Source: an uncultured Bacteroidaceae bacterium (lineage in GTDB: Bacteria > Bacillota > Clostridia > Christensenellales > CAG-917). From it: a stretch of 64,000 bases of DNA. Positions within the stretch are counted from its first letter, which is position 1; each line of letters begins with the position of its first letter. Made by a program: the position numbers and the translations under genes. The stretch is taken from NCBI GenBank assembly GCA_964563025.1, contig CAZLVK010000001.1, forward strand, positions 12,451 to 76,450, read 5' to 3'. Shown one piece after another: positions 1 to 64,000 of this stretch. Under the pieces are notes generated by a model. That model was not told the DNA's origin, did not search any database, and saw only the letters and a list, made by a program, of their open reading frames with translations.

Positions 1-1067
1 TTGAGTCCCGTCTCGATAGCCTCCGAACCGCCCTCTTCGAGGAATACGAGAAGGAGAGGTTTGCCGGCAACAAGATACAACGCCACGATAGGCACGCACA
101 ATATCCACACAAACAACAGTCCCGCTCTAAATCCGGGCATAATGCGCTCGGTTTTGTTTGCGCCGAGGTTTTGCCCGGTGTAATTCGATATACCGTTTCC
201 GATAGTGGTAAAGGACGTGACGACGAGGTTGTTGAGTTTCACGCTGGCAGAGTACCCCGCCATAACCGCTTTGCCGAACGAATTGACGACGCTTTGGATG
301 ATTATATTGCCGACGGAAACGAAACTCTGTTGCAAGATACTCGGCACCGCAATGATGACGATTTCCTTGAATATACGTCCCGAAAAGAGTTTGACTTTGC
401 CTGTCGTTTTGATTTTTTTGAGCCTGAACAAAACGGCGACGACGGACAGCACGCAACTGACTCCTTGACAAAGGAAGGTTGCCCACGCGACTCCCGCCAC
501 GCCCATATCGAAAGACGCCACGAACAGAATGTCTACGCCGATATTCGCAAGAGAGGATACGGCAAGGAAGATAAAAGGCGTTTTGCTATCCCCCATAGCC
601 GAGAAAATACCCGTCGATATGTTGTAGTAGAACACGAACGGCAATCCCCAAACGTAAATGTCGAGATACAGAAGGGAATCCGCCATAAGTTCCTCGGGCG
701 TATTGATGAGGGACAGAAGGAGTTCCCCGCAAGTGATACCGAGGACCATCAATACGACGCAAAGCACGCTACCCGAAATCCAGGTGGTATATACGGCGGT
801 TTTCATATCCTCGAATTTCTTCCCGCCGAAGAGTTTCGACACGACGACCGAGCAACCGATATTGCAACCGAAAGCGAATGCTATAAAGATGAGGGTTATC
901 TCATAGGAATTTCCGACGGCGGCAAGGGCGTCGTTGCCTATAAACTTGCCCGCGACGAAACTGTCCGCAAGATTATAAAGTTGCTGAAAAATGATACTGC
1001 CGAACAGCGGTAGACAAAATTTCCAAATGACGTTTAGCGGTTTCCCGACTGTCAAATCTTTTTCCAT
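1..1067 (-). CDS. MATE family efflux transporter, partial (C-terminus lies beyond window start)
   Basis: Not in the supplied ORF track because there is no stop codon inside the window. The reverse complement from ATG 1067-1065 reads MEKDLTVGKPLNVIWKFCLPLFGSIIFQQLYNLADSFVAGKFIGNDALAAVGNSYE...SAMGDSKTPFIFLAVSSLANIGVDILFVASFDMGVAGVAWATF... with no stop down to about position 3. It is multi-TM with a typical MATE N-terminal signature. The listed + ORF 171..1013 is its antisense shadow. Confidence 0.85.
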   Translation of the reverse strand, partial: MEKDLTVGKPLNVIWKFCLPLFGSIIFQQLYNLADSFVAGKFIGNDALAAVGNSYEITLIFIAFAFGCNIGCSVVVSKLFGGKKFEDMKTAVYTTWISGSVLCVVLMVLGITCGELLLSLINTPEELMADSLLYLDIYVWGLPFVFYYNISTGIFSAMGDSKTPFIFLAVSSLANIGVDILFVASFDMGVAGVAWATFLCQGVSCVLSVVAVLFRLKKIKTTGKVKLFSGRIFKEIVIIAVPSILQQSFVSVGNIIIQSVVNSFGKAVMAGYSASVKLNNLVVTSFTTIGNGISNYTGQNLGANKTERIMPGFRAGLLFVWILCVPIVALYLVAGKPLLLVFLEEGGSEAIETGL

Positions 1068-1300
1068 AGATACGCCTCGACGGTTATTTTAGGCTTATAA
1101 AAAAGCAATGTCAACCGACTGAAACAATCAGTTTGAATTATTTTCGTCAAAATCGCAAATCCGTCTATTATTATTCAAAACCGCCGTATAAAGTGCTGAT
1201 TGTGATTTTTGACTATTTCATTTGCATTTCGTTTTCTACCGCTTTACGACAAAAAAACAGCCGTCCGATAAGACGACCGTTTTTGCATAATTTTGATAAA

Positions 1301-2023
1301 CTATTTTTGCATAAGGTACATGAGCATGACTTCGTTCATTCTTGCAATCTCTCGTTCGCAAATGCGAAGGGAACTCAGCGTTCTGCGAAGTCCGAGCCAT
1401 ATGGATTTGATGATGAGAGAGTCTCTGCTGTCGAGTGCCGCCGCAAAGCCTTCGAGGATGAGGAGCAATTCCGCACGAGTTTCGGCGTCGAGTTGCGCCT
1501 CGTTGACGGAGTTCACGAGCGCGATAAGCAAGGATTGCGTTTGCGTGCCGAGACCGGTAGGCGCAAATTCGACGGTGCGTTCGACGAGAGGAGTCTCCTC
1601 TTCTATACCGCCTACGACGAGGCTGACGAGAGCGAGTTTGAAGGGGTCTATGACTCCCGAAACGAATTCCTCATAACTATCCTGATTGGTCGTGGCGGGG
1701 AAATAGACGCTTGCAAAAGCGATGATGTCCATTTTGCCGTTGTCGAACTCGACGAGCATATTGGACACGAGGGCGACGAGAGTTTTCTCGGACTTCGGCA
1801 AGCGAAGCACGTTGTAATCTCCCACCTTCTGCATTGCTTTGCGCTTTTCCGCCTGATAGTCGAAACCGCGATTCACGTACTGTAAAACGGTGCGGAACTC
1901 GTCGTAATAAGCAAGGCATCTGAGAAGATCCTTGACTTTTTTGTCAACCATAATGAGGTTGGCGGTTTGCATATCGTCGGTGATGCTGACAAGAGCGGCA
2001 ACACCCTCTCCTCTATATTCCAT
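1301..2023 (-). CDS. hypothetical protein (240 aa)
   Basis: Intact ORF with natural amino-acid composition. The overlapping + ORFs 1133..1885 and 1293..1676 have shadow-like composition. I recognised no family signature. Confidence 0.6.
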   Translation of the reverse strand: MEYRGEGVAALVSITDDMQTANLIMVDKKVKDLLRCLAYYDEFRTVLQYVNRGFDYQAEKRKAMQKVGDYNVLRLPKSEKTLVALVSNMLVEFDNGKMDIIAFASVYFPATTNQDSYEEFVSGVIDPFKLALVSLVVGGIEEETPLVERTVEFAPTGLGTQTQSLLIALVNSVNEAQLDAETRAELLLILEGFAAALDSRDSLIIKSIWLGLRRTLSSLRICEREIARMNEVMLMYLMQK

Positions 2024-2141
2024 AGTTATACTGCTCCTACGGTATTATTATATCATAATGATACCGCGCGCGCAAGACTTAAATCCGCTAAGATTTGCTC
2101 CCGCTATTGTATTTTGACCGATATTGTTGTAAAATAGTGGT

Positions 2142-3872
2142 ATGAGAATCGGAAAATCACTCAAATTGACGGCGCTTGTCGTCGCGGTAATAGTTATCAC
2201 CGTCGCTCTCGGAACGACTTTTGCGGGCTGTTCTATTTCCTACGGCTCGGAATATTTCAACGCACTCCTCGATGAATTGTTCGCGTCTATGCTGTCGGGG
2301 GACGCAATCTCGGTCAACATACTTCTGTCAAACCCCGAAAATTTCGATATAGACGGCGGAGAGGCTACCCTGCCTCGTCCGCAATTCGACGAAAACGAAT
2401 ACAAGTCGAATATGGAATCGATAAAGGATATTTGCACTTATCTCACTTCCATAAACTACAAGAAGTTATCCTTCGACGAAAAGTGCGCCTACGACACGGT
2501 GATGAACTATTTCTACACCTACTCCAAGCGCGCGGACTACTACTATTTCAACGACAACTACCTCGGCTCGTCGGGCGGTTGGAACGTGTATCTTCCTTTG
2601 TACCTTGACAAGTACGCATTCAAGAGCGAAAAGGACGTGCAAAATTGGATATTGCTCGCATCCGACGCCAAGGACGCCTTCCCCGAATACGTCGAGTTCG
2701 AGAAAAAACGTATAGCGGCGGGATACGCGAGAGCGGATTTCATCTACGAGGGAATAGCCGAACAATGCGAATCCATGGCGACCGTCGAAGAGGGAGAGGA
2801 ACACTTCCTCATCGGAGTGTTCGAGAATAAAATCGAGAGTTGCGACTTCCTCACCTCGGCGCAAAAAAGCACTTATATAAGTCAAGCCCGAAAGACAATA
2901 GAAGAAAGTTTCATACCCGCATACAAAACGCTATCGGAAAGCGTAAAAGCCCTCGACGGCAAAACCGAAAATCTCTCATTGTCGAATTATCCGAACGGCA
3001 AAAACTACTACGCTCTTCTCTTTGAAGAAACAGCATCGACAAGCGACTCGGTAGACGTTGCCTACTCCAATTTGCTTTCGGCGTACAATACAAAGTTGAG
3101 CGAACTTCGCACCCTTGCGTCCACTCTCGAAGAGGACGTCACCCTTGACGTCAATATGACCAAATCGGCACTTCAAGAATACTATACGCTCCTCAAAACG
3201 TCGTATACCGCCGACTTCCCCGCAATTCCCGACAGCGTACCGTCCGCGACTTTGAAGTCCGTTCCCGAGTCGATGGCGGACTTCTACAACCCCGCGAGTT
3301 ATTTCAAATCCGCGGTGGACGATTCCTCCGCAGAGGAAACCATTTACGTCAACGAATACAACGCCGGCGGTTATTACGGTTTCGATATCATCTCCCACGA
3401 GGGTATCCCCGGGCACCAACTTCAACACTCCTATTTCAAGACGAGCGGAGCACATCCTCTTCGTACTATTCTCGGCTACACGGGCTACGCCGAGGGCTGG
3501 GCGTCATACGCTCAATATTACAGCGCAAAATACTTCCCAGGCACCGAGCAAGAAAAACTTGCGTATCAAATCGAATGTCTGAACGACGAACTCATCACCT
3601 ATCTCTACACCATAGTGGATATCGAAATCAACTATTACGGAATGACTCTCGACGAGTTTTCAAGCCACGCGGTCTACTCACAAATCTTCACCGCTCCCGA
3701 ACGCGCCTACGAATATATGATAGAGAACCCCGCGGTCTACTCTTCATACGGCTACGGCTGTTACAAGATGAGGGAACTCCGCGCCTCGTACAACGGCACG
3801 GACAAAGCCTTCCACACGGCAGTGCTCGAAATCGGACCGACCACGTTTGAAATCCTCGAAAAGTTCTTATAA
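2142..3872 (+). CDS. DUF885-family lipoprotein (metallopeptidase-like)
   Basis: N-terminal signal peptide with lipobox (TTFAGC|S). The C-terminal motif SHEGIPGHQLQ matches the HExxPGH signature I associate with DUF885. 576 aa. Confidence 0.8.
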   Translation: MRIGKSLKLTALVVAVIVITVALGTTFAGCSISYGSEYFNALLDELFASMLSGDAISVNILLSNPENFDIDGGEATLPRPQFDENEYKSNMESIKDICTYLTSINYKKLSFDEKCAYDTVMNYFYTYSKRADYYYFNDNYLGSSGGWNVYLPLYLDKYAFKSEKDVQNWILLASDAKDAFPEYVEFEKKRIAAGYARADFIYEGIAEQCESMATVEEGEEHFLIGVFENKIESCDFLTSAQKSTYISQARKTIEESFIPAYKTLSESVKALDGKTENLSLSNYPNGKNYYALLFEETASTSDSVDVAYSNLLSAYNTKLSELRTLASTLEEDVTLDVNMTKSALQEYYTLLKTSYTADFPAIPDSVPSATLKSVPESMADFYNPASYFKSAVDDSSAEETIYVNEYNAGGYYGFDIISHEGIPGHQLQHSYFKTSGAHPLRTILGYTGYAEGWASYAQYYSAKYFPGTEQEKLAYQIECLNDELITYLYTIVDIEINYYGMTLDEFSSHAVYSQIFTAPERAYEYMIENPAVYSSYGYGCYKMRELRASYNGTDKAFHTAVLEIGPTTFEILEKFL

Positions 3873-3983
3873 TAAAAACTCGACATAAAACCTTGCGATT
3901 TGCTTAATCCTTGTGCTAAATCTTTTTTTGCCGTATTCCACGCAAAAACCGATTTTACTATAAAAACAAGGAGGTGTGTTACA

Positions 3984-4280
3984 ATGGGAGCAGGAGGAGT
4001 TCCAAACAGAACTGTAATAATAGTCAGGATAGATAAACATGGTGCCTTGCCGACTCGGAATGTTAAGCCCAATTCAAGATATGATTTATATGTCCATGGT
4101 GAAAAGAAACAAAGCAGATGGTTCGATTCCACAGGAAAAGTCATAAGAAACCGCGACTATTTTCATCAAGATGCGCATAATGATCATTTCTTTCCACACG
4201 ACCACATATGGAATTGGACAACAGGATTTCCTAAGAGAGACAAAAACATATTGCCACCCGACTATAAGAATTATAAATAA
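3984..4280 (+). CDS. small His-rich hypothetical protein (98 aa)
   Basis: Start moved to ATG 3984, preceded by AAGGAGG (3969-3975). It contains the motif DYFHQDAHNDHFFPHDHIWNW. It is AT-richer than its neighbours and lies 12 nt upstream of the next CDS. Confidence 0.55.
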   Translation: MGAGGVPNRTVIIVRIDKHGALPTRNVKPNSRYDLYVHGEKKQSRWFDSTGKVIRNRDYFHQDAHNDHFFPHDHIWNWTTGFPKRDKNILPPDYKNYK

Positions 4281-4292
4281 CGAGGACAATTC

Positions 4293-5495
4293 ATGACAAA
4301 ACGAATAACCGAATATGAAGAAGATAAGCAAATAAAAAAACAACTTCTCGTACGAAACGAGTTCCTTTATTACGGAAATTCGGCTCCGTTCGATATGCCT
4401 ATTATCAAGAAACAAGATATCGACCTCGACGAAATCGAATTTCTCAGTTACGTAAACGCCAAAATCAACGACGCGGATAACAAAAACAAGACGATTCACT
4501 TTTTCACTTACGACTGGAAATTTGAGAAAGTCTATTCGGAACCTGAGAAAGAACTTGAAAAGTTGAAACAATACCGTTATTTGCTGAGTCCCGATTTCAG
4601 CATTTTCACAAACATGCCGTTACCGTTGCAAATGACAAGCATATTCAAAAACCGTTGGTGCGGTGCATATTGGCAAAGCAAAGGGCTGAAAGTTATCCCG
4701 ACCGTTTCTTGGGGAGATAGAAATTCTTTCGACTTTTGTTTCGAGGGCATAGAAAAAGGCTCTACGGTCGCGGTCTGCACTTACTATCGCGAAAATTGCG
4801 AAGAAGAATTTATGCTCGGTTACAATGAAATGTTGAAAAGAATACAACCTCAAGCAATACTTTGCTACGACGAGCCGTTCGATTCGATGAAGGGCAACGT
4901 CAGAGAGTTTTTGCCCACAACCTATGAATGGACAAAAAATTTAGATTGGAAAGACCTTGCGCAATTTAAGTGGGAAAAGCATAACCGTAACGTATCCGGG
5001 CTCAATCCTGCCGATTTCAAATTTTTCGACTATGTAGATCCGCTTGCAAAAACTACGATAACGAAGTGTTCTATCTGCGGAGGACTTGCAATGCAAGACG
5101 ATTACGGCAACGGCGAATGTACGAATTGTGGTTGGGAATTCAGCGCAGACGAAGAAGAATTCGAGCGCAAACTCGGCATCAGTTATCCTATGCTCGTTTC
5201 TCCTACCACTGCCCGCGAACAATATAAACGAGGACTACCCTTCAAAGCGACTTTCGACGAATTCATCAAAGGTCTCAAATTCTATGCCGAAATGTTGTTC
5301 AAGCACGACGGTTTTGCATACGCCGTATATCTGACGAGCGACGACCGCATCAGATTAGACTTGAAGACAACCTATATAGAATTCGAGACCGAAGAGGAAT
5401 TCAGAAACACCGCCGCTATTGAGGACGGACGACTGCTTAAAGATATTTGGGACGAAATCGATTTTGCAGGATTTATGTATTGCGGTGAGCCTTAA
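4293..5495 (+). CDS. DUF4417-like domain protein with C-terminal zinc-ribbon (CPCC-like) extension
   Basis: The N-terminal half carries HFFTYDWKFEKVY and NRWCGAYWQSKGLKVIPTVSW, which I associate with DUF4417. Further along, CSICGG...CTNCGWEF is a four-Cys ribbon resembling the CPCC Cys-rich family. 400 aa. Confidence 0.6.
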   Translation: MTKRITEYEEDKQIKKQLLVRNEFLYYGNSAPFDMPIIKKQDIDLDEIEFLSYVNAKINDADNKNKTIHFFTYDWKFEKVYSEPEKELEKLKQYRYLLSPDFSIFTNMPLPLQMTSIFKNRWCGAYWQSKGLKVIPTVSWGDRNSFDFCFEGIEKGSTVAVCTYYRENCEEEFMLGYNEMLKRIQPQAILCYDEPFDSMKGNVREFLPTTYEWTKNLDWKDLAQFKWEKHNRNVSGLNPADFKFFDYVDPLAKTTITKCSICGGLAMQDDYGNGECTNCGWEFSADEEEFERKLGISYPMLVSPTTAREQYKRGLPFKATFDEFIKGLKFYAEMLFKHDGFAYAVYLTSDDRIRLDLKTTYIEFETEEEFRNTAAIEDGRLLKDIWDEIDFAGFMYCGEP

Positions 5496-5507
5496 ACTCT
5501 GACTTGC

Positions 5508-5540
5508 GAACGCCGTATAATCGGCGTTCTTTTTCTTTTT
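5508..5540 (+). terminator. rho-independent terminator after the DUF4417 gene
   Basis: GAACGCCG-tataat-CGGCGTTC followed by a T-run (tttttcttttt). Confidence 0.8.
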
Positions 5541-5608
5541 CGGTTAATCCTATTGCTTTTGCACGCATTTGTGGTATAATTTTCACAAATAAAATTTGTG
5601 AGGTTTAT

Positions 5609-6988
5609 ATGGAACTGACCTATAAAAGACAAAACGTCTATTCTTCGGCAGACGAAAAAGAACTGAATGCCATCTCCGCTTACGCAGAAGGCTACAAGAC
5701 CTTCCTCGACAACGGCAAGACCGAGCGCGAAGTCGTCGCCGAATCCATCGAAATGGCAAAAGCAAACGGCTACAAGGAATATTCCCTCGGCGCGGAAATC
5801 AAGCCCGGCGACAAACTCTACTACGACAACCGCGGAAAAAGCCTCTTCCTCATCAAGGCAGGCACCGCGGACATCGCTAAAAACGGCATCAGAATTATGG
5901 TTGCACACGTGGACAGCCCTCGTCTCGACCTCAAACAAGTGCCCCTCTTTGAAAAGAAGAATATCGCTTACGTCAAAACACACTACTACGGCGGTATCAA
6001 GAAGTATCAATGGTTCACCATCCCCCTCGCTCTTCACGGCGTAATCGTCCTCAAAGACGGCTCCAAAGTGACCGTGAGCGTTGGTGAAAGCGAAAGCGAT
6101 CCCGTGTTCTACATCACCGACCTTCTCCCCCACCTTGCACAAGAACAAGTCAAGAAGGAACTCGGCTCCGCGTTCCCCGCTGAAAACCTCAATCTCATCG
6201 TCGGCGGAATCCCCGCAGTCGGAGAGGAAAAGAACGCGGTCAAACTCGGCGTGCTCCGCATTCTCAACGAACGCTACGGCATAACCGAAGAAGACTTCCT
6301 CAGCGCGGAAATCGAAGCGGTCCCCGCATATAAGGCAAAAGACGTCGGATTCGACCGCTCCTTCATCGCAAGTTACGGCCACGACGACAGAGTGTGCGCA
6401 TATCCCGAAATCACCGCAACCTTCGAGACCGAAACCGACCAAACCGTCCTCACCGTCCTCGCAGACAAAGAGGAAATCGGCAGCGAAGGCAACACCGGTA
6501 TGCAATGCATCCTCATCAAGGACATCATCGACAAAATCGCATCCAGTTACGGCGTGGACAGCGCGGTCGTCAGAGCGAACTCCAAATGCTTGTCCGCAGA
6601 CGTAACCGCCGCGTTCGATCCTCATTATGCGGACGCTTTCGAAGCTGAAAACGGCTCCTATGACGGCAATATGTCCTTTGCGGGCTACGGCGTCGCTATG
6701 AATAAATTCACCGGCTCCCGCGGTAAGTCCGGCTCCAACGACGCAAGTGCGGAATTTATCGGCTACCTCAGAGGCATCTTCGCGCGCGACAACGTCATCT
6801 GGCAAACGGGCGAACTCGGCAAAGTGGACCTCGGCGGTGGCGGTACGGTCGCGAAATTCCTCGCCAACTACAATATCGACACCGTAGACCTCGGCGTTCC
6901 CGTACTCTCCATGCACGCCCCCTACGAACTCATTTCCAAAGCGGACGTCTACTCGGCGCACAAAGCCTTCTCCGCTTTCGTGAAATAA
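5609..6988 (+). CDS. M18-family aminopeptidase
   Basis: MELTYKRQNVYSSADEKELNAISAYAEGYKTFLDNGKTEREV... matches the N-terminal architecture of aminopeptidase 1/ApeA-type M18 enzymes. Conserved stretches include VAHVDSPRLDLK and SYGHDDRVC. The start was moved from 5504 to ATG 5609. Confidence 0.8.
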   Translation: MELTYKRQNVYSSADEKELNAISAYAEGYKTFLDNGKTEREVVAESIEMAKANGYKEYSLGAEIKPGDKLYYDNRGKSLFLIKAGTADIAKNGIRIMVAHVDSPRLDLKQVPLFEKKNIAYVKTHYYGGIKKYQWFTIPLALHGVIVLKDGSKVTVSVGESESDPVFYITDLLPHLAQEQVKKELGSAFPAENLNLIVGGIPAVGEEKNAVKLGVLRILNERYGITEEDFLSAEIEAVPAYKAKDVGFDRSFIASYGHDDRVCAYPEITATFETETDQTVLTVLADKEEIGSEGNTGMQCILIKDIIDKIASSYGVDSAVVRANSKCLSADVTAAFDPHYADAFEAENGSYDGNMSFAGYGVAMNKFTGSRGKSGSNDASAEFIGYLRGIFARDNVIWQTGELGKVDLGGGGTVAKFLANYNIDTVDLGVPVLSMHAPYELISKADVYSAHKAFSAFVK

Positions 6989-7003
6989 CCTCAACGCAAA
7001 CCA

Positions 7004-7030
7004 AAACCCGCTCGCCGAGCGGGTTTTATT
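7004..7030 (+). terminator. rho-independent terminator after the aminopeptidase gene
   Basis: AAAACCCGCTCG-ccga-GCGGGTTTTATT. Confidence 0.85.
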
Positions 7031-7038
7031 ATTGCTAT

Positions 7039-7071
7039 GTCATTCCGAGAGTCATAATACTCGGACTGCAC
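7039..7071 (+). repeat. partial copy of the GTCATTCCGAG dispersed repeat, with local hairpin
   Basis: gtcattccgaga matches the 5' end of the repeat family seen at 7367, 7459 and 39559. TCCGAG-agtcataata-CTCGGA forms a hairpin. Confidence 0.5.
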
Positions 7072-7366
7072 TCTTTCGGAGACGGAACACGAGGCGCAAC
7101 GCGCCGAGCCGGCGAGTGTTGAGCGGAGCCGTTTAGCACAAGCGACTGCGTGCATTGGGTTCGCGTAGCGGCACGCACAAAGCGCAGTGACATAACGAGG
7201 AACGTCGCTTAGCGCGAAACCGAGTGTGTCCCCCTGCGCAAGCAGTCGACGTGGGTTCCCCGTAGAGGGGGAACGTCGATTGGGGAAACACGTGAGGAAG
7301 AGGGAAATTTAGATTAAGGTGCAAGCACTACCCTCTTTGTCGCTTTCAAGAAAGCGATGACGGTAC

Positions 7367-7402
7367 GCTTCCGCGAGATTCCCACGCTCCGCTCGGAATG
7401 AC
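7367..7402 (-). repeat. dispersed intergenic repeat (GTCATTCCGAGCGGAGCGTGGGAATCTCGCGGAAGC)
   Basis: The reverse complement of 7367..7402 is nearly identical to 39559..39594, with 2-3 mismatches over about 33 nt. It shares both ends with 7459..7505. Confidence 0.8.
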
Positions 7403-7410
7403 AATCGGGC

Positions 7411-7426
7411 GCGGGTGTCCCCGCCC
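7411..7426 (+). repeat. GCGGGTGTCCCCGCCC hairpin repeat, copy 1
   Basis: Exact 16-mer repeated at 7541..7556. GCGGG/CCCGC stem with a tetraloop. Confidence 0.8.
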
Positions 7427-7458
7427 TTATAACCACAGTCGGTTTTCCCATTCACTTT

Positions 7459-7505
7459 GTCATTCAGAGGAGTGCATTAGCACGACGTAGGAATCTCGCG
7501 GAAGC
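7459..7505 (+). repeat. dispersed intergenic repeat, variant copy
   Basis: gtcattcagagg...gtaggaatctcgcggaagc shares both termini with the family. It is in inverted orientation relative to copy 7367..7402. Confidence 0.65.
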
Positions 7506-7540
7506 AAACGGCACTGATATACGCACTATATCAATCGTGT

Positions 7541-7556
7541 GCGGGTGTCCCCGCCC
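7541..7556 (+). repeat. GCGGGTGTCCCCGCCC hairpin repeat, copy 2
   Basis: Exact duplicate of 7411..7426. Confidence 0.8.
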
Positions 7557-7963
7557 TAATTTAACCAAAACGGAAATTTTGCGGAACTACAAATTGAGTT
7601 TTGAGTCGGCAAGAGTTGTAGCAAAAAATTTTCGTTGCGGAGAAGTTGCGTTGCAAGTGCCGTCAGAACGATTTTCCTCCGGAAAATCGCCGACGGCTTC
7701 GCAGCATAAGCAACCGTGTTTCGCATATACACGCTTAATTTTTCATCGTCAAACGCAATATTCGTAAATTTTAGACAATTTTCGTATAATTATTCAAAAA
7801 CGTTGAATTTTTTAATAAATCTTTCACATTTCCGACAAAAATTGCATAAAATTAAATTTATGAAATTTTTCAAAACCCCCCAATTTTTTAATGTTGTTTT
7901 AATAATTGGCAAAAATAATGCGCTTGTAAGACAAGTTCTTACACATCTTTGTTTCAGCTTGCG

Positions 7964-8054
7964 CTCAGCCGTCTACGCAAGTCTTGTAATCCTTCCTTAA
8001 TCCCCTACTCTACGGCTGAGAAAAAAGCACCGCATCATTGCGGTGCTTTTTTTT
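7964..8054 (+). ncRNA. candidate small RNA (stem-loop with CU-rich loop plus intrinsic terminator)
   Basis: CTCAGCCGT (7964-7972) pairs with ACGGCTGAG (8012-8020). The enclosed loop contains CCTTCCTTAATCCCCT. A terminator hairpin with a T-run follows immediately. No credible ORF is present, and the 5' end is undetermined. Confidence 0.3.
8021..8054. terminator. bidirectional rho-independent terminator
   Basis: AAAAAAGCACCGCA-tcat-TGCGGTGCTTTTTTTT, with an A-run upstream and a T-run downstream. Confidence 0.8.
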
Positions 8055-8147
8055 GCGACAGTTCGGATTGCGTTTTCATTCGCAAGGCAAACGGTTACTT
8101 CATATCTTGACCCGCCTTGATGCTAAAATGAAATCATTCGCCTTATA

Positions 8148-8178
8148 TAAAGACACACCGCGGTTGCGGTGTGTCTTT
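8148..8178 (-). terminator. terminator of the 8192..8812 gene
   Basis: An 11-bp stem AGACACACCGC/GCGGTGTGTCT with a 4-nt loop lies just downstream of the stop on the minus strand. The U-tract is short (TTTATATAA). Confidence 0.6.
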
Positions 8179-8191
8179 CGCTCGTTGATTA

Positions 8192-8812
8192 TTAGAGTGC
8201 CTTGACGATTTCGATAAGTCCGAGGACGCGTTTCAATGCAAGTTTGCTGTTGACCTTGAATTGGAAGGGAACCTCTTCGTAGACTTTCTTGTGTCCCATA
8301 TTGACGTGAGGAGTTTTGCCGTCGTTGAATTCGGGAGCGTCGGGATCGAGAGGGAGATTGATACGCAAGGACGTGCCGATGATGGTAACCTTTGCGATGA
8401 TGTCCCCGTTTCTGCGATAGGTGTCGCATTGCTTGGAAACTCTGGACTTGATTTTGGGTTCGCCCTTCTCGGTGGTGGTGAGAGCGGTCTTGATGATTTC
8501 GTAACGCTCCTTGACGATTTCGTCGGAGAGTGCGTACTTCTCGGCGAAAGTGAGGCTCTTGCGGTTTGCTTTCTTCTCCATGACTTTTTCGTAGTCGAAT
8601 TTTTTGCCGAGGGAGGAAGTCAAATCTTCGACCGCGACTTCGGGTTCGACTTTTTGTTCGTTCATCTTTTCAAAAGCGGTGGCGCAAGGGGTTGCGTCCG
8701 TCTTATCGCAGAAAGTGCAATAATCGTAGCGACCGCACATATCTATATGATTGGTTTCGGAATCCAACCATTTTTGCAAATCCATTTTTTCTTGAAGGGC
8801 TTTTTTGTCCAT
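8192..8812 (-). CDS. hypothetical Cys-motif protein (206 aa)
   Basis: Natural K/E-rich composition. The N-terminal cluster is CGRYDYCTFCDKTDATPC. A terminator lies downstream. The overlapping + ORF 8261..9004 is a shadow. I recognised no family. Confidence 0.65.
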   Translation of the reverse strand: MDKKALQEKMDLQKWLDSETNHIDMCGRYDYCTFCDKTDATPCATAFEKMNEQKVEPEVAVEDLTSSLGKKFDYEKVMEKKANRKSLTFAEKYALSDEIVKERYEIIKTALTTTEKGEPKIKSRVSKQCDTYRRNGDIIAKVTIIGTSLRINLPLDPDAPEFNDGKTPHVNMGHKKVYEEVPFQFKVNSKLALKRVLGLIEIVKAL

Positions 8813-8949
8813 GGAATCTCCTCATTGCAATTCGGCATTCTAATCGCCTTTAATTTTCGACAACATTATAACAAAAATATAGTTTTTGTCCAACCTTTTT
8901 TACGGTTTTTTTTGACAATATTTTTAATTAATGCAATTAGTTTACCGCT

Positions 8950-9636
8950 TTACGGATTTTCCTTTGTTTCATTCCCGCCGTTTTCCCGCATTTTCGCGAA
9001 ATAAACCGACGGACGCACGTTGTTCATCGTGACGATTTTGTCGAGTCCCCTGACTTCGATATATTTTTGTATCGTACTGCGGTGTACGCCGAGCCGTTTC
9101 GCGATGGCGGTATAGGTCTTTCCGCGCCTCAGCATACTGACGATTCTATCCTCTTTCCCGTCGAGTTTATAGCGTTTATTCTTGCTCCCATAAGGTCGTC
9201 CGAGAGTTTTGCCCTCGTCTTTCATACGAGCCAAAGCCTCTTTCGTGCGCTGGGATATGAAGTTTCTCTCGATCTCCGCGGACAGCCCGAAGGCAAAAGC
9301 AAGGACTTTCGATTGCAAGTCGTCGCCGAGCCTGTATCCGTCCCGAATCGTCCACACCCTACACCCTTTTTCGAGGCAAATGTTGAGGATTTCCATGACC
9401 ATAAACAGCGTCCTGCCGAACCGTGAAATCTCGGTAGCGACGAGGGTATCTCCCTCTTTGACGTTTTTAAGTAGCGCACCGAGCCGACGCTTGTCGATAC
9501 TCATAACGCCCGAGATAGTCTCCTCGAACCAAACGTCCACCTCGATGCCGTTATCCCTGCAAAATCTTTCGATTTCGTAACGCTGATTCTCAAGCGTCTG
9601 TTTCTCCGTACTCACGCGGATATAGCCGTAAACCAT
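8950..9636 (-). CDS. small serine recombinase (resolvase/invertase family)
   Basis: MVYGYIRVSTEKQ...ATEISRFGR is the catalytic-Ser N-terminal domain, and there is a C-terminal HTH (GKTYTAIAKRLGVHRSTIQKYI). The start was set at ATG 9636 behind GGAGG. Confidence 0.9.
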   Translation of the reverse strand: MVYGYIRVSTEKQTLENQRYEIERFCRDNGIEVDVWFEETISGVMSIDKRRLGALLKNVKEGDTLVATEISRFGRTLFMVMEILNICLEKGCRVWTIRDGYRLGDDLQSKVLAFAFGLSAEIERNFISQRTKEALARMKDEGKTLGRPYGSKNKRYKLDGKEDRIVSMLRRGKTYTAIAKRLGVHRSTIQKYIEVRGLDKIVTMNNVRPSVYFAKMRENGGNETKENP

Positions 9637-9810
9637 AGTTGTAACCTCCTGAGTTTTTTCACAACTATACCCGTCTCGGTCCCGAAAATCCAACAAAACG
9701 ACGATTGCAACAAAAATTTATTAAAAGCAGCCCTTTCTCTTTTAGGTTTGCATCTACGCCATATCGCAATTAGTTTTCAGAGGTCCGCGATGAAACCCTC
9801 GCACCGCACG

Positions 9811-9838
9811 AAAAAGCCCCATCCAAAGATAGGGCTTA
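9811..9838 (-). terminator. terminator downstream of the IMPase-family gene
   Basis: The minus strand reads AGCCC-tatctttggat-GGGGCTTTTT. Confidence 0.6.
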
Positions 9839-9872
9839 ATCACTAATTATTCCGTCCGTGTAGCACACGAAA

Positions 9873-10631
9873 CTATTTCACGATGACGGATTTCAGATAT
9901 TCGAGAGTTTTCGGAGTGCCGGCGATTATCGTGGTGGGCGTGTCGAACTGCAAGGGATTGCCTTTATAGTCGCAAAGCGCACCGCCCGCTTCTTCGAGGA
10001 TAAGGGACGCCGCCGCATAATCCCAAGGTTTCAAGCGTTTTTCAAAGTAGCCGTTTATTCTCCCCGCCGCGATATAGCAAATCGCAAGTGCGGACGAACA
10101 CATACGTCTTAAATCAAGGCAGTTTTTGAATATTTCTTTGCCGTAGGCAAACGCCTCGTCCGCCTCACCTTTGAGCGTCGAGCCCGCTCCGAACTCTATA
10201 AGGCTGTCGTGAGGTTCTCTATCCACGGCGTAGATGCGCTTGCCGTTGAGATACGCTCCCTCACCTCTGACGGCGGTGAAAACCTCGTCCATATAGGGAT
10301 TGTAGACCACGCCGTAAACGATTTTGCCGTCCTCGTACAAGCCGAGAGAGACAGAACTGAGCCTATAATCGAACACCAAATTCGTGGTGCCGTCAATAGG
10401 ATCGAGGATATATCTGCGATTTGCAAGTTCGCCTACGTCCTCTTCTTCGCTCATGAAGCCCGCTTGGGGATCGATTTCGAGCAACTTGCTCTTCACGTAA
10501 TTGCTCACTGCAAAATCGACCTTTGTGACGTAGTCCGCCTCTCCTTTCATGCTTATGCTGTTGCGCAACTCCTCGCTGAACACGATTGATTTTGCGCCGA
10601 TTATCATTTCGGTTATTTTATTATAATCCAT
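9873..10631 (-). CDS. inositol monophosphatase family phosphatase (SuhB/CysQ-like)
   Basis: Carries the ILDPIDGTTN and WDYAAASLILEEAGG motifs of the IMPase/FBPase superfamily. Confidence 0.9.
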   Translation of the reverse strand: MDYNKITEMIIGAKSIVFSEELRNSISMKGEADYVTKVDFAVSNYVKSKLLEIDPQAGFMSEEEDVGELANRRYILDPIDGTTNLVFDYRLSSVSLGLYEDGKIVYGVVYNPYMDEVFTAVRGEGAYLNGKRIYAVDREPHDSLIEFGAGSTLKGEADEAFAYGKEIFKNCLDLRRMCSSALAICYIAAGRINGYFEKRLKPWDYAAASLILEEAGGALCDYKGNPLQFDTPTTIIAGTPKTLEYLKSVIVK

Positions 10632-10633
10632 AT

Positions 10634-11698
10634 TTAGTCCTCGTCCGAGAAAAAGTCTATTACGTATTTATTTCTTCCTTCTTCGGTTGCAAATATTTCG
10701 ACTCTGCATTCTTTGCCGTCTTTTCCTTCCGTGACGGCATCTTGCGACCTTCCGTGTAACACGTTGCCGTACTCGTCGTCCATGTAGTCTATTTCAAACT
10801 TATGTATGCCGTCCCTTACGCCTTCGCCGATTACTTTGTCTCCGTTCGTTTCCTCGTCGCATTTTTGAGCCTTGTAAATGCCTTCTATTTTCTTGCTTGC
10901 GACGTCTAACGAATAACTCCCCGACCAAAGCGTATACTTTCTTGTATTGACGGTGATTTTAGGATTGCCGTCCTCGTCCTCAACGACTTTCGCCTTGTAA
11001 TTTTTGCCATTGACGAACTCCAATTTATAACCGCCGTCACCGCGTTTGATTTCCACTTGACCGACTCTCAAATAGTCCTTGCGTTTTGCGCTTATCACGT
11101 GGCAATGATAATAAATTCCGGGTTTGATATGTTTTTCTATTTCCGCATCCGAGACGTTTTTGCTCCAACCGACAAAGGATTTATTCTTGAACCCGCTTTG
11201 CACGAATTGATTGATATTTTCGTACACGTGGTCGACGGGAGCGACTTTCATAAAAGACTTGCCCATGACTTCGCGTGCGAACGCAATTTGAGAGCGAGTG
11301 TCTTCCGCACTCTGGAAAGCGTATAGTTTCTCAAGTTCCTCATCGCTTTTTTCGTCGACGTTATTATTGACCATATCCGCCAACTCTTGCAAAATCACGA
11401 CGAGCATATTCGCCTTTTTTGTATCGATAGCGTATTTATACTCTTTCTCCGTCCAACTCGTGCGGTTTATATCGTTCTTATCCCGACTGCCGTACGTCGT
11501 GCCCATAATGAGAATGAACATATCCGCATCGTCGATGAGTTTAGTTATATTGCCGAAACCGTTATTCGCATCGACGACGAAATGCTCCATCTCAACGGGG
11601 AACACGTTGTTGTCGAGAAAGCACGACGTAACTTTTTCGCGGATTTCTTTCAGCGACGAAAAGTTCGACGACAGAAAAGCCGTATACAGATTGGGCAT
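10634..11698 (-). CDS. DUF4062 (TIR-like/deoxyribosyltransferase-like) domain protein with uncharacterised C-terminal domain
   Basis: The start was set at ATG 11698 behind GGAGG. The N-terminus YTAFLSSNFSSLKEIREKV...FPVEMEHF...DADMFILIMGTTYGS...SWTEKEYKYAIDTKKANMLVVI follows the DUF4062 pattern as I remember it. About 190 beta-rich C-terminal residues match no family I know. Confidence 0.7.
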   Translation of the reverse strand: MPNLYTAFLSSNFSSLKEIREKVTSCFLDNNVFPVEMEHFVVDANNGFGNITKLIDDADMFILIMGTTYGSRDKNDINRTSWTEKEYKYAIDTKKANMLVVILQELADMVNNNVDEKSDEELEKLYAFQSAEDTRSQIAFAREVMGKSFMKVAPVDHVYENINQFVQSGFKNKSFVGWSKNVSDAEIEKHIKPGIYYHCHVISAKRKDYLRVGQVEIKRGDGGYKLEFVNGKNYKAKVVEDEDGNPKITVNTRKYTLWSGSYSLDVASKKIEGIYKAQKCDEETNGDKVIGEGVRDGIHKFEIDYMDDEYGNVLHGRSQDAVTEGKDGKECRVEIFATEEGRNKYVIDFFSDED

Positions 11699-11726
11699 AG
11701 CGTACCTCCGAATTCCCTTTTCTAAG

Positions 11727-11755
11727 ATTATATACGCTAATAGCGTATTTTTCAA
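11727..11755 (-). promoter_or_regulatory. sigma-70-type promoter of the DUF4062/IMPase unit, with palindromic spacer
   Basis: The minus strand reads TTGAAA-aatacgctattagcgta-TATAAT with a 17-nt spacer. The palindrome ATACGCT-att-AGCGTAT (11732..11748) overlaps the -35/spacer/-10 region. Confidence 0.65.
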
Positions 11756-11813
11756 GCACTAATTGTCTATTACGCCCTTTTTGACGCTCCGAGTGTTCAA
11801 AAAAGCGTCCCGA

Positions 11814-11840
11814 CGAAAAAGGTCCGAACAAATCGGACCT
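11814..11840 (-). terminator. terminator of the MBL-fold hydrolase gene
   Basis: The minus strand reads GGTCCGA-tttgt-TCGGACCTTTTT. Confidence 0.75.
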
Positions 11841-11845
11841 TGATT

Positions 11846-12592
11846 TTACAATTCGTATATTTCGTTGTCGCGGGCAAGGGAAACGTTCGTGCCGTCAATC
11901 AACTCCGCTATTCTGCGTTTGTCGTCCTCGCTCCATTCCGGGTTTTGGTGCACGAGAAGAACCTTCCCGAACCTATCGAGAGGTATATCGCCGAGGAGTT
12001 TTTCGACGGACGTATGTTTGCTACCCTCGCTACTCTTGATTTCCCAACATTCGTGGAGAAGAAGTTTTGCGGGAGTTACGTTTTCCCACGCGGATTTTTC
12101 GATAATCGTATCCGTCGCGTAGACCAAGTCGTCGTCAACGGATATTCTGAAAGACGGTGCGCTGTGCGTTTGCGCCGTCACGCCTATATGAAGGTCGCCT
12201 ATATCGAAATCCTTTCCCGCATAGTCTATGCAACTCACGCTCTTTGAGAACTTGTCGATATCTCTCGAAAAGAACGCCGTCTGCAACAACTCTTTCATAT
12301 ACTCGTGAGTGGTTTTCTCGTATACGGGTTTGCCGGGACCGTAAATGCGCAACTCCTTATCCGCGATATACGGCAACAAATAGATGAGTCCGATAAGGTG
12401 GTCGAGATGATAGTGGGACAAGATTATCGATATTCTATCGTACTTTTTTATGACGTCGAGATATTCGGACATCCTTGCGACTCCCGTGCCCGCATCCAGC
12501 AAAACAAGTTCGCCTTTGCTTTCGAGCATAAAGCAACTCGTGTGGTTTTCTTTCGGTATCCAGCCGCCGCTGCCTAACAGATATAATTTCAT
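11846..12592 (-). CDS. MBL-fold metallo-hydrolase (RNase Z-like)
   Basis: HYHLDHLIG (HxHxDH motif) and an N-terminal LLGSGG. Confidence 0.85.
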   Translation of the reverse strand: MKLYLLGSGGWIPKENHTSCFMLESKGELVLLDAGTGVARMSEYLDVIKKYDRISIILSHYHLDHLIGLIYLLPYIADKELRIYGPGKPVYEKTTHEYMKELLQTAFFSRDIDKFSKSVSCIDYAGKDFDIGDLHIGVTAQTHSAPSFRISVDDDLVYATDTIIEKSAWENVTPAKLLLHECWEIKSSEGSKHTSVEKLLGDIPLDRFGKVLLVHQNPEWSEDDKRRIAELIDGTNVSLARDNEIYEL

Positions 12593-12611
12593 ATTTTCTC
12601 CTCCGAAAAAC

Positions 12612-13409
12612 TTATTCGAGCGGGATTTTCGTTTCGACGTGCTTATGGAACACGCTGAAATGCGTGAAGCCGATTTCTTTCAGGAGTTTGCAGGTCTCGG
12701 AATACTTCTTGACGAGTTCGTTGTTGTGAGAATCCGAGCCGAACGAAATTTTTCTTCCGCCGAGTTCGTAATATCTTTTCAAAATTTCGACGGACGGGAA
12801 CAACTCCGTATGCGTATTGACTTCAAGAGCTTTATTTCTTTCGATTATACCCTTCAAAATCGCGTCGAATTTGTCGGGATAGTCGGCGTAACGCAAGGAC
12901 TTGTCTCGGTAAGGAGCGTTCCTCGTCACGTAGCCGATATGTGCGACTATATCGTACTCGTAAGGAGCGCCGAGACTCGACAAAATCGCGTCGAGATAAC
13001 CGCTGTACATTTTCGCTTTGCTCTTGAACCAGAACGCACGAGAGAAGTATACGTCCCAGCCGTAAACGAAGTGGACGGAATTGATGACCGCGTCAAATTC
13101 GTAACGCGGGAGCAAGTCTTTCAGCACGCTCTCTGCGGGTTTAGACCACCCCGCTTCTATGCCGAAGCACAAATCCAAATCGTCGCCGTCGAGGGAGTTT
13201 TTGACCTCTTGCCACTCTTTTCGATAATTGTCGAGGTTGATATGTCTCCAGGGAATGGGAGTATGCCCGCCACACTTCAAATCCATATCGAGGTGGTCGG
13301 TGGTGCAAAGATAGGACACGCCGTTTGCTTTCGCTTGGCGCACGATTTCGGCAATCGTATCCTTGCCGTCCGAACTATGATGGGTGTGGACGTGAGAGTC
13401 TACTTTCAT
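12612..13409 (-). CDS. PHP-domain phosphatase (histidinol-phosphatase HisJ-like)
   Basis: The MKVDSHVHTHHSSDG N-terminal HxH motif and overall PHP pattern. Its start overlaps the alaS stop (ATGA). Confidence 0.8.
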   Translation of the reverse strand: MKVDSHVHTHHSSDGKDTIAEIVRQAKANGVSYLCTTDHLDMDLKCGGHTPIPWRHINLDNYRKEWQEVKNSLDGDDLDLCFGIEAGWSKPAESVLKDLLPRYEFDAVINSVHFVYGWDVYFSRAFWFKSKAKMYSGYLDAILSSLGAPYEYDIVAHIGYVTRNAPYRDKSLRYADYPDKFDAILKGIIERNKALEVNTHTELFPSVEILKRYYELGGRKISFGSDSHNNELVKKYSETCKLLKEIGFTHFSVFHKHVETKIPLE

Positions 13410-15193
13410 TCAAGAACCGCCTTTATACGTCTGATTCCCGCCGATGAACTCTGTTCTTTGACGATACGGAACTTTCCGAGTTCCCCGGTAGTCGCGGCGT
13501 GAGGGCCTCCGCAAATCTCTTTGCTGGAGCCTATCGTATAGACTTTGACGACTTCGCCGTAACGGTCGCCGAACACGCCGATTGCGCCTTGGTCGCGCGC
13601 CTCTTCAACGGACATTTCTTCGCACTTGACGGTGGCGTTCGCTTGGATTTCGGAATTCACGACGTCCTCTATAGCCTTGATTTCCTCCGCGGTCAAGGGA
13701 CGAGGGAAGTTGAAGTCGAAACGAAGTCTTTCGGGAGTGATATTGCTACCCTTTTGCATTATGCCGTCGTCGCCGAGCACTTTTTTGAGTGCGTAGTTAA
13801 GAAGGTGCGTTGCGCTGTGGAGTCTTGCGGTTTGTTCACCGCCGTCCGCGAGACCGCCTTTGAACTTTTGTTCCGCACCCGCCTTGGATTTGGCTTGGTG
13901 TTCCTCGAACGCCTTGTTATATCCCGCCATATCCACGTCGAAAGAGTGTTCCTTTGCAAGTTCCGCGGTCATTTCGATGGGGAATCCGAAAGTGTCGTAA
14001 AGTCTGAACGCGGTTTTGCCGGGGAAAACTTTCATACCTTCGGGAAGATGGGCGAGAATTTTGTCGAATTCTTTGAGCCCTTGCTCGACGGTCTTGGAGA
14101 ATTTCTCTTGTTCGAGGGAGAGTTCTTGTTGGATTCTGTCCGCATTCTCCGCAATATTCTTGTATACGTCGCCGTATTTTGCGACGAAGAGAGCGGAAAT
14201 TTCGTTCAACGCGTCGTATCCTATGCCGAGAGTTCTGCAATAGCGCATCGCTCTACGGATAAGACGACGGAGAATATAGCCTTGATCGACGTTCGAGGGA
14301 GAAATGCCCTTGACGTCCCCTATCATAAAGGTTGCGGTACGAGTGTGATCCGCAATTATGCGCATAGCCTTGGTGATTTCTTCGCTTTCACCGTAAGTCT
14401 TGCCGGATAGTTCTTCGAGTTTTTTGATAGCGAAGTCGAAGAGGTCTGTTTCGTAGACGGATTTGTAGCCGTTCAAAATGCAAAGCATTCTTTCAAAGCC
14501 CATGCCTTGATCAACGTTCTTTTTCTCCATAGGTGCGTAGTTGCCTTCCGCGTCCTTAAAGTATTGCATGAAAACGTTATTGCCGATTTCGATATACTTA
14601 CCGCAGTCGCAAGCGGGAGAACAATCCTCCGAGCAGGCGGGTTTGCCGGTGTCGATGAACATTTCGGTATCCGGACCGCAAGGACCGGTGGTACCGCAAG
14701 GTCCCCACCAGTTATGTTTTCTGTCAAGGAAGAAAATCTGTTCGTCTTTGAGTCCGAGGCTGCGCCAAATGTTTGCGCTTTCCTCGTCGCGGGGGCAAAC
14801 GTCGTCTCCCGCAAACACGCTGACGGCAAACTTGTCAAGGTCGAATTCGAGGTGATTAATCAAGAAATCATATGCCCACTTTATGGCGTCCTCTTTGAAA
14901 TAGTCGCCGAGAGACCAACTTCCGAGCATCTCGAAAAACGTGCAGTGAGACGCATCGCCGACTTCGTCAATATCACCTGTACGCACGCAAATTTGCACGT
15001 CGGTAAGGCGGTTGCCCGCGGGGTGTTTTTCGCCGAGAAGATACGGAACGAGGGGGTGCATACCCGCCGTAGTAAATAACACCGTCGGATCGTTTTCGGG
15101 TATAAGCGACGCAGCCTTAATCACTGCGTGAGAGTGTTCGCGATAAAAGTCAAGGTACGCCTTGCGCAGTTCTACTGAATTGAGTTTTTTCAT
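13406..15193 (-). CDS. alaS: alanine--tRNA ligase, short form (595 aa, no C-Ala domain)
   Basis: The class II core is present (FTTAGM, FFEMLGSWS, GMGFER), as are the editing-domain motifs HSATHLL and CGGPH. The ORF ends right after the editing core. Confidence 0.9.
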   Translation of the reverse strand: MKKLNSVELRKAYLDFYREHSHAVIKAASLIPENDPTVLFTTAGMHPLVPYLLGEKHPAGNRLTDVQICVRTGDIDEVGDASHCTFFEMLGSWSLGDYFKEDAIKWAYDFLINHLEFDLDKFAVSVFAGDDVCPRDEESANIWRSLGLKDEQIFFLDRKHNWWGPCGTTGPCGPDTEMFIDTGKPACSEDCSPACDCGKYIEIGNNVFMQYFKDAEGNYAPMEKKNVDQGMGFERMLCILNGYKSVYETDLFDFAIKKLEELSGKTYGESEEITKAMRIIADHTRTATFMIGDVKGISPSNVDQGYILRRLIRRAMRYCRTLGIGYDALNEISALFVAKYGDVYKNIAENADRIQQELSLEQEKFSKTVEQGLKEFDKILAHLPEGMKVFPGKTAFRLYDTFGFPIEMTAELAKEHSFDVDMAGYNKAFEEHQAKSKAGAEQKFKGGLADGGEQTARLHSATHLLNYALKKVLGDDGIMQKGSNITPERLRFDFNFPRPLTAEEIKAIEDVVNSEIQANATVKCEEMSVEEARDQGAIGVFGDRYGEVVKVYTIGSSKEICGGPHAATTGELGKFRIVKEQSSSAGIRRIKAVLE

Positions 15194-15245
15194 ATATCCT
15201 CACTTTATTCTGCCGTTTTGAGCAGATAAACTATATTTTTCGTCG

Positions 15246-16496
15246 TTATATCTCATCTACGCATACGCCTATTCCGCGCAATACGTCGAAGAAGTTACGA
15301 GGCAAATCGTTCTCGACTATACTCTTCGTAAACGAGAAGAGTGTACGCCCGCCGGTGCTGGTTACGCCGAGGTTCACCTTTGCGTTTTTGGACACGTTCA
15401 CGTTGAACAGCACCCTTTTCACACCGAAGCCGTCGGGCATATCCGTCCGTCCGAGGTTGGACAGAATTATCGTTTGTCGGGACTTCAAAAACAATCGGAT
15501 GAACTTCGCCACCCCCGTCTTGAACCATAGCGGAGTAAGTCTCAGAAGAAGGGTTTTCTCGGCGCGAACGGTTGTCGAAATCATAGCGGACAGCTTCTCT
15601 TTCGTCGCGTTTACGGCAAGTTGTTCCTTTGCGCTTGCGACGAAGTCGTCGAGCGTTTTAAGCGCGCGCGGTCTAAATACGAGTCGCACGAAAGTCACGA
15701 AGTTGCGCACGCTCTCGGACGGAAATACCGAGCGGAGATTGACGGGGACCATCATCACGATGGGGCGTTTGCAGTCGTCGGTTTTTTCTATCGAATAGGC
15801 AAGCACGCCTGCGGTAAAAGCGGTGAACGTCGCACCGTTTTCTTTCGCGATTTTGGACGCGTCCGAATAGTTGCACTCCCCTCTTATCGCCGAATAGCCG
15901 TTTTCGTCGATCGTACCGGTGAGCAAATGAGGTGCGGAGCCCGTCAGACCTTTGACGTCGATACCGCCGAATTTTATCGGAGAATAATGTCTGGCATAAG
16001 CGTCCTCCGACTCACTCTCGGAGGGTGTCGCGTCGAAGTCTATCGCTCCGTCAATGCCCTCGAAGGAACGGCCTTGTGCCTCGCGGTATTTCTGGACGAT
16101 GCCTTTCAAAAAAATCGTTGCACCCGTGCCGTCGCATAGCCCGTGAAAGACTTCGAGGATTATCCGATTATCGCGGTAAGACGTGCGGAAAAGGTAGTCG
16201 TTCGTCTCTACGGGGTTTATGGGGCGCAACAACTTTCCGTCGCTCGGGAAAACCAAAACTTCCTTTTCGTTTTCTTCGAGATAATGCCAGTTGTAGCCTT
16301 TTTTCAAGCGCACTTTGAAGGTCGGGAATCTGTCCATCGCCTCGTTTACGGCGAGGGAAAGCAACTCGCTCGAAACGGTCTCGTCGAGTTCCGCCTCGAT
16401 TCTAAAAATACTTTGCGCCTTTTTCGTCGCCATAATCGGGTAAAAAAGCGACGAATTGTCAAGGGCGTATCTTTTCGGCGTGCGTTTTTTCTCCAT
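15246..16496 (-). CDS. condensation-domain-like acyltransferase (alcohol acetyltransferase family-like)
   Basis: The HGLCDG (HxxxD) catalytic motif and an N-terminus YALDNSSLFYPIM...FRIEAELDETV typical of this family in Clostridia. Confidence 0.65.
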   Translation of the reverse strand: MEKKRTPKRYALDNSSLFYPIMATKKAQSIFRIEAELDETVSSELLSLAVNEAMDRFPTFKVRLKKGYNWHYLEENEKEVLVFPSDGKLLRPINPVETNDYLFRTSYRDNRIILEVFHGLCDGTGATIFLKGIVQKYREAQGRSFEGIDGAIDFDATPSESESEDAYARHYSPIKFGGIDVKGLTGSAPHLLTGTIDENGYSAIRGECNYSDASKIAKENGATFTAFTAGVLAYSIEKTDDCKRPIVMMVPVNLRSVFPSESVRNFVTFVRLVFRPRALKTLDDFVASAKEQLAVNATKEKLSAMISTTVRAEKTLLLRLTPLWFKTGVAKFIRLFLKSRQTIILSNLGRTDMPDGFGVKRVLFNVNVSKNAKVNLGVTSTGGRTLFSFTKSIVENDLPRNFFDVLRGIGVCVDEI

Positions 16497-16577
16497 AATT
16501 CTCTCCCTTTACCGCCTTATTTTATTATCTTTTCAAAATTATGTCAATCATTAAGCGCGCGCGCATATATTATTCGT

Positions 16578-16859
16578 ATGGAAAACTCGAAAAATCTCGA
16601 CAAAAACAAAAATCACCGCTTAGAACTCGACAACCACAAACTGCTGTCGGTAAGCGGTGTAAAAAGCGTGCCCACGTTCACGGATAAGGGACTCGTCGTA
16701 AACCTCACCGACGAAACTCTGACGGTTGCGGGAAGAGACCTGAGCGTCAAACGCCTCGACGTAGAAACGGGAGACTTGCTGATAACGGGCTACGTCACCG
16801 CACTTAAATACGGCGGTACCGTCCGTGAAGGCGGACTAATCAAAAAACTGCTCAAATGA
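16578..16859 (+). CDS. yabP: sporulation protein YabP
   Basis: HRLELDNHKLLSVSGVKSVPTFTDKGLVVNL...LSVKRLDVETGDLLITG matches the YabP pattern. ATGA overlap with yabQ. Confidence 0.85.
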   Translation: MENSKNLDKNKNHRLELDNHKLLSVSGVKSVPTFTDKGLVVNLTDETLTVAGRDLSVKRLDVETGDLLITGYVTALKYGGTVREGGLIKKLLK

Positions 16860-17170
16860 CTCTCGGTGCGTCTTGGAGCGGACAAGCATTATTCGCGCTT
16901 ATATCTTTTGCGTTCGGATTTATCGGCGGAATCCCCGCCCTTTTGTACTTCCGAAAATCGAGACGTGCCGAGGAATTTTTGACGGACCTTTTCGCGACGA
17001 TTGTCATCGGCGGAATTTATCTTGCCTCGGTAGAAATCGGGGGCAAGGGACAATTCGTATGGTATTCTCCCCTTTTCTTTGCCTTGGGTGCGGTGACGTT
17101 CGTCCGCTTAAAGAAATTTCTTTTTTCTATCCTCAAACGCGGTAGGGCAATTCGCAAGTCTCGACGCTAA
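16856..17170 (+). CDS. yabQ: spore cortex biosynthesis protein YabQ
   Basis: A small multi-TM protein immediately after, and translationally coupled to, yabP. Confidence 0.75.
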   Translation: MTLGASWSGQALFALISFAFGFIGGIPALLYFRKSRRAEEFLTDLFATIVIGGIYLASVEIGGKGQFVWYSPLFFALGAVTFVRLKKFLFSILKRGRAIRKSRR

Positions 17171-17461
17171 CTCGTTTTTCATTTCTACGTAGTTTGCGCA
17201 GAGGTTCATGATATACCTTTGCCTCTCGTCGTGAGGGAGAGAGTTCATATATTCCTTGTCGGCGAGTTGTTCGACGGGGTTGGTTATCTCCTCTCCCTTT
17301 TCGTATAGGTCGCGGAGACGCAAAAACATATCCTTTTCGGACGGCGTGAAATTTTTGGACGGTTCCAGAACTGACGGATAATACTCCCTCTTCATAAGCC
17401 GACGCTTTGCTTCAATTGCCAAATTTCTGATAGCGCATTTAGGGTGCGGGACGTTGCTCAT
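17108..17461 (-). CDS. hypothetical protein (117 aa)
   Basis: The start was set at ATG 17461 behind AGGAGG. Its 3' end overlaps yabQ convergently by about 60 nt. No family recognised. Confidence 0.5.
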   Translation of the reverse strand: MSNVPHPKCAIRNLAIEAKRRLMKREYYPSVLEPSKNFTPSEKDMFLRLRDLYEKGEEITNPVEQLADKEYMNSLPHDERQRYIMNLCANYVEMKNELASRLANCPTAFEDRKKKFL

Positions 17462-17545
17462 AATTCCTCCTGACGAGGATATAATAGCACGATTTTGTTC
17501 AGGTGGAGCACTCTCGACAATAGTAGACAAAATAAGACAAAGAAA

Positions 17546-18157
17546 TCAAGAAAAGTCCTCGTCGTTTTCGATAGCGACGAAATTTTTCGGCGTTTGAATA
17601 CGCTTGGAAATTTTGACAAGCCCGCCGTATAGTGCGATTATCGTGAAGAACGAACTGACCACGTGCACGAGATCGAACCATAATCCGCGAACGTAGTAAA
17701 GAAGCCAATAGGACGCAAGATTTTCGTCGGGAATAAGCCCGATGACGCAAAGAGTATCCGTGCAAGCGGACATGACGCCGAACAGCGCACTGCCGACAAC
17801 TCCTATAATCGTCGCAACGAGAACACGTTGCTTTTTTCTGAGGCACGCCCAAGAAACGATGGCAAGCAACGGCCAATAAATGAAATATAAAATTATCCAA
17901 CTCGGATACCCCGCCCCGCCGTAAAGCGCGACTTCGACGGCACAAAAAACGAGGGTTGCAGGTAAAGCGTAACGAAGTCCCCACGCCGAGGCAAACACGA
18001 TGATTAGCACCGTAACAACCTCGACGTTGGGGATGAAAGACAATGCGAATTTGAACGCCGTCAGCATACCCGCCATCAGCGCAACCCTTGCCACGAAAAC
18101 AGCACTCGACCGTACTTTTTCCGATTTGCTTTTTCGAGTATTATTCACATTATCCAT
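17546..18157 (-). CDS. ECF-type S-component-like membrane protein (putative corrinoid uptake)
   Basis: A roughly six-TM, 203-aa protein. It is second in a unit headed by a cobalamin riboswitch. The functional assignment rests on context only. Confidence 0.5.
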   Translation of the reverse strand: MDNVNNTRKSKSEKVRSSAVFVARVALMAGMLTAFKFALSFIPNVEVVTVLIIVFASAWGLRYALPATLVFCAVEVALYGGAGYPSWIILYFIYWPLLAIVSWACLRKKQRVLVATIIGVVGSALFGVMSACTDTLCVIGLIPDENLASYWLLYYVRGLWFDLVHVVSSFFTIIALYGGLVKISKRIQTPKNFVAIENDEDFS

Positions 18158-18190
18158 AGTTCAACCATCTATTTTGCAATGTTAAACCGC

Positions 18191-18751
18191 TTAATATGAC
18201 ATTTGCGCAAAATAGTAACTCGCACCGTCAACGATAGGGAGCGAGGACACGCCGACACTCGAATAGAAGAAAGTCACGCTCTTATGTTCAAGCGTTTGAT
18301 AACCGCCCGTAGGAGTGAAATTATAGTTTTCGTCGTAAGTTCCGTTCGGAGATTTGAGGTTGTCGTCGTCTATCGTGTGGAACACAGAAATATAGTGCGA
18401 CGCATCGTAATACAAGTCGTTCAACTGTGTGATAAACGCGCCGTAACTTCCGCCACTGGACGCAAACGCCGTCAACTTGTTTTCTTCGACGAGGTCGCTC
18501 AAAACGTAGAAAACTTTGTTCTCTTTCGTGGACACCGCAATAGGTTCTTCGTCGCCGACGTAAATCGTGATATTCTTCACTTGGTCATTGGCTTCGTAAC
18601 CCGTGAGTTTGTCTTGCAAATCGCTGATTTGTTGCTGAAGTTTATCGATTTGGGACTCTCCGTCGTTGCACGCGACGAACAGCACCGCACTGACGGACAG
18701 CACGACTGCAAGCAAAATTGCAACCAATATTTTTGAAACTTGTTTGGACAT
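18191..18751 (-). CDS. lipoprotein, DUF4430-like (putative corrinoid-binding)
   Basis: The start was set at ATG 18751 (MSKQVSKILVAILLAVVLSVSAVLFVAC|N lipobox). The upstream part of the tracked ORF is the riboswitch. The beta-rich C-terminal domain resembles DUF4430. Confidence 0.6.
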   Translation of the reverse strand: MSKQVSKILVAILLAVVLSVSAVLFVACNDGESQIDKLQQQISDLQDKLTGYEANDQVKNITIYVGDEEPIAVSTKENKVFYVLSDLVEENKLTAFASSGGSYGAFITQLNDLYYDASHYISVFHTIDDDNLKSPNGTYDENYNFTPTGGYQTLEHKSVTFFYSSVGVSSLPIVDGASYYFAQMSY

Positions 18752-18992
18752 ATAAAAAACCTCCCGTCCTTTAATCCGTTTCGGGAGGTAATACGAAAGC
18801 CTACCTCCGTCTCCCACCGAAACGGTTGTCTCGTCATTCAGGCCGGTCTCCCGACTCGGACGACAGGGGTATCTGTCGGAGTGCCTTCCTCTTTCGAGTG
18901 GCATAATCTCATCACTTCCTCACGGTAGCGGGGGCTGTGTCGGATTTTCACCGCTCTTCCCGATTATCTTGCCTTCGCAAGCACCTGAAATC
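18752..18992 (-). promoter_or_regulatory. cobalamin (B12) riboswitch with terminator/RBS-sequestering expression platform
   Basis: The minus strand contains GGGAAGAGCGGTGAAAATCCGACACAGCCCCCGCTACCGTGA, then GCCACTCG, then the B12 box AGTCGGGAGACCGGCC. Next come the alternative hairpins GGAGGTA/TACCTCC and CCTCCCG/CGGGAGG plus TTTTTT. The 3' arm of the terminator is the GGAGG RBS. Confidence 0.9.
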
Positions 18993-18998
18993 ATTGCT

Positions 18999-19027
18999 AT
19001 TTTAGCACAATCGCACCGCATATGCAA
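18999..19027 (-). promoter_or_regulatory. promoter of the cobalamin riboswitch unit
   Basis: The minus strand reads TTGCAT-17 nt-TAAAAT. Confidence 0.6.
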
Positions 19028-19094
19028 CCGATTGGTGATTATCCGCACTCTCCGCCCGCAAATTTGCCGTAATGATTTATTGAAAATAAAATCA

Positions 19095-19123
19095 TTGACA
19101 CCGCCAAGCGAAAATATTATAAT
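19095..19123 (+). promoter_or_regulatory. consensus sigma-70 promoter
   Basis: TTGACA-ccgccaagcgaaaatat-TATAAT (17-nt spacer), about 30 nt upstream of ATG 19156. Confidence 0.75.
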
Positions 19124-19155
19124 AGTATAGAATAAAGTAATAAGGAGCGTCTAAA

Positions 19156-19968
19156 ATGTATACGAGATGTCCGAGTTGCAGAGCCGAAATCAGTTTCGAG
19201 CCTCCCGCGAATGCGTCGAGTCTCCCCGACGGCTACAAACACAAAATCAAATGTCCGAGTTGCGGAGTTACCATTGGCGTAAAAATTCCCAAAGTCACCT
19301 CGGATATTCAACCTACCTTCATTCCTCAAAATCCCAATGCGGTTCCTTCCGAACCCGTTGCCATCGTTCCCGCGCAAGAGTCCGCGACGCAACAAGCCGA
19401 AACGGCGGTGCCCACCGAGAAGAGAAAAGTCTACGGCAGAGCGCGCAACAGCGTACTCATCGTCCTTTCCGCTCTCGTCGCGATTATTTGTGCCCTCGGC
19501 TATCTCGTCAATCCCGAGACCAACGGCGCCCTCGAATTTACGGGCTCAAAAGGACTTGCCATTTTCGACGGCATCACTCCCCTCATCAATCTCGTGAACG
19601 GAGACCTTGCGGGTAGCACTCTTGAAATCATCGTGCAACTTCTTCCCACGTTCACCTTCGTGCTCGCGATTTTGAATCTCATCGTCGCAATCACGACCAT
19701 ATCCGTCGGCGTGTACAGCAAACTCTTCAATCTCATATCGGGACTTCTCATCGCGGCGGCGTCCGTATCGACGATTTTCACCGAATGCTTCTTGTCCATG
19801 CTCACCGAAGAAATGGAGACTTTGGATATCGTCGATTTCTTGATTAACGATATAATCGGAGACGAAAAATATCTTGTGTTCGTGGGCGCACTCTTCGGAC
19901 TTTCGATTTTCGCCTGCTCGATAGCGTTCCTCTTCGTCCGCAACGGAAAAAAACCTAAAGCAGAATAA
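19156..19968 (+). CDS. zinc-ribbon (MJ0042-like) membrane protein
   Basis: N-terminal CPSC...CPSC double CxxC, then a Pro/Gln-rich linker, then about four TM helices. Confidence 0.7.
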   Translation: MYTRCPSCRAEISFEPPANASSLPDGYKHKIKCPSCGVTIGVKIPKVTSDIQPTFIPQNPNAVPSEPVAIVPAQESATQQAETAVPTEKRKVYGRARNSVLIVLSALVAIICALGYLVNPETNGALEFTGSKGLAIFDGITPLINLVNGDLAGSTLEIIVQLLPTFTFVLAILNLIVAITTISVGVYSKLFNLISGLLIAAASVSTIFTECFLSMLTEEMETLDIVDFLINDIIGDEKYLVFVGALFGLSIFACSIAFLFVRNGKKPKAE

Positions 19969-19983
19969 TCATCGTGAAACGCA

Positions 19984-20015
19984 AAAGCCTTGCATCTGCA
20001 AGGCTTTTTCTTTTG
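19984..20015 (+). terminator. rho-independent terminator
   Basis: AGCCTTGCA-tc-TGCAAGGCTTTTT. Confidence 0.8.
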
Positions 20016-20059
20016 TCAAAAACAGACGAATACAAAATCCTTTCCCGTTGAGACTATGA

Positions 20060-20088
20060 AAAACGAACCGCAAATACGGTTCGTTTTG
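20060..20088 (-). terminator. terminator of the SDR gene
   Basis: The minus strand reads AACGAACCG-tatttg-CGGTTCGTTTTT. Confidence 0.8.
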
Positions 20089-20115
20089 TTGTAGTTCGAT
20101 TTGATTTTTACTCTA

Positions 20116-20895
20116 TTACTTGGCAAGGTATCTTGCGAGTTTCTTCTTTTCTAGTGCGAGGTATGCCCATTTGACGGGAGGGCAGATTGCCATAAGCACC
20201 TCGGACATAACGAAGAGCTTGGAAGGATTGACGTACTTCTTTCCTTTCTCGATGCCTTTGACCATACATTTCGCGACGTGTGCGGGCTTTTGTACGGGGA
20301 ACGGGCGCTCGGTAATCGTTCTACCGCTACCCTCTGCCGCCTTCTTGAAGAATCCGGTGTCCGTTGCGATGGGATAAAGACAAGTGAGTTGAACGTTCTT
20401 CGCTTTTTCGTAGCGGATTCCTTCTTGGAAACCTTGCATTGCGAATTTGCTTGCGCTGTAAAGTGCGTATCCGGGCATTGCCATCTTGCCGATTGCGGAG
20501 ACGGTGATTGCGAACACACCTTGCTTGTCGCCGATATACTCCACGTATTTCTCGTAGGAATAGATAGGAGAGAACACGTTGACCGCAAAGATTTTTTCGG
20601 TGCGTTCCCAGTTCACGTAATCCACTTTCTCGTAATACGGGAAGCCCGCGTTTGCGTAGAAAATGTCGATTGCGCCGAGTTTTTCGATGGCGGTCGAGAA
20701 GATGAGGTCGACGTTTTCCTTGGTCGAGACGTCGCATTGCATAACGATGACTTTGGATTTGTCGAAGGATTCGAGGTTGTTGACGTTGAGGTCTACCGCG
20801 AGAATTTTGTTATCCCCTTTGACGAGGAGTTTCAACGTTTCGAGACCGATACCGCTGTTTGCGCCGGTAAGCACGATTTTTTTTCCGCTTATCAT
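20116..20895 (-). CDS. SDR family oxidoreductase
   Basis: TGANSGIG cofactor motif and YSASK catalytic motif. Confidence 0.9.
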   Translation of the reverse strand: MISGKKIVLTGANSGIGLETLKLLVKGDNKILAVDLNVNNLESFDKSKVIVMQCDVSTKENVDLIFSTAIEKLGAIDIFYANAGFPYYEKVDYVNWERTEKIFAVNVFSPIYSYEKYVEYIGDKQGVFAITVSAIGKMAMPGYALYSASKFAMQGFQEGIRYEKAKNVQLTCLYPIATDTGFFKKAAEGSGRTITERPFPVQKPAHVAKCMVKGIEKGKKYVNPSKLFVMSEVLMAICPPVKWAYLALEKKKLARYLAK

Positions 20896-20954
20896 AATAA
20901 TCTCCGTAAAGTTTTATTTGTTTAAGTATAAACTATATGCTCAAAAAAAACAAG

Positions 20955-21503
20955 TCATTTATTTTTTTCAAGCATATAAGTTGCCTTTTCGCGGAGTTCC
21001 GCCACCGTTCCGTCGTTGTCGATGACGGCGGTTGCGACCTTTTCGAGGGCACTGTCGGGGGCTTGCACCGCAATGATTTTTTTCGCGCGGTCTCTGTCTA
21101 CTCCCCTCTTTTCGAGGCGGTTAAGACGAGTCTCTAAGGAGCACTTGACGAGTATGATTTCGTCGAACAAATCTATGACTCCGCTCTCAAACGCAAGTGG
21201 TAGTTCCACGACGGCATCCCCTACCGCTCTAATTCTCTTTGCGATTTCGGGGTGTGCGAGAGCGTTCAATTTTAATCTTTCGTTTTCGTCCGAGAAAACT
21301 ATCGCCGACAAGACGGATTTGTCCACGACTCCGTTTTTGACCGCAGTCGGGAAGAGTTCTCTTAGTCTCTCGACGTAATCGCGGTCGCGGAGCAATTCCG
21401 CATTCACTTCGTCGGCGGAGAGCGTAGCATACCCTAACGTTTTCGCTACCGCGAGCACTTCGCTTTTCCCCGAGCCTATTCCGCCTACTATTGCGATTTT
21501 CAT
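20955..21503 (-). CDS. coaE: dephospho-CoA kinase
   Basis: MKIAIVGGIGSGKS P-loop. The start at 21503 forms an ATGA overlap with the polA stop. Confidence 0.9.
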   Translation of the reverse strand: MKIAIVGGIGSGKSEVLAVAKTLGYATLSADEVNAELLRDRDYVERLRELFPTAVKNGVVDKSVLSAIVFSDENERLKLNALAHPEIAKRIRAVGDAVVELPLAFESGVIDLFDEIILVKCSLETRLNRLEKRGVDRDRAKKIIAVQAPDSALEKVATAVIDNDGTVAELREKATYMLEKNK

Positions 21504-24007
21504 TTGAGGTCGCTCCATTTCTTTCCCACTACGGCTTCCGCGATGAGGGGGACTTTCAATGAAACGGCGTTTTCCATTTCCTCTTGCAAAATCTTTTTGA
21601 CCTCGTCAATTTCGTCCGTCGCCGTATCCACGATGAGCTCGTCGTGGACTTGGAGAATCATTTTTGATTTCATACCCTCCAAGCGTTTTTCGACGCCGAG
21701 CATAGCGAGTTTGATTATATCCGCTGCGGAGCCTTGCAACGGCGTATTTTTCGACATACGCTCGGCAGACGAGCGCACGAGGTAGTTAGACGCGTTTATA
21801 TCCGACAAGTTTCTTCTGCGACCGAGCAAAGTGACGGCGTAGCCGTGTTCTTTTGCAAAGGCGACGTTTCCGTCGAGATATTCTTTGACGGTCGGATAGG
21901 TCTCGAAATACCTTTCTATGAACTCTCTTGCCTTATACTTCGGAATTGCGAGGTTTTCCGCAAGTCCGAAGTCGCTCATACCGTAGATGATGCCGAAGTT
22001 GACCGCTTTAGCGTCCCGTCTTTGAGAGGGGGTGATTTCTTCTTGGGGTATCCCGAGGATTTGAGAAGCGGTCATAGCGTGAATATCGTCCGCGCGATTG
22101 TAAGCCTCGATGAGTTTTTCGTCCCCACTGAAATGCGCAAGGAGCCTAAGTTCGATTTGGCTGTAATCCGCCGACACCAACACGTTATCTCCGCTTGCGA
22201 CGAACGCACTTTTTACGTCCTTAGCCTCTTCGCTTCTGACGGGGATATTTTGGAGATTGGGATTGGTGCTCGACAGCCTGCCCGTCGTCGTAATGCACTG
22301 ATTGAACTCCGTATGAATTTTTCCTCTGTTCACGAGAGGTTGAAGCCCGACGACGTAAGTGGACAGAAGTTTGGTGTATCTTCTCCATTCGAGAATAAGG
22401 GGAATGACGGGGTGTTCGGAGACAAGTCCCGAAAGCACGTCTTCGCTGACGCTATACCCGGTCTTTGTTTTCTTGCCGTGTTTGAGTCCGAGTTTTTCAA
22501 AAAGCACTTCGCCGAGTTGTTTGGGTGACGCCACGTTGAACTCGAAACCGACGGCGGAATAAATCCGTTTGGTGAGGTCGTCTACTATGTCCGTATACTT
22601 GACTTTGAGGGCGTCGAGTCTATCCGCCTCGACGGAGAAACCTCTCTCTTCCATTTTGCCGAGAACGACAGAAAGCGGTTGTTCAACGTCGTAAAAGAGC
22701 CGTTCAAGTCCTTTTTCTGCGATTTGCGCTTTGAGCACGCCCGCATAGTAAAGCATATTCGCGGCGCAAATTTCCAAGCCCTCGGCGCCGAGAACGGCGT
22801 CTATAGATTTTATAGGCGCGCTTTCTCGAACGAGGTGCGTCGCTATCATAATATCGAAAAAGTCCTTACCCTCGATACCGTAATTTTTGCGTAGCGACTT
22901 CGAGTCGTAACAGACGAGAGTCTTGTCCTTGACGAGGTTTTTGATTTCTTCGAGTGCGCCGTCCACGGTCATTTCCGCGAACAAATCGTCACCGCAAGAC
23001 ACGACGTATTCGGTCCCGCCGTCCGTAGAAAACGAGATTTCGTTCCCGATGAGGAGAGCGACTTTCTCCCCCGTCATCTTTTCTTTTATGCCGTCAAGAG
23101 AGGTTATTTCCTCTTTCACGATTTCGCGTTTTACGCTTTGCACAGCGTCCTCTCCCTCTTCAAATTGCATAGTCTGCACAATAGAATTGAGTTCGAGTTC
23201 TTGAAGCATCGTCTTGACTTCGGCGGGGAACACGGGGTTGAACGCCATATCGTCGAGAGTACAATCCACGGGGACTTCTCTGTCGATTGTAGCAAGGGTG
23301 CGGGAAAGGAGTGCTATCTCCTTGCCGTTCTTGACCGCTTCGCCGAGTTTGCCGGGGATTTCGCCCGCGCGCGCAAGCACCTCGTCGAGACTGCCGTACT
23401 TGTCGAGAAGGTCTTTTGCGGTCTTTTCGCCGACACCTTTGATTCCGGGAATATTATCCGACGGATCTCCGCGAAGCGCCTTGTAGTCTATGAATTTTTC
23501 TACGGTGAAACCGTCCGATAACAAACTTTCGGGAGTGACTTCGACTATGTCCGTAACTCCCTTTCTCGTCCAGAAAATGCGGGTGGATTCGTTCACGAGT
23601 TGAAAACTGTCCCTATCCCCCGTGACGATGATAGTGTCTTCGTCAAAGCGTAGCGACAGCGTGCCGAGAATATCGTCCGCCTCGTAACCCTCGAGGCTCA
23701 CCACTTTGAGTCGCATTGCGGTGAGGAGTTCTTTGAGGGGTTCGACCTGCATCGCAAGTTCGGCGTCCATAGGTTTTCTCGTCGCCTTATAGCCGTCGAA
23801 CATTTTGTGTCTGAACGTGGGTGCTTTCAAGTCGAAAGCGACCGCGATATGAGTGGGTTTTTGCTCTTTGACGAGTTTAGCGGTCAAGCGCAAGAAACCG
23901 AAAATCGCGCCCGTATACATTCCCTTCGAGGTTTTGAGACCGGGAAGGGCGTGGTAGGCGCGATGAAGCAAACTGTTGCCGTCTATTAGTATGATTTTAT
24001 CGGACAT
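21500..24007 (-). CDS. polA: DNA polymerase I
   Basis: N-terminal 5'-nuclease domain plus family-A polymerase motifs DYSQIELR and QVHDELIV. 835 aa. Confidence 0.95.
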   Translation of the reverse strand: MSDKIILIDGNSLLHRAYHALPGLKTSKGMYTGAIFGFLRLTAKLVKEQKPTHIAVAFDLKAPTFRHKMFDGYKATRKPMDAELAMQVEPLKELLTAMRLKVVSLEGYEADDILGTLSLRFDEDTIIVTGDRDSFQLVNESTRIFWTRKGVTDIVEVTPESLLSDGFTVEKFIDYKALRGDPSDNIPGIKGVGEKTAKDLLDKYGSLDEVLARAGEIPGKLGEAVKNGKEIALLSRTLATIDREVPVDCTLDDMAFNPVFPAEVKTMLQELELNSIVQTMQFEEGEDAVQSVKREIVKEEITSLDGIKEKMTGEKVALLIGNEISFSTDGGTEYVVSCGDDLFAEMTVDGALEEIKNLVKDKTLVCYDSKSLRKNYGIEGKDFFDIMIATHLVRESAPIKSIDAVLGAEGLEICAANMLYYAGVLKAQIAEKGLERLFYDVEQPLSVVLGKMEERGFSVEADRLDALKVKYTDIVDDLTKRIYSAVGFEFNVASPKQLGEVLFEKLGLKHGKKTKTGYSVSEDVLSGLVSEHPVIPLILEWRRYTKLLSTYVVGLQPLVNRGKIHTEFNQCITTTGRLSSTNPNLQNIPVRSEEAKDVKSAFVASGDNVLVSADYSQIELRLLAHFSGDEKLIEAYNRADDIHAMTASQILGIPQEEITPSQRRDAKAVNFGIIYGMSDFGLAENLAIPKYKAREFIERYFETYPTVKEYLDGNVAFAKEHGYAVTLLGRRRNLSDINASNYLVRSSAERMSKNTPLQGSAADIIKLAMLGVEKRLEGMKSKMILQVHDELIVDTATDEIDEVKKILQEEMENAVSLKVPLIAEAVVGKKWSDLK

Positions 24008-24819
24008 TATTCGTTATAGGGCAAAATCAAGCCGGCGTCGAGAACGCGCATAGCGTCGTCGTAGCCTTGTTTGCGCATTTTGCCGAATTTCTCCTCGTTG
24101 AACGCCATAGCGAGACCGAGGTCGCTTTGAGGCATAATATAAGTTATATCCAAACCTTCTCTTTCGATACCGCGTTTAGGGGGTTTGGATTCCACGTTGG
24201 TGCGAATGACCACAAACTTCTTGTAGCCTTGACGCGCGAGAAGATTTATGGGCATATTGTCGTAGACACCGCCGTCTATGTACTTGACGCCGTCGATGAC
24301 CTTTGGCGGGAAAATGGGGAAGGACGCGGACGCGATGACAAAGTCCACAAGTCTGCCTGCAGGGATTTCCTCTTTCATCAACTCGACTGGTTTCATATTG
24401 GTGATGTCGTAAGTGACGAGACCGAAATCGAGGCGAGATGCTCTGACCTTATTTTCGTCGAGACGGTCATATAGCCACTTTTCGCTTTTGACGTAAGAGT
24501 CCTTTATGACTTCTCTGAGGTTTGTGAGTTTTTTCCCGGCGTAGGACATCATGTCGAGGTCGAAGTCCTTATTTTTGTATCTGGAAATCCAATCGGGATC
24601 TATATCAAATACGGTGCTGAAAGTGACCTCGTCCCAAAGGGAGGCCATTCTTTCCACGCCCTCGGACACGAGAACCGCGCCGTTGACCGCACCGATAGAA
24701 GTGCCCGCGACGCCGTCGAAAACGACGCCCGCCTCATAGAGTGCCTCGATTGCGCCCATTTGATAGACGCCCTTCGCTCCACCGCCTTCAAGAATCAGAC
24801 CGAGTTTTTCTCCTTTCAT
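24007..24819 (-). CDS. patatin-like phospholipase
   Basis: GGGAKG oxyanion motif, GTSIG nucleophile motif and IDGGVYDN. Its stop overlaps the polA start (TAATG). Confidence 0.9.
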   Translation of the reverse strand: MKGEKLGLILEGGGAKGVYQMGAIEALYEAGVVFDGVAGTSIGAVNGAVLVSEGVERMASLWDEVTFSTVFDIDPDWISRYKNKDFDLDMMSYAGKKLTNLREVIKDSYVKSEKWLYDRLDENKVRASRLDFGLVTYDITNMKPVELMKEEIPAGRLVDFVIASASFPIFPPKVIDGVKYIDGGVYDNMPINLLARQGYKKFVVIRTNVESKPPKRGIEREGLDITYIMPQSDLGLAMAFNEEKFGKMRKQGYDDAMRVLDAGLILPYNE

Positions 24820-24883
24820 ATTTTGCTCCTATATGCTCGCACGCAACGTTTACGTGCTTATTTTGTACCGTTAAACTCCCTTT

Positions 24884-27472
24884 TTAGTTGCCGTGCAACC
24901 TATTTATCGTTTTGTTGTTCAGCGTGTAGGTGCTTTGCGGAGTGATGTCTCCGTAGGTTTGACCGTAACTGAACAGCATTGCGTCGAGTGCGACGGGAAG
25001 GGAGCCCATCACTTCGCTTGCTCTCACCATTTGTATTCTTTCGTCCGCAAGGGTGTATGTGAGTTTAGACTCCTCACCGAGCGCAGAAGAGATAAATCCG
25101 AGGTGGAAATAATCCGTTCTGTTGTAACTCACCGACCAAGTGTCCATGAAGTCCTTATTGGAGAGCAGTCTTTCTCTTACGATGGTGTTGAGCATCGAGA
25201 AGAGGGCATTGTCGTAGTCGCTGAGCAAGTTCAATACGTCGATGGGTTGCCAATTGTATATATCGAGGAAGCCCTCTTGCGTGAGCGTGCTGTTCTTTCC
25301 CTCCGCGATATTTTTCTCTGCCATTTCGGGAGTGCAGTACTCGTTTTCGCTGTTGCTGTAACCGCCGTAATAGATATTCAATCCCGTTCCTACGAGGTTG
25401 GACATAATGCAGTTGCGGAGGGTGAGGTGCGTGTAGCACACGCCGGTTTCGTCCGCGTTGGTGCTTGCGTAAATGCCCGTAGTGATGCAGTTTCTTATCA
25501 CGGAGCCGTTGACGGTGACGTCGGCGTTATCGATGATTATTGCGGTTCCGCAGTTTTCGATGACACAGTACTCAATCGTAATATTTTCGTGGTGGTTGGC
25601 GTTCCCTTTTCCGATTTGATAGATATTGATAGCTCTACCCGTCATACCCTTGGTCTCGTCGGCGGAAGAGATTTCGTCTTGCGCCGAGTTACAACGGACG
25701 GTTAGGTTTGAAATCGTGACGTTGCTCGTCGGGATGAGGATTAGTTCGTCGTTTGCGCCTACTTGTTGGAACTCCGCGGAATACATATATCCGTTGCCGT
25801 AAACGTTCTTGTAAGCGAATATGCCGATGTCGCGCCAGTTGTCGTACGTCCCTTCGGGGTTGTCCATGAACTTAACGTTCGACTCGAAAGAGATGGCGCG
25901 TTGCTCGTTCGACGCTCTTTTGAGGTCCTTCCAAGAATTTGCCGCAACGCCCGATACGACCTTTACGTCAAACGAACAAGTCGTATAATCCGCGATGCTG
26001 TATTTCGGATATTTCGCGCTAACGACGACGGTAAGAGTTTGCTTGGTCTCGTCGGTGATTTTGTCCTTATCGAAGTAGAGGACGTTGCCGACGAAGTACG
26101 CCTTGTCCGACTTTTCGCCGTTTTCGTAGACCTCGAAGTTAAAGGCGGAGTAGAATTCTTCAGCCTCGTCGAGATTTTCGGGCGCGGTGGGACGGAGGAA
26201 GTTTATCGCGAACGAGTTGTTCGTCGTCGTCAAGTCGTTCAAATCCGTAGGATTGACGTATTTTGCGGATGCAAAGACGGTTTCTCTGCCGATACCGACT
26301 TCAAAACTCTGCGTACTTCTATCGATAGCAAGCACCGAAACTTTTTCTTCGACGTGCAACGTTACGGTTGCGACGCCGTCGGAGGAGGTTGCGGTGATTG
26401 TGACGTAGCCCTTGCCCACGGTAGTCACTACCCCGTTTTCGTCGACGGTAGCGACGTTTTCGTCGTCCGACGACCAACTGACTGCGGGTACGCCGTCCGC
26501 GAATACGCTACTGTACTTCGCGGTGAGATAGAGGTTTGCGCCCGTAGTGAGAGTTAGCCCGCTTTCTGCGCCGAAGAGTTTCGCGTGTTCGATTTCAATA
26601 TCGTTATTCGAGCAAGCGTAGACGTTGACTTTTTCGCCGTTCACCTCGAAACTTGCGTTGACGCCGACGGGCAACACAAGTTTGCCGTCTTGTATCGTGC
26701 AATTATCGAGTGCGCTAATATCGCTTTCGTCCACACCCAAGTCGTCGAGGGAGATTTCGTTCGTATGGGAATAGAATTCCTTCCCGAACCTCGTCACGCC
26801 GTCCGAAACGGTGATTTCGACGCTTGCGGACACTTGACCGTCCTCCGTGGTTGCGTAGTGGTGAACGGTGGTCGTACCTGCGCCGACAGCGGTAATAATA
26901 CCGTTCCCGTCGACTCTGACGATATTTTCGTCGTCGGATGACCAAACGACGTTGTCCGCAACGCTTTCGATAGGCGTATAGACTGCCTCAGCATACGTTA
27001 CGTCACCTACGACGAGATTGGTATTCGCCTTTATGGTAATCTTCTTGACCGCTTTATCCACGACGTAGACGAAGCATCTGTCCGAGATACCGTCCGCCGA
27101 AACTTTCACCCAGAAACGACAATAGGTATTGATTCTGATTTTGCCCGCGGACGTATCCGTAACGACCGCCGCCACTTCGCTGACGAAACCGCTCGCGTAG
27201 TTTTCGGAATAATCTTCGTCGAGGCAAACGAGGTCTTCTATTTCCCACTCTATATCGTAGTTCTTCGCCTTTTCCGGGAGAATCGTGACGGTGAGATAGT
27301 CGTTCAAATCGACCTCGTCGGTCGTCAAGCCGATTTCGATAGACTTAGAGGAGAGTGTAACTTCCTCGACGCCTATATATGCGGTCACCGAGATAAAGAC
27401 GGTGACGGCGGCAACGACCGCAACGATTACTATAGGAATGATTATCAATATTCCTACCATTAATTTTTTCAT
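24884..27472 (-). CDS. TM-anchored surface protein, Big_2 repeats plus parallel beta-helix module (paralogue 1, 862 aa)
   Basis: N-terminal anchor MKKLMVGILIIIPIVIV. Two Big_2-like units (VVWSSDDENIVRVDGNGIITAVGAG and VSWSSDDENVATVDENGVVTTVGKG). Beta-helix repeats (NCITTGIYAS, RNCIMSNLVGTGL). Shared motifs GFLDIYNWQ and a C-terminal STYTLNNKTINRLHG. Confidence 0.75.
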   Translation of the reverse strand: MKKLMVGILIIIPIVIVAVVAAVTVFISVTAYIGVEEVTLSSKSIEIGLTTDEVDLNDYLTVTILPEKAKNYDIEWEIEDLVCLDEDYSENYASGFVSEVAAVVTDTSAGKIRINTYCRFWVKVSADGISDRCFVYVVDKAVKKITIKANTNLVVGDVTYAEAVYTPIESVADNVVWSSDDENIVRVDGNGIITAVGAGTTTVHHYATTEDGQVSASVEITVSDGVTRFGKEFYSHTNEISLDDLGVDESDISALDNCTIQDGKLVLPVGVNASFEVNGEKVNVYACSNNDIEIEHAKLFGAESGLTLTTGANLYLTAKYSSVFADGVPAVSWSSDDENVATVDENGVVTTVGKGYVTITATSSDGVATVTLHVEEKVSVLAIDRSTQSFEVGIGRETVFASAKYVNPTDLNDLTTTNNSFAINFLRPTAPENLDEAEEFYSAFNFEVYENGEKSDKAYFVGNVLYFDKDKITDETKQTLTVVVSAKYPKYSIADYTTCSFDVKVVSGVAANSWKDLKRASNEQRAISFESNVKFMDNPEGTYDNWRDIGIFAYKNVYGNGYMYSAEFQQVGANDELILIPTSNVTISNLTVRCNSAQDEISSADETKGMTGRAINIYQIGKGNANHHENITIEYCVIENCGTAIIIDNADVTVNGSVIRNCITTGIYASTNADETGVCYTHLTLRNCIMSNLVGTGLNIYYGGYSNSENEYCTPEMAEKNIAEGKNSTLTQEGFLDIYNWQPIDVLNLLSDYDNALFSMLNTIVRERLLSNKDFMDTWSVSYNRTDYFHLGFISSALGEESKLTYTLADERIQMVRASEVMGSLPVALDAMLFSYGQTYGDITPQSTYTLNNKTINRLHGN

Positions 27473-27567
27473 AGTTTATCCTTCCTGCGCGTATATACGC
27501 GCGCGCTATTCATTAGATTATATTCCGCAAAACCGTTTGCGGAAACTCGTCGGCAATTTTGCCGTCG

Positions 27568-29097
27568 TCAGTTGACTCCGATTCCGTGGAGTCTGTCGAT
27601 GAGTTTATTGTTTATGGTATAAGTCGAGGACGGGATAATGTCTTCGACGGTGTTCTTATAGGTGTAGAGATATACCTCGTTTTGCAAGACGTTTTCAAAT
27701 CCGCTGAGAATATCGCTGGTGACGTAAGTGAGTCTTTCGTCCTCGAACGTCCATTCGAGATAAGTGGGATATTGCACGCCCGAACTCATAAATCCGATGA
27801 GGAAGAATTGCTCGCGGTTATACTCGTAGCGATAGTCCGCAATACTCTTATCGAGGAGTTTGTCGCGGAGAATTGCGTTGATACCTTGCGCAAGAGCCAT
27901 TTCGGTGGAACCCGAACCGAGAACGTCGGCGGGAAGCAAATTCATCGAGTTTATGCTCTGCCAATTGTATATATCGAGGAAACCGAGTTGAGTATAGGTG
28001 GTGTTTCTACCCGTGGCAATGAGTGCATTGCGCTCCTCTTCTCTGTCGTCGCCGGGCAAATAGTCCTTATACTCGAAACTGAGACTCATACCGGTGAGGT
28101 TTGACATAACGCAGTTCTTCGTGGTGAATTTGGAAAATCCTACATCAACCACCCCGTTGCTTTCCCACGTCCTTGTCGGGACGTAGATGCCGACGCCTGC
28201 CGAGTTGCGGAAAATACAACCCTCGACGAAGTTTTCGCAAGTGAATACTTTGTAGAGTGCGTTACCGTTTTCAAAGATACAATATTCCGCTCTCGTATTT
28301 GAGAGATAAGAATAGACGCCGTCCACATAGTCGCCGTGTCCGTGTCCCGTCGTGCCGAACATAATGCAAGAACCTTGGAGTCCTTCGGTATCGTCTGCGG
28401 TGATGATTTCCTTATCCGAGTCGTTAGCGCGGAAAGTGGCATTGGACACGAAAGAGTCGTTTGCGTTGCAAATCATAAGCGCACCGTGTGTGTTGGTCAG
28501 TTGACCGGGGTCTGCCGAGAGCATAAAGCCGTTGCCGTACAAGCCTTTGGAGTTGGTCAAAATGGGATAGTCGGCGCGAATGCTTTCGTCGTATTTCACG
28601 TCGTCTACGAGGCAAACGTTGAGTTTGTCCTCGGTACCCGCTTTCAAAGTCTCGAAGTCGTTCGCTTCGACGCCGTTTACGACCTTTATATCCACGCTCG
28701 CAGAAGAGAGGTCGGGGTTTGCGAACTTCGGATATTTCGCCGTGACTTTCACGGTGAGAGAGGTTTTCTCGCTAATCTTGTCGCCCGCGAAATAAAGACG
28801 ATTGCCGACGAAGTAGCCCTTGTCGCTGATAGAGCCGTTTTCGAGAAGTTCAAACTTGAACGCTTCGTAAAAACCGCCGAGTTCGGTCTCGGGAGGTATG
28901 GGGCGAATTATCGTGACGTCGATATAGTTTGCGACGAGGTCGCGACCGATGGATATGCCGTCGATTTGAGTACGACTAAGCGTAACCTCTTCGACGCCGA
29001 TATGCATATTCGCGGAAACCACGACGGACACGAGGGACACGACGAGCATAATGATAATCGGTATAATGACTAAGATTCCTATCGTAACTTTTTTCAT
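27568..29097 (-). CDS. TM-anchored beta-helix protein (paralogue 2, 509 aa, no Big_2 units)
   Basis: Same N-terminal anchor (MKKVTIGILVIIPIIIM) and the same roughly 470-aa C-terminal module (KYPKF..., GFLDIYNWQ, STYTINNKLIDRLHG). Confidence 0.75.
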   Translation of the reverse strand: MKKVTIGILVIIPIIIMLVVSLVSVVVSANMHIGVEEVTLSRTQIDGISIGRDLVANYIDVTIIRPIPPETELGGFYEAFKFELLENGSISDKGYFVGNRLYFAGDKISEKTSLTVKVTAKYPKFANPDLSSASVDIKVVNGVEANDFETLKAGTEDKLNVCLVDDVKYDESIRADYPILTNSKGLYGNGFMLSADPGQLTNTHGALMICNANDSFVSNATFRANDSDKEIITADDTEGLQGSCIMFGTTGHGHGDYVDGVYSYLSNTRAEYCIFENGNALYKVFTCENFVEGCIFRNSAGVGIYVPTRTWESNGVVDVGFSKFTTKNCVMSNLTGMSLSFEYKDYLPGDDREEERNALIATGRNTTYTQLGFLDIYNWQSINSMNLLPADVLGSGSTEMALAQGINAILRDKLLDKSIADYRYEYNREQFFLIGFMSSGVQYPTYLEWTFEDERLTYVTSDILSGFENVLQNEVYLYTYKNTVEDIIPSSTYTINNKLIDRLHGIGVN

Positions 29098-29157
29098 ATA
29101 TCTCCGTTTGACGCACGGACTGAAGGTTAATTCAATCCGCAGTCGTTGCTAACCAAA

Positions 29158-31893
29158 TTAGATGAAGGAGTAAGGTATGCTTTCGTTGTACTCTACACCC
29201 ACACCGTGAAGTCTGTTGATAAGTTTTCTGTTTATCGTATACGTAGACGAGGGAGTTATGTCCTCGGTCTCGTTGTCGTAGACGAAGAAGTAGCAAGTGT
29301 TCTTGACGAGATTTCCTATACCGCTGACCATATCGCTCGTGAAAACGGTGAGACGGGTGTCTTGCATTACGCCCGACAAGCAGGACTTATCGAGCATACC
29401 CGTACTCATAAAGCCGAGGTGGAAATATTCCTCACGGTTATAAGAGTAACGGAAACTGTCGAGGGACTTATCCGTAATCTTTTCACGGAGCAATGCGTTG
29501 ACCATTTGCGCAATCGCGATTTCGGCATCGCTCGTGCCTATTGCGGTATCCGGCAAAAATCTCATCGTGCTGACGCTTTGCCAGTTGTATATATCGAGGA
29601 AGCCGAGTTGATTGAACGTGGTAACTCTGCCCTCTTCAATCATCTGGTCTCTATACTCGTCGCCGAGACTGCTATATTTGTTGAAGTCGAGATTGATGCC
29701 GAGACCGGTGAGGTTTGACATAACGCTGTTCTTTATCGTGAGAGTTGTATACATCACGTTGTTTTCTTTTAGTGTCCAGCAACGAGTGTAAATACCTACA
29801 CCCGAAGAGTTGCGGAAGATACAACCGTCGATATAGCACTCGCACGTGAGCGGTTTATAAAGCACGTCCGCATTCTCGAAAATGCAATATTCGGCTTTGT
29901 TTCCTCTCACGAACGTATCGTTTCCTTTACTGTCGCGGTCACCCGCATACAACGCGCCCGCCATAACACAAACGCCTTTGAGTCCGTCGGTATCTTCGGT
30001 GGATATGACGTCTTTGGTGGTGTTGTTTCCTCTAAACCAGCCGTTGGAAATCGTCACGTCGTCGCCCTTGACGTAGAGAAGCGCACTCATATTGTTGTCG
30101 AGTTGTCCCGGTTCTGCGGAATACATATATCCGTTGCCGTAATAACTCTTATACATATGGAGTTGGCTTGCGGTCTTGCCTTCGTATACGCACTTCGTGG
30201 TGTCGCCGTCGAAAGTTCCGACAGCAACGTCGTATAGCGTGATGCTGTTCACGAGAACGGCATTGTATTGTTTTGCGTCCGCCGTCTTTCTGAGAGCGGA
30301 ATAACTGTCGATTGCAACGCCGTCTACAACTTTGATTTCAACTGAGTCCGTGGTGAGCAGACTGTCTTTGAATTTCGGATACTTGGCGGTCACTTTCACG
30401 GTGAGAGTGGTCTTTTCGGTCACTTTTTCGTGGTCGAAGTAAAGACGATTGCCGACGAAGTAGCCCTTGTCGCTGGCTTCACCGTTTTCGAGAAGTTCAA
30501 ACGTGAACGCCTCGTAGAACGCTTGCTTGTCTGCGGTCGGTTCGGGGAACACGATTTCAACGTCGATATAGTTTGCCTCGACGTCCGTGTTCACGGATAT
30601 ATCCTTATAACGCAAAGTCGGAATGACGTATTCGAGTGCAAGTCCCGCGTCCGAATATTCGGTCTTGGTCCTGTCGATGATTACGCTGACCACCTTGCTT
30701 CTGACCATCACTTCGATTTCGTCACTGTATTCGCCCGCCGTCACGGTTACGGTAACTATACCGTCCGCTTTGCCGACGAGTACGCCGTTTCCGTCTATCG
30801 TTGCCACCCTCTCGTCGCCGACCGTCCAAGTTGCCGAAATTTCGTCCGTCTTGAACGCGCTCTTCCAGCCGACTTCGAAGTTGAGTGCGTCTCCTACCGC
30901 AAGGATATAATCCTCGTTCTCGTTGTAGGCGAAGATACTCTTGTTCTTGATTTCGATGCCGTCCGAGACGAAGAGTGTGCAAACGCCGTTTACGGTCTCG
31001 AAATTCGCCTCTTCTTTGTCGTCGGCAATTACGAGTTTTTCTCCGTCAACGGTGCAGTTGACCGTGTTTATAATATCCGTCGCCTCGACTCCGAGTGCAG
31101 AGAGGGATATTCTTCTCGTATGAGTGACCACGTCCGCGCCGAGGAGAGTAACGTTTTTCTCGACGGTGAAGTCAAAGTCCGCACTGTCGATATATTCCGC
31201 GTCCGAAACGTACACTCTTGCTTTGACCACCGCATTTCCCGCTTTCACGCCGTGCGCTACGCCGTTCGAGTCGACGGTGAGAACGCTTTCGTCGGAAGAC
31301 AGCCATTCGACTTTCGTCGTGGTAGCGTTGACGGGAGTGAGATATACGTCGAGCAAAGTGCTTTCGCTCTCGAGGAGTCTGTTCTCCCCTACCACTTCTA
31401 CCGATTTCAGTTCGTCGTCCGCGACCTGCACGGTGCAACTTGCCTGGACGGTCTCCGCCGATCCCTTTATCACGAACGTGCAACTCGTATTGACTTTGAA
31501 ACGTCCGCTCGTGTTTTCATCCACGGCGTTGCCGTAAGAGTCCACGAGGGTGACGGGAGGGAGCACCTCTTTGACGTTTTGGTCTTCGTCTTTGTTGTTG
31601 ATATAGTATTCGTACTCTTCCTGATAGGCGGTGTCGAAACAGCGAATACTGTTTTCGTCAATAGTCCAAGTACAAGTCTTGTCCGACGCCTTTTCGGGAA
31701 GAATGGTGACTTTCACGTAATCGTTTACGTCGTAAATTTCTCCGGTGAATGCGATTGCGACTTTGTTCTTGTCGAACGAAATCTCCTCTACGCCTATGTG
31801 CGCCCTCGTGGAAACCACTACGGACACTGCGGAGACGACGGCAAGGATAATCACGGGAATTATCACCAATATGCCGATCATTATTTTTTTCAT
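29158..31893 (-). CDS. TM-anchored surface protein, Big_2 repeats plus beta-helix module (paralogue 3, 911 aa)
   Basis: Anchor MKKIMIGILVIIPVIIL. Big_2-like units (VEWLSSDESVLTVDSNGVAHGVKAG and ATWTVGDERVATIDGNGVLVGKADG). Shared C-terminal module ending STYTINRKLINRLHG. Confidence 0.75.
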   Translation of the reverse strand: MKKIMIGILVIIPVIILAVVSAVSVVVSTRAHIGVEEISFDKNKVAIAFTGEIYDVNDYVKVTILPEKASDKTCTWTIDENSIRCFDTAYQEEYEYYINNKDEDQNVKEVLPPVTLVDSYGNAVDENTSGRFKVNTSCTFVIKGSAETVQASCTVQVADDELKSVEVVGENRLLESESTLLDVYLTPVNATTTKVEWLSSDESVLTVDSNGVAHGVKAGNAVVKARVYVSDAEYIDSADFDFTVEKNVTLLGADVVTHTRRISLSALGVEATDIINTVNCTVDGEKLVIADDKEEANFETVNGVCTLFVSDGIEIKNKSIFAYNENEDYILAVGDALNFEVGWKSAFKTDEISATWTVGDERVATIDGNGVLVGKADGIVTVTVTAGEYSDEIEVMVRSKVVSVIIDRTKTEYSDAGLALEYVIPTLRYKDISVNTDVEANYIDVEIVFPEPTADKQAFYEAFTFELLENGEASDKGYFVGNRLYFDHEKVTEKTTLTVKVTAKYPKFKDSLLTTDSVEIKVVDGVAIDSYSALRKTADAKQYNAVLVNSITLYDVAVGTFDGDTTKCVYEGKTASQLHMYKSYYGNGYMYSAEPGQLDNNMSALLYVKGDDVTISNGWFRGNNTTKDVISTEDTDGLKGVCVMAGALYAGDRDSKGNDTFVRGNKAEYCIFENADVLYKPLTCECYIDGCIFRNSSGVGIYTRCWTLKENNVMYTTLTIKNSVMSNLTGLGINLDFNKYSSLGDEYRDQMIEEGRVTTFNQLGFLDIYNWQSVSTMRFLPDTAIGTSDAEIAIAQMVNALLREKITDKSLDSFRYSYNREEYFHLGFMSTGMLDKSCLSGVMQDTRLTVFTSDMVSGIGNLVKNTCYFFVYDNETEDITPSSTYTINRKLINRLHGVGVEYNESIPYSFI

Positions 31894-31906
31894 TACGGTT
31901 CTCCGA

Positions 31907-33613
31907 TTAAGGCACTATCTTGAGATAGCGTTTTTCGAGATTGACGAAGAGCAAACATACGCTTGCAATCAATACCGCTCCCGATACGCCGGCGAGTATG
32001 CCGTAAACCATGGGGCGCGTCATCACGAAATTGGAGTCACCTATCGAAAATCCGAAACTGAAAATCATCGCAAACACGCCGTACAACACAGCGGTGATGA
32101 TACCCGTGAAGAGTGCGAGAGCGACGTTCTTGTTTGCGCTGACAAGTTCGCCGTCACCCGACACGTTGAACGTCGGAGACTTGATGTCCGCCCACATGGA
32201 CAGACACGTCTGCGCAAGCACGACCATTTCGGAAATGCCGAAGATTGCCCCCGTATCCGTAGGAGTCAGAACGTTCCCCCACTCGTCCGAGCCGAACGTC
32301 AACCCGACAATAAGACAACTGAGCGCCACCGAAAGAGTGCCGACAATTGAGTACAGGAAAAGTTTGACCAGAATTTGAGTGGTGTAACTGACGGGGATAA
32401 CCTTGGTGTGATAGAACACGTTGCCTTCCCTCGAAATCGTCGTCGAGGCGAAGGATACGATTATGGTGACGAAGATGATGATAACGAGCAAGGTGAGTCC
32501 GGGGACTATTGTCGCGCCGACGCTCTTCTTGCCCATAGACGCCGCGAGTTCGTTGCAGTAGTAGACCATAACGGGAGCCGCGCACGCCATCGCAAGATAT
32601 TGGAAACTGTAGTTGAAACTTCTGAAAATGAGGAAGAACTCTCTGTGGAAGAGCGTCGCGAATACCGAACGCTTTTTGTTCTTCTGATTTTTCTTTTGGA
32701 AGGTAACCTTCTCGGTCTCGATACCCTTCAAAATCGTGCCGTAGTAGAACTTCGTGGTGACGAAGTACGCACCCACGCCGAGAACGACGTTGATGAGGAA
32801 TATCCAAAGGAAGGAAAGTCCCAAATCTTTCGCCGTAAGTCCGCCCGCGACTTTGCCGTTGAGCACGTACGCATACCAGTTGAAAGGATAGGCGTGCGTC
32901 GCAAAGTTCGTGAGTTTCGCTTGTATCACGGGGTCGGTGAAAAGGCTTGCGTTGTTGTCCGAAAGATAGGTGAGGACGCTCGACAACGCTTCCATATAAA
33001 GCACGAAACATCCGCATATCACGAGGATGATGAAGATGAGTATGAGCAAGAATTGGTTCTTTATCGCATTCACGAACTTCATGACGGGGATTGCGACGAG
33101 GTTTGCGATGAAGAACGGGAACATAGTCGAGAAAATTATCATGCCGATGGCGGCAAAATAATAACCGACCGCCGCGTCCGTAACCACGCCGAATACCACG
33201 TAAAACGGAAGGGTGAACAGCACGCATACCACGAAGTTGTGAAGTGCGCAATAAATGGATTTTGCAAGAAGAATTTCCGCGCCGTTGACGGGGAAACGCA
33301 GTAGCAGTTCGTTGTCGCCGTTCATATACAGGTTTTTGACGACGGTGCTGATTGCGACTATCGTTTCGATGCCCATGGTGAGCAAGGTGATAAGCACGAG
33401 AAACTCTATTCTGAGTCCCGAACGCACGACGAACATTCTCGTGAGGAAGTAGATGCCGACGACGAGAAGCGCATAGACGACGAGAGCAAAAAGCACGTTG
33501 ACGGCTTTCATTCCCTTGTCTTTGGCGGTCATCTCGGTGCTCGTTCCGTAACGAGAACGAAGGTCGAGGCGGAACAGCGTCTTAACGCTTTGCCAAGAAA
33601 TGGATTGTTTCAT
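31907..33613 (-). CDS. large multi-pass permease (putative ABC exporter membrane component)
   Basis: 568 aa with at least 10 predicted TM segments. Its start overlaps the stop of the ABC ATPase gene. Confidence 0.7.
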   Translation of the reverse strand: MKQSISWQSVKTLFRLDLRSRYGTSTEMTAKDKGMKAVNVLFALVVYALLVVGIYFLTRMFVVRSGLRIEFLVLITLLTMGIETIVAISTVVKNLYMNGDNELLLRFPVNGAEILLAKSIYCALHNFVVCVLFTLPFYVVFGVVTDAAVGYYFAAIGMIIFSTMFPFFIANLVAIPVMKFVNAIKNQFLLILIFIILVICGCFVLYMEALSSVLTYLSDNNASLFTDPVIQAKLTNFATHAYPFNWYAYVLNGKVAGGLTAKDLGLSFLWIFLINVVLGVGAYFVTTKFYYGTILKGIETEKVTFQKKNQKNKKRSVFATLFHREFFLIFRSFNYSFQYLAMACAAPVMVYYCNELAASMGKKSVGATIVPGLTLLVIIIFVTIIVSFASTTISREGNVFYHTKVIPVSYTTQILVKLFLYSIVGTLSVALSCLIVGLTFGSDEWGNVLTPTDTGAIFGISEMVVLAQTCLSMWADIKSPTFNVSGDGELVSANKNVALALFTGIITAVLYGVFAMIFSFGFSIGDSNFVMTRPMVYGILAGVSGAVLIASVCLLFVNLEKRYLKIVP

Positions 33614-34434
33614 CAGTCCTTATCCTCCGTTTCTACGGTGTCGTTATCCTCGACGGGCATATCGGGGCGCATATCCGCGCTTTCTTGTGCGGCGTAGTCT
33701 TCAAACAAACGTTTTTCGTAAGTGCCGGTGATCTTGAAGAATCTTTCTTCGAGGTTCGCCTTGTTTTGTTCGTTGTTCTTGAGGTCGAACATATCGATGA
33801 GTTTGCCTTCGTTGATGACGGCTACTCTGTCGCAGAGTTTCTTGACGAGGTCAAGGTTGTGCGAACTGAAAAATACGGTATTGCCCTTTGCGCAGTGTTC
33901 GCGCATATGTGCGATGATTTCCGCCGTGGATTGAGGGTCCAAGCCCATCATAGGCTCGTCGAGAACCCAAAGTTTAGGTTCGTGAATAAGCGCCGCTATG
34001 ATACAAATCTTTTGTTTCATACCGTGGGAATACGCCTTGATTTGTCTGTCCGCCGCGTAACGGAGTTTGAAGAGGTCGATATAACGCTCGAATCTTTCCG
34101 TTCTGTCCGCAAGGGAGACTTTGTATAGGTCCGCGACGTAATCAACGTATTCTCTGCCCGTGAGTTTCTCGTAGACGGAGTGGTTGTCGGGGACGTAACC
34201 CATATTCATCTTTGCGCCGATAGGATCCTTCGCGATGTCGTGACCGCAGATTTCGATACTGCCTCCGTCGAAAGGAAGTATGCCGGTGAGGCATTTGATT
34301 GTGGTAGACTTACCCGCACCGTTTTGTCCGAGGAAGCCGAATATTTCACCGGGTTGAAGTTCGATACTTATATCGTCGACGGCAAGCCTGTCGCTTTTGG
34401 GATATTTCTTTGTCAAATGTTCAATTTTTAGCAT
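33613..34434 (-). CDS. ABC transporter ATP-binding protein
   Basis: Walker A GQNGAGKST, signature-like SHGMKQK, Walker B LWVLDEP. The start was set at ATG 34434 behind AGGAGA. Confidence 0.9.
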   Translation of the reverse strand: MLKIEHLTKKYPKSDRLAVDDISIELQPGEIFGFLGQNGAGKSTTIKCLTGILPFDGGSIEICGHDIAKDPIGAKMNMGYVPDNHSVYEKLTGREYVDYVADLYKVSLADRTERFERYIDLFKLRYAADRQIKAYSHGMKQKICIIAALIHEPKLWVLDEPMMGLDPQSTAEIIAHMREHCAKGNTVFFSSHNLDLVKKLCDRVAVINEGKLIDMFDLKNNEQNKANLEERFFKITGTYEKRLFEDYAAQESADMRPDMPVEDNDTVETEDKD

Positions 34435-34501
34435 AACGTTTTTCTCCTGAATAATTATTGTTGCGACGATGGTCGCGAAAACGGGTAATCCCCCCGAACC
34501 G

Positions 34502-34936
34502 TCACTGCAGCAGCACCGACGATACTTTAAGTTCAAACGATGACGAGGACGATTTCTTCCCTTTGACAAAATTCGACGTTTTTCCCTCGTCGAAAACGAG
34601 TCCCTTCAAGGAACGCTTCCCGAGAGAAAGAACGTATCTGAATTCGTCCATCGAGAAAAGGAAAAGTCCGAAAACCGCAGAGACGCCGACGAATTTCAGC
34701 GACAATACGGCGTAAAACGCAGAACGGGACGCAAGCACGTATAACGCTTGCCATACGATTCCCGTCAAAAATGTTGTCGCAAACGCTATCGCAAAAAGAG
34801 CGGACACCGCGCGACGAAGTCCCGTCGGCAAACTCCTCACGACCAAACCAAGCACGAACAAAAGCGCAAGCACGACTATCGTGCCGGCTACTCCGAGGAT
34901 TGCGTTGGTTAAGTTCAAAATCACGTTTACGTTCAT
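34502..34936 (-). CDS. small membrane protein (144 aa)
   Basis: Three to four hydrophobic helices and a basic, Ser-rich tail. First gene of the co-directional ABC cluster. Confidence 0.55.
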   Translation of the reverse strand: MNVNVILNLTNAILGVAGTIVVLALLFVLGLVVRSLPTGLRRAVSALFAIAFATTFLTGIVWQALYVLASRSAFYAVLSLKFVGVSAVFGLFLFSMDEFRYVLSLGKRSLKGLVFDEGKTSNFVKGKKSSSSSFELKVSSVLLQ

Positions 34937-35208
34937 ATTTGCTTCTCCGATAGCACCTCACACGCGTGCGTGTAAAATACAATATCTTGTACCATTTTAC
35001 CACGAAGACACCAACGTGTCAACGCTATTGATATATTTTAGTCTCTGTACTCGCATATAACAATATACCGCGTGACACGCAAGATATGGGTTTTATTTAC
35101 TTTTATCCGCAACAAGTGCAGTACGCTTGACTATTTTTCCAAGAAAGAGTATAACGGATTTCTAAAAGATTGATTAAAAAACTGCGTCGCGCGACGTATA
35201 GGCAATAT

Positions 35209-36486
35209 ATGGAATACGAAATACTTCTCCCCCTTGCGATGATACTTCTCCTCTCGAAGTTGTTGTCGATGGGTTGCAAAAAAATCGGGCTCCCCACCGT
35301 CATCGGTATGCTTGTTGCAGGCATACTTATCGGTCTTATCAAACTCATTCCCGGACAAAAAATTCTGACTTCGTTCACCCTCGAAGGACTTTCCTTCCTC
35401 GCAAAAATCGGCGTCATTTTGATTATGTTCTCGGCGGGCATAGAAACAGACCTCAAACAATTCAAGTCCACGGGTATACCCTCGGTGGTCATCACCTCTC
35501 TCGGCGTAATCTTCCCCCTCGGTTTCGGATTCATCGTAGCCTGTCTCTTCAACGGCGGTTTTTCAAATCTCGACACGCACACGATTCTCAGCAATATGTT
35601 CTACGGTACAATCCTCGCCGCGACCTCGGTGAGCATAACCGTAGCCGCCCTCAAAGAACTCGGCAAACTCAACACGAAAGTCGGCACCTCTATCGTGTCG
35701 GCGGCAATCCTCGACGACATAATCGGCGTCATACTTCTCTCCCTTTTCATCAGCCTCGAAAACAGCGGTTCGGCGGGTGAAATCGGCAAGACGATAGGCA
35801 TGATGATAGCATTCTTTGCGGCGGCTATCGCGGTCGGTATCGTCCTCGATACGATGCTCAAATGGGTGTCCAGAAAATACCCGCACACAAGAAGAATACC
35901 CATCTTCTGTTTCGCCATGTGTTTCTTCTACGCATGGGCGGCAGAACACTGGTTCGGAGTGGCGGACATCACGGGTGCGTACGTTGCGGGACTTATTCTT
36001 TCCAACATCGGAGAGAAGCATTACGTGGACCAAAAAATCGAAACGAGCAACTACTTGATTTTCGCTCCCGTTTTCTTCGCAAATATCGGAATCCAGACTT
36101 CATTCGGCGGAATTGACGGCAGAATGGTCGGTTTTGGTTTTGCGTTCATCTTGGCGGGCATTCTCGGCAAGGTTGTCGGATGCGGGCTCGGCGCGCTAAT
36201 TTGCAAGTACTCCGTCAAGGATTCTTTGCGTGTAGGCGTCGGTATGATGGTGCGTGCGGAGGTCGTCCTCGTATGCGCTCAAAAGGGCGTTTCGGCGGGT
36301 ATGGTCAGTGCGGATATTATGCCATTCATCATCATTTTGATTATCCTCACGTCCCTGCTCACCCCCATATTTTTGAAAGCATCTTACAAGGGTGACGGCA
36401 CCCTTCCTCCCACTACGCTGAACCCCGTTCTTGCGACTCCCGACGGCAATGCGGAGGCTCCCGAAACACCACTGAACAACGACTGA
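35209..36486 (+). CDS. cation:proton antiporter (CPA2 family)
   Basis: MEYEILLPLAMILLLSKLLSMGCKKIGLPTVIGMLVAGILIG is a typical Na+/H+ exchanger N-terminus. 12-13 TM segments. TTG 35170 is an alternative start. Confidence 0.85.
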   Translation: MEYEILLPLAMILLLSKLLSMGCKKIGLPTVIGMLVAGILIGLIKLIPGQKILTSFTLEGLSFLAKIGVILIMFSAGIETDLKQFKSTGIPSVVITSLGVIFPLGFGFIVACLFNGGFSNLDTHTILSNMFYGTILAATSVSITVAALKELGKLNTKVGTSIVSAAILDDIIGVILLSLFISLENSGSAGEIGKTIGMMIAFFAAAIAVGIVLDTMLKWVSRKYPHTRRIPIFCFAMCFFYAWAAEHWFGVADITGAYVAGLILSNIGEKHYVDQKIETSNYLIFAPVFFANIGIQTSFGGIDGRMVGFGFAFILAGILGKVVGCGLGALICKYSVKDSLRVGVGMMVRAEVVLVCAQKGVSAGMVSADIMPFIIILIILTSLLTPIFLKASYKGDGTLPPTTLNPVLATPDGNAEAPETPLNND

Positions 36487-36508
36487 AAAACCTTTACTTA
36501 GGATAAAT

Positions 36509-37966
36509 ATGACTCAAGATTTACAATCGACGAAACTCGGAAAAGAACCTATCGGAAAACTCATTTTGCACATGAGCGGTCCTTCTATATTGTCCATGCT
36601 CGTTCAGGCGCTGTATAACGTTGTAGACAGCATTTTCGTGGGTATGTACGATGCGACGAACGGAGTGCTCGCACTCTCTTACGCCATGCCTATGCAACTC
36701 CTCGTCAACGCATTCGCAATCGGATTTGCAGTCGGTTGCGGTTCGGTTATATCTCGAAAACTCGGCGAGGGCAAAAACGTAGACGCAAGCGCCGCCGCGC
36801 AAACCGGACTTCTCCTCTCCCTCCTCTGCGGACTTACCTTTTTGGTGATAGGCTACTTCGTAGCGAACGGCTTCATTTCCGCCTATACGACGGGTGCCGC
36901 CGCCAAACTCGATGGTGGTGCGGATTGGGCGAAAGTTCAAGAAATGGGCACTACCTATCTCACCATATGTATTTGCTGTTCGATAGGCGTTATGGTGGAA
37001 ACCATGCTCAACCGCATACTACAAGCGATGGGCAACATGATAATACCTATGATTGCGCAATTGACGGGTGCGATAACGAATATCATCCTCGATCCGATTT
37101 TCATCCTTGCGGGTAATATGGGCGCGGTCGGCGCGGCTATCGCCACCGTTACGGGACAAATTGCGTCTATGTTCGTCCCCCTCATCGTCCTCACGAAAAA
37201 GCACTTCGACATACAAATCTTCTTCAAAAAAGGTTTCAGAGTGCAAAAGGCAATCGTCCTCGAAATCATCAAAGTCGGGCTTCCGTCCGTCGTGCTCAAC
37301 GCAATCGGCTCGATTATGTATATGATTTCAAACGTCATCCTCAACGGCTTCAAAGACGCTGTCTGGGCGTTCGGAATCTACTTCAAAGTGCAATCTTTCG
37401 TGTTCATGCCCGTGTTCGGACTGAACCAAGGTTGTATGCCTATCATGGGCTACAATTACGGTGCAAACAACCGCAAACGTTTCGACAAAACTTTCTTCAC
37501 CTCTATGCTTATAGCCTTTGGCTATATGACTCTCGGGTTGATTGTTTTCCACTCCATGCCACAATATATTCTTGCGCTCTTCTCTCCCGACACGGCAAAC
37601 AAGGTTGCGGTCGGCTCCGAAGCACTCCGACTTTGCTCTATCGCATTCGTTTCGGCAGGCGTTTCGGTCATCATGATTGCTATGTTCAACGCGATTGGAC
37701 AAGGAGTGAAAGCGATGCTTATATCCCTTCTCCGCCAAATCGGCATACTTGTCCCCCTCGGTTACGTATTGTCCAACTACACCGACCTCGGACTTACCGG
37801 ATTTTGGGTCGCGTTCCCCGTTGCAGAGTTCGTGACGACGGCAATATTCTTCCCGATTGCCCTTGCTACGATAAAGAAAATCTTCAAGAAAAAAGACGAA
37901 GAGCAAGCCTTGCGCATGGAAGAAAACCTTGCGCTCAATCCCCCCGAGCCCGACTTCGCCGAATAA
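36509..37966 (+). CDS. MATE family efflux transporter
   Basis: 12-TM protein with a MATE N-terminal signature (GKEPIGKLILHMSGPSILSMLVQALYNVVDSIFVG). Confidence 0.9.
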   Translation: MTQDLQSTKLGKEPIGKLILHMSGPSILSMLVQALYNVVDSIFVGMYDATNGVLALSYAMPMQLLVNAFAIGFAVGCGSVISRKLGEGKNVDASAAAQTGLLLSLLCGLTFLVIGYFVANGFISAYTTGAAAKLDGGADWAKVQEMGTTYLTICICCSIGVMVETMLNRILQAMGNMIIPMIAQLTGAITNIILDPIFILAGNMGAVGAAIATVTGQIASMFVPLIVLTKKHFDIQIFFKKGFRVQKAIVLEIIKVGLPSVVLNAIGSIMYMISNVILNGFKDAVWAFGIYFKVQSFVFMPVFGLNQGCMPIMGYNYGANNRKRFDKTFFTSMLIAFGYMTLGLIVFHSMPQYILALFSPDTANKVAVGSEALRLCSIAFVSAGVSVIMIAMFNAIGQGVKAMLISLLRQIGILVPLGYVLSNYTDLGLTGFWVAFPVAEFVTTAIFFPIALATIKKIFKKKDEEQALRMEENLALNPPEPDFAE

Positions 37967-37994
37967 TCTTTTTCAAAATACGGCTTACAACCTC

Positions 37995-38030
37995 AAAATC
38001 CGATGAAATCCTCGTCGGATTTTATTTTAC
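37995..38030 (+). terminator. terminator of the MATE gene (left boundary hairpin of the islet)
   Basis: AAAATCCGATGA-aatcc-TCGTCGGATTTTATTTT. The stem is nearly identical to the hairpin at 39174..39210. Confidence 0.8.
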
Positions 38031-38109
38031 TATTTGCCTCATATTGCTTGTCATAAAAACTTGCTTTTTCGCTTTCCCATAGGTTAAATTCTTCGCAAGG
38101 AGGTCTAAT

Positions 38110-38688
38110 ATGAACTTATCAGACGCAAACAATTTAACGGAACAATTATTATCTGCAGAATGGGTAAAAATCATCCATCCCGGCACCGCGCCTGCAACCA
38201 CGGCGGAAACGAAAAGAATATATGCACAAGAAAACAATTCTTCTCATTGTTCAGTTTGTCTAAACTTAAACGGGTGCTGTTTTGTTATCAATATTTGTCC
38301 CGCTATTCCGCATCATCCGCATTGTCATTGCTATTTGAATAACGTACAGCGCATGACCGTTACGATAGAATGTCCGATAATTAAATTTACAAGGTATGCG
38401 TTTGTCCATCAAGAAGTCGGAGATAAAAAGCAACTTTTTGAAGCGTGGGGATTTGATATTAGCGACTCGGAATATTTGCAAAAAGAATTTTCAGAACAAG
38501 CATATATTGCTTATTCTACCGGAAATTATACTCTCGCAAATCTAAACAGTTACGCTCAAAAAATTAACATTGAAATTACTCTAAAACGAAAAGACAACAA
38601 CGAGTACATAACGTTCAAAACAGGTTGGACGGTTTACCCTGACGGGAAAATTTTGCTCGCAACGCCATACGCTAATCAAAAAAAATAA
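38110..38688 (+). CDS. MuF-type Cys/His motif fused to a DUF6883-like C-terminal domain (192 aa)
   Basis: Strong RBS AAGGAGG. HCSVCLNLNGCCFV...PHHPHCHCYL resembles the C..C..L.G...P.HP.C.C signature of SPP1 gp7/Mu F head-morphogenesis proteins. The C-terminus KFTRYAFVHQEVGDKKQLFEAWGFD...TGWTVYPDGKILLATPY follows the DUF6883 pattern as I remember it. The region is AT-rich. Confidence 0.55.
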   Translation: MNLSDANNLTEQLLSAEWVKIIHPGTAPATTAETKRIYAQENNSSHCSVCLNLNGCCFVINICPAIPHHPHCHCYLNNVQRMTVTIECPIIKFTRYAFVHQEVGDKKQLFEAWGFDISDSEYLQKEFSEQAYIAYSTGNYTLANLNSYAQKINIEITLKRKDNNEYITFKTGWTVYPDGKILLATPYANQKK

Positions 38689-38740
38689 ATTTACAAACTT
38701 TGCAAAACTGTATTATACTCATAATAAGGAGATTTGATTT

Positions 38741-39127
38741 ATGCAAGAATACGACATAGTTGAACTAATAGTCGAAAAAGAGTGTTACGCCAAAGAAGGG
38801 GCGCACAAAGGGGATATAGGCACCATTTTGGACCCGCGAAAAATCGAGGGCTCATGGTTTGTCGTTTTTCCAAAAGAGTTATATATAGACGATAACGAGC
38901 AATTGGCTCAAAATATTGCTGAAGCCGTAATCAAAGAAGAGGACTTGCGACTTGTAAAAGCGATGAACGTTGATTTATCAGAAGAATATTTTTGTTTCAC
39001 GCACAATCCGCAAATCATAGACAACGTCCCCGACGACCTCTATGAAGTGCTTGAAAGAAGAGGCGATCTCGACAAATGTTTCTCCCCTATTCCAAAGCCC
39101 AAAAAAGACGAAACAAAAAAGGATTAA
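38741..39127 (+). CDS. DUF4926-like protein (128 aa)
   Basis: RBS AAGGAG. The N-terminus MQEYDIVELIVE...HKGDIGTILD...FVVF...IKEEDLRLV follows the DUF4926 pattern. The C-terminal tail is basic. Confidence 0.55.
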   Translation: MQEYDIVELIVEKECYAKEGAHKGDIGTILDPRKIEGSWFVVFPKELYIDDNEQLAQNIAEAVIKEEDLRLVKAMNVDLSEEYFCFTHNPQIIDNVPDDLYEVLERRGDLDKCFSPIPKPKKDETKKD

Positions 39128-39173
39128 TTGTCGTCAAAAGTAATTTTCAAACAGACACAATCAAAGCATTAAA

Positions 39174-39210
39174 CAAAAAAAATCCGACGAGAGTATCGTC
39201 GGATTTTTAT
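39174..39210. terminator. bidirectional terminator (right boundary hairpin of the islet)
   Basis: AAAAAAAATCCGACGA-gagta-TCGTCGGATTTTTATT. Confidence 0.8.
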
Positions 39211-39407
39211 TCTATATCGAACAAATCTTCATACGCACAATCAAACGTTTCCTTAAGTTTTTTGATATGCGCCACATCGGGTTCGGTGTAGCCGTTTTCC
39301 CAGTGTCCTATCGTTTTGAAGGGCACTCCCAACTTCTCTGCCAAATCCTTTTGCGTCATCTCATTGACTTTTCTGAGTTCCTTGATATTATCGCCAATTG
39401 TTTTCAT
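39207..39407 (-). CDS. XRE-family HTH transcriptional regulator (66 aa)
   Basis: IKELRKVNEMTQKDLAEKLGVPFKTIGHWENGYTEPD is a canonical Cro/C1-type HTH. Confidence 0.9.
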   Translation of the reverse strand: MKTIGDNIKELRKVNEMTQKDLAEKLGVPFKTIGHWENGYTEPDVAHIKKLKETFDCAYEDLFDIE

Positions 39408-39418
39408 ATTTATATTAT

Positions 39419-39461
39419 CTCAACAATTGAGTATTTGCGCTTGGCGGTCTCAATATTTGAG
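39419..39461. promoter_or_regulatory. twin palindromic operators upstream of the XRE gene
   Basis: CTCAAcaaTTGAG (39419-39431) and CTCAAtatTTGAG (39449-39461). The centres are 30 bp apart, and the sites start 12 nt upstream of the XRE start codon. Confidence 0.6.
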
Positions 39462-39558
39462 CATTTACATCGGCGCGTCGCGCCTCGAGTTCCGTCTCCG
39501 AAAGAGTAATTGCGTATACTCACCCGCCCATAGTGCAGTTCGAACAAAAACAATCATA

Positions 39559-39594
39559 TCATTCCGAGCGTAGCGTGGGAATCTCCCGGAAGGG
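39559..39594 (+). repeat. dispersed intergenic repeat (TCATTCCGAGCGTAGCGTGGGAATCTCCCGGAAGG)
   Basis: Near-identical to the reverse complement of 7367..7402. Confidence 0.8.
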
Positions 39595-39644
39595 AAACGA
39601 CACATAAACACCACCATTATTTCACCAAACAATGTTTTATCCAC

Positions 39645-39677
39645 AAAAAATCCACCGATAAACGGTGGATTTTTTCA
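39645..39677. terminator. terminator downstream of gpmI (bidirectional)
   Basis: AAAAAATCCACCG-ataaa-CGGTGGATTTTTT. Confidence 0.8.
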
Positions 39678-39696
39678 TTATGCACTAAAATTAGGC

Positions 39697-41262
39697 TTAC
39701 TTAATAATCGCTTTGTCCCAATGCTCGTCGGGAGCATAACCCATAAGTTTTGCGACGGTTGCAGCCATGCCCGAAAGTCCGAATTCGCCGTCTGCGATTT
39801 CGACGTCCGCGTTGTAAACAATGAACGGAACGGGGTTCAAAGAGTGCGCCGTACGCACCGCAATTTTGCCTTTTTTGTTCTTTTCGAGCATCTCGTCCGC
39901 GTTGCCGTGGTCGGCGGTTACGACGAGGATAGCGTTCGCTTTATCTATGACGGGAAGAAGTCTTTGGAGTCCGAGATCAACAGCCTCTACGCCGACTATC
40001 GTAGCGTCGAGATTGCCGGTATGACCGACCATATCGCCGTTCGGATAGTTGCAACGGATGAAGCCGTATTTACCGCTTTCGATAGCCTCGATAACTTTGT
40101 CGGTGACTTCTGCCGATTTCATCCAGGGACGCTCGTCGAAGGACACCTTATCGCTGGGGATTTCCTCCCAGGTTTCGAGGGTATCGCTGAATTTTTCACT
40201 GCGGTTGCCGTTCCAGAAATACGTCACGTGGCCGTACTTTTGAGTTTCGGACACGGCGTAAGAGGGAACGTTATGGTTCACGCAAAATTCCGAGAGCGTA
40301 TATTTGATTTTCGGTGGTTCGACGAGGAATTTTTCGGGGAGTTTGAGGTCTCCGTCGTATTGGAGCATACCCGCGTATTCGACCTTGGGCATATCCTTTC
40401 TGTCGAACTTATCGAAGTCGGCGTTGTCGAAAGCCATACTGAGTTCGATTGCGCGGTCCCCTCTGAAATTGAAGAGGATGACGCTGTCGCCGTCGTGCAT
40501 TGCGCCTACGGGCTCGCCGTTTTCTTTCACGACGAAAGCGGGAAGGTCTTGGTCGATGACACCCGGATTTTCGGCGCGGAAGGTTTCGATTGCCTCGGTA
40601 GCGGACGCAAATCCCCTACCCTCTCCGTAGACGTGGGTGTAGAAACCGTCGCGGACCATATCCCAGTTTGCGAAATATCTGTCCATCGTGATTTTCATTC
40701 TACCGCCACCGGACGCAATACGCGCGTCGAAAGCACCGTCGTTCAGTTCCGCCATAGCGTTTTCGAGTTGCTCGACGTAGACGAGAGCGGAAGTCGCGGG
40801 GACGTCTCTTCCGTCGAGAAGAGCATGCACTCTGACCTTCTTTACGCCGTCCGCTTTTGCGCCCTTGATAAGTGCGACGAGATGGGAGATATTGCTATGC
40901 ACGTTGCCGTCCGAAAGGAGCCCGATGAAGTGCATAGTGCCGTCCAATTTCAAGCAATTATCTTTGAGCGTAGTCCATGCGGATGACTTGAATATATCAC
41001 CGCTTTCGATAGCCTCTTCGACGAGTTTCGCACCCTGCGAATAGACTTGACCGCAACCGAGTGCGTTATGTCCGACTTCGCTGTTGCCCATATCGTCGTC
41101 GGAGGGAAGTCCGACCGCGGTGCCGTGCGCCTTGATATAGGTATGCGGACACGTGGACAGAAGTTTGTCGAGAGTCGGAGTATTTGCAAGCGTAACGGCG
41201 TCGCCGAGACCGGTCTTAGACTGTCCGACGCCGTCCATAACTACAAGAACGATTTGTCTCAT
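39697..41262 (-). CDS. gpmI: 2,3-bisphosphoglycerate-independent phosphoglycerate mutase
   Basis: MRQIVLVVMDGVG..., SEVGHNALG, ETQKYGHVTYFWNG and TADHGN motifs of iPGM. Start at ATG 41262. Confidence 0.9.
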   Translation of the reverse strand: MRQIVLVVMDGVGQSKTGLGDAVTLANTPTLDKLLSTCPHTYIKAHGTAVGLPSDDDMGNSEVGHNALGCGQVYSQGAKLVEEAIESGDIFKSSAWTTLKDNCLKLDGTMHFIGLLSDGNVHSNISHLVALIKGAKADGVKKVRVHALLDGRDVPATSALVYVEQLENAMAELNDGAFDARIASGGGRMKITMDRYFANWDMVRDGFYTHVYGEGRGFASATEAIETFRAENPGVIDQDLPAFVVKENGEPVGAMHDGDSVILFNFRGDRAIELSMAFDNADFDKFDRKDMPKVEYAGMLQYDGDLKLPEKFLVEPPKIKYTLSEFCVNHNVPSYAVSETQKYGHVTYFWNGNRSEKFSDTLETWEEIPSDKVSFDERPWMKSAEVTDKVIEAIESGKYGFIRCNYPNGDMVGHTGNLDATIVGVEAVDLGLQRLLPVIDKANAILVVTADHGNADEMLEKNKKGKIAVRTAHSLNPVPFIVYNADVEIADGEFGLSGMAATVAKLMGYAPDEHWDKAIIK

Positions 41263-41413
41263 ATTATATCCTTTTTGGTCGTGCAAATCATAAGCGCGCC
41301 GTTTTTTGTATTGTCAAAACGGCACGTTTATACACACGTTTTTGTTTGTTAAAACCTTATTTTTGCGATTTGCGCATTTAATGCGCCCGCAAAACACGGG
41401 CGCATAAATTTGC

Positions 41414-42163
41414 TTAGAAGTTTACGACTTGGCTGAAATCGACTGCCTTCAAGGACGCTCCGCCGATGAGACCGCCGTCGATGTCGGGTTGTGCCATAAG
41501 TTCGGATACGTTCTTGGGGTTCATGCTTCCGCCATATTGGATGCGGAGTTTGTTTGCAAGTTTTCTGCCGTAGAGTTTTGCGACCATGCTACGGATATTC
41601 TTAATGGTTTCTTCCGCTTGTTCCGCAGTTGCGGTCTTACCGGTGCCGATTGCCCAAACGGGTTCGTATGCGATGACGATGTTTTTGAGTTCTTCTTCGG
41701 AGATGCCTTCAAATGCGCCGTTGACTTGTTTTCTGACGACGGATTTGGTACGGTTTTTCTCGCGTTGTTCGAGGGTTTCGCCAACGCAGATGATGGGTTT
41801 GAGACCTGCCGCAAGCGCCGCTTTGACTCTGCCGTTTACGGTTGCGTCGGTTTCGCCGAAATATTGACGGCGTTCACTGTGTCCGATGATGACGTATTCA
41901 ACGCCGAGTTCGACGAGCATATTCGCGCTGATTTCGCCCGTGAACGCACCTTTTTCAGCCCAGTGAACGTTCTCCGCGCCGACTTTGATATTGGTGCCTT
42001 TGGTCATTTCGACTGCGGTTGCAAGGTCGGTATAGGGGGTGCAAATGACGACGTCGCATTTCGCGTCCTTAACGAGAGGGATAAGGTCGGTGATGAGAGC
42101 CTTGGTATCCGCGATGGTGTTGTTCATCTTCCAGTTGCCTGCTATGATAGGTTTTCTTGCCAT
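41414..42163 (-). CDS. tpiA: triose-phosphate isomerase
   Basis: AGNWKMN, IIGHSERR and YEPVWAIGTG. Confidence 0.95.
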   Translation of the reverse strand: MARKPIIAGNWKMNNTIADTKALITDLIPLVKDAKCDVVICTPYTDLATAVEMTKGTNIKVGAENVHWAEKGAFTGEISANMLVELGVEYVIIGHSERRQYFGETDATVNGRVKAALAAGLKPIICVGETLEQREKNRTKSVVRKQVNGAFEGISEEELKNIVIAYEPVWAIGTGKTATAEQAEETIKNIRSMVAKLYGRKLANKLRIQYGGSMNPKNVSELMAQPDIDGGLIGGASLKAVDFSQVVNF

Positions 42164-42222
42164 AATTTTTTCTCCTTTATATAGTCGTGCCGAAGCGCGA
42201 ATTATTCATTGAATTAGTTATA

Positions 42223-43527
42223 TTAGTCTTTGTCGTTGAGGCATGCGATACCGGGAAGAACTTTGCCTTCCAAGAATTCGAGGGAAGCCCCGCCACCGGT
42301 AGAGATATGGGACATCTTATCCGCATAGCCGAGGGTTGCGACTGCCGCCGCGCTGTCGCCACCGCCGATGATAGTGGTTGCATCGATAGATGCAAGCGCG
42401 GATGCGATTGCCTTTGTGCCTACTGCGAAGTTTTCCATTTCAAAAACGCCCATAGGTCCGTTCCAAACGACGGTCTTTGCGGATTTGATAGCGTCCGAGA
42501 AGAGTTCGATGGTCTTGGGACCGATATCGAGACCTTGCCAGCCGTCGGGAATACCGTCGCCACGGGTGTGTTTGATATTCGCATCGTTGGAGAATGCGTC
42601 CGCGATGGTGTTGTCAACGGGGAGATAGAGTTTCACGCCTTTTGCTTCCGCTTTTGCCATGAGTTCTTTTGCGAGTTCGATTTTGTCCTCTTCGAGGAGG
42701 GAATCGCCGATGCTGAAGCCTTGCGCCTTGAGGAAGGTGTAGGACATACCGCCACCGATGATGATAGCGTCGCACTTATTGATGAGATTTTCGATTACGC
42801 CGATTTTGTCGCTGACTTTCGCACCTCCGAGGATTGCGAGGAAAGGACGAACGGGATTTTCGACTGCCGCACCGAGGAATTTGAGTTCCTTTTCGATGAG
42901 GAAACCGCTGACCGCGACTTTTGCAAATCCGTATTGAACGATACCTGCTGTGGTTGCGTGCGCTCTGTGTGCGGTGCCGAACGCATCGTTTACGTATACG
43001 TCGCAGAAATCTGCGAGTTTACGGCAAAGTTCTTCGCTGTTTTTCTCTTCACCCGCGTCGAAACGAGTGTTTTCGAGAAGAACGATTTCTCCGTCTTGGA
43101 GTGCGGCTACCTTTGCATGCGCGTCGTCGCCGACGAGGTCGGTCGCGAAACTGACTTTTCCGGGGAAGATTTGAGCGAGTCTGTCCGCAACGGGTTTGAG
43201 GGAGAACTTTTTAGGATCGTTCTTGAGTGCTTTTGCGATATATTCCGCTTTCGCCGCTTCTCTTTCGTTTTCGGGAAGTGCTTCGACGGCTTTCTTTTCT
43301 TTCTTGGTAAGACCGAAACCGGGGGTAAAAATATTGTGGGGTTTGCCGAGGTGAGAGCAAAGAATCACTTTTGCGCCGTTGTCAACCAAATATTGAATGG
43401 TAGGGAGCGCGCCGTTGATACGGTTTTCGTCGGTGATGACGCCGTCTTGCATAGGAACGTTGAAGTCGCAACGGACCAAACATTTTTTGCCTTTCACGTC
43501 GATGTCGCGTACAGTCTTTTTTGCCAT
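42223..43527 (-). CDS. pgk: phosphoglycerate kinase (with an insertion of about 35 aa after the SHLG motif)
   Basis: [31 protein letters not shown] and IIGGGDS. Start at ATG 43527 behind AAGGAG. Confidence 0.95.
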
Positions 43528-43681
43528 ATACTGAAATCTCCTTATGAGCGTGCAAGCGCACGCATAATATTTTATTCTCAAAGATTATATCACTTTTATA
43601 AGAGTTTTGCAATAAAATGAGCACACATTCGTTTTCGGTCGCATTTCGATTGCCGTTTCTGACCTTAAGCATCAATTTTAA

Positions 43682-43854
43682 ACACTTTTCGTGTACTTTG
43701 CAATTATACCGCATGCCAATGATAACACTTATCGTGTATTAGTCGCAAACTAAACGTCGCCAAAACCACGCGATTTCTATGCAAAATTAACGTTTTTTAA
43801 GAAATTGAGCGGTTTTCAACAAACACACTAAAATTATCACTACACGTTTTGTGT
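43682..43854. promoter_or_regulatory. three ACAC-N5-GTGT palindromes in the pgk/C45 divergent intergenic region
   Basis: ACACttttcGTGT (43682-43694), ACACttatcGTGT (43725-43737) and ACACgttttGTGT (43842-43854). The first two share AACACTTnTCGTGTA. Confidence 0.5.
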
Positions 43855-44044
43855 ATTTATAACAATTTGAATTTTGCGGACATACGAACCGTATCCTTTT
43901 CTTCATCACGCAACGCAGCGAAGGGTTACCTTCGTTCCGTCAACATTTTCCCCGCAAAATTCGCACAACGGTTGTGCTTATTTCAAAAATGATATATAAT
44001 ACCTATGCCAATTTTCTTGGCACAATTCACGGTCGGAGCAACGT

Positions 44045-45070
44045 ATGCTGGAATTATTTGAAGTCAAAGGCACGGATTACGAAATGGGCTTCCAAATCGG
44101 AAGCAAGTTCAAGGCTTATCTAAAAAAGAGAATCGCATCTTTCGACGAAATGGCAACCGATTATTCTTCTATTATCTCGGAAATCGAATACAAACTTTCC
44201 GTATCCTTCCCGCACTTGCTTCAAGAAATCTACGGTAGAGCGGACGGAGCGGAAATTTCGAGAAAATCCTATCTTTTGATGCTTTTCCCCGAACTTTATC
44301 GCAAAGCGGAAGGTTGTACTACCCTCGTTCTCAAAAAATCCGACGGCGAAGTGCTTTTTGCGCACAACGACGACAACGAATGTTTCAATCTCGCAAACAC
44401 CGCCCTCATCAAATATAATTTCGGCGACGACTATATCGTGTCCTACACGATGGTGGAACGCTTGTCCGGCAGTGCGTTCTCGTTCAACGGTAGCGGTATG
44501 GTGTTTTCTAGCAACTACATTTTCGGGGACAACGAAAATCTTCACAACCTATCCCGTTACGTCGCCGTCAGAGACGTTATCAATTCTAAAAGTATCGACG
44601 AAGGAATCGCAAAACTCCGCACAACCGAAGTTGCGTCTCCGTTCAGTCTCAATATGCTCGACTTGAACACCCACCGTGCGGTCAACGTCGAAAAGGATAT
44701 TTCCGACGTCTATATCACCGAAATCACCGACCGCTACGCAAGATCGAATCACTTCCACACCAAGCAGGGAGACAGCAAAACTGCAACGGCGGATTCTATT
44801 TTCAGACACAAAAAGGCGAACGAACTTATCTCCGCTCTCGACAATAATACCGCCGAAATCACCGACCTCGTAGAAATTCTCAAATACACGACGGACGTTT
44901 ACGACGAAAGCATCTACAAAGAGTACGGCAAATATCCGGGGGTTTGGGTGACGGACGCGACCTTCGCGGTGGACACTGCGGACGAAAACTTCACCGTCTA
45001 CGACTATATGGGAAAATCCGTCCTCAAAATCGACCGCCAAGGCAACCTCGTCAGCCAAACGCGAGCATAA
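44045..45070 (+). CDS. C45-family peptidase / acyl-CoA:6-APA acyltransferase-like
   Basis: N-terminus MLELFEVKGTDYEMGFQIG and the nucleophile context AEGCTTLV...FAHNDDNE. Confidence 0.8.
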   Translation: MLELFEVKGTDYEMGFQIGSKFKAYLKKRIASFDEMATDYSSIISEIEYKLSVSFPHLLQEIYGRADGAEISRKSYLLMLFPELYRKAEGCTTLVLKKSDGEVLFAHNDDNECFNLANTALIKYNFGDDYIVSYTMVERLSGSAFSFNGSGMVFSSNYIFGDNENLHNLSRYVAVRDVINSKSIDEGIAKLRTTEVASPFSLNMLDLNTHRAVNVEKDISDVYITEITDRYARSNHFHTKQGDSKTATADSIFRHKKANELISALDNNTAEITDLVEILKYTTDVYDESIYKEYGKYPGVWVTDATFAVDTADENFTVYDYMGKSVLKIDRQGNLVSQTRA

Positions 45071-45090
45071 GTTACCCAGAGAATTGCAAA

Positions 45091-45174
45091 CAGGAGCCGA
45101 CAGTCGGCGCAATCTACAAGTTGGCAAGTTATTTCGACGTATCTTCGGACTATTTGATAGGTTTGGACGACTGA
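45091..45174 (+). pseudogene. 3' remnant of an XRE-family HTH gene
   Basis: Translates to QEPTVGAIYKLASYFDVSSDYLIGLDD*, the typical C-terminal third of a Cro/C1 HTH domain. No N-terminal half or start is present. It overlaps and follows the C45 stop. Confidence 0.5.
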
Positions 45175-45192
45175 ACAACCACTAAACACAGA

Positions 45193-45222
45193 AAAACCGC
45201 GGAAATTCGTCCGCGGTTTTTG
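45193..45222. terminator. bidirectional terminator
   Basis: AAAAACCGCGGA-aattcg-TCCGCGGTTTTT. Confidence 0.8.
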
Positions 45223-45241
45223 ATTGAATTCTTTTTTCCTT

Positions 45242-45883
45242 TCAATTATTTTCAGTGGTATTCAAGACGTTGTTGCGCAGTGCAAATTCCGAAACGGCAA
45301 AAAAGTTTTCATCGAAACAATATCTTTCTTGCCCTGACTTCATCCATTTCTGTCCCCAACTCAATTTTGACACGTCTTCGCTGAATTGCACGAAATATTT
45401 TTCTCCTTCGCGCATCGTTTCTGGGCTTTCAGAACCGCTCAAATCATAAATTCTCGCCTGCAAATCCGCTTCGAGTTTATCGCAAAAATATGCAAATTGC
45501 GCCTCTTTTGTTTCGCGCTCGTCAAATTCGTTTATCAGATTTTCGTACTCTTCTCCGTCGATTAAGCCCTCAAAAATTTTCTTGACCGCATCGTGCCCGA
45601 TAATTTCCTTTTCTTCGCGCGAAATTTCAAACATGGTCAAGTCGCCTATCAAAATTTCTTCGGTTTCGTGGACTGCAAGCATTTTCAAGACTTTTTCGAT
45701 ATCGACGTCATATTCATACTCGCTTTTCATAGCGATTGCGAGCATCTGCGTACCGTAAACGTGTTCAGCGACGCTTTCAAGCCTTTCGGGTTGAATTTTG
45801 AAATTTAGCCATCCAGTTCTGACGACGTTTTTCAATCTGTTGCAAAGCACGTAATATTTGATGACGTTTTCAGCCTTATTCAT
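45242..45883 (-). CDS. HD-superfamily hydrolase (YfbR/5'-deoxynucleotidase-like)
   Basis: RTGW...ESVAEHVYG...LAVHETEEILIGD pattern. Start at ATG 45883 behind GGAGGGG. Confidence 0.75.
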   Translation of the reverse strand: MNKAENVIKYYVLCNRLKNVVRTGWLNFKIQPERLESVAEHVYGTQMLAIAMKSEYEYDVDIEKVLKMLAVHETEEILIGDLTMFEISREEKEIIGHDAVKKIFEGLIDGEEYENLINEFDERETKEAQFAYFCDKLEADLQARIYDLSGSESPETMREGEKYFVQFSEDVSKLSWGQKWMKSGQERYCFDENFFAVSEFALRNNVLNTTENN

Positions 45884-45912
45884 CTTCCCCTCCGAACATA
45901 CACGAACAACAT

Positions 45913-46398
45913 TCAGAACTGCGTCAAATGACCGCTTTCGAGTAGGTCTGCGCAATCATTCTGCCTGATTGCCTCGTAGACGACTATCGCTACGGAGTTG
46001 CTGAGGTTCAGACTCCTTGCATCCGCAATCATAGGTATGCGCACGGCTAAATCGTAGTTGTCGTGAAGAAGTTCTTCTGGAAGCCCCTTGGTTTCTTTTC
46101 CGAAGACGAGGTAATCTCCGTCTTTGAAGTCAGCCTTGTCGTATCTTTTCGCGCCCTTCGTCGTCAAAAACCACATTCTGCCGTCCTTATTTTTTTCGAG
46201 AAATTCGGCAAGATTTTCATACACAGTCACGTCGAGCAAATGCCAATAATCCAGCCCCGCTCTCTTCAACGACTTATCGTCGATAGAGAAACCGAGAGGT
46301 TTCACAAGGTGCAATTTAGAGCCGGTTGCGGCGCAAGTGCGTGCGATATTGCCGGTGTTTTGCGGGATTTCGGGTTCGACCAAAACTATGTTGAACAT
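45913..46398 (-). CDS. trmL: tRNA (cytidine/uridine-2'-O)-methyltransferase TrmL
   Basis: MFNIVLVEPEIPQNTGNIARTCAATG and the C-terminal SpoU knot motif SLNLSNSVAIVVYE. Confidence 0.9.
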   Translation of the reverse strand: MFNIVLVEPEIPQNTGNIARTCAATGSKLHLVKPLGFSIDDKSLKRAGLDYWHLLDVTVYENLAEFLEKNKDGRMWFLTTKGAKRYDKADFKDGDYLVFGKETKGLPEELLHDNYDLAVRIPMIADARSLNLSNSVAIVVYEAIRQNDCADLLESGHLTQF

Positions 46399-46405
46399 AT
46401 CTTCC

Positions 46406-47338
46406 TCACTTAAAATATTCGTTCACGAGCGCGAACAAGTCCTCGGCGCTCTTGACGGTGGATATAGCCGTTCTGACCGCTTTGGAGTTGCCGGTGTTTT
46501 TTGCGTAATGGCAAAGTTGCAATTTCATCACGTTTGCGACAACCTTTTCGGGAAGTCTTTCACGCAAAATAGCGATATGTTCCTCTACCGCTTGTCTCAC
46601 GTCGAAGTCGTATTCTTCACCTCTGAGGTCCGCAAAAATCCAAGGTCTGCCGAGTGCGCCTCTTGCAATCATAAATCCGTCCGCACCGCTAATGCGTTTC
46701 ACCTCGTCGAGGGACTTTTTGTCCACTATATCGCCGTTCGCAATGACGGGAATTTTGACCGCCTTTTTGACCTCTGCCGTTATGGCGTGGTCGGCGACTC
46801 CCGCATACATTTGTTCTCTGAATCTCGGATGCACCGCGACTGCGTCCGCACCGCCCTTTTCGGCGGCAATAGCGCAATCGACGGCAAGCACTTCACCCGT
46901 TTTCACACCCGCGCGGATCTTCACTGTTACGGGTTTTCCCGATCCCTCTTTGACTGCCTGAACGATTTCGGTGATGAGTACGGGATTTTCGAGAAGAGCA
47001 CTGCCGTCCCCGTTGCCCGCGATTTTTTTCACGGGGCAACCCATGTTTATATCGACGACGTCGAACTTTTGAAGTCTTTCGTCCTTTGCCGCGCGATACA
47101 TATATTCGGGTTCGTGCCCGAAAATCTGAACCGCTATGGGTGCTTCGATTTCGGTGGTATAAAGAAGGTCGTCGGTCCCCTTGTTGCCGTAGCAAAGCCC
47201 TTTTGCGCTGACCATTTCCGTGTAGACGAGACCTGCCCCGTAGCGGGAACACAACGCCCTTGCGCCGACGTCGGAAAAGCCCGCTATCGGAGCAAAGATA
47301 ATGTCGGATTTGAGTTTTAAGTCGCCGATATGTAACAT
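46406..47338 (-). CDS. dusB: tRNA dihydrouridine synthase (DusB-like)
   Basis: FAPIAGFSDVGARAL and DINMGCP motifs. Confidence 0.85.
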   Translation of the reverse strand: MLHIGDLKLKSDIIFAPIAGFSDVGARALCSRYGAGLVYTEMVSAKGLCYGNKGTDDLLYTTEIEAPIAVQIFGHEPEYMYRAAKDERLQKFDVVDINMGCPVKKIAGNGDGSALLENPVLITEIVQAVKEGSGKPVTVKIRAGVKTGEVLAVDCAIAAEKGGADAVAVHPRFREQMYAGVADHAITAEVKKAVKIPVIANGDIVDKKSLDEVKRISGADGFMIARGALGRPWIFADLRGEEYDFDVRQAVEEHIAILRERLPEKVVANVMKLQLCHYAKNTGNSKAVRTAISTVKSAEDLFALVNEYFK

Positions 47339-47354
47339 TAAACCACCGTTTTTG

Positions 47355-48398
47355 CTATTTTACGTTTTTCTTTGCCTCGTTCCAAAACTCTTCGAGTTCG
47401 GATAACGAATAATCTTTTATCGTCTTTCCGTTTGCCGTCGCAAGTCTTTCGACCGTCGCAAATCTCGACTTGAATTTTCTGCTTGCGTCGCGAAGAGCGA
47501 TTTCGGGATCTATTTTGAAAAAGCGCAAAACGTTGACGACGGCAAAGAGCAAATCTCCCGCCTCTTCGACTTTCTCGTCCTGCGTTTCGGCGAGGAGAAG
47601 TTCGTTCAGTTCCTCTTTGACCTTTTCGACGGCGTCGTCTACCTCACTCCAATCAAAACCGCTTTTCTTTGCGATTTTTTGGATTTTCTCGGCGTACAAA
47701 AGTGACGGAAAATTGACGGGGACTCTGCTCATCGCGTCCGTGTTGTTCTCGTATTTTTTCTCTTTCTTTTTCGCTTCCGTCCAAAATGCAAGTGCCTCTT
47801 CCGCATTCGTCGCGTGGTCGGATCCGAATATATGAGTGTGGCGGTCGAGGAGTTTTCTGCACAGCGTCGTGAACACGTCCGCATAATCGAACTTGCCTTC
47901 CTCTTCGGACATCTCGGCAATAAATGCGGATTGCAAAATCACGTCCCCCGCCTCTTCGACCATTTTTTCCTTGTCGCCGAGATCTATACCCTCGATGAGT
48001 TCGTACGCCTCTTCGATGATATTCGCGCGGATACTTTCGGGAGTTTGCGCCTTATCCCATTCGCACCCGTCCTTTGCTCTCAAACGTTTCAAGATTTCTT
48101 CGAGGTCACTGAAATCAAACCTCTTTCTCGATACGACGTTAGATTCTGCAGGGATATAGACTCCGTCAAAATCTGCAAGTTCGCACGCTTTAAGTTCTAC
48201 GACTTCTTCTCCGATTTTGCTCTTCACGAGAATATCGTCGCCGAACACGTCGAGGACTTTGTTCTTGACGGCAAGCGTATCTTCGTACCCTTTGCAATCC
48301 ACGAAACAATCTATCCTCTTATTAGGACGAGAAAACGGCAGAACGAAATCCTCTGCCGTATAATACTGAAATGATTTTCCGCCGAACTCGTTATCCAT
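47355..48398 (-). CDS. mazG: MazG nucleoside triphosphate pyrophosphohydrolase with a non-MazG N-terminal extension of about 110 aa
   Basis: Tandem MazG EExxE repeats (EEAYELIEGI/EEAGDVILQ and EELNELLLA/EEAGDLLFAV). The start at ATG 48398 overlaps the upstream stop by 8 nt. Confidence 0.85.
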   Translation of the reverse strand: MDNEFGGKSFQYYTAEDFVLPFSRPNKRIDCFVDCKGYEDTLAVKNKVLDVFGDDILVKSKIGEEVVELKACELADFDGVYIPAESNVVSRKRFDFSDLEEILKRLRAKDGCEWDKAQTPESIRANIIEEAYELIEGIDLGDKEKMVEEAGDVILQSAFIAEMSEEEGKFDYADVFTTLCRKLLDRHTHIFGSDHATNAEEALAFWTEAKKKEKKYENNTDAMSRVPVNFPSLLYAEKIQKIAKKSGFDWSEVDDAVEKVKEELNELLLAETQDEKVEEAGDLLFAVVNVLRFFKIDPEIALRDASRKFKSRFATVERLATANGKTIKDYSLSELEEFWNEAKKNVK

Positions 48399-49974
48399 CG
48401 TCGCACTCCCAAAATCTGACCGTTTTATATAATTTCCCGAACGCTCCGCCGAAAGGCAAGGACCTGAGTTCGTCCTCATCCAATACCCCGAGCAGAAGCA
48501 TAAGGTAGAAATATATAATATAGTTTAGCACAAAACCTACGACTAAGCAAACAATATTGCCTTCAATCAAGTAGTGGGGAATCAAACTCACTCCGCCCGC
48601 CACCGCACCGCATATAAAAATGCGCCCGATTTTGTCTTCGAGTCGCAACCCGGTGAGCCTCGTAAAAGACAAATAGCAAGCAAAAAGCGCAACCACTCCG
48701 AAAGCGACCGAGGCTACGGCACCGCCGTTTATGCCTATGATGCCTACGAGCAATACAGACAAGCACACCTTGACGATAATTGCACAAACGACACTTAAAA
48801 CGGCGTTTTTGGTCTTGTCAAGTGCTTGAAGGAGCGAAACGTAGACTTGCATCGCAGAGTTAAAAACGATATTCGACGACGAGATGACGAGCAAATTCTG
48901 CGCGACGTCGAGTTGGGACGGGCTGAGCGACGGATACAACGTTCCGATTATCTCCCTTGCGAATATCATCATAAAAACGGCGGACGGCACGCCTATAGCA
49001 AAGGACAATTTCAACGACAACGCACTTTTCGCCATTATCGCGGGGACGTCGTGACGTACTCTCGATACGGATACCGACGGCACAATAGCAACGGCAAGAG
49101 ACATTATCGTGACGACGGGAAGATTAATCAGAGAACTTATCGGGCCCGACAACAAGCCGTACTCGGCTGTGGCGATTTCGGTCGCCGTCCCCCTTGCTTT
49201 CAGCACGTTGACTATAATCATACTGTCGAAAAAATTCGATAGCGGAATAAGCAACGCCACTACGGCGATCGGCACCGCAACTCTCATCATCTCCTTGGTT
49301 TCGTCCTTAGTGATTTTGAGGTTTTCCAAAATGCGACCTTTCTTTTTCTCTCTGACAAAGTAGGTGAAAAGAAGATAGACGAGTGCAACTCCCTCCGACG
49401 CCGTCACGCCGAGAATTGCGCCTTCGACTGCATGTATAACGCCCCTCTTCGACATATATACCGCAAGCGTCAATCCGACGACGAGTTTGACGACTTGCTC
49501 GACTACGTTGGATATGGCTGTCGGGCGCATATATCTTTCTCCCTGAAACCAACCGCGGAACCCTGCTATTATCCCGACGAACAATATGCTCGGAGAAATG
49601 AGTTTGTACCCTATCGCGACTGCGGAATTGCCTTGCGAGGCAGAAATTGCGTCCGCCGCAAAAAACACGACGAGAGAAAAGACTGCCGACAAGACGGATA
49701 ATACGGTCAACGACAGATACAAATACTTCTTCGTATCGAGACCGAGAGCGCGTTTTTCGGCGACTATTCGGCTGAGCGCAGTGGGTATGCCTGCGCTCGA
49801 CAGCACCATAAACAACGCAAAAACGGGAAAGACCAGTTGGTACATTCCCATACCCTCCGCACCTAAAATATTCGTGAGAGGAACGCGATATATCGCGCCT
49901 ATAATTTTCGCGACGACGCTCCCTAACGCAAGCACGGTAGCCCCGCCGAGAAATCGAGATTTCGTTTTTTTCAT
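48391..49974 (-). CDS. MOP-superfamily flippase (polysaccharide biosynthesis protein, SpoVB/YabM-like)
   Basis: A 14-TM protein sitting between spoVT and mazG, as yabM does in Bacillus. Confidence 0.8.
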   Translation of the reverse strand: MKKTKSRFLGGATVLALGSVVAKIIGAIYRVPLTNILGAEGMGMYQLVFPVFALFMVLSSAGIPTALSRIVAEKRALGLDTKKYLYLSLTVLSVLSAVFSLVVFFAADAISASQGNSAVAIGYKLISPSILFVGIIAGFRGWFQGERYMRPTAISNVVEQVVKLVVGLTLAVYMSKRGVIHAVEGAILGVTASEGVALVYLLFTYFVREKKKGRILENLKITKDETKEMMRVAVPIAVVALLIPLSNFFDSMIIVNVLKARGTATEIATAEYGLLSGPISSLINLPVVTIMSLAVAIVPSVSVSRVRHDVPAIMAKSALSLKLSFAIGVPSAVFMMIFAREIIGTLYPSLSPSQLDVAQNLLVISSSNIVFNSAMQVYVSLLQALDKTKNAVLSVVCAIIVKVCLSVLLVGIIGINGGAVASVAFGVVALFACYLSFTRLTGLRLEDKIGRIFICGAVAGGVSLIPHYLIEGNIVCLVVGFVLNYIIYFYLMLLLGVLDEDELRSLPFGGAFGKLYKTVRFWECDDG

Positions 49975-50495
49975 CAGTCCGAAATCACGGCGGTGAGAAT
50001 TGCCGAGGAAAAGCGCACGTATCCGAGTTCGTTTTCGTCGAGCGTAACGGGTGATGTTACGACGACCGCGCCGACGAGGTCCCCTCTGACGACGATAGGT
50101 TCCGACACCACCACTCCGTCGAATGGCTTATCGCGAAACAGACTTTCCTTCGTATCGAGCACGACCGAACTTCTGCTTCCGACTATCCTCATAAGAAAGT
50201 CGGAGATTTCATCGCCGACGGAGATACCCTTTACGTTTTTGGACAAGGACACGACCTTGTCTTTGTCGACGACGAAAGCGCACGCCCCCGAAACGTATTC
50301 CGCGACCATATTAACGAGTTCGTCCGAGGCGGTTTTCAAGTTTTCAAACGCGCCGTATTTTTTGATGACGAGTTTTTCTCCGTCCCCCGAAATTTCCATT
50401 TCGTCGCCTACTCTTAGTCTCATCGTTTTGCGAAGTTCCTTGGGAATAACGATACGACCGAGTTCGTCTATGCGCCTTACGATTCCGTTCGACAT
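49974..50495 (-). CDS. spoVT: stage V sporulation protein T (AbrB-family regulator)
   Basis: GIVRRIDELGRIVIPKELRKTMRL swapped-hairpin AbrB domain plus a GAF-like C-terminus. Start at ATG 50495 behind AGGAGG. Confidence 0.85.
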   Translation of the reverse strand: MSNGIVRRIDELGRIVIPKELRKTMRLRVGDEMEISGDGEKLVIKKYGAFENLKTASDELVNMVAEYVSGACAFVVDKDKVVSLSKNVKGISVGDEISDFLMRIVGSRSSVVLDTKESLFRDKPFDGVVVSEPIVVRGDLVGAVVVTSPVTLDENELGYVRFSSAILTAVISD

Positions 50496-50573
50496 ATAAA
50501 AACCTCCTGTTTTGTTTAGTTTGCAAAACAAGAGGTTTATTATTCGTTTTTATTCGATTAAAGCGCGATTTTG

Positions 50574-50840
50574 CTATTTCTTCTCGATTACGAGTTCAAG
50601 AACGAGGCTTGTGAAATCGACCTCTTCCACGAAGTCGCGAGGCAAGAATTTTATGCGATTGAATCGGGTGAAGTGCTTATAATGCGTCGGCAAAACGACG
50701 GGCGTCGACGTGTCGAGGAGATAACACACTTCTTGCAAATCGCGTTTGAAATTTTGAGGAGATACCACAAGCGCGCTTTCAAAAAGCACGTCCTTCAGCA
50801 TTTTGTCTCCCTTCATCAGTTTGCCCCAGATTTTCATCAA
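50574..50840 (-). CDS. hypothetical small protein (88 aa)
   Basis: ATGA-coupled to the upstream flavin reductase gene. No family recognised. Confidence 0.55.
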   Translation of the reverse strand: MMKIWGKLMKGDKMLKDVLFESALVVSPQNFKRDLQEVCYLLDTSTPVVLPTHYKHFTRFNRIKFLPRDFVEEVDFTSLVLELVIEKK

Positions 50841-51322
50841 TATTCCTCTACGATTTCACCGAAATAGAAATTATGCTTGTCGCCAACGGGAAATTTTTCA
50901 CTCTTAGGATACCATCTCTCGACCGCGCTCACGTCCATATCCCCCATAGGAAGAACGCCCACAACTTTGCATTCAAAGTATCTTTCGCAACCTTTGACGA
51001 CGACGGTGTCTACGGATTTTGCGGGTTGTTTTTCCATACCGGTCTCCGCCCACTTGTCGTAGTCGCGACCGCTCTTGGTACCGCAGAAAGACAGTTCGGA
51101 TTTGAAGGTTCCCGCCGCCGGTACGCTGACTGTAAACTCACCGCTCTTCTCGAGAAGTTCTCTCGTATATCTACTATCGCGTATGGGTGCGACGAAAACT
51201 TTCTTGCCCCACATAACGCCGACGAAACCCCAACTTGCGACCATGGGATTGTCCTTTGCTATCACGAACGCGCCCGTATTGAACGAACTGTTCATAAAAT
51301 CCATATTCTTAAATTCGTGCAT
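50837..51322 (-). CDS. flavin reductase-like FMN-binding protein
   Basis: Split-barrel flavin reductase pattern (NPMVASWGFVGVMWGKKVFVAPIRDSRYT). Confidence 0.7.
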   Translation of the reverse strand: MHEFKNMDFMNSSFNTGAFVIAKDNPMVASWGFVGVMWGKKVFVAPIRDSRYTRELLEKSGEFTVSVPAAGTFKSELSFCGTKSGRDYDKWAETGMEKQPAKSVDTVVVKGCERYFECKVVGVLPMGDMDVSAVERWYPKSEKFPVGDKHNFYFGEIVEEY

Positions 51323-51379
51323 AAGCCACTCCTTTTCTTTTTTATAATATTACCACGAGCGGGAAAAATTGAAAAGAGA

Positions 51380-51922
51380 TTATTCGTCTTTTTCCTCACT
51401 TTCCTCACGCGGTATTCTTTTATATACGATTTCCTCTTTTGCGCCCAATATACCCGTCCTCGTGAAAGCGCGACGAAGCGCGTAGCAAAGAGGTATGCCG
51501 ATGACGCCTACCGTAACCGCCTCGGACGCAAGAATTTCGAGTGCGGATAGGATATAAATTGTATCGCTTCCGTCGAGCACCCACACCACGGGCACGAGCA
51601 ACGCGTTGAACACAATCGGCGGGAGTGCGGACAGCGGGATATTTTTCCTAAGCACGTACGTCCCGACCGCGCCGAGAAAAGTCGCAATTCCTCCGAAAAG
51701 CATATCATAGACGCCGTAAGGAGAAAAGGCGAAATTCGCAAGCACGCACCCCACCGTCAGTCCGGGTATCGCCTCGGGGAAAAAGACCGCAAGCAAAACG
51801 AGAGCCTCGGACAAACGGAATTGCACGGGACCGAACGCAAGCGGGGATACGACGGTGGAAAGCACGAAATACAGCGCGCCGATAAGGGCCGAACGGGTGA
51901 TGAACCTCAAAGACTTTTTCAA
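51380..51922 (-). CDS. queT: queuosine precursor transporter QueT
   Basis: QueT-like TM protein (GPVQFRLSEAL...GLTVGCVLAN). I call the start at TTG 51922, 7 nt after GAGG, because the tracked ATG 51967 lies inside the riboswitch P1 stem. Confidence 0.75.
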   Translation of the reverse strand: MKKSLRFITRSALIGALYFVLSTVVSPLAFGPVQFRLSEALVLLAVFFPEAIPGLTVGCVLANFAFSPYGVYDMLFGGIATFLGAVGTYVLRKNIPLSALPPIVFNALLVPVVWVLDGSDTIYILSALEILASEAVTVGVIGIPLCYALRRAFTRTGILGAKEEIVYKRIPREESEEKDE

Positions 51923-51929
51923 GAGAATA

Positions 51930-51970
51930 CCTCGGTTTTTTTTATTGATGGGTTTATCCGCTACCATCTG
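51930..51970 (-). promoter_or_regulatory. preQ1-I riboswitch
   Basis: The minus strand reads GAUGG-UAGCGGAUAAAC-CCAUC-AAUAAAAAAAA-CCG-AGG. It has a 5-bp P1, a 12-nt loop, an A-rich tail, and tail CCG pairing with loop CGG. This is the same architecture and loop length as the B. subtilis aptamer AGAGG-UUCUAGCUACAC-CCUCU-AUAAAAAA-CUA-AGG, with UAG/CUA covarying to CGG/CCG. It lies upstream of queT. Confidence 0.7.
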
Positions 51971-52142
51971 GAACTATATTAGCACCGTTCTCCCCTATAA
52001 GTCAAACGCTCGGCGCAAATAAATTCGCTTGAAAAACGCAAACGGCACCATATGTTGTGAAAGAAAAAAATCTTGAATTTGTTTGTTCCATTTTCAAAGA
52101 AAATGTGTTACTCTCTATGCACACGCAAAATTGAGGTGTACA

Positions 52143-53576
52143 GTGGGCTTTGCAAAATTTTCAAGCGATTTTTTGATGGAAACGTTCACTCTCGTCGATA
52201 ACCTGTTTATCAACGAGCATTTGCCGTACCTTGGCGAAAAGCAAATCAAGGTATACCTTTACGGTTTGTATCTTTGCACGTCGAACGAGCAGAACGAAAC
52301 CGAAACTCTTTTGTCCGTTCTCGACGTCACCGAAGAGGAACTCCTTTCGATTTACGGCGAATTCGAGGACTTGGGACTTGTCAAAATCATTTCTCGTCAA
52401 CCGATAGAAGTCAAATATCTGTCCTTAAAACGCGGACTCCAACCCCCGAAAAAATATAAGGCGGACAAGTGGACGGATTTCAACTCGGTTTTGCAATCCC
52501 TCTTCCCCGAACGCCTCATCACCCCGAACGAATACAACGAATACTACTCTTTCATCGAATCCACGAAGATCGATACCGAAGTGCTTTTGATGATAGTTCA
52601 GTATTGCATAAACGCAAAAGGTCAGAGCGTCAGATACCCCTATATCTTCGCGGTGGCGCGCAGTTGGATTGCAGACGGCGTAAAGACGGTCGCGGACGTG
52701 GAGCGCAAACTCACCGAATACGAAGCGCAAACGGAAGATATGAGAGAGGTCCTCTCCGCTCTCGGCAGAAAAGGCGGTGCGGATATCGAGGACAAGCAAG
52801 CGTTACTCAAATGGCAACACAGTTGGGGCTTCGAGCAAAGTGCGATTTTGACAGCGGCAAAACTCCTCAAAGGCACCAAATCTTTCAAGCGCCTCGACCA
52901 AAAACTCGACGAATTTTACCGCATGAACGTCTTCACCTCCGAAGAGATGCTGGACGCAAACGAGAGAAGGGAACGCCTTATAGGCCTCGCCATTGAAATC
53001 AACAAGACAATGGGGCTCTATTACGAATCCCTCGACCACGTCGTAGAGACCTACACCATTCCTTGGACGAGCAAAGGTTTCACCGACGACGCGCTTCTCA
53101 AAATCGCGCACTACTGTTTCGTCAGCGGAATACGCACTCTCGACGGGCTCAACAACGTAATCAACAAGTTCTACGCGCAAGGCTACGTGTCGGCGGAGAG
53201 TATCGACGAATTCATATCCGCGGGCATTGCGCAAGATAGCAAAATCAGAGTCATCCTCGAAAAGGCGGGCACGAGCAGAAACGTCTCGGCTAAAGACAGA
53301 GAATATTACCGCACTTGGACCTCGCTTTGGGGCTTCACCGACGATATTATCGAGTACGCTTGCGAACTTGCCTGTGGCAAGCCCTACCCCGTCACCTATA
53401 TGAATCAGATTTTGTCCGCCTGGAAAACGACGGGCGTGAACACTCTCGACAAGGCGAAATCCCAACCCGCGCCTACGAGCGGTAAAAAGCCCGAATACAC
53501 CGAGCGCACCTACACCGACGACCAACTTCAAACGCTGTTCAGCGGAATAGATAAATTCGACGATATAGATATATGA
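52143..53576 (+). CDS. DnaD-domain replication initiation protein (Firmicute DnaB/DnaD-like)
   Basis: Two DnaD-like C-terminal repeats (YPYIFAVARSWIADGVKTVADVE and VTYMNQILSAWKTTGVNTLDKA). GTG 52143 sits behind GAGGTG. ATG 52176 is an alternative start. Confidence 0.8.
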   Translation: MGFAKFSSDFLMETFTLVDNLFINEHLPYLGEKQIKVYLYGLYLCTSNEQNETETLLSVLDVTEEELLSIYGEFEDLGLVKIISRQPIEVKYLSLKRGLQPPKKYKADKWTDFNSVLQSLFPERLITPNEYNEYYSFIESTKIDTEVLLMIVQYCINAKGQSVRYPYIFAVARSWIADGVKTVADVERKLTEYEAQTEDMREVLSALGRKGGADIEDKQALLKWQHSWGFEQSAILTAAKLLKGTKSFKRLDQKLDEFYRMNVFTSEEMLDANERRERLIGLAIEINKTMGLYYESLDHVVETYTIPWTSKGFTDDALLKIAHYCFVSGIRTLDGLNNVINKFYAQGYVSAESIDEFISAGIAQDSKIRVILEKAGTSRNVSAKDREYYRTWTSLWGFTDDIIEYACELACGKPYPVTYMNQILSAWKTTGVNTLDKAKSQPAPTSGKKPEYTERTYTDDQLQTLFSGIDKFDDIDI

Positions 53577-54493
53577 TAACTCAAGACGCACTGAAAAAAG
53601 CATTCGACCTTAAAGTGGAAGCCATAGAAAAGCACAAGAACGACTGCGCCGCTACGCGTGCACGCGCCTTTACCATAGAAGAAATCTCCAAGGCGCAAGC
53701 GGAATATACCGTCGCAAAATTCAACGCTCTCAAAAACGGCGACTCACTCGACACGGCGGACGAAAAGAAAAAAGCGTACGAGAACGCTCTTGAAAAATAC
53801 GGGTTCAAAGAAAGCGATTTCACCCCCGCGCCTCTATGCAAATATTGCCGAGACACGGGATATGTCCACGGCGTTCTCTGCGAATGCGTGACGAAATTAT
53901 ACCTCGACGAACTTGCGCGCAGGTGCGAAATCGAAAAACGGGCTCCGTTCTCTTTCGAGGACAATCACCCCGACAAAGCCGACGAAAAACAAAAAGACGC
54001 CCTCAACAAACTTTACGGCCTAATGTCTCTCTACGTGGACCGCTACCCCCACGTCAACAAACACGTTCTCGTGTTCACCGGCGCGACGGGTACGGGCAAA
54101 AGTTGTCTGGCGTCCGCAATGGCACGGAAAACCGTCCTTTATAAAGGCAGAAGCGCACTCGTGCTCTCGGCATACGAATACAACGCCAAGATGCTCGAAG
54201 CGCACCTTGCACCCCTCGAAAAGAGAGCGACGCTTCTTGAAGATATTCTGACCGCGGACCTTCTCGTCATCGACGATTTGGGCACCGAGCCTATCTACAA
54301 AAACGTCACAATCGAATATCTCCAATTGACGCTTGACGAACGGCTCCGCGAAAAACGCACCACCGTCGTCACCACCAACCTCGACGAAAGCACGTTGATG
54401 TCCCGTTACGGCGAGCGCATTTTCTCAAGGCTGACGGATTTTGAACATTCGCTTTATAAACGCATTCCCGGCAAGGATTTACGCTTGTCGTAG
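53573..54493 (+). CDS. DnaI/DnaC-like helicase loader ATPase
   Basis: Zn motif CKYCRDTGYVHGVLCEC, Walker A GATGTGKS, Walker B LLVIDDLG. ATGA overlap with the upstream gene. Confidence 0.85.
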   Translation: MITQDALKKAFDLKVEAIEKHKNDCAATRARAFTIEEISKAQAEYTVAKFNALKNGDSLDTADEKKKAYENALEKYGFKESDFTPAPLCKYCRDTGYVHGVLCECVTKLYLDELARRCEIEKRAPFSFEDNHPDKADEKQKDALNKLYGLMSLYVDRYPHVNKHVLVFTGATGTGKSCLASAMARKTVLYKGRSALVLSAYEYNAKMLEAHLAPLEKRATLLEDILTADLLVIDDLGTEPIYKNVTIEYLQLTLDERLREKRTTVVTTNLDESTLMSRYGERIFSRLTDFEHSLYKRIPGKDLRLS

Positions 54494-54495
54494 GG

Positions 54496-55035
54496 CTAAA
54501 CGTTCTTTCCCGCCTCGTAGGCTTCTTTCATTGCGGGAGAGGAAAGGATTTCACCTTTCTCATAGGCACCCGTGCCGTAAATCAAGCCTTTTTCGACTGC
54601 GCCCTCTACGCAATCCGCATAACCTCTGAAACAAGCGAACGTCGTTTCGACGGACGCTTTTTCTTCGTCCGCGCAGGTAGCGATATAGTAGAACTCTTTG
54701 TCGTGAACTTCGAGCCATCTTGCGACCGTCCTGTCGATGAGGGCTTTGAGTTGCGCATCTATGGAATAGAAATAAACGGGACTTGCAAGGACTATCACAT
54801 CTGCGTCTATCATCTTTTGCAAGACCTCCGCCATGTCGTCCTTTATTGCGCATTCGCCCGCATGGTCGGAGCAATAATAGCACCCTTTGCAATAGCCGAT
54901 TTTCTTCTCGGCAACTCTTATCTTTTCGACGGCGTTACCCGCCTCTACCGCACCCCTTGCGAACTCGTCGCAAAGGGTATCCGAATTACCGCCTTTTCTG
55001 GGGCTTCCCGACAAAATCAATACTTTTTTGTTCAT
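54496..55035 (-). CDS. flavodoxin-like FMN reductase / iron-sulfur flavoprotein family
   Basis: MNKKVLILSGSPRKGGNS and CKGCYYC. Start at ATG 55035. Confidence 0.8.
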   Translation of the reverse strand: MNKKVLILSGSPRKGGNSDTLCDEFARGAVEAGNAVEKIRVAEKKIGYCKGCYYCSDHAGECAIKDDMAEVLQKMIDADVIVLASPVYFYSIDAQLKALIDRTVARWLEVHDKEFYYIATCADEEKASVETTFACFRGYADCVEGAVEKGLIYGTGAYEKGEILSSPAMKEAYEAGKNV

Positions 55036-55099
55036 ATTTATACCTCTAAACCTTAAATTCGTGCATTTTTCAATATTCGTCACTGCCGACGCCCTACGC

Positions 55100-55483
55100 T
55101 TATAACGCGACGTGCGCAAGCATAATCACGCCTTGAACAAAATATCCGAAAAAGTGTCTCATTGCGCCGTCGCTTTCGCATCTGACGTCCGCAAAAATCG
55201 CACCACGCCCTTCTTCGCTGTGGTCTATATCGAGCCCGAACAAGTCGCATAGCCTATCGATTTCGGCTTTATATTCCTCTTCTTCTATGCCAAGATATTC
55301 CCAATAGTCGGACACACAATGGCAATCGGTGAATCGGAAACCGCCGTCGATTTTTTCAATCCTTATTGCCAGACTTTCGTTGTATGAGCGGAAGAAAATC
55401 GGCGGTGCCACTATCGCAAAATCACCAAAATCGCGCACCGTTACTTCATCGAAGTATTCTTTCACCAATTGTTCGTAATTCAT
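55100..55483 (-). CDS. DUF1828-like protein (127 aa)
   Basis: The pattern ...FAIVAPPIFFRSYNESLAIRIEKIDGGFRFTDCHCV...EIDRLCDLFGLDID... matches my memory of DUF1828. It lies 2 nt downstream of the 459-aa gene. Confidence 0.5.
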   Translation of the reverse strand: MNYEQLVKEYFDEVTVRDFGDFAIVAPPIFFRSYNESLAIRIEKIDGGFRFTDCHCVSDYWEYLGIEEEEYKAEIDRLCDLFGLDIDHSEEGRGAIFADVRCESDGAMRHFFGYFVQGVIMLAHVAL

Positions 55484-55485
55484 AA

Positions 55486-56865
55486 TTACACCTCACTCAC
55501 AAACGCCATATGTAGAACGGCGAAGTTCTTGTCGGCAAGATAGTCTATTTCTTCGTCCGTAAGTTGTTTGCGTATCGAAACGTTCGGATCGATTTTCTTG
55601 ACCTCACCGCATACCTCTACGTATGCGTCGCGTACCATACGTGCGGGATCGAACGTTCTTCTGTCGATAGATTTTACCCCGAAAAAGCGTTTTACGTCGT
55701 CGTCTTTGTTTCTCATCGAGCATAGATACGCGATGATTTTCGCCGGACCGGTCAAACAGCACGACGAGCCGAGTTTCATACCGTCCGCGTTTATAATTTC
55801 GCACGGGAATGTTTTGTGGCATTTGAGTTCTCTGCGATACGTTTCGATATTGAACTCGACTTCAAAGGTTATTTCCTCTTCTCTTTTCAGCATATCGTAG
55901 AGTATTTTCGGTGCGAACTCAATAAACTCGGCATATCCGTCAATCTCCAACCTTTCGTTCTCTCCCGTCACGAGATAAAACGTCGCAATATCTTCGGGAG
56001 AGTGGTCCTCGATTTCAAAGAAATCGACGGCAAGGATATCCATATCGAATCCCAAGAACTCCCATACGTCCTTGTTCGAGTTGTTTTTAAGGCACGTTCT
56101 CAGCGCCATCGCCGGCGAAAAGAACTTGAACGGAACGTAGAAAGACAGTTTTTTCTTCCCGTGTATCACCGTCACGTCGACGTCGTCGCCTTGATGTTCG
56201 CACAAGTTGAAACCGACTTGGTCGGGAGAAACCATCTCCGAGGGCTCGAACTCATCGTCATAGTCGTTTTCGTCGTATTCATCATCGCAGTCAAGTCCTT
56301 TCCACTTGTAATCGGAAAATTTTTCGATTCTATCCACGAGCGGGTTTTCGGGAGAAACACTGCGCGTCACAAAGCGCGAGATTCGTTTCGCTTCGTCTTC
56401 GGAAATTGCGCTATAATACTTGCCGTCCTCGCAAACGACGATTTCCAACTCAACCAACAAAGTAAGCAAATCGTACGGACAGACCTCGACAACGGCGTCG
56501 CGCACGTAGCCGTAGGTGACGTTTTTGCCGTTCAATACCTTGCTCAAAACCGCAAAAATTTCCATCGGAAGAAGTCTTCCGAGTTCTTTCATTTCTTCTT
56601 CGGAGAACTTCGAGCATTGCGTTTCTTCTCCGATTTCTTTAAGTTTTTCGGGGCTTGCAATCACTTTGAAAACTCCGTCGCCCTCGTCCGAAACGATGCC
56701 GTTTTTCAAAAAATACTTAATATAATTGAACGCATCCGTCGCATTAAGGCACACTGTCAACACCAAATCGTCAAAGGTGAAAGTATCTCTATCCGATAAA
56801 AAATGCAGGACTTTGCTCGGCACTTGTACGGCGCAGTTCGTCATGTCCGAATTCTCTTTTCCCAT
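55486..56865 (-). CDS. hypothetical protein with two wHTH-like segments and an acidic linker (459 aa)
   Basis: The N-terminal segments VLHFLSDRDTFTFDDLV...YIKYFLKNGIVSDEGDGVFKV and IFAVLSKVLNGKNVTYGYV...LVELEIVVCEDGKYYSA look like winged-helix domains. An acidic tract CDDEYDENDYDDEFEPSE follows. The roughly 230-aa C-terminal region is unknown. Confidence 0.6.
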   Translation of the reverse strand: MGKENSDMTNCAVQVPSKVLHFLSDRDTFTFDDLVLTVCLNATDAFNYIKYFLKNGIVSDEGDGVFKVIASPEKLKEIGEETQCSKFSEEEMKELGRLLPMEIFAVLSKVLNGKNVTYGYVRDAVVEVCPYDLLTLLVELEIVVCEDGKYYSAISEDEAKRISRFVTRSVSPENPLVDRIEKFSDYKWKGLDCDDEYDENDYDDEFEPSEMVSPDQVGFNLCEHQGDDVDVTVIHGKKKLSFYVPFKFFSPAMALRTCLKNNSNKDVWEFLGFDMDILAVDFFEIEDHSPEDIATFYLVTGENERLEIDGYAEFIEFAPKILYDMLKREEEITFEVEFNIETYRRELKCHKTFPCEIINADGMKLGSSCCLTGPAKIIAYLCSMRNKDDDVKRFFGVKSIDRRTFDPARMVRDAYVEVCGEVKKIDPNVSIRKQLTDEEIDYLADKNFAVLHMAFVSEV

Positions 56866-57045
56866 AATCCTAAATACCGCCGAATTTTTTAGGACGACAA
56901 GTCCCGTACGGCGTTATCTCCTAAAAAAAAAGGATACCACACGCGCGCGATATAGTCAATATTACTCTCCGAATTCTATTGACATTGCGTCTCAAAAAAG
57001 TTATCCTAAAAACGAAGATTGCAAGAATCACAGGAGAGGAAGAAA

Positions 57046-57948
57046 GTGAATTTATTTTTCAAACACTACGATACTTTTTACAACATGGTGTTGTCCACGA
57101 CGATAATGTCCAACGCCATATGTCCCGCATATCTCGAAGACTCGAAGCGTATAATCGACTTCATCGGCAAAGCCTACCGTCTTGACGATAAGTTCATAAA
57201 GAGCGCAAGCGATTTCATACTCGGCGACCTCACTTCTCTCGGGCTCACCACCGACCAACTTGCCGTCTACGGAGACAGACAATACGGGGACGAATACTCC
57301 GACCTCGACGTCCTTTTCGACATAAAAGGGGACGTGCTGAACAAACTCCAATATATGGCGAGTACCGCAGAGGGCGCAGTCAATTCTGGCTGGTTCGATT
57401 TTTCTCACTATAAGACTTATCAAGCGGACGTGCGTTTTGCAAAAATCAATACCGCGGGAGCATCCGGGGATGTCATATGCACCCGTCAAATCGGTATTCT
57501 ACGCATTCTCGGCATAGGCTGTCCCGTCAATATTCACGAGGGCATCGTGAGGCTTTATCAGTGCGTATGCTGGGGAGATATTCCCGCAACGTACTATCTT
57601 GCCTACGCCTACTCTCTTCTCGGCGACGAGAAAAACTCCAAACTGTTCTACGAGATAGCAGAACTTTTCGACACCTATCTGAAAGCGGGCTACACCGTAC
57701 TTCCCGCCGAGGCGAACGCGCGTTACTCCGAGCGTGCGCGTCTCAATTACGTATACATTTCGTCCATAAAGCAAGACGTGGTATTTGCCTACAAACGCTA
57801 CAAAATCGACTTCTCTTTCGTCGAAGCGATAACTTCTCCGGGACTCGAATATTCGGAGATTATGTACCACATAAACAACTACGGGCAGTACGGCTGGAAG
57901 GAAATCACAAATTCCTCCGCAAAACCCGTAGCGCAAGTAGGATTTTAA
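57046..57948 (+). CDS. Sel1-like repeat protein
   Basis: GASGDVICTRQIGILRILGIGCPVNIHEGIVRLYQCVCWGDIPATYYLAYAY resembles Sel1/SLR repeats. GTG 57046 sits behind AGGAGAGGA. TTG 57019 is an alternative start. Confidence 0.55.
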   Translation: MNLFFKHYDTFYNMVLSTTIMSNAICPAYLEDSKRIIDFIGKAYRLDDKFIKSASDFILGDLTSLGLTTDQLAVYGDRQYGDEYSDLDVLFDIKGDVLNKLQYMASTAEGAVNSGWFDFSHYKTYQADVRFAKINTAGASGDVICTRQIGILRILGIGCPVNIHEGIVRLYQCVCWGDIPATYYLAYAYSLLGDEKNSKLFYEIAELFDTYLKAGYTVLPAEANARYSERARLNYVYISSIKQDVVFAYKRYKIDFSFVEAITSPGLEYSEIMYHINNYGQYGWKEITNSSAKPVAQVGF

Positions 57949-57960
57949 GGAGGAATAACC

Positions 57961-59781
57961 ATGGAAAGAATTTCTTCCGCCGATAAAATTCGCGAAAAAC
58001 ACATAGCGGACTTCCTTGAAGATTCGAGACTTATAAATTACACCGACCTCACCGAAAAGGACGGGCTTGTCACCGTTCTCTATAAGGACCTCCCACACAC
58101 CGAAATCGACGGTTATCCTATTGCCAGCGACTACGTGAGCGAGGACGGCAAAATCTATTCGATGAACGACGTCGCGGACCTATCCCCCGAAGAGCGAGCG
58201 AAGTGCGAACTTCGTTACTACTATCTCCCCTACACCCACGAACTTTGCGTCGGCACTACGGGAAGCGGTAAAACCACCGGTTGCATAGAACCTCAACTGA
58301 GAGCGATTTCCTCCCAAAAGAATAAGCCGAACCTCTTCCTTACGGACCCCAAAGGCGAACTCTTCGACAGAAACGCGAAACACCTACGCGACCAAGGCTA
58401 CGACGTTTTCGTAGTCAACTTCAAAAACTTAACTCGTTCTGACCAATGGAACCCTCTCCTCGAACTGTACGACACGAAAATGAAGTTGAAATCCGTCGGC
58501 AAAGGCGTAATAATGCGCACGGGAAAGGTCAAGAGAAATCTCTCGCTTTACGGCAACCCTTCCGAATTTTCAAAGGACGGCTATATCGAATACGACGGGA
58601 AGGCGTTCCCGAACGGCGAAATTTACGAAGAATACCTATCTTTCGAGCGCGACTATATCGAAGCGACGGTCTCCGACCTCGTCAATCAAATGGCTTGCAC
58701 GATGATAATTCCCAAAAGCAAGCACGACATAACCTGGGAAATGGGCGCACAGGAACTTCTGAAAGGGCTCATTCATTGCATGCTCCACGATGCGTATTAC
58801 CACCCCGAAACCATCACTCGCGACAGAATGAATTACGCGACTTTGCAACAATACTATCTCGCGCTGAAAAATCCCATACTTGCGGATGAAACCAAACTCA
58901 ACCGTCACCCCTTGTTGAAAGACAAACCGACGATGTACGTCGCACTTATGTCTACCGCGCTGAATAACGCACCCGGCACTATGCGTAGTTATTGCGGTGT
59001 TTTCGACACTTGCATGAAAGATTGGTTCAAAGGACACATCTTCGCACTCACGTCCCACAATACGGTTTTCCTCGACAACAGCGAGAAAAAACCGTTTGCG
59101 ATTTTCCTCATCACGCGCGATTACGAAAAGAGCGACTTCCAAGTGGCGGGACTTTTTGTAGACTGGGTTTACCGTCAGATGCTTGAACGCGCCGAAAACA
59201 AAAAGTCCACTCGCGCGCTACATTTCCTCCTTGACGAATTCGGCAATATTCCCGAAATCAAAGACCTTGAAAACAAAATCGCGACTTCGAGGTCCCGCAA
59301 CATATGGTTTCACCTCGTTGTGCAATCCTACAAGCAAATCGACGCCGTATACGGTGACGTCCGCGCGATAGTCATCCGCGACAACTGCAACTCGCAAATC
59401 TTCCTCGGCTCTCAGAACAGACCGACGAAAGAGATTTTCTCGGCAGAATGCGGAAAGCACTCCGTCCTGACGCTTGAATCCAAACTCAATCCGAGCGTCA
59501 ACTCGCTTGCCGAAATACCTCTCGTGCCCGTCAGCAAATTGGACCTCATCAAGCCCGGCGAAATCTTCATAAAACGCATATATATGCCCGTCGTAACTGC
59601 GCAATATATCCGAAGTTACGTATGTGCCGAGCAAGGCTCTTATAAGGATTTCGGACACGGACTGGCAAAGTGCACGCCGATTTCGGTACAATCCTTCAAT
59701 TCGGATAAATATCTATTCAAGGGATTCGACAAGTTCATCGACTTATCGTATTTCAACGGTAACAACGATTTCGATTTCTAA
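57961..59781 (+). CDS. VirD4/TraG/TraD-family (type IV coupling protein-like) ATPase with no evident N-terminal TM anchor
   Basis: Walker A CVGTTGSGKTTG, then LFLTDPKGELF, DQWNPL, Walker B-type HFLLDEFGNIPEI, and SRSRNIWFHLVVQSYKQIDAVYG. The first roughly 100 residues are hydrophilic. Confidence 0.8.
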   Translation: MERISSADKIREKHIADFLEDSRLINYTDLTEKDGLVTVLYKDLPHTEIDGYPIASDYVSEDGKIYSMNDVADLSPEERAKCELRYYYLPYTHELCVGTTGSGKTTGCIEPQLRAISSQKNKPNLFLTDPKGELFDRNAKHLRDQGYDVFVVNFKNLTRSDQWNPLLELYDTKMKLKSVGKGVIMRTGKVKRNLSLYGNPSEFSKDGYIEYDGKAFPNGEIYEEYLSFERDYIEATVSDLVNQMACTMIIPKSKHDITWEMGAQELLKGLIHCMLHDAYYHPETITRDRMNYATLQQYYLALKNPILADETKLNRHPLLKDKPTMYVALMSTALNNAPGTMRSYCGVFDTCMKDWFKGHIFALTSHNTVFLDNSEKKPFAIFLITRDYEKSDFQVAGLFVDWVYRQMLERAENKKSTRALHFLLDEFGNIPEIKDLENKIATSRSRNIWFHLVVQSYKQIDAVYGDVRAIVIRDNCNSQIFLGSQNRPTKEIFSAECGKHSVLTLESKLNPSVNSLAEIPLVPVSKLDLIKPGEIFIKRIYMPVVTAQYIRSYVCAEQGSYKDFGHGLAKCTPISVQSFNSDKYLFKGFDKFIDLSYFNGNNDFDF

Positions 59782-59794
59782 CGAACGCTACAAA

Positions 59795-59830
59795 AACACG
59801 CCGAGACCATCGGCGTGTTTTTATTTTTCG
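59795..59830. terminator. bidirectional terminator
   Basis: AAAAACACGCCGA-gaccat-CGGCGTGTTTTTATTTTT. Confidence 0.85.
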
Positions 59831-59853
59831 TCATTCTAATCGCACGTTGTCGG

Positions 59854-60660
59854 TCAATCCGATTCGAGGGCTATTTGATAAACGACGTTTTTCGGTTCCC
59901 CTCGTTCGGACGCAACCTTTTTCACCGCCTCTTTTTTGTCCATTCCGAGGTCGATATACGCTTTGAGGTGTTCCGCTATCGTCATATCGAGATAATCGTT
60001 TCTCTCTTCACCGACGTCTACAATCATCACGATTTCTCCTCTCTCCTCACACTCGAACGAGGCAAGAGACGTTACTGTTACGCTTTCGTGAAGTTTGGTG
60101 ATTTCCCTCACGACGTACACCCGTCTGTCTCCGAGAATTTCGTGTAGCGACGATGCGGTTTTGCTAAGGTCGTGAGGTGCAACGTACAGCACGATCGGAA
60201 GCCCAGCGTTTTTCACCTTGTCAAGCGCGGATTTCCTATCCTTCGCCTTGTCCGGCAAAAAACCTAAAAAGATGAAACCGGTGCTCTTTATTCCGCTGAG
60301 TGCGACTGCGGTAGCGACGGCGGTAGGTCCGGGAACAGACTCCACTTCGACTCCTTCTTCTCTGCACTTTGCGACTAAGATTGCGCCGGGATCGGACACG
60401 CAAGGCATGCCGGCGTCGGTGATGAGTGCGACGTTTTTGCCCTCTTTTATCGAATCGATAAGTCTCTCTCCGCATTCGGTTTCGTTGAACTTGTGATAAG
60501 CGACGAGTTTCGCTTTCACGTCGTAGCGGTTGAGGAGCGCAAGGGACCGACGCGTATCTTCACACGCGATTATATCCACGCTTTTGAGAGTTTCGAGCGC
60601 GCGGAGAGTTACGTCGCCGAGGTTTCCTATCGGCGTGCCGACAATATATAGTTTTGCCAT
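59854..60660 (-). CDS. rsmI: 16S rRNA (cytidine1402-2'-O)-methyltransferase
   Basis: MAKLYIVGTPIGNLGD and IACEDTR motifs. Start at ATG 60660. Confidence 0.9.
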   Translation of the reverse strand: MAKLYIVGTPIGNLGDVTLRALETLKSVDIIACEDTRRSLALLNRYDVKAKLVAYHKFNETECGERLIDSIKEGKNVALITDAGMPCVSDPGAILVAKCREEGVEVESVPGPTAVATAVALSGIKSTGFIFLGFLPDKAKDRKSALDKVKNAGLPIVLYVAPHDLSKTASSLHEILGDRRVYVVREITKLHESVTVTSLASFECEERGEIVMIVDVGEERNDYLDMTIAEHLKAYIDLGMDKKEAVKKVASERGEPKNVVYQIALESD

Positions 60661-60661
60661 A

Positions 60662-61369
60662 TCAATCGTAGAGTTTTTTGACTTCGGGAGTATATCTCCC
60701 GTCCTCGTCCATAACGACGAGAGTTTCGGGCACAAGCCCCGTCTTACCGCCCTTTCTTGCGGACACGATAACGGTATCTACGCCCTTCGAGAGTTTGGGA
60801 TATACGAGGACGATTTTTTTAGGTTCCAAGCCGTGACCGCGCAAGGATACGAACAAATCGCAAAGCCTGTCGAATTTGTAAGACACAAACAAATCGCCAC
60901 CGTTTTTGAGAGAGTACGACGCTGCGGATATAAAGTCGTCGAGAGTGGCTTCGAGTTCCTTTCTTGCGACCGCTTTCGTTCCGTAGCCTTCCGTTCCGTC
61001 CGCACCGAAATAGTACGGCGGGTTGCAGATTGCCTTGTCGAAACTCTCCTTTTTCACGACCTCGGAAATCTTTCTCACGTCGCCGTGCAGAATTTCGATT
61101 TTATCTTCTAAGCGGTTCATCCCGACGCTTCGTCTCGCCATATCGCAAACCGCGGAGTCAATCTCGACACCCACAACTTTCTTTGCGTTTTTCTTGACTA
61201 CCAGGAGCGTCGCCAGCACTCCGCTCCCCGTGCCTAAATCGACGACGGTATCCTGACAGCCGACCGAAGATAAATTCGCAAGCAAAACGGAATCCGCCGA
61301 AAAGAGATACTTGTCGTCGTCTTGCAGAATTTTATAATCTCCCGTGAGGAAGGTTACGTATTCGCTCAT
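60662..61369 (-). CDS. N6-adenine-type class I methyltransferase (TrmN6/YabB-like)
   Basis: DLGTGSG SAM motif and NPPY catalytic motif. Confidence 0.8.
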
Positions 61370-61812
61370 GCTCTGACTACGCGGATTTTGAGGGTTTGCG
61401 CCACGCCTGCGTACACGCGCACGATGACCTCGAAATCACCGAAATCGCGGATGTTTTCTTTGAGTTCGATTTTCTTTTTGTCCACGTCGTAGCCCTGTTC
61501 GGCAAGTGCCTTCGCCACGTCGTCGTTGGTTACGCTACCGAACATTTTTCCGTTGTTGTCTCCGCCCTTCGCTTTGACTTCGATGGTTACGTTTTTGAGT
61601 TTTTCCGCAAGTGCGAGAGCCTCGGCTTTTTCCGCCGCCGCCTTTGCCTCTGCGGATTTTCTGCGTTGTTCTGCCACGTAAAGATTTTGGGGAGTGCCTT
61701 CGAGAGCCAATCCTTTTTTGAGCAAGCAATTGCGCGCGTAGCCGTCGTTGACGGTGATAATTTCGCCCTTTTTGCCTTGGCCTTTGACGTCTTGTAACAA
61801 GATAACTTTCAT
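61366..61812 (-). CDS. rplI: 50S ribosomal protein L9
   Basis: [28 protein letters not shown]. Start at ATG 61812 behind AAGGAG. Confidence 0.95.
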
Positions 61813-61831
61813 ATTATTCTCCTTTTTAGAT

Positions 61832-61860
61832 ATTGTAGCACATACGCGCGCGTATTTCAA
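61832..61860 (-). promoter_or_regulatory. rplI promoter with palindromic GC spacer
   Basis: The minus strand reads TTGAAA-tacgcgcgcgtatgtgc-TACAAT with a 17-nt spacer. The palindrome ATACGCGCGCGTAT overlaps the -35/spacer junction (its first A is the last base of TTGAAA). Confidence 0.65.
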
Positions 61861-61922
61861 TCTTAATTTAGTGCGGTATTATTTTTCTCGCGATTGGGCA
61901 TACTACCTTAAAAGGAGGCAAT

Positions 61923-62240
61923 ATGAAAGAAATAAATTGCAAAACCTCGAACTGTGAACACAACGTAAAATGCAAATGCCTTGCGGGTATCATCGCCGTC
62001 GGAGAAAACGGCAAATGCCTTAGTCGCATAAAACGCGACGGCGGTGCGCTTGCGCAATCCTTTGCGGACGTAGAAGCGGGAGAAGAGTTTTTCGGCGAAA
62101 ACGCCGAAAGTATGGTTCAATGTTCCGCGTCCTGCGCATTCAATTCGGGCGGTATCTGCTCGTGCGACAAGATAACTGTCGACGACGCGGTTTTCGGCAC
62201 GAAATGCAAATCGAGAGTGTCACCGAAAGGGAACGGCTAA
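61923..62240 (+). CDS. DUF1540 domain protein (two Cys-rich repeats)
   Basis: CKTSNCEHNVKCKCLAGIIAV and CSASCAFNSGGICSCDKITV match the DUF1540 pattern. Confidence 0.7.
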   Translation: MKEINCKTSNCEHNVKCKCLAGIIAVGENGKCLSRIKRDGGALAQSFADVEAGEEFFGENAESMVQCSASCAFNSGGICSCDKITVDDAVFGTKCKSRVSPKGNG

Positions 62241-62329
62241 TAATCGTTTTGCACTTGCCGACGGAAGAACAATCCACGCGATACGAGAAAAGCACGCATT
62301 TAGCGTGCTTTCTCTATCTTTAGATTTCA

Positions 62330-64000
62330 TCATTTCTTAATTTTTATCACCTTGCAACCTCTCTTTTTGAGGAGCCATTTTACGTCGTCGAGGATTTGAT
62401 AGTCGTACTTGATGACGTCGCACTTTTCGGGTTTCTTCCCGACCACTTTGCCCTTGAACTCTCTAAAGTCGATAAGCCCCTCGTAAGTGGTAAGATTGCC
62501 ATGCTTTCTGAAACTCTTCTCGAAGTCGTCCTTGTTGCCTTTCAAGAGATAGGACTCGATTTCCGCTTTCGAGGCGGGGACGAATCCGCAACAAATCATA
62601 TAGGCGTTCCAACGCTCGTGTTCCTGAACGGCGAAGTTGTTTCTTATAGTATTACTCTTGAAGTGGCAATCGCCGTAGTCGACCTGTTCTTTATCCTGCA
62701 ATGTTTTGACGTTGCCTTTCTCGTCGAGTTGATATACGATTTCGTCGTCCTTTTGATACGCCTTGAAGAACTCCTCGGTAGCGTCCTCTTCTTTCGAGTT
62801 TATATCCGCACAGTCGTAGCCGAGAAGGTTGAGTTTCAAGCGTATGGACATACACGCGTACACGTTGCTTTCCCTCTTGTACTGAGCGTACTCGCCGTAC
62901 CAAGTATTCATAGCGTTTTTCTCGATAGTTTCCGCGGACGCGCCGGCTTCGGCGTATTCCGTTTCGTAGCAAACGTGACGACGACGAGCAAGCAAGTCTA
63001 TCTCGTGATTGACGATTTTATCCACGTTATAAACCGTTCTTCTCTCACCGCCGAAAACGATGAACTCTCCGTTTTTCTCGTAATCGTCATGAAGCACGCT
63101 GTTGTACAAATCGTCGTTGCGGATTTTGACGAAGACTTTGGTGCTCTCGTCAAATCCCCACTCTCTGAGTTTGACTGCGACTTTTTCCGCAAGGTCGAGG
63201 TTGTCGAGGTCGGAGCCGAAAGCGATGATGACGTTATTGACCGCGATATGCCCCGCCTCTGCCGTGAGGTTTTCTTTTATCTTTCCGTAGAAACTCGTAT
63301 CGTTAATATCGATTTTTTCAAAACTGACGTTTGCGGGGTTGTCGGGAAGGGGCAAATAATTGCTCTCGTCAAAGTCTTTGTCCTCTCTGAATTCTTTCGT
63401 ATAGCGGTAATAGTTATGGTTGAGGTCTTTATCGTTGTCGGATTCCTCTTTGTCGTAGATGAAGTAATCCACTTTTTTATGCACGAGTTTCTCGCCTTCT
63501 ATCGTCAAAAATTGGTTGTTCTCGACAGATGTCAAAAACAGTTGTTGACCGGTCTTTCCGAAACCTATCATAACGACGTTGACGTCCACTTCGGGACGAA
63601 CGGTAGCCGTCGAATAGTCAATGTGTTTCTCACTCATAAACTCCGTCAAAGGATAGCGGTCGAGGAAATCCATAGCCACCAATTTATACTTGTTGACGTA
63701 TCGCACCGAGCCTTTCGTTTTCTCGACAAGGCGGGTGAAAGCGTACTCGTTTTGCTCGTCGCCAAACACGTACGCGACGATACCTTTGGGGTTGTCGATA
63801 GACCAGCCGTTGAAGCCGGTGCGTTCTACGATTTTGCTGAGTTCTTCGCAATACACGAGGTTTAATGCGTCGTTTTCGGCATTTAAAATCACGTTTACGA
63901 CTTTATTATCAAATCTACCGCACAGTTTTTCGAGTTTGGTTTCAAGCCCGCTTTCATTGAAGCGCACGACAGCCACTCCCGACGCAAACAACTCGTCCAT
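62330..64000 (-). CDS. large hypothetical protein with a Rossmann-like GxGxxG segment and a RyR-like C-terminal domain (at least 556 aa)
   Basis: VVMIGFGKTGQQLF is a dinucleotide-binding-type loop. The C-terminus FAVQEHERWNAYMICCGFVP...HGNLTTYEGL resembles bacterial RyR domains. The ORF reaches the window edge, where an ATG occupies 64000-63998. The true start may lie beyond the window. Confidence 0.6.
   Translation of the reverse strand: MDELFASGVAVVRFNESGLETKLEKLCGRFDNKVVNVILNAENDALNLVYCEELSKIVERTGFNGWSIDNPKGIVAYVFGDEQNEYAFTRLVEKTKGSVRYVNKYKLVAMDFLDRYPLTEFMSEKHIDYSTATVRPEVDVNVVMIGFGKTGQQLFLTSVENNQFLTIEGEKLVHKKVDYFIYDKEESDNDKDLNHNYYRYTKEFREDKDFDESNYLPLPDNPANVSFEKIDINDTSFYGKIKENLTAEAGHIAVNNVIIAFGSDLDNLDLAEKVAVKLREWGFDESTKVFVKIRNDDLYNSVLHDDYEKNGEFIVFGGERRTVYNVDKIVNHEIDLLARRRHVCYETEYAEAGASAETIEKNAMNTWYGEYAQYKRESNVYACMSIRLKLNLLGYDCADINSKEEDATEEFFKAYQKDDEIVYQLDEKGNVKTLQDKEQVDYGDCHFKSNTIRNNFAVQEHERWNAYMICCGFVPASKAEIESYLLKGNKDDFEKSFRKHGNLTTYEGLIDFREFKGKVVGKKPEKCDVIKYDYQILDDVKWLLKKRGCKVIKIKK

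What the first reader, a model, noticed from the sequence alone, without database searches (positions are those of the whole stretch)
9873..11755. DUF4062 (TIR-like) protein with a novel C-terminal domain, translationally coupled to an IMPase-family phosphatase
Seen: a 354-aa protein has an N-terminal third that follows the DUF4062 pattern (FLSS...EIREKV...PVEMEHF...DADMFILIMGTTYGS...SWTEKEYKYA). Its beta-rich C-terminal roughly 190 aa (…YYHCHVISAKRKDYLRVGQVEIKRGDGGYKLEFVNGKNYKAKVV…) match nothing I know. The gene looks AT-richer than its neighbours. It has its own consensus promoter (TTGAAA-17-TATAAT) with a 7+7 palindrome spanning the spacer, and it follows the terminator of the upstream gene. 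Its stop lies 2 nt before the start of an IMPase/SuhB/CysQ-family gene. Known: DUF4062 is a Rossmannoid domain related to TIR and nucleoside-deoxyribosyltransferase folds. It recurs at the N-termini of STAND/NTPase proteins in conflict systems, and IMPase-superfamily enzymes dephosphorylate inositol phosphates or nucleotides such as pAp. Inference: a two-gene nucleotide-processing module, for example a TIR-like nucleotide cleaving or signalling enzyme paired with a phosphatase that matures or degrades the product. This would be a candidate compact defence or stress system. Alternatively the IMPase gene is plain housekeeping and the adjacency is incidental.
Basis: partly seen in the sequence, partly recalled or inferred. 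Interest (0 to 1): 0.55.

Follow-up and report, generated by a model that had tools for sequence, protein, structure and literature searches.

The report
NADase-barrel protein with dedicated phosphatase partner
This is a real, tightly conserved two-gene operon of gut Clostridia: a TIR-like (DUF4062) enzyme of the kind recently shown to destroy NAD+ during phage infection, fused to a previously undescribed beta-barrel domain, plus an inositol-monophosphatase-family phosphatase; it is most likely a new variant of the recently described 'NADase plus phosphatase' anti-phage systems.

Summary
On the minus strand lie a 354-aa gene (11698..10634) and an IMPase-family gene (10631..9873), 2 nt apart, with their own promoter and terminator. 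The first has a DUF4062 domain (Pfam E=3.7e-16) with a TIR-like predicted fold and the F8 and S-W-T-x-x-E86-Y motifs. Three 2026 preprints show DUF4062 ('NIR') is a NAD+-degrading anti-phage effector.

The C-terminal 180 aa fold confidently (pLDDT 90) into an antiparallel beta-barrel with no Pfam, NCBIfam, PADLOC or PDB relative.

In all 58 loci with this architecture (27-100% identity; nearly all Clostridia MAGs), the IMPase gene follows directly, while flanking genes differ. DUF4062 proteins without the barrel lack the IMPase.

The barrel also occurs behind two transmembrane helices instead of DUF4062. In two such loci the same IMPase clade is adjacent, in reversed gene order.

Best reading (inferred): the barrel senses a phosphorylated small molecule that activates the NADase or membrane effector, and the phosphatase removes basal ligand. 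This parallels Vesta (NIR plus alkaline phosphatase) and Metis.

Against: neighbours are mostly housekeeping, with no defence-island enrichment, and nothing has been tested experimentally. I rate it a new variant of a known kind.

The parts
11727..11755 (-). sigma-70-type promoter TTGAAA-17-TATAAT of the two-gene operon. The spacer holds a 7+7 palindrome that is not conserved in orthologues.
11704..11709 (-). ribosome-binding site GGAGGT, 5 nt before the ATG
   Evidence: conserved in L001 and L006
10634..11698 (-). gene for the 354-aa NIR(DUF4062)-stalk-barrel protein
11399..11698 (-). aa 1-100: DUF4062/NIR TIR-like catalytic domain. Family-wide conserved residues: F8, S10-S11, E38, D56, D59, G66, Y69-G70, S81-W-T83, E86-Y87.
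   Evidence: motif named in 10.64898/2026.06.25.731849
11174..11398 (-). aa 101-175: helical linker or stalk (helices 104-111, 119-125, 131-145, 155-171), counted by Foldseek as part of the TIR-like fold
10637..11173 (-). aa 176-354: new antiparallel beta-barrel domain with a short N-terminal helix and a C-terminal helix. Residues conserved in at least 95% of the 52 NIR-barrel proteins include G177-W178, H198, H200, Y209, R211, G213, N233, G297, H299, G316, D320, F336 and R342; most of these also recur in the two-TM variants.
9873..10631 (-). gene for the 252-aa IMPase-family phosphatase. Metal and catalytic motifs are intact (E62-E64, D77-P-I-D80-G-T-T, W203-D204). It starts 2 nt after the upstream stop.
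9809..9837 (-). intrinsic terminator-like hairpin plus U-run that ends the operon
11814..11841 (-). terminator hairpin plus U-run of the upstream MBL-fold gene, which insulates the operon

Best explanation
This is a two-gene, abortive-infection-type anti-phage (or anti-invader) system.

Gene 1 encodes an effector-sensor fusion. An N-terminal NIR/DUF4062 TIR-like NAD+ glycohydrolase is joined by a helical stalk to a cytoplasmic beta-barrel. The barrel binds a phosphorylated small-molecule 'alarm' metabolite. Ligand binding drives activation, probably through oligomerisation, and NAD+ depletion follows.

Gene 2 is translated from the same mRNA. It encodes an active IMPase-family phosphomonoesterase that continuously dephosphorylates basal amounts of that ligand and so prevents self-activation. 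During infection the ligand rises above what the phosphatase can remove, or the phosphatase is inhibited, and the NADase fires.

Likely ligand classes, judged from what IMPase-family enzymes hydrolyse: nucleoside 2'- or 3'-monophosphates, 3',5'-bisphosphates such as pAp, or 2'-phospho-ADP-ribose-type compounds.

Shown: the operon anatomy, the domain identities, conservation of the catalytic motifs, strict co-occurrence of the two genes, and the effector swap on the barrel.

Inferred: NADase activity of this member, ligand sensing by the barrel, the safety role of the phosphatase, and the defence function.
For: 1. Domain identity. DUF4062 hit (E=3.7e-16). Predicted TIR-like fold: RPS4 TIR E=1.5e-4, TM 0.62; also SARM1, SPARTA TIR-APAZ and AbTir. 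Invariant F8 and S81-W-T-x-x-E86-Y87 align with the F11 and E87-Y88 catalytic motif of Evangelion-type proteins. NADase and anti-phage activity have been shown experimentally for several DUF4062 proteins (preprints read).

2. Pairing. In 58 of 58 loci with NIR-barrel proteins (pairwise identity down to 27%), an IMPase gene sits -32 to +40 nt downstream on the same strand, and no other neighbour is shared. Pairwise identities of the two proteins correlate at r=0.89.

3. Controls. Nineteen DUF4062 loci without the barrel have no IMPase. Seventy-four more distant IMPase loci have no barrel gene.

4. Effector swap. The barrel also follows two N-terminal TM helices in place of DUF4062. In L086 and L105 such a TM-barrel gene sits directly after an IMPase of the same clade. 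The phosphatase therefore tracks the barrel rather than the NADase, as MisB tracks both MisA and MisC in Metis (10.1101/2025.11.05.686725).

5. Precedent. Vesta is a small NIR protein with an uncharacterised C-terminal putative ligand-binding domain plus a tightly linked phosphatase.

6. Evolutionary rate. The sensor-effector evolves faster (median 37% identity) than its partner (58%).

7. Distribution. Flanking contexts vary. In the window lineage a 4.2-kb block (the pair, a serine recombinase and a 206-aa gene) occurs in two different genomic settings. L084 has a ThsB-like TIR gene next to the pair.
Against: - No PADLOC model hits either protein.
- Among 112 non-redundant neighbours, few have defence hits and most are housekeeping genes such as IscS/NifU, IMPDH, PheRS, AlaRS and PFOR. 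There is no defence-island signal.
- The pair is absent from the phage, plasmid and viral-contig collections.
- Within some lineages it sits in stable synteny across species, as a housekeeping operon would.
- Three TM-barrel genes are orphans without an IMPase.
- At least one IMPase of the clade (L085) has no barrel partner.
- No ligand, NADase activity or phage phenotype has been measured for this family. In Vesta the phosphatase's role is itself unresolved.
Confidence: 0.5

Rival explanations
1. Metabolic or housekeeping module. The IMPase is the lineage's ordinary SuhB-like phosphatase. The NIR-barrel protein is a metabolite-regulated NAD(P) or nucleotide N-glycosidase used in normal nucleotide or NAD turnover, for example NADP to NAD by the IMPase and then regulated NAD cleavage. 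It is not an immune system.
For: - Neighbourhoods are mostly housekeeping with no defence enrichment.
- Synteny is stable within some lineages.
- IMPase-clade members can occur without a barrel gene (L085).
- The IMPase is closest to SuhB/IMPase structures, and IMPase-family enzymes include NADP phosphatases (NCBIfam hit NF010678).
- The gene's GC is only slightly atypical.
Against: - The same barrel is fused to a two-TM module instead of the enzyme, and that version still pairs with the IMPase. This makes no sense for an NAD-feeding pathway.
- The family is small and sporadic: about 60 clusters at 50% identity among 1.84 billion representatives.
- Every DUF4062 protein tested so far is an immune NADase.
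- The sensor-effector diverges faster than its partner.
Confidence: 0.2
2. The phosphatase acts as signal generator or substrate supplier rather than as a safety. Either the IMPase converts a precursor into the dephosphorylated molecule that activates the barrel, or it converts NADP(H) to NAD(H) so that the NADase can drain both pools. It may also process the 2'-phospho-ADPR product.
For: Tight translational coupling and co-inheritance fit any obligatory partnership. The IMPase catalytic motifs are invariant. The IMPase family includes NADP phosphatases.
Against: IMPase pairing with the TM-barrel versions argues against an NAD-linked role. The characterised analogues use the phosphatase to remove the activator (Metis MisB), or it is dispensable for defence (Vesta VstB).
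Confidence: 0.12
3. Stress- or toxin-antitoxin-like growth-arrest module unrelated to phages. The barrel senses an endogenous stress metabolite such as pAp or RNA-decay nucleotides. The NADase imposes dormancy, and the phosphatase resets the system.
For: Same anatomy as above. There is no defence-island context. Carriers are chromosomal, gut-anaerobe lineages.
Against: No precedent exists for DUF4062 outside immunity in bacteria. The effector swap between NADase and TM domains is the hallmark of abortive-infection effectors.
Confidence: 0.1

Closest known systems
Vesta (VstA + VstB), bioRxiv 10.64898/2026.09.04.749371
   Same: A two-gene operon. It has a small NIR/DUF4062 NADase protein with an uncharacterised C-terminal domain proposed to bind a ligand, plus a tightly linked phosphomonoesterase. 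The catalytic Glu lies in the same motif.
   Different: The partner here is an IMPase-family enzyme (PF00459), not an alkaline phosphatase. The hosts are gut Clostridia, not Pseudomonas. A profile of the barrel found only about 60 clusters of this same 330-390-aa or TM-barrel type. No phenotype is known for this family.
Metis types I and II (MisA or MisC + MisB), bioRxiv 10.1101/2025.11.05.686725
   Same: The logic is shared: a ligand-activated NAD+-depleting or membrane effector plus a phosphatase that removes basal activator. The same phosphatase accompanies either an enzymatic or a transmembrane effector, as seen here for NIR-barrel and TM-barrel proteins.
   Different: None of the three proteins is homologous. 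MisA is a calcineurin-like NAD+ diphosphatase and MisB is a HAD phosphatase. The Metis ligand is m6dAMP; the ligand here is unknown.
Single-gene DUF4062 systems: Evangelion (Eva01), Swarozyc (KpSwz), Vulcan, NIR-Avs
   Same: A homologous N-terminal NADase core with the F and S-x-T-x-x-E-Y motifs, followed by a helical stalk and a variable sensing region.
   Different: Those systems sense phage proteins or replication through helical, HEAT or STAND modules and have no phosphatase partner. Identity to plasmid DUF4062 proteins is 26-36% and confined to the first 188 aa or fewer.
SuhB/IMPase (for example E. coli SuhB, PDB 2qfl and 6tqn)
   Same: The second gene product is a full-length IMPase-fold protein with all metal-binding motifs. 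Best PDB matches have E about 1e-41 to 1e-37.
   Different: It scores far below the NCBIfam equivalog cut-offs for SuhB (140 against 332 bits), HisN and CysQ. It belongs to a distinct clade (at least about 50% identity, at least 290 bits to a clade HMM) that is mostly found beside barrel-domain genes.
Small-molecule-activated effectors with swapped TIR or TM heads (TIR-/TM-STING, PycTIR/PycTM, Cap15). This comparison is from general knowledge and was not tested here.
   Same: One sensor domain is combined with either a TIR-like NADase or a short TM module. Cap15 is likewise two TM helices plus a small beta-barrel.
   Different: No cyclase or other signal synthase is linked here. The barrel shows no detectable sequence relation to known sensor domains. 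Its best PDB structural matches are weak, to lipocalins, nitrobindin, haemophores and PsbO.

Membership tests
DUF4062 / NIR TIR-like NADase domain | Match to Pfam PF13271 above the gathering score | tested here: met
   59.5 bits against a cut-off of 24.7, E=3.7e-16, aa 8-90. 48 of 61 wider family members also match.
DUF4062 / NIR TIR-like NADase domain | TIR-like flavodoxin/Rossmannoid fold | tested here: met
   AF2 model with pLDDT 80. Foldseek hits to TIR domains of RPS4, L6, RPP1, SARM1, AbTir and SPARTA, best E=1.5e-4, target TM 0.6.
DUF4062 / NIR TIR-like NADase domain | Conserved catalytic Glu (E-Y in the acidic S-x-T region) and N-terminal aromatic residue | tested here: met
   F8, S81, T83 and E86 are at least 95% conserved in 52 proteins, and Y87 follows E86 (Y or F in the wider family). 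They align with the corresponding residues of a staphylococcal plasmid DUF4062 protein. The motif is described in 10.64898/2026.06.25.731849.
DUF4062 / NIR TIR-like NADase domain | NAD+ hydrolysis to ADPR and nicotinamide | not testable with these tools
   Needs an enzyme assay.
DUF4062 / NIR TIR-like NADase domain | Enrichment next to known defence genes | tested here: not met
   PADLOC hits among 112 non-redundant neighbours are few, and some are IscS or GlgB false positives. Nine window neighbours gave no hit and the adjacent MBL gene only a weak one (E=0.0027).
Vesta (VstAB) | Small NIR protein with an extra C-terminal uncharacterised domain | tested here: met
   354 aa: NIR, stalk and a 180-aa barrel.
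Vesta (VstAB) | Partner gene is an alkaline phosphatase | tested here: not met
   The partner is PF00459 Inositol_P.
Vesta (VstAB) | C-terminal domain homologous to that of VstA (WP_274410426.1) | not tested
Vesta (VstAB) | [quoted passage not shown] | tested here: met
   58 of 58 loci, gap -32 to +40 nt.
Metis | MisA calcineurin-like phosphoesterase or MisC TM effector, plus MisB HAD phosphatase | tested here: not met
   No PF00149 or PF13419 match; the domains are DUF4062 and Inositol_P.
Metis | The same phosphatase pairs with either an NAD-depleting or a transmembrane effector (a working principle, not homology) | tested here: met
   IMPase with NIR-barrel (58 loci) and IMPase with 2TM-barrel (L086, L105). 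Three TM-barrel genes are orphans.
IMPase / SuhB / CysQ superfamily (gene 2) | Pfam PF00459 match with the metal-binding motifs (EE, DPxDGT, WD) | tested here: met
   E=4.4e-50. E62-E64, D77, P78, D80-T83, W203 and D204 are at least 95% conserved.
IMPase / SuhB / CysQ superfamily (gene 2) | Equivalog-level assignment to SuhB, HisN, CysQ or FBPase/IMPase | tested here: not met
   Best is 140.5 bits against a cut-off of 332 (SuhB). All others are also below their cut-offs.
Lipocalin / calycin-type barrel (C-terminal domain) | Up-and-down antiparallel barrel with a flanking C-terminal helix and significant structural similarity to members | tested here: inconclusive
   The AF2 topology fits (short helix, 8-10 strands, C-terminal helix; pLDDT 90). 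Foldseek matches to lipocalins, nitrobindin, haemophores and PsbO are weak: E at least 1e-3, TM at most 0.46. The PDB sequence profile found nothing.

The most novel reading that the evidence does not exclude
The C-terminal barrel is a new family of cytoplasmic small-molecule sensor domains. It can drive either a NIR NADase or a two-helix membrane effector. Its ligand is a phosphomonoester that the dedicated IMPase-clade enzyme keeps low in healthy cells. This would be an undescribed immune system of gut Clostridia that detects a by-product of infection, for example 2'/3'-nucleotides or pAp-type products of RNA or cofactor breakdown. It would also be the first immune role for the IMPase fold.
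Probability: 0.4. Interest if true: 0.75.

Novelty: new variant of a known kind. Interest (0 to 1): 0.6.

Why it matters
DUF4062/NIR was recognised as an immune NADase only in 2026. The principle of a ligand-activated effector plus a phosphatase that clears the ligand (Metis, possibly Vesta) is equally new.

This family would extend that principle in four ways:
- a third, unrelated phosphatase fold (IMPase);
- a new sensor domain;
- an unknown alarm metabolite;
- strictly anaerobic gut and rumen Clostridia, where very few defence systems have been characterised.

The pairing rule gives a direct experimental handle. Whatever the IMPase hydrolyses is the candidate activator, so the ligand can be found by substrate screening.

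If the housekeeping reading is right instead, the pair would reveal a regulated NAD-cleaving step in Clostridial metabolism.

Tried and rejected
- **Incidental adjacency:** rejected by 58 of 58 conservation with unrelated flanks.
- **Promoter palindrome as operator:** rejected, because it is not conserved in L001 or L006.
- **A third conserved gene:** none found; only the two genes cluster across loci. An MBL-fold gene is adjacent in two independent contexts only.
- **Defence-island context:** PADLOC and Pfam scans of neighbours show no enrichment.
- **Phage or plasmid carriage:** viral contigs, the phage collection and PLSDB gave only N-terminal DUF4062 matches or nothing.
- **Flanking direct or inverted repeats around the pair in the window:** none convincing.
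- **Known fold for the barrel:** Foldseek against PDB and BFVD and a PDB sequence profile gave nothing significant. A cupin-like reading of the HxH motif was dropped, because the model is a meander barrel and no cupin appears among the top 50 Foldseek PDB matches.
- **Searches that failed:** two related-loci runs failed because the alignments were too diverse. The word-indexed search with TM-barrel proteins found only four proteins.
- **TIR_2 matches:** seven wider-family members match TIR_2. I treat these as cross-matches of the same TIR-like domain, not a separate architecture.
- **Looking for Vesta among barrel-less DUF4062 loci (L055-L073):** abandoned as unspecific.
Full report
**Anatomy.** Both genes lie on the minus strand. 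The first runs 11698..10634 (354 aa from the ATG) and is preceded by GGAGGT at 11709..11704. Upstream is a TTGAAA-17-TATAAT promoter at 11755..11727. The second gene runs 10631..9873 (252 aa) and starts 2 nt after the first gene's TAA stop. A hairpin plus U-run after the upstream MBL-fold gene (about 11841..11814) and another after the second gene (about 9837..9809) delimit a discrete two-gene transcription unit. The first gene is slightly AT-richer than its surroundings: 44.7% GC against 48.3% for the window.

**Gene 1, N-terminal part.** Pfam gives DUF4062 (PF13271) at E=3.7e-16 over aa 8-90. PADLOC and NCBIfam give nothing. An AlphaFold2 model of the whole protein (pLDDT 80) has an alpha/beta domain plus helices over aa 1-175. 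Foldseek matches this to TIR domains: RPS4 at E=1.5e-4 with target TM 0.62, then L6, RPP1, SARM1, SPARTA TIR-APAZ and AbTir, with DNPH1 lower down. In 52 non-identical family members F8, S10, S11, E38, D56, D59, G66, Y69, G70, S81, T83, E86, Y89 and A90 are at least 95% conserved. F8 and S-W-T-x-x-E86-Y87 align with the matching residues of a staphylococcal plasmid DUF4062 protein. They correspond to the aromatic F11 and catalytic E87-Y88 motif described for Evangelion.

**What is known about DUF4062.** Three 2026 preprints show experimentally that DUF4062 (renamed NIR) is a TIR-like NAD+ glycohydrolase and acts as the effector of anti-phage systems. These systems are Swarozyc, Evangelion, NIR-Avs, Vulcan and Vesta.

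**Gene 1, C-terminal part.** Residues 176-354 match no Pfam, NCBIfam or PADLOC family and no PDB sequence. A profile of this region was searched against 1.84 billion representative proteins. It found 71 proteins, 44 of them below 1e-10. Five of the 71 are repetitive false positives. Most true hits are 330-390 aa with an N-terminal DUF4062 (48 of 61 scanned; 7 match TIR_2). About ten are 217-283 aa proteins in which two N-terminal transmembrane helices replace DUF4062. With this wider alignment, AlphaFold2 gives a confident model (pLDDT 90, pTM 0.85): a short helix, 8-10 long antiparallel strands and a C-terminal helix. Foldseek finds only weak similarity to lipocalins, nitrobindin, haemophores and PsbO in the PDB, with E at least 1e-3 and TM at most 0.46. 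Nothing significant appears among viral structures. Residues conserved across both the NIR and the TM versions include H198, H200, Y209, R211, N233, W258, H299 and D320. They sit at alternate strand positions, as expected for one face of a barrel. My inference from this is a polar ligand pocket.

**Gene 2.** This is a full-length IMPase-fold protein (PF00459, E=4.4e-50). It is closest to SuhB/IMPase structures (E about 1e-41) but scores far below every NCBIfam equivalog cut-off. All metal-binding and catalytic motifs are conserved in the partners, so it should be an active phosphomonoesterase.

**The pairing.** Close homologues of gene 1 (45-96% identity) in nine metagenomic loci all have the IMPase gene directly downstream. 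These loci fall into four unrelated contexts. A scan of one genome per GTDB species, seeded with a distant subgroup, returned 44 full-length loci. Nearly all are Clostridia MAGs from ruminant, other animal or human guts (Oscillospiraceae, Acutalibacteraceae, Christensenellaceae and others); one is binned as Bacteroidaceae. Every one has the IMPase gene next. Two further subgroups show the same arrangement. In total 58 of 58 loci carry the pair, with intergenic gaps of -32 to +40 nt. Clustering of neighbours shows that only these two genes are shared. Pairwise identities of the two proteins correlate at r=0.89. The IMPase is the more conserved partner: median 58% against 37%. This correlation partly reflects species phylogeny, so it shows co-inheritance rather than proving interaction.

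**Controls.** Nineteen DUF4062 loci from other phyla that lack the barrel also lack the IMPase. In the reverse direction, a metagenome scan seeded with the partner IMPases returned 80 loci. The 74 with IMPases of 47% identity or less have no barrel gene. Among the closer ones:
- L083 has the NIR-barrel gene upstream.
- L084 probably does too, cut by the contig end. It also carries a ThsB-like TIR gene and a multi-TM gene downstream.
- L085 is unpaired.
- L086 and L105 (the latter with assembly frameshifts) have a 2TM-barrel gene directly after the IMPase.

Three other TM-barrel genes are orphans.

**Interpretation.** The phosphatase follows the barrel domain across a change of effector (NADase to membrane module) and across a change of gene order. 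That is the pattern reported for Metis. There the HAD phosphatase MisB accompanies either the NAD+-degrading MisA or the transmembrane MisC and removes basal activator (m6dAMP). Vesta is the nearest described architecture: a small NIR protein with an uncharacterised C-terminal putative ligand-binding domain plus a tightly linked alkaline phosphatase. I therefore favour a ligand-activated NADase whose activator is a phosphomonoester kept low by the co-translated IMPase. IMPase-family substrates suggest 2'/3'-nucleotides, pAp-type bisphosphates or 2'-phosphorylated ADP-ribose derivatives. All of this is inference.

**Evidence against a defence role.** Neighbourhoods are mainly housekeeping and show no enrichment of PADLOC families. 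The pair is absent from the phage, plasmid and viral-contig collections. In some lineages it is syntenic across species. There are some hints of mobility. In the window lineage, a 4.2-kb block (the pair, a serine recombinase, a 206-aa gene and an AT-rich spacer; window 11764..7613) recurs at 74-80% nucleotide identity in L001 behind different upstream genes. IS66 fragments flank L086.

**Literature.** The searchable literature has no report linking an IMPase-family protein to phage defence. None of the three DUF4062 preprints mentions inositol or IMPase.

**Verdict.** The finding is best filed as a new variant of the NIR-plus-phosphatase kind of system, with a new sensor domain and a new phosphatase fold. 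It has not been tested experimentally.

Noticed in passing
window 7040-7403 (related pieces to about 7560); short copy at window 39470-39592; L001 7181-7461, 12187-12226 and 5374-5407: A non-coding, MITE-like repeat with terminal inverted repeats (GTCATTCCGAG ... CTCGGAATGAC) and internal GC-rich repeats (CGGGTGTCCCCGCCC). A roughly 120-bp derivative made of its two ends lies elsewhere in the window. In L001, copies flank the block that carries the pair and the recombinase. No Rfam family matches.
   Followed up: partly
window 7613-9713 (serine recombinase 8950-9636 minus strand; 206-aa gene 8192-8812 minus strand; AT-rich 7600-8050): A resolvase/invertase-type serine recombinase and an unannotated 206-aa gene lie directly downstream of the pair. 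They travel with it as a block in L001 (different upstream context) and L006. The repeat beyond the block is inverted relative to the block when the window is compared with L001.
   Followed up: partly
window 11846-12592 (minus strand); L054 9464-10222: An MBL-fold hydrolase lies next to the pair. It has weak RNase Z and cyclic-nucleotide phosphodiesterase matches, and its L006 orthologue carries a precomputed Anti-Pycsar Apyc1 Pfam hit. It is upstream of the pair in the window and L006. A 39%-identical homologue sits directly downstream of the pair in the Bacteroidaceae-binned locus L054. That is only two independent contexts.
   Followed up: partly
L084 965-1372 and 1569-2177: Directly after an IMPase of the partner clade lie a 135-aa ThsB-like TIR protein (PF08937, E=5.6e-19) and a 202-aa multi-TM protein. 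This may be a Thoeris-like module adjacent to the pair.
   Followed up: partly
L086 3174-3830 and 5984-8391: The IMPase plus TM-barrel locus is flanked by IS66 transposase fragments upstream. Downstream are a 481-aa unannotated protein and a radical SAM/SPASM protein.
   Followed up: no
window 18824-19003 (minus strand): A cobalamin riboswitch (Rfam RF00174, 83 bits) overlaps the 5' end of the mechanical ORF 18191..18904, so the true gene start is probably further downstream.
   Followed up: no
L005 8001-9026 (protein P0012): The barrel half of this homologue is out of frame from about residue 270. It is either a pseudogene or an assembly error. The IMPase downstream is intact.
   Followed up: no
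window 12612-15193 (minus strand): A short 595-aa alanine-tRNA ligase (NF002436) overlaps by 4 nt a HisJ-family PHP phosphatase, and the MBL gene follows. This apparent AlaRS-PHP-MBL operon is conserved in L006.
   Followed up: no
window 4293-5495 (plus strand): A 400-aa protein with a DUF4417 domain (E=6.9e-55) of unknown function, next to an M18 aminopeptidase gene.
   Followed up: no

Follow-up and report, generated by a model that had tools for sequence, protein, structure and literature searches.

Polymorphic toxins of the MuF type are encoded by temperate phages of Firmicutes, for instance as the 'minor head protein' of Streptococcus phage phiARI0462 (PMC5576092). They carry an N-terminal MuF-type domain and a variable C-terminal toxin, and an ORF of less than 150 aa is situated directly downstream. 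The canonical members are 400-600 aa long and their genes lie between the prophage portal and scaffold genes. Fusions of MuF to BECR RNases were described in 2017, and in BECR RNases a C-terminal Thr/Ser is conserved (PMC5512222). More recently, a bioRxiv preprint of 2026 has reported DUF6883 (PF21814, 'BECR-Tox3') fused to Phage_Mu_F and followed by DUF4926 (PF16277). In its computational assignment DUF6883 was reclassified as a colicin-like BECR fold, the topology of which consists of a pre-alpha element, a long alpha helix, and a four-stranded antiparallel sheet (10.64898/2026.08.28.747851).

The window, that is, the whole stretch of 64,000 nucleotides that was analysed, contains an islet flanked by two housekeeping genes, a MATE gene and gpmI, in which two adjacent genes, called here gene 1 and gene 2, resemble these systems. 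In our judgement, both genes probably constitute a cognate toxin-immunity pair that derives from phage MuF polymorphic toxins and now stands alone in the chromosome. The original prediction had presented the fusion of a MuF motif to a DUF6883-like domain as an arrangement not seen described. The MuF-DUF6883-DUF4926 order of the preprint (10.64898/2026.08.28.747851) precedes it, and the window pair is a fresh instance of an association that is already described and experimentally uncharacterised. The two share a homologous C-terminal domain, the order of toxin and then small partner, the link to a MuF-type N-terminus, and the colicin-like succession of pre-alpha, alpha and four strands. However, the window proteins score under the thresholds for all three families, the partner has an extra 55-residue tail, the MuF part is reduced to its last 60 or so residues, and there is no prophage setting. 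With respect to the MuF polymorphic toxins, the layout and the host group are shared, but gene 1 encodes only 192 aa and is devoid of the N-terminal two-thirds of MuF.

The features of gene 1 are the following:

38044-38103, plus strand: promoter-like leader of gene 1, with TTGCTT at 38044-38049 and 38061-38066, TTAAAT at 38084-38089, and the RBS AAGGAGG at 38097-38103.
38110-38688, plus strand: gene 1, 192 aa, mini-MuF zinc-knuckle plus DUF6883/BECR-Tox3-like predicted RNase toxin domain.
Residues 1-85 of gene 1, plus strand: mini-MuF zinc-knuckle domain with H46, C47, C50, H69, C72, H73 and C74 (38245-38331).
38371-38685 (residues 88-192 of gene 1), plus strand: DUF6883/BECR-Tox3-like domain, predicted RNase toxin.

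The leader, which would act as the promoter of gene 1, is conserved in the window and in two relatives (L005 and L006) despite differing surrounding spacers. Gene 1 is one of a large family of proteins, with 38 full-length clusters of roughly 190 aa. A profile search recovered 655 clusters (50% identity level), and among the best 150 of them at least 61 are short forms with the motif C-x2-C...H-x2-C-[HD]-C. The close family shows no variation at W18, H23, H46, C47, C50, H69, C72, H73 and C74. The family also has a GQR motif, whose near-invariant G149 and R151 are A and K in the window protein.

On sequence evidence, gene 1 ends in a domain that is DUF6883 at the family level. PF21814 aligns with residues 91-181 over profile positions 13-100 of 110, with 20.8 bits (E 4.8e-4) against a gathering score of 27 bits. 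Among the relatives, 29 of the 30 close ones and 36 of the 40 distant ones match the same model (best E-value 1.3e-10), some of them above the Pfam threshold. The A1 family profile recovers proteins at E 1e-22 to 1e-25 whose C-termini score 28-39.5 bits on DUF6883, above the cut-off. The proposed DUF6883-like assignment thus stands for the family, whereas the window protein itself stays below the threshold. The same roughly 105 C-terminal residues also end an RHS-repeat toxin (P0302) and RHS-core fragments, where DUF6883 exceeds the Pfam cut-off.

The N-terminal region was proposed to carry a truncated MuF motif. The Phage_Mu_F model (PF04233) that was to support it gave no match on gene 1 even at E <= 1, and none in 29 close relatives at E <= 0.01. 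The relationship emerges through a longer protein, P0269, in which Phage_Mu_F covers residues 39-142 (50.5 bits, cut-off 29.6) and DUF6883 reaches 39.5 bits (cut-off 27). The P0269 motif, at residues 111-140, aligns column-for-column with C47-C74 of gene 1, and the protein resembles minor head proteins in 169 phage records. By this transitive evidence the Cys/His motif is placed in the C-terminal part of the MuF domain. In addition, a PHROG head-morphogenesis family was matched at this motif by 17 of 30 relatives, and the sole significant match in BFVD was a 473-aa 'Minor capsid protein' (E 9.3e-5). Comparison by hhalign of the family profile with the single MuF sequences SPP1 gp7 and phiARI0462 gave no significant alignment, although that with phiARI0462 fell on the correct motif. 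On the evidence of P0269, the PHROG family and BFVD, the motif and the C-terminal end of MuF are homologous, in line with the truncated MuF motif of the original prediction.

The AlphaFold2 model of gene 1 (pLDDT 89, pTM 0.86) contains helices at residues 90-98, 107-112 and 117-137, followed by strands at 141-145, 150-159, 166-175 and 180-185. The pLDDT lies at 86-96 for most of residues 91-180 and drops to about 77 at residues 101-110. In this model the C-terminal topology agrees with the colicin-like BECR order. Foldseek of the full-length model against the PDB gave no match at E <= 0.001, solved BECR RNases included, and profile searches of PDB sequences (A1, A2, A4) returned chance-level matches only. 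As no similarity to solved BECR structures was found by Foldseek, it is only the preprint and the modelled topology that suggest membership of gene 1 in the BECR superfamily. T185 is invariant and, at the sequence level, fits the C-terminal Thr/Ser of BECR RNases, while the N-terminal helix has invariant K92 and Y96 and neither His nor Arg. MuF-PBECR and colicin D/E5-type BECR RNases (PMC5512222) share with gene 1 a predicted BECR RNase C-terminal to MuF, the conserved C-terminal Thr, and a long helix followed by a four-stranded sheet; they differ from it in its invariant K92 and in the absence of similarity to BECR structures by Foldseek. Given the reclassification of DUF6883, the predicted toxin domain would most likely be a metal-independent RNase. 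Neither a signal peptide nor a secretion domain can be read in the sequence of gene 1, and without a signal peptide the protein would be made in the cytoplasm.

Gene 2 and the elements preceding it are as follows:

38690-38719, plus strand: promoter-like site in the operon, ahead of gene 2, TTTACA-N18-TATACT, 10/12 consensus matches.
38726-38731, plus strand: gene 2 RBS, AAGGAG.
38741-39127, plus strand: gene 2, predicted immunity protein, 128 aa; residues 1-73, SH3-like DUF4926-related barrel; residues 74-128, clade-specific tail.

The product of gene 2 is only DUF4926-like; it is a divergent SH3-like barrel. DUF4926 (PF16277) does not match it at E <= 1 and is matched by 2 of 72 members of the gene 2 family at E <= 0.01. 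In P0102, the gene-2-like domain covers PF16277 positions 1-56 of 57 with 24.9 bits, under the cut-off of 29.1. The AlphaFold2 model (pLDDT 87.7) shows five strands in residues 6-73, and its best PDB matches are generic SH3/KOW barrels only, such as L21e, L24 and KapB; the protein has no DNA-binding domain. What holds of the proposed DUF4926-like partner is therefore an SH3-like barrel downstream of DUF6883, and what fails is the Pfam match on gene 2. This protein most likely binds and blocks the toxin domain. The promoter-like site ahead of gene 2 may function as an intra-operon promoter, and a similar site precedes the immunity gene in L027 and L044, where the toxin is deleted. Such an own promoter would probably keep immunity in excess.

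The original prediction stated that both domains frequently occur as adjacent pairs, and this is borne out outside the MATE/gpmI locus. A gene-2-like gene directly follows the gene 1 homologue in each of the seven unrelated contexts that were examined (L001, L033/34, L035, L036, L037, L038 and L039/40). The partner overlaps the gene 1 stop in L036 and starts within 4 nt in the other six, and where complete it has 73-80 aa; in the window, gene 2 starts 52 nt downstream of gene 1. The partner is sometimes duplicated. Toxin-bearing relatives at the MATE/gpmI locus show the toxin-then-partner order too. Furthermore, the identity of the toxin C-terminal domains and that of the immunity proteins are correlated (r = 0.83, Mantel p = 0.002, 8 loci). 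The co-occurrence of both genes in each context examined and their co-variation agree with the toxin/immunity-like cassette that had been proposed.

The same close spacing could belong to a classical type II toxin-antitoxin system involved in addiction or stress, in which the RNase acts in the producer only, a labile protein serves as antitoxin, and there is no link to phages or strain competition. We hold this to be unlikely, although it is the alternative that deserves most attention. Like RelE, HigB or HicA systems, the locus is a small two-gene operon with translational coupling and a cytoplasmic predicted RNase, and the toxin-first order is that of higBA and hicAB. The lack of a signal peptide or secretion domain in gene 1 is also in its favour, as are the scattering of pairs at unrelated chromosomal sites, some by integrase or defence genes (L001, L037, L038), and the fact that BECR RNases include RelE-type toxins (10.64898/2026.08.28.747851). 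However, the partner is an SH3-like barrel without a DNA-binding domain, the same toxin domain also ends RHS polymorphic toxins, and a plain toxin-antitoxin module has no use for the conserved mini-MuF domain, which stems from a phage head protein. The polymorphism of the locus, which is described below, is like that of immunity loci.

If the pair was derived from phage toxins, as we favour, it is now found away from phages. The neighbours of the islet are a Na/H exchanger, MATE, gpmI, tpiA and pgk, with no phage genes nearby, and no portal, terminase or other phage structural gene lies by the islet or at the seven other contexts. Gene 2 has no homology to the small ORF that follows the MuF gene of phiARI0462. 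Searching 50,697 phage records by tblastn with genes 1 and 2, and 72,556 plasmids with gene 1, gave no match, IMG/VR scans with A1 and P0269 yielded no confirmed relative, and no short-form relatives were found in phage, plasmid or viral-contig collections.

The retention of a phage head domain suggests another function, namely abortive infection: the mini-MuF domain would serve as decoy or sensor by binding the portal or the head-assembly machinery, and would thereby either free the RNase from its immunity protein or load it into progeny capsids. This anti-phage role appears improbable to us. It would account for the homology of the N-terminal domain to the conserved core of a head protein that adjoins the portal gene in phages, for the strong constraint on the domain, with nine residues invariant in the close family, and for the homologues whose neighbours are an OLD-family nuclease (L037), or a Fic protein together with a ResIII/Eco57I enzyme (L001). 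However, no PADLOC defence model was matched, most contexts are ordinary metabolic neighbourhoods, and binding of the portal protein by mini-MuF is speculative.

The islet is bounded by terminators, and a further module lies at its gpmI side:

37995-38023, no strand assigned: hairpin A, AAAATCCGATGA-AATCC-TCGTCGGATTTT, intrinsic terminator after the MATE gene and left islet boundary.
39178-39208, no strand assigned: hairpin B, AAAAATCCGACGA-GAGTA-TCGTCGGATTTTT, bidirectional terminator serving both the gene 1-gene 2 operon and the XRE gene convergent to it.
39207-39407, minus strand: XRE-family HTH gene, 66 aa, a separate module beside the cassette.
39419-39431 and 39449-39461, no strand assigned: palindromes CTCAACAATTGAG and CTCAATATTTGAG, 13 bp, 12 and 42 bp upstream of the XRE start, probably auto-operators.
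39558-39675, no strand assigned: junction unit at the gpmI end, consisting of a dispersed GTCATTCCGAG repeat copy (39558-39600) and hairpin C (39645-39675).
39645-39675, no strand assigned: hairpin C, AAAAAATCCACCG-ATAAA-CGGTGGATTTTTT, gpmI terminator of the same stem family as A and B.

The stems of hairpins A and B are one base apart, and only these two matched the stem pattern in the 64 kb (0 matches in 100 shuffles). Both are stable folds with U-runs (z about -6.5): the folding energy is -14.6 kcal/mol for hairpin A (z -6.7), and -18.2 and -17.3 kcal/mol for hairpin B on the plus and minus strand, respectively. The GC content is 0.33-0.39 over 38050-39400 and about 0.50 in the flanks. The stem search and the GC profile thus bear out the description of an AT-rich gene pair bracketed by near-identical terminator hairpins. 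The three ORFs likewise agree with the original prediction. About 10 further terminator-like hairpins of the window have stems unrelated to those of A and B, so that the A/B stem is not a terminator sequence common throughout the genome, an explanation that was considered and discarded. Hairpin C, a third member of this stem family, had been overlooked in the original prediction. The dispersed GTCATTCCGAG repeat copy is found at 39558-39569 with one mismatch.

The islet contains no RNA known to Rfam, which returned nothing beyond two matches, both under threshold, to terminator-like sequences. There is no tRNA gene in the window that could serve as integration site, and no integron integrase at the locus, either in the window or in syntenic relatives. 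The junction hairpins are ordinary terminators composed of an A-run, a GC stem and a T-run, and do not have the attC-like structure of integrons. Three genome lineages have flanking hairpins that match each other. The terminators flanking the pair at five other loci are unrelated to each other, and the idea that matching hairpins travel with the cassette was rejected on this basis. At this locus a copy of the resident terminator delimits every module, be it the gene 1-gene 2 pair, the XRE gene or, in L006, a lipoprotein-plus-XRE module; the copy in L006 also includes a GTCATTCCGAG repeat. These copies could reflect a recombinase-independent insertion of cassettes that targets and duplicates terminators, which we regard as a remote possibility.

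The XRE gene scores above the threshold of its family (HTH_3, 53.4 bits against a cut-off of 23, E 2.6e-14). The two CTCAA-N3-TTGAG palindromes reported with it were confirmed: they are exact, 30 bp apart, and the only matches in the window even with one mismatch allowed. They lie one base away from the positions implied earlier. Their location suggests that they are probably auto-operators. The XRE gene had also been counted as part of the cassette, a proposal that did not hold. It is absent from L005 and L027, and the XRE protein of L006 is 33% identical and encoded in the opposite orientation. Regulation of the cassette by XRE was rejected, as no CTCAA-N3-TTGAG site occurs near the gene 1 promoter, the probable operators being found only at the own promoter of XRE, and the gene is not conserved with the pair. 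XRE is therefore a separate, probably self-regulated module outside the pair.

Comparison with related genomes supports the claim that the cassette was inserted. In at least 12 related genomes, which are more distant relatives (L007, L008, L010, L019-L026 and L029), MATE and gpmI are convergent with 110-350 bp and one hairpin between them, an empty site; the cassette is an insertion between both genes. Its presentation as a mobile islet is not sustained in the sense of recent mobility. With respect to L005, the nearest relative, dS is 0.72-0.74 for the islet genes and 0.65-0.75 for the flanks, values on which a recent insertion was rejected; the insertion is old (dS about 0.7). The same comparison gives dN/dS values of 0.14 (gene 1) and 0.19 (gene 2); the two genes evolve under purifying selection. 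An apparent frameshift of gene 1 in L002 and L005 (calls of 69 and 108 aa) is a gene-calling artefact and the ORF is intact.

These data also bear on the view that the islet is a scrap of a decaying prophage head module with no present function, the likeness of the hairpins being incidental. The AT-richness of the islet relative to its flanks, the truncated MuF domain and an internal toxin deletion in one lineage are compatible with it. However, purifying selection has acted on both genes over a dS of about 0.7, the 190-aa architecture, invariably accompanied by the partner, is kept across dozens of clusters (50% identity) and at unrelated loci, the vicinity has no further phage genes, and the matching-stem hairpin pairs that recur in three lineages are unique in the window. 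We regard decay as very improbable.

Alleles at the locus differ far more than their flanks. For instance, the flanks of L006 and L027 are 94.5-95.8% identical in nucleotide sequence, while their immunity proteins share 69% identity and their toxin C-terminal domains 44%. L005 has a second immunity gene that is 84% identical to the immunity gene of L006. L027 and the L044-L053 contigs, the latter from 10 samples of one study, have the immunity gene but no called toxin gene. A detailed look at two of them, L027 and L044, showed an intact immunity gene next to a toxin with an internal deletion. Similar features are known from RHS and other polymorphic-toxin loci with orphan immunity arrays, which share with this locus the hyper-divergent toxin and immunity alleles between close strains, the extra immunity gene matching a foreign toxin type, and the C-terminal domain itself, which ends the true RHS toxin P0302. 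Unlike them, the locus and its vicinity encode neither an RHS shell nor a secretion system, nor any other delivery domain that is known. Orphan antitoxins are also found in toxin-antitoxin systems, but an extra immunity gene that matches the toxin type of another strain, together with a toxin-less allele, fits protection from an incoming toxin better than a type II system. The whole pattern points to conflict between strains or with phages and fits neither housekeeping nor simple decay.

According to the toxin-immunity reading, the pair would have entered the bidirectional MATE/gpmI terminator in the ancestor from which a small clade of gut Clostridia descends, leaving a terminator copy on each side, and selection would have kept it since then. 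Alleles may subsequently have been swapped between strains, extra immunity genes gathered, and the toxin deleted in one lineage. The short proteins composed of mini-MuF and RNase could also ride in, or sense, the capsids of resident or infecting phages, a suggestion we consider a long shot. If a capsid-loaded or head-triggered toxin were true, it would explain why strains keep immunity genes against the toxins of other strains.

The practical value of the finding is modest now, since the window proteins escape standard Pfam thresholds and are unnamed in the annotations met here. The locus offers a natural test set for specificity, with two toxin types, a genome with extra immunity, an immunity-only population allele and many empty sites. 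The conserved 85-residue MuF remnant could bind zinc, portal protein or RNA. If the prediction holds, the pair would represent a compact and tractable phage-derived RNase toxin that has left the phage and is now a strain-variable chromosomal locus in gut Clostridia.

The AT-rich islet between the MATE and gpmI genes has a GC content of 0.33-0.39, against about 0.50 in its flanks. The features of this region are:

37995-38023, hairpin A, stem of 12-13 bp, -14.6 kcal/mol
38110-38688, + strand, gene 1 (192 aa), predicted toxin
38741-39127, + strand, gene 2 (128 aa), predicted immunity protein
39178-39208, hairpin B, stem of 12-13 bp, -18.2 kcal/mol
39207-39407, - strand, XRE gene (66 aa)
39419-39431 and 39449-39461, two exact copies of the palindrome CTCAA-N3-TTGAG
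39645-39675, hairpin C, the gpmI terminator, with a stem of the A/B family

The near-identical hairpin stems, the AT-richness, the three ORFs and the palindromes of the original prediction were all found in the sequence; hairpin C had been overlooked. Hairpins A and B differ at one stem base and have unlike loops. Their stem pattern was matched only twice in the 64 kb and never in 100 shuffles. Since all the remaining terminator-like hairpins of the window have unrelated stems, the objection that this is merely a common terminator fails.

Gene 1 had been read as a MuF motif fused to a DUF6883-like domain. At the family level this sequence-based assignment is firm, although the window protein itself stays below threshold, both against DUF6883 (PF21814; 20.8 bits, cut-off 27) and, for its Cys/His motif, against a PHROG head-morphogenesis family (E 0.0066). 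In an exhaustive profile search the family comprised 655 clusters at the 50% identity level, among them many short forms with the zinc motif of gene 1. The alignment of its 38 full-length clusters (about 190 aa) has W18, H23, H46, C47, C50, H69, C72, H73, C74, K92, Y96, Q130, Q150, W173 and T185 as invariant residues. Among relatives, DUF6883 is matched by 29 of 30 close ones and 36 of 40 distant ones. The final ~105 residues of gene 1 also constitute the C-terminus of long proteins, in which DUF6883 is above threshold; because these include the RHS-repeat toxin P0302 and RHS-core fragments, this domain is predicted to be a polymorphic-toxin tip. In the related protein P0269 (276 aa), a full Phage_Mu_F domain (PF04233, 50.5 bits) precedes DUF6883 (39.5 bits). 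The zinc motifs of P0269 and gene 1 align, and P0269 also matches minor head proteins in 169 phages, which makes residues 1-85 of gene 1 a cut-down MuF domain. At residues 149-151 (window 38473-38480) gene 1 has A-Q-K where the toxin family has a near-invariant G-Q-R; its two closest relatives show S-Q-S and T-Q-T, Q150 alone being retained. This departure may have a bearing on activity.

The AlphaFold2 model of gene 1 is confident (pLDDT 89, pTM 0.86). A viral 'Minor capsid protein' is the only structure that it matches significantly. The C-terminal domain is modelled as helix, helix, long helix and four strands, an order that agrees with the colicin-like BECR topology ascribed to DUF6883 in a 2026 preprint (bioRxiv 10.64898/2026.08.28.747851). 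However, no solved BECR structure matched the model and the usual histidine is absent, so that we only infer from the modelled fold that gene 1 may be an RNase.

Gene 2 alone had no match in Pfam. Residues 1-73 define a family to which at least 599 proteins belong, in one-domain and two-domain forms. DUF4926 (PF16277) is matched at E <= 0.01 by 2 of 72 family members, and the gene-2-like domain of a related protein, P0102, spans the whole DUF4926 profile with a score under the cut-off. Gene 2 was modelled (pLDDT 87.7) as an SH3-like barrel that ends in a short helical tail. It may fairly be labelled 'DUF4926-like', which stops short of membership in DUF4926.

The two genes do co-occur elsewhere. 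At sites other than MATE/gpmI, a gene-2-like gene comes after the gene-1 homologue in 7/7 independent contexts, with an overlap of the toxin stop in L036 and a distance of at most 4 nt from it in the remaining six. These partners measure 73-80 aa where complete and are duplicated in two of the seven contexts. Partner identity correlates with that of the toxin C-terminal domain (r = 0.83, Mantel p = 0.002) and, more loosely, with that of the N-terminal domain (r = 0.70). The toxins of L005 and L006, two loci from other genomes, are 74% identical in the N-terminal domain and 46% in the C-terminal domain, a mosaic of the kind that polymorphic toxins are expected to show. With respect to neighbours, some pairs sit next to genes of defence type: the L001 pair adjoins a DUF2357 protein, a Fic protein and a ResIII/Eco57I enzyme (816-5237 and 10040-12576), with an integrase nearby, and the L037 pair adjoins an OLD-family ATPase-Toprim nuclease (1887-3575).

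The XRE gene, a clear HTH_3 protein by its product, had been counted as part of the cassette, a view that does not hold: the gene is not conserved with the pair among relatives, and a search of the window found no CTCAA-N3-TTGAG near the gene 1 promoter. Both palindromes, unique in the window, are operator-like and overlie the putative promoter of the XRE gene itself, which points toward the pair and has hairpin B in common with it. It is taken to be a separate module that is probably self-regulated. Because the sequence immediately upstream of hairpin B (39146-39170) shares 80% identity with the one that directly precedes the dispersed repeat near hairpin C (39539-39563), this module itself lies between related junction units.

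A scan with the MATE protein gathered 28 loci, whose source is uncultured gut Clostridia. Relatives at a greater distance, with a MATE 60-70% identical, have MATE and gpmI in convergent orientation, separated by 110-350 bp that contain a single hairpin, which is the empty site whose existence had been proposed for checking. The islet is confined to the nearest clade, in which MATE identity is at least 84%, and its content is different in each member. L004/L005 carry a toxin and two immunity genes without an XRE gene. In L006, a toxin with 50% identity to gene 1 and an immunity gene of its own are followed by genes for a lipoprotein and for a different XRE protein. The second, tandem immunity gene of L005 (8646-9011) is 64% identical to window gene 2 and 84% to the L006 immunity gene, and resembles an orphan immunity gene directed at the other type of toxin. 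In L027 and the L044-L053 contigs, which stem from ten samples of one sequencing study, an immunity gene is present and no toxin gene was called; in the two inspected in detail, L027 and L044, the toxin is internally deleted and the immunity gene intact. The L027 toxin (7680-7930) is reduced to its first ~10 codons and an out-of-frame C-terminal third, and L044 has the same allele, 97.5% identical to that of L027.

In L006, the predicted lipoprotein (209 aa, signal peptide plus Cys; 9040-9665, - strand) and the XRE gene (68 aa; 9765-9970, + strand) take the place of the window's 66-aa XRE gene; the XRE proteins of L006 and the window share only 33% identity and are encoded in opposite orientations. 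In L002 (7658-8327), the orthologue of gene 1 was split by the public gene call into two ORFs, of 69 and 108 aa (P0031). A pseudogene was rejected: the 192-aa frame is intact, and the split is therefore a gene-calling artefact. The MAG records of L005, L006, L007, L008 and L027 are titled 'uncultured Bacteroidaceae', probably in error; for 20 other genomes, the titles of the syntenic loci read Clostridia, Christensenella or Firmicutes CAG:475.

The flanking hairpins are alike within each lineage and unlike between lineages.

Hairpin stems at the MATE/gpmI locus
Window: AAATCCGAYGA twice, plus AAATCCACCG at gpmI
L005: AAATCCGACG and AAATCCACCG, with similar loops
L027 and L044: GCACTCC twice
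L006: GCACTGC at both ends, ACACTCC in the middle
L022 (empty site): one GCACTCC

The repeated junction of L006 is longer (about 75-85 nt) and comprises the GTCATTCCGAG repeat and a hairpin in three copies (7463-7535, 8935-9012 and 9980-10062, on a contig shared with L003). Each unit is built of a GTCATTCCGAGCRAAGCGYGGGAAT repeat and, ~25 nt on, a terminator with a GCACTSC stem. The units divide MATE, the toxin-immunity pair, the lipoprotein-plus-XRE module and gpmI, and no further ones occur in the 13-kb locus. Five other loci contain this gene pair between terminators that are unrelated to one another; the matching hairpins are a property of the MATE/gpmI locus and not of the cassette. The simplest reading is that the resident terminator was duplicated at insertion; gene conversion between nearby terminator copies is another possible source of the match. 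Elsewhere in the window, a segment of some 650 nt behind a terminator (7039-7700) lacks any ORF of at least 80 aa, carries three GTCATTCCGAG copies (7039 +, 7391 -, 7459 +) and a GC-rich motif in two near-identical copies (GGGCGCGGGTGTCCCCGCCC at 7408, GTGTGCGGGTGTCCCCGCCC at 7538), and has no significant match in Rfam.

Between the window and L005, dS is 0.74 and 0.72 for genes 1 and 2 and 0.65 and 0.75 for the flanks, with dN/dS of 0.14-0.19 for the two genes; thus, the islet is old and under selection. Between L006 and L027, dS is about 0.2 in the flanks but 0.92 in the immunity gene, so alleles have been exchanged at the locus.

MuF toxins of temperate phages (PMC5576092) and MuF-BECR RNase fusions (PMC5512222) were described in 2017, and the trio of Phage_Mu_F, DUF6883 and DUF4926 was reported in the 2026 preprint (bioRxiv 10.64898/2026.08.28.747851), so that the arrangement is not new to the literature. 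The canonical MuF toxin gene adjoins the portal gene (as in phiARI0462), whereas that of the window is shortened and does not lie in a prophage, and the phage, plasmid and viral-contig collections searched yielded no relatives of it. Overall, the original observation was confirmed and its interpretation supported in part only: the pair belongs to a known, computationally defined family of predicted toxins and immunity proteins. The most useful additions are the empty sites, how old the insertion is, the selection acting on it, a strain-level polymorphism with orphan and toxin-less alleles, and terminator copies recurring at module boundaries.

Follow-up and report, generated by a model that had tools for sequence, protein, structure and literature searches.

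Coupling proteins (T4CPs) belong to the FtsK/HerA superfamily. The nearest relatives of the ATPase described here, the product of a gene named B, are the CD1115-type T4CPs, which belong to conjugative plasmids and ICEs of Firmicutes (B. thuringiensis pBMB64 and C. difficile pCd5_2, for example). They are 648–729 aa long, have two N-terminal TM helices and, on plasmids, adjoin genes for a MobP3 relaxase, TrbL, PrgI and a VirB4-like protein. TrwB (R388) and Cag-beta (H. pylori), two VirD4-type T4CPs of known structure, are likewise membrane-anchored, as T4SS components, and the entry title of PDB 8dol indicates that Cag-beta is controlled by a helical partner, CagZ. T4CPs lacking a TM domain make up a recognized class (class iii of Llosa and Alkorta, as quoted in PMC7431656); one of them, TraJ of pIP501, has the membrane protein TraI as its partner (PMC7431656), and both are encoded in a complete conjugation operon. 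Finally, the HerA-DUF4297, HerA-Sir2, DndH, TdpAB and PADLOC mad8 ATPases, members of the FtsK/HerA superfamily that have been recruited for defense, share the P-loop superfamily and island-like neighborhoods with gene B.

The locus lies in a 64,000-nt stretch of DNA (the window) and comprises genes A and B, a divergent pair made up of gene C and a gene for a 127-aa protein, and a further gene, D (Table 1). The features originally noted, namely four ORFs, ATPase motifs, a 12-nt A-B junction, divergent promoters, a bidirectional terminator and housekeeping flanks, were all present. The junction carries AGGAGG 7 nt ahead of the gene B ATG; A and B form a two-gene operon, with this strong RBS inside the gap. 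The terminator has a 13-bp stem with six GC pairs, an A-run ahead and a T-run behind. By Pfam, one flank holds an FMN_red flavodoxin gene along with DnaB_2 and IstB/DnaA-like (DnaI-like) genes, and the other holds rsmI (TP_methylase and RsmI_C). A Pfam scan of 30 ORFs of the window, which included most of the largest, detected chromosomal or housekeeping families alone and, as had been noted, no relaxase, VirB4, pilin or integrase. No tRNA genes were found in the 64-kb window.

Table 1. Coordinates of the genes and predicted signals (window positions)
Feature	Position	Strand	Description
Gene A, longest ORF	57019–57948	+	309 aa; TTG start at 57019
Gene A, favored start	57046–57948	+	~300 aa; GTG; family alignment and RBS
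Gene B, ORF	57961–59781	+	606 aa
Gene C, ORF	55486–56865	−	459 aa; divergent from A-B
127-aa gene, ORF	55100–55483	−	2-nt gap to gene C
Gene D	62330–64000	−	cut by window end
Putative sigma-70-like promoter, A-B operon	56979–57007	+	TTGACA-17-TATCCT; 10/12 consensus matches; from a consensus scan only
Putative sigma-70-like promoter, C–127-aa pair	56931–56959	−	TTGACT-17-TATCCT with TG; from a consensus scan only
Bidirectional intrinsic terminator	59792–59822		between gene B and rsmI

The gene B product matched the Pfam families T4SS-DNA_transf (1.5e-31), TraG-D_C (1.9e-23) and TrwB_AAD_bind (4.6e-20), all above their gathering scores. Among curated families, NCBIfam CD1115 (NF045973) scored best, its 225 bits falling short of the 250-bit cut-off. 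The translation contains GTTGSGKT, TDPKGEL, WNPL, LLDEFGNIP, RSRNIW and VVQSYKQ, and the ATPase motifs are invariant or near-invariant across the family. Besides a nucleotide-binding domain (NBD; Walker A at residues 98–105, Walker B at 423–427), the protein has an all-alpha domain, a family-specific beta-hairpin insert (residues ∼180–216), a soluble N-terminus of ∼90 aa and a disordered acidic C-terminal tail closing in DFDF. Its AF2 model (pLDDT 90.7) matched Cag-beta best (E = 7e-17, TM 0.58–0.65) and then TrwB, the matches to these two spanning E-values of 7e-17 to 1e-12 and TM scores of 0.58–0.69 overall; HerA, DndH and TdpA were secondary fold matches. Pfam, fold and motifs together identify gene B as coding for a VirD4/TrwB-family ATPase predicted to be catalytically intact, its motifs being apparently under selection. 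No TM helix was detected in the whole protein (peak Kyte-Doolittle 19-residue mean of 1.04) or in the first 150 residues of 120 homologues (mean ≤0.79). A membrane anchor was also sought through a corrected start; since no start codon lies between the preceding stop and the start of the ORF, an anchor provided by a longer N-terminus is impossible. The initial description of a soluble orphan coupling-protein homologue agrees with all these observations.

Gene B resembles the CD1115-type proteins in its NBD, all-alpha domain and motifs, with 25–30% identity over residues 93–592. The gene B family differs, however, in having no TM helix, another N-terminal domain, no conjugation genes nearby and an obligate Sel1-like partner. 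The NBD plus AAD architecture is also common to TrwB and Cag-beta, at 12–14% identity. The beta-hairpin insert ('...Y.F DG.A(F/Y)...') recurs in a 722-aa T4CP with TM helices (locus L018), which to judge from the ORFs around it probably sits in a conjugative element. An HMM of the gene B family scored its members at 885–1067 bits and all other T4CPs at no more than 302 bits; the clade is well separated, and a soluble N-terminal domain of ∼90 aa stands in place of the two TM helices of its relatives. At 90% identity the family splits into at least 120 clusters (∼26 at 50%); throughout, length is constant and the catalytic motifs are invariant. No close relative was found in plasmids, phages or IMG/VR. 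PADLOC gave a weak, generic P-loop match of gene B to mad8 (34.6 bits), and this was the only match of either A or B to a known defense family. The HerA-type defense ATPases form another clade, gene B being VirD4-type; unlike those systems, A-B comes without a cognate effector of the nuclease or Sir2 kind, and other mad genes are absent.

The favored GTG start of gene A is preceded by GGAGAGGAAG and agrees with the N-terminus of the gene A family. The AF2 model of its product (pLDDT 93) is all-helical, and its best fold matches, though weak, were without exception Sel1-repeat proteins. The label 'Sel1-like' found no support in Pfam, either for the single sequence or in 104 homologues of ∼300 aa, none of which showed a Pfam domain; it was upheld by the fold and by the family profile, which matched the Sel1-repeat proteins of the PDB (6ork, 1.3e-8; 8sxq, 3.6e-7; SEL1L, 2.8e-5). 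The repeats are central, covering residues ∼124–193 in the profile match and a length of ∼120–180 residues in the fold match. The C-terminal tail is basic and closes in VGF; the ending [LIVFM]GF is common to 101 of 103 homologues. No gene A homologue was present in 72,556 plasmids. One homologue is labeled 'SepF', a name that goes back to a sub-threshold Pfam match (16.7 bits; cut-off 27).

Gene A was located immediately 5′ of gene B in each of the 19 homologous loci with upstream sequence; in the 11 loci with called genes, both lay on the same strand, 9–27 nt apart. Within ±8–10 kb of A-B, these 11 loci contained no T4SS, relaxase or integrase Pfam families, and no VirB4 or VirB6/TrbL. Embedding in a conjugative element was thus found neither here nor in the 19 other homologous loci (gene-called n = 11). 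A and B form the invariant core of a module that is chromosomal and non-conjugative and occurs in Christensenellales-like gut Clostridia, and their order suggests that the two products may interact physically. Since only A and B co-vary universally, the conserved unit has two genes, not the four of the system originally proposed.

The neighbors of A-B change in almost every lineage, the position beside rsmI being kept among close ones (the window, L073 and L068). Defense-type genes are frequent among them: a complete AbiEi/AbiEii adjoins the pair in L070, and TIR-like and WYL genes were found near it in L016, TIR_2-LRR in L069, TIR_2-STAND-TPR in L071 and kinase/VWA/TerD in L017. Several contexts are of a purely housekeeping kind, among them a ribosomal-protein operon in L012 and DnaG/sigma/gyrase in L070. 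The tally of defense neighbors covers ∼12 contexts and is a raw count without a formal background model. Comparison of the window with L068 showed 70–75% identity for A, B and D and 29% for C, versus 85–90% for the adjacent rsmI, methyltransferase, L9 and 105-aa genes. The A-B pair itself (72–75%) is therefore diverging about twice as fast as its housekeeping neighbors.

The gene C product has an N-terminal tandem wHTH-like domain (residues ∼15–190), which an acidic linker joins to a C-terminal domain specific to the lineage. Gene C had no Pfam, NCBIfam, PADLOC or PHROG match, and only three full-length homologues were detectable. In a controlled iterative HMM search, the N-terminal domain (∼165 aa) recurred in seven loci from five lineages, all of them bearing the pair (first-time E-values of 6e-16 to 2e-4), with no matches in more than 50 control loci. 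Its alignment revealed two repeated wHTH-like units, and its PDB profile matches, although weak, were all to wHTH proteins. The C-terminal half was found in two lineages only. The proposed wHTH partner thus does occur beside the pair in five lineages, but is not universal, and gene C appears to be a fast-evolving accessory partner of A-B. Homologues of the 127-aa gene are confined to the window lineage and to L073 (46% identity). The gene had been called DUF1828-like; no family match was obtained, DUF1828 being absent from the Pfam results even at E ≤ 10. It is lineage-specific rather than a general member of the module.

Recurrent partners of A-B also lie outside positions 55100–59781: gene D in the window (62330–64000), and ClpR/ClpP-like and YbjN-like genes in other lineages. 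Full-length members of the gene D family (723–753 aa) carry two to three TM helices at the N-terminus, a Rossmann-type region with GxGxxG and, at the C-terminus, an RyR-like motif, EHERWN; Pfam RyR was matched by a distant paralogue in L071 (7e-5), though short of the gathering score. Gene D adjoins or lies near A-B in four to five lineages. The L068 copy (70% identity) is close to the pair, that of L015 adjacent and divergent, and that of L071, which has the fullest operon around A-B, directly after gene B on the same strand. In L002 gene D is fragmented or pseudogenized, and many lineages retain A-B with gene D missing or decayed. In three lineages (L016, L071 and L072), a ClpR/ClpP-like pair sits directly beside A-B, one subunit catalytically dead and one intact, both missing the N-terminal ∼25 residues. 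In L039, a distant soluble CD1115-like ATPase adjoins an intact ClpP-like gene. Most A-B loci, the window included, have no ClpP-like gene within 8–10 kb. The set around A-B is therefore variable, comprising the tandem-wHTH protein and gene D and, in some lineages, the ClpP-like pair and the YbjN-like gene.

Several explanations were weighed. That the locus is the last remnant of a decayed ICE, as once suggested, or a fixed system of exactly four genes, is very improbable, even if gene B's nearest relatives are element-borne CD1115-type T4CPs and the genes are packed tightly between housekeeping genes and closed by a terminator. The remnant reading was rejected because the gene B family has many clusters, constant lengths and invariant motifs, and no ICE gene lies near; the conserved partner A is, moreover, not found on plasmids. 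Exactly four genes are hard to reconcile with a 127-aa gene and a gene C C-terminal half known from two lineages each, most A-B loci having neither the 127-aa nor the 459-aa gene. It is also quite improbable that A-B acts in trans, serving conjugation or secretion with a T4SS and relaxase elsewhere in the genome. TM-less T4CPs do form a recognized class, and gene D, near the pair in several lineages, might be the membrane partner, by analogy with TraJ and TraI (PMC7431656). TraJ and TraI have their conjugation operon, however, whereas A-B has no linked T4SS or relaxase and the gene A product is soluble; the conjugation genes looked for were missing around the 11 gene-called loci, the gene B clade is sharply apart from element-borne T4CPs, gene A is absent from plasmids, and many A-B lineages lack an intact gene D.

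A new ATP-dependent protease, in which the gene B ring would be the unfoldase/translocase of the ClpR/ClpP-like peptidase and gene A an adaptor docking through its C-terminal [LIV]GF tail, is improbable. The ClpP-docking loops of ClpX and ClpC are IGF, VGF or LGF, which the near-constant gene A ending resembles, and the dead-plus-intact ClpP-like pairs and the L039 arrangement are in keeping with this idea. The resemblance, however, amounts to three residues, ClpP-like genes are missing near most A-B loci, and no FtsK/HerA-superfamily member is known to feed a ClpP chamber. An unlikely but stronger contender is a vertically inherited, lineage-specific cellular machine, either a soluble DNA translocase for chromosome segregation or septum clearance or a protein-handling ATPase, with the Sel1-like gene A as a localization adaptor; SftA of Bacillus, a soluble FtsK-like protein, offers an analogy. 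The broad, stable presence of A-B, its fixed length and invariant catalytic motifs, its synteny among close relatives, the housekeeping contexts of L012 and L070 and the absence of an effector domain from the pair all fit. Against this stand its faster divergence, a position that shifts in nearly every lineage with flanks often of accessory or defense type, recurrent partners that are modular, fast-evolving or decaying, and the sub-threshold 'SepF' annotation.

Our preferred reading, held tentatively, is that A-B may be the adaptor-motor core of an undescribed non-conjugative conflict system. For the pair, a role against phages, plasmids or conjugative elements is most likely, over DNA export. 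The signatures counted towards conflict were the shifting neighbors, the defense-type genes, the faster divergence of A, B, D and above all C, and the pseudogenization of gene D in L002. On the other side, the pair includes no nuclease or classical effector, matches no known defense family beyond the weak mad8 score, and its wide, stable and syntenic presence is equally consistent with a lineage housekeeping role. In the conflict system proposed, gene B would form an ATP-driven, TrwB-like hexameric ring. The polymer that it would engage or translocate could be DNA, a DNA-bound protein or an unfolded one. Gene A could be its adaptor or regulator, comparable to CagZ on Cag-beta or to the DotL adaptors; CagZ is a precedent in role only, being small and helical, whereas the gene A product is Sel1-like and 300 aa long. 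Recognition of nucleic acid or of a target would fall to the wHTH protein, and in lineages that have them the RyR-like membrane protein and ClpP-like protease might serve as anchor or effector. A-B thus looks like a conjugation-type motor re-used for another job.

The ATPase encoded in the window (B) is an intact VirD4-type enzyme that lacks a membrane anchor, is co-encoded with an obligate Sel1-like partner (A), has no linked conjugation genes, and is accompanied by modular, recurrent accessory genes. The four open reading frames (ORFs) originally predicted at this locus were all present as described (see table below), and every ATPase motif quoted for the 606-aa product was found in it. B scored above the Pfam thresholds for T4SS-DNA_transf, TraG-D_C and TrwB_AAD_bind (PF02534, 110 bits against a cut-off of 20.1; PF12696, 83 bits; PF10412, 72 bits). 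It contains the motifs of an active ATPase, namely GTTGSGKT (Walker A), LLDEFGN (Walker B), RSRN and QSYKQ. Since the Walker A, Walker B, RSRN and QSYxQ motifs were invariant throughout the alignment of the B family, B is predicted to be an active enzyme and not a relic. Its AF2 model (pLDDT 90.7) showed an NBD with an inserted all-alpha domain, as in TrwB; the top Foldseek matches, with E from 7e-17 to 1e-12, were Cag-beta of H. pylori and TrwB of R388, followed at a greater distance by HerA, VirB4, DndH and TdpA. B is thus a member of the superfamily of type IV coupling proteins (T4CPs) by both sequence and fold.

Coordinates of the genes and ORFs discussed in the text
Feature	Sequence	Coordinates	Strand	Remarks
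127-aa ORF	window	55100-55483	-
C, 459-aa ORF	window	55486-56865	-
A, 309-aa ORF	window	57019-57948	+	longest form
B, 606-aa ORF	window	57961-59781	+
D	window	62330-64000	-	continues past the window end; family of 723-753 aa; outside the coordinates of the original prediction
Cys-rich protein, 105 aa	window	61923-62240	+	between the L9 gene and D
Flavodoxin-like ORF	window	54496-55119	-	longest form, TTG start
Big_2 protein	window	24884-27472	-
509-aa ORF	window	27568-29097	-	no Pfam match
Big_2 protein	window	29158-31893	-
D gene in three ORFs	L002	5502-7727	-	beside an intact A-B pair
ClpP-like gene pair	L071	12028-13107		directly beside A-B
ClpP-like gene pair	L016	9825-10905		directly beside A-B
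ClpP-like gene pair	L072	5815-6889		directly beside A-B
Soluble ATPase gene row	L039	9052-16055		IMG/VR contig

T4CPs typically carry an N-terminal transmembrane (TM) anchor. B differs from functional coupling proteins in two defining features: it has no such anchor, and it is not linked to a type IV secretion system (T4SS) and relaxase. The predicted lack of TM helices was borne out, since B contains no hydrophobic segment (the highest 19-residue Kyte-Doolittle mean over the protein was 1.04). An N-terminal TM helix was found in none of 120 homologues, not one of which reached 0.8 on this scale within its first 150 residues, and the representatives of the B family also lack one. A corrected start, which the original prediction had named as a possible source of an anchor, cannot supply it: the ORF already opens at the first start codon past a stop, so no upstream extension is possible. 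This codon lies 7 nt past an AGGAGG sequence and, as had been claimed, 12 nt after the A gene. The C-terminal tail of B is disordered; in 71 of 117 members it is acidic and aromatic, with sequences such as DFDF or FDW. Among curated families, NCBIfam NF045973 (CD1115 family, TM-bearing coupling proteins of conjugation operons) comes closest; B matched it at 225 bits (E=1.6e-66), under the cut-off of 250. CD1115-type proteins from plasmids are 648-729 aa long, have two N-terminal TM helices, and share 25-30% identity with B over residues 93-592 of B only; unlike B, they are encoded next to genes for a MobP3 relaxase, TrbL, PrgI and a VirB4-like protein. The B clade therefore looks like a CD1115-like coupling protein whose TM domain gave way to a soluble domain of ~90 residues.

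Homologues of B number in the hundreds, are ~600 aa long, share 51-96% identity with the query, and come from Christensenellales and Clostridia metagenome-assembled genomes of gut metagenomes. When 1.8 billion representatives were searched exhaustively, the clade proved to be sharply bounded. Some 26 clusters at 50% identity aligned to B from residue ~5 onwards with 36-56% identity, none of them with a TM helix; in the next tier the scores fell to 240 bits or less and the identity to 28-35%. This lower tier mixed classical coupling proteins with two TM helices and other TM-less VirD4-like proteins. A hidden Markov model (HMM) of the B family gave 885-1067 bits for its members, while none of the other T4CP-like ORFs in the more than 50 loci retrieved exceeded 302 bits. 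A scan of genome contigs with a single B protein returned nine loci. When metagenome contigs were scanned with the family alignment, generic T4CP motifs were picked up and the matches were distant TM-bearing T4CPs only; these were used solely as negative controls. No family member was found in a scan of viral contigs; the ORFs of the closest match there, L018, point to a conjugative element that carries a TM-bearing T4CP. As a separate observation, among the representatives P0253-P0376, roughly a third of the more distant VirD4-like ones (28-35% identity) had no N-terminal TM helix; these TM-less proteins were 550-600 or 750-900 aa long, with Walker A at residues ~70-90. Soluble VirD4-like proteins seem to be much commoner in metagenomes than the literature class of 'T4CPs without TMD' implies.

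A gene for a ~300-aa A protein was found directly upstream of B, on the same strand, at all 19 homologous loci that include upstream sequence, with gaps of 9-27 nt at the 11 loci with called genes. For the window gene, the family alignment and a GGAGAGGAAG box favour a GTG start at position 57046; the resulting 300 aa agree in length with the identical NCBI protein P0121. The AF2 model of A (pLDDT 93) is all-helical, with the fold of an alpha-alpha repeat solenoid. Its top fold matches in PDB and BFVD were nearly all Sel1-repeat proteins, although these matches were local and weak (E~0.02-0.03, TMq~0.3; 120 residues at TMt 0.62). The label 'Sel1-like' given in the original prediction is supported by fold and by family: a profile of 58 A sequences, run against the PDB, matched about two repeats of Sel1-repeat proteins (1.3e-8, 3.6e-7 and 2.8e-5). 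The single A sequence gave no match to the Pfam Sel1 model even at E ≤ 10. The C-terminal tail of A is basic, and 101 of 103 homologues end in [LIVFM]GF. One homologue, P0175, is named 'cell division protein SepF'; this name appears spurious, as it corresponds to a sub-threshold Pfam match of 29 residues (16.7 bits, cut-off 27).

Beyond A and B no gene was universally kept, and the neighbours changed in almost every lineage. The four-gene cassette originally proposed thus resolves into a two-gene core (A-B) with variable accessories, A alone always accompanying B. As had been claimed, conjugation and integration genes are both absent from the scanned ORFs of the window. Pfam searches detected no relaxase, VirB4, TrbL/VirB6, pilin or integrase domain in the called neighbours of any A-B locus. 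No close relative of B was found on plasmids, in phages or in IMG/VR, and no A homologue was found among 72,556 plasmids.

The flanks of the window locus are those originally described: Pfam identified DnaB_2/DnaI-like and flavodoxin-like genes at one end and rsmI at the opposite end, a terminator with a 13-bp stem between an A-run and a T-run lies 3' of the ATPase gene, and sigma-70-like promoters in opposite directions were found in the 150-200-bp spacer between A and C. Further scanned ORFs of the window are ordinary chromosomal genes such as those for AlaRS, PolA, MazG, Dus and L9; no tRNA gene was found in the window, and no Rfam match in 54400-64000. The flavodoxin-like ORF in its longest form shares 20 nt with the end of the 127-aa gene. 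Its Pfam match begins only at residue 31-32, just past an internal Met (MNKKVLILSG), so that the real start is probably downstream of the TTG and the two genes do not overlap. The 105-aa Cys-rich protein shares 89.5% identity with its orthologue in the related locus L068, which carries a faint DUF1540 match. Elsewhere in the window, a 509-aa ORF lies between the genes for two large Big_2 (bacterial Ig-like) proteins, and this trio is upstream of an ABC-transporter pair; the group is probably a surface-protein cluster unrelated to A-B.

Two of the accessory genes are those divergent from A-B in the window. Full-length homologues of C, the 459-aa protein, were limited to three detectable among 5.8 billion proteins, all in the nearest relatives. 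The N-terminal ~165 residues appear to form a domain of two wHTH-like units, with a repeated helix-helix-helix-wing pattern in the alignment. This domain was sought by a controlled iterative HMM search of 5,525 ORFs from 73 sources, which included more than 50 unrelated control loci. Matches were confined to loci bearing the A-B pair (the window, L073 with two copies, L068, L002, L015, L071 and L016), with first-time E-values from 6e-16 to 2e-4; the control loci gave none. Pfam returned no match for the window protein. The best PDB profile matches of the C family were all wHTH proteins (STN1 at 0.033, MotA, ScpB), with weak E-values, and the L071 member matched SMC_ScpB at 0.0057. The C-terminal halves differ among proteins sharing this domain. 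Between the window and L068, C is 29% identical, compared with 70-75% for A, B and D and 85-90% for rsmI, the methyltransferase, L9 and the 105-aa gene; on these identities, C is judged to evolve very fast. The 127-aa gene was found only in the window lineage and L073. The DUF1828 label it had been given was not upheld, as Pfam had no match at E ≤ 10 and NCBIfam gave chance-level matches only; BLAST and HMM comparisons found no similarity to the YbjN-like family described below.

Other accessories recur more widely. In full-length members of the D family, two or three TM helices at the N-terminus are combined with a GxGxxG region of Rossmann type and, at the C-terminus, an RyR-like EHERWN motif. 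The window ORF, which is cut by the window edge, gave no Pfam match, and a distant D paralogue matched Pfam RyR at 7e-5, below threshold. D lies directly 3' of B in L071, adjoins the pair divergently in L015, in an operon shared with a wHTH-domain gene, and is 2.5 kb from the pair in the window and L068. Given this recurrence next to A-B in other lineages, D may be the membrane partner missing from the soluble ATPase. In L002 the D gene is an apparent pseudogene, and the related loci L001, L003 and L017 have neither D nor the wHTH gene, so that A-B can be kept without the accessory genes.

In three lineages a pair of ClpP-like genes was found. One copy lacks the catalytic Ser and His, the other keeps the Ser-His-Asp triad, an arrangement resembling ClpP/ClpR hetero-complexes; both lack the N-terminal ~25 residues of canonical ClpP, and both resemble bona fide ClpP models with scores under the cut-offs. 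A YbjN-like protein of 158-162 aa recurs in L071, L001, L002, L003 and L017. The fullest arrangement, L071, is a tightly packed operon encoding, in order, A, B, D, ClpR, ClpP, an RyR paralogue, a wHTH protein, the YbjN-like protein and a Sel1 protein, with a TIR_2-STAND-TPR gene upstream. The IMG/VR contig L039, which may be non-viral, encodes a 544-aa TM-less CD1115-like ATPase whose Walker A (SSGMKKS) is apparently degenerate; next in the row come an intact ClpP-like gene, an HExxH-motif membrane protein, and a TIR-like plus LRR-like protein, the TIR call being a reading of the sequence. This row looks like a second, distant association of a soluble T4CP with ClpP. The protein upstream of the L039 ATPase was tested for identity with A, with a negative result.

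Defence-type genes often lie near A-B: L070 has an AbiEi/AbiEii pair that is complete (E=3e-58 and 5e-99), L016 has TIR-like and WYL genes, L069 has TIR_2-LRR, L071 has TIR_2-STAND-TPR, and L017, L001 and L003 have kinase, VWA and TerD genes. This association is only suggestive. In PADLOC-DB v2.0.0 the sole match was that of B to mad8 (34.6 bits), taken as generic P-loop similarity; no information on the fold of mad8 was found in the MADS preprint. A, C, D and the 127-aa gene had no match, and other mad genes were absent. A conflict function is the most likely role of A-B, tentatively held, because partners turn over rapidly and evolve fast and the contexts are island-like; anti-phage, anti-plasmid or anti-conjugation activity are all possible. 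Some other A-B contexts consist of housekeeping genes only, and the pair adjoins rsmI in the window, L073 and L068, a position stable among close lineages; a housekeeping motor of the lineage is nevertheless considered unlikely. A T4CP-driven ClpP-like protease as the primary function, with ClpP-like pairs beside A-B in three lineages, is quite improbable. Slightly less credence is given to a coupling protein acting in trans on a T4SS encoded elsewhere in the genome; T4CPs without a TMD, such as TraJ of pIP501, are a recognised class (PMC7431656). A decayed ICE, rejected here, or a fixed four-gene unit is barely credible. The idea of a repurposed module put forward in the original prediction was right, its interpretation as a whole being only partly supported.

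As to mechanism, B would assemble into a TrwB-like hexamer and engage or translocate either DNA or a protein that is DNA-bound or unfolded. A would act as its adaptor or regulator, for which the control of Cag-beta by the helical CagZ (PDB 8dol) is a precedent; the fast-evolving C would provide target recognition; and D and the ClpR/ClpP-like pair, where present, would serve as membrane anchor or effector. A more specific proposal, decidedly speculative and rather improbable, takes the module for a non-conjugative conflict system whose motor is a domesticated coupling-protein ATPase and whose fullest form is L071. In this form, the soluble T4CP-like hexamer would use its Sel1-like and wHTH partners to recognise DNA-protein complexes or proteins of foreign origin; these would next be passed into a dedicated ClpR/ClpP-like chamber, or else the hexamer would set off a membrane RyR-like effector. 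If true, a VirD4-type ring of the FtsK/HerA superfamily would for the first time be the basis of an ATP-dependent protease or immune effector. The system could also be a chromosomal counter-measure exploiting the substrate specificity of the conjugation machinery.

No description of the B clade or its Sel1-like partner, nor of an association with wHTH, RyR-like or ClpP-like genes, was found in PADLOC v2, PHROGs, NCBIfam or the searchable literature; publications on orphan or soluble VirD4 and on VirD4-like defence proteins did not describe the A-B module either. The module is clearly delimited and experimentally tractable, with a putative function. The usual view of coupling proteins is that of membrane-bound gatekeepers in type IV secretion. 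The loss of anchor and secretion system alike in a large and strongly conserved clade, which has gained an obligate Sel1-like partner and recurrent wHTH, RyR-like and ClpP-like neighbours, would show that this motor can be reused outside conjugation. If A-B is a defence or anti-conjugation system, it would represent a new motor class in bacterial immunity, in abundant and poorly studied human-gut Clostridia; were it to drive a ClpP-like protease, the ATP-dependent proteases would gain a new kind. Either way, such proteins are no markers of conjugative elements, which gives a corrected context to about 600 annotations as 'type IV secretory system conjugative DNA transfer family protein'.
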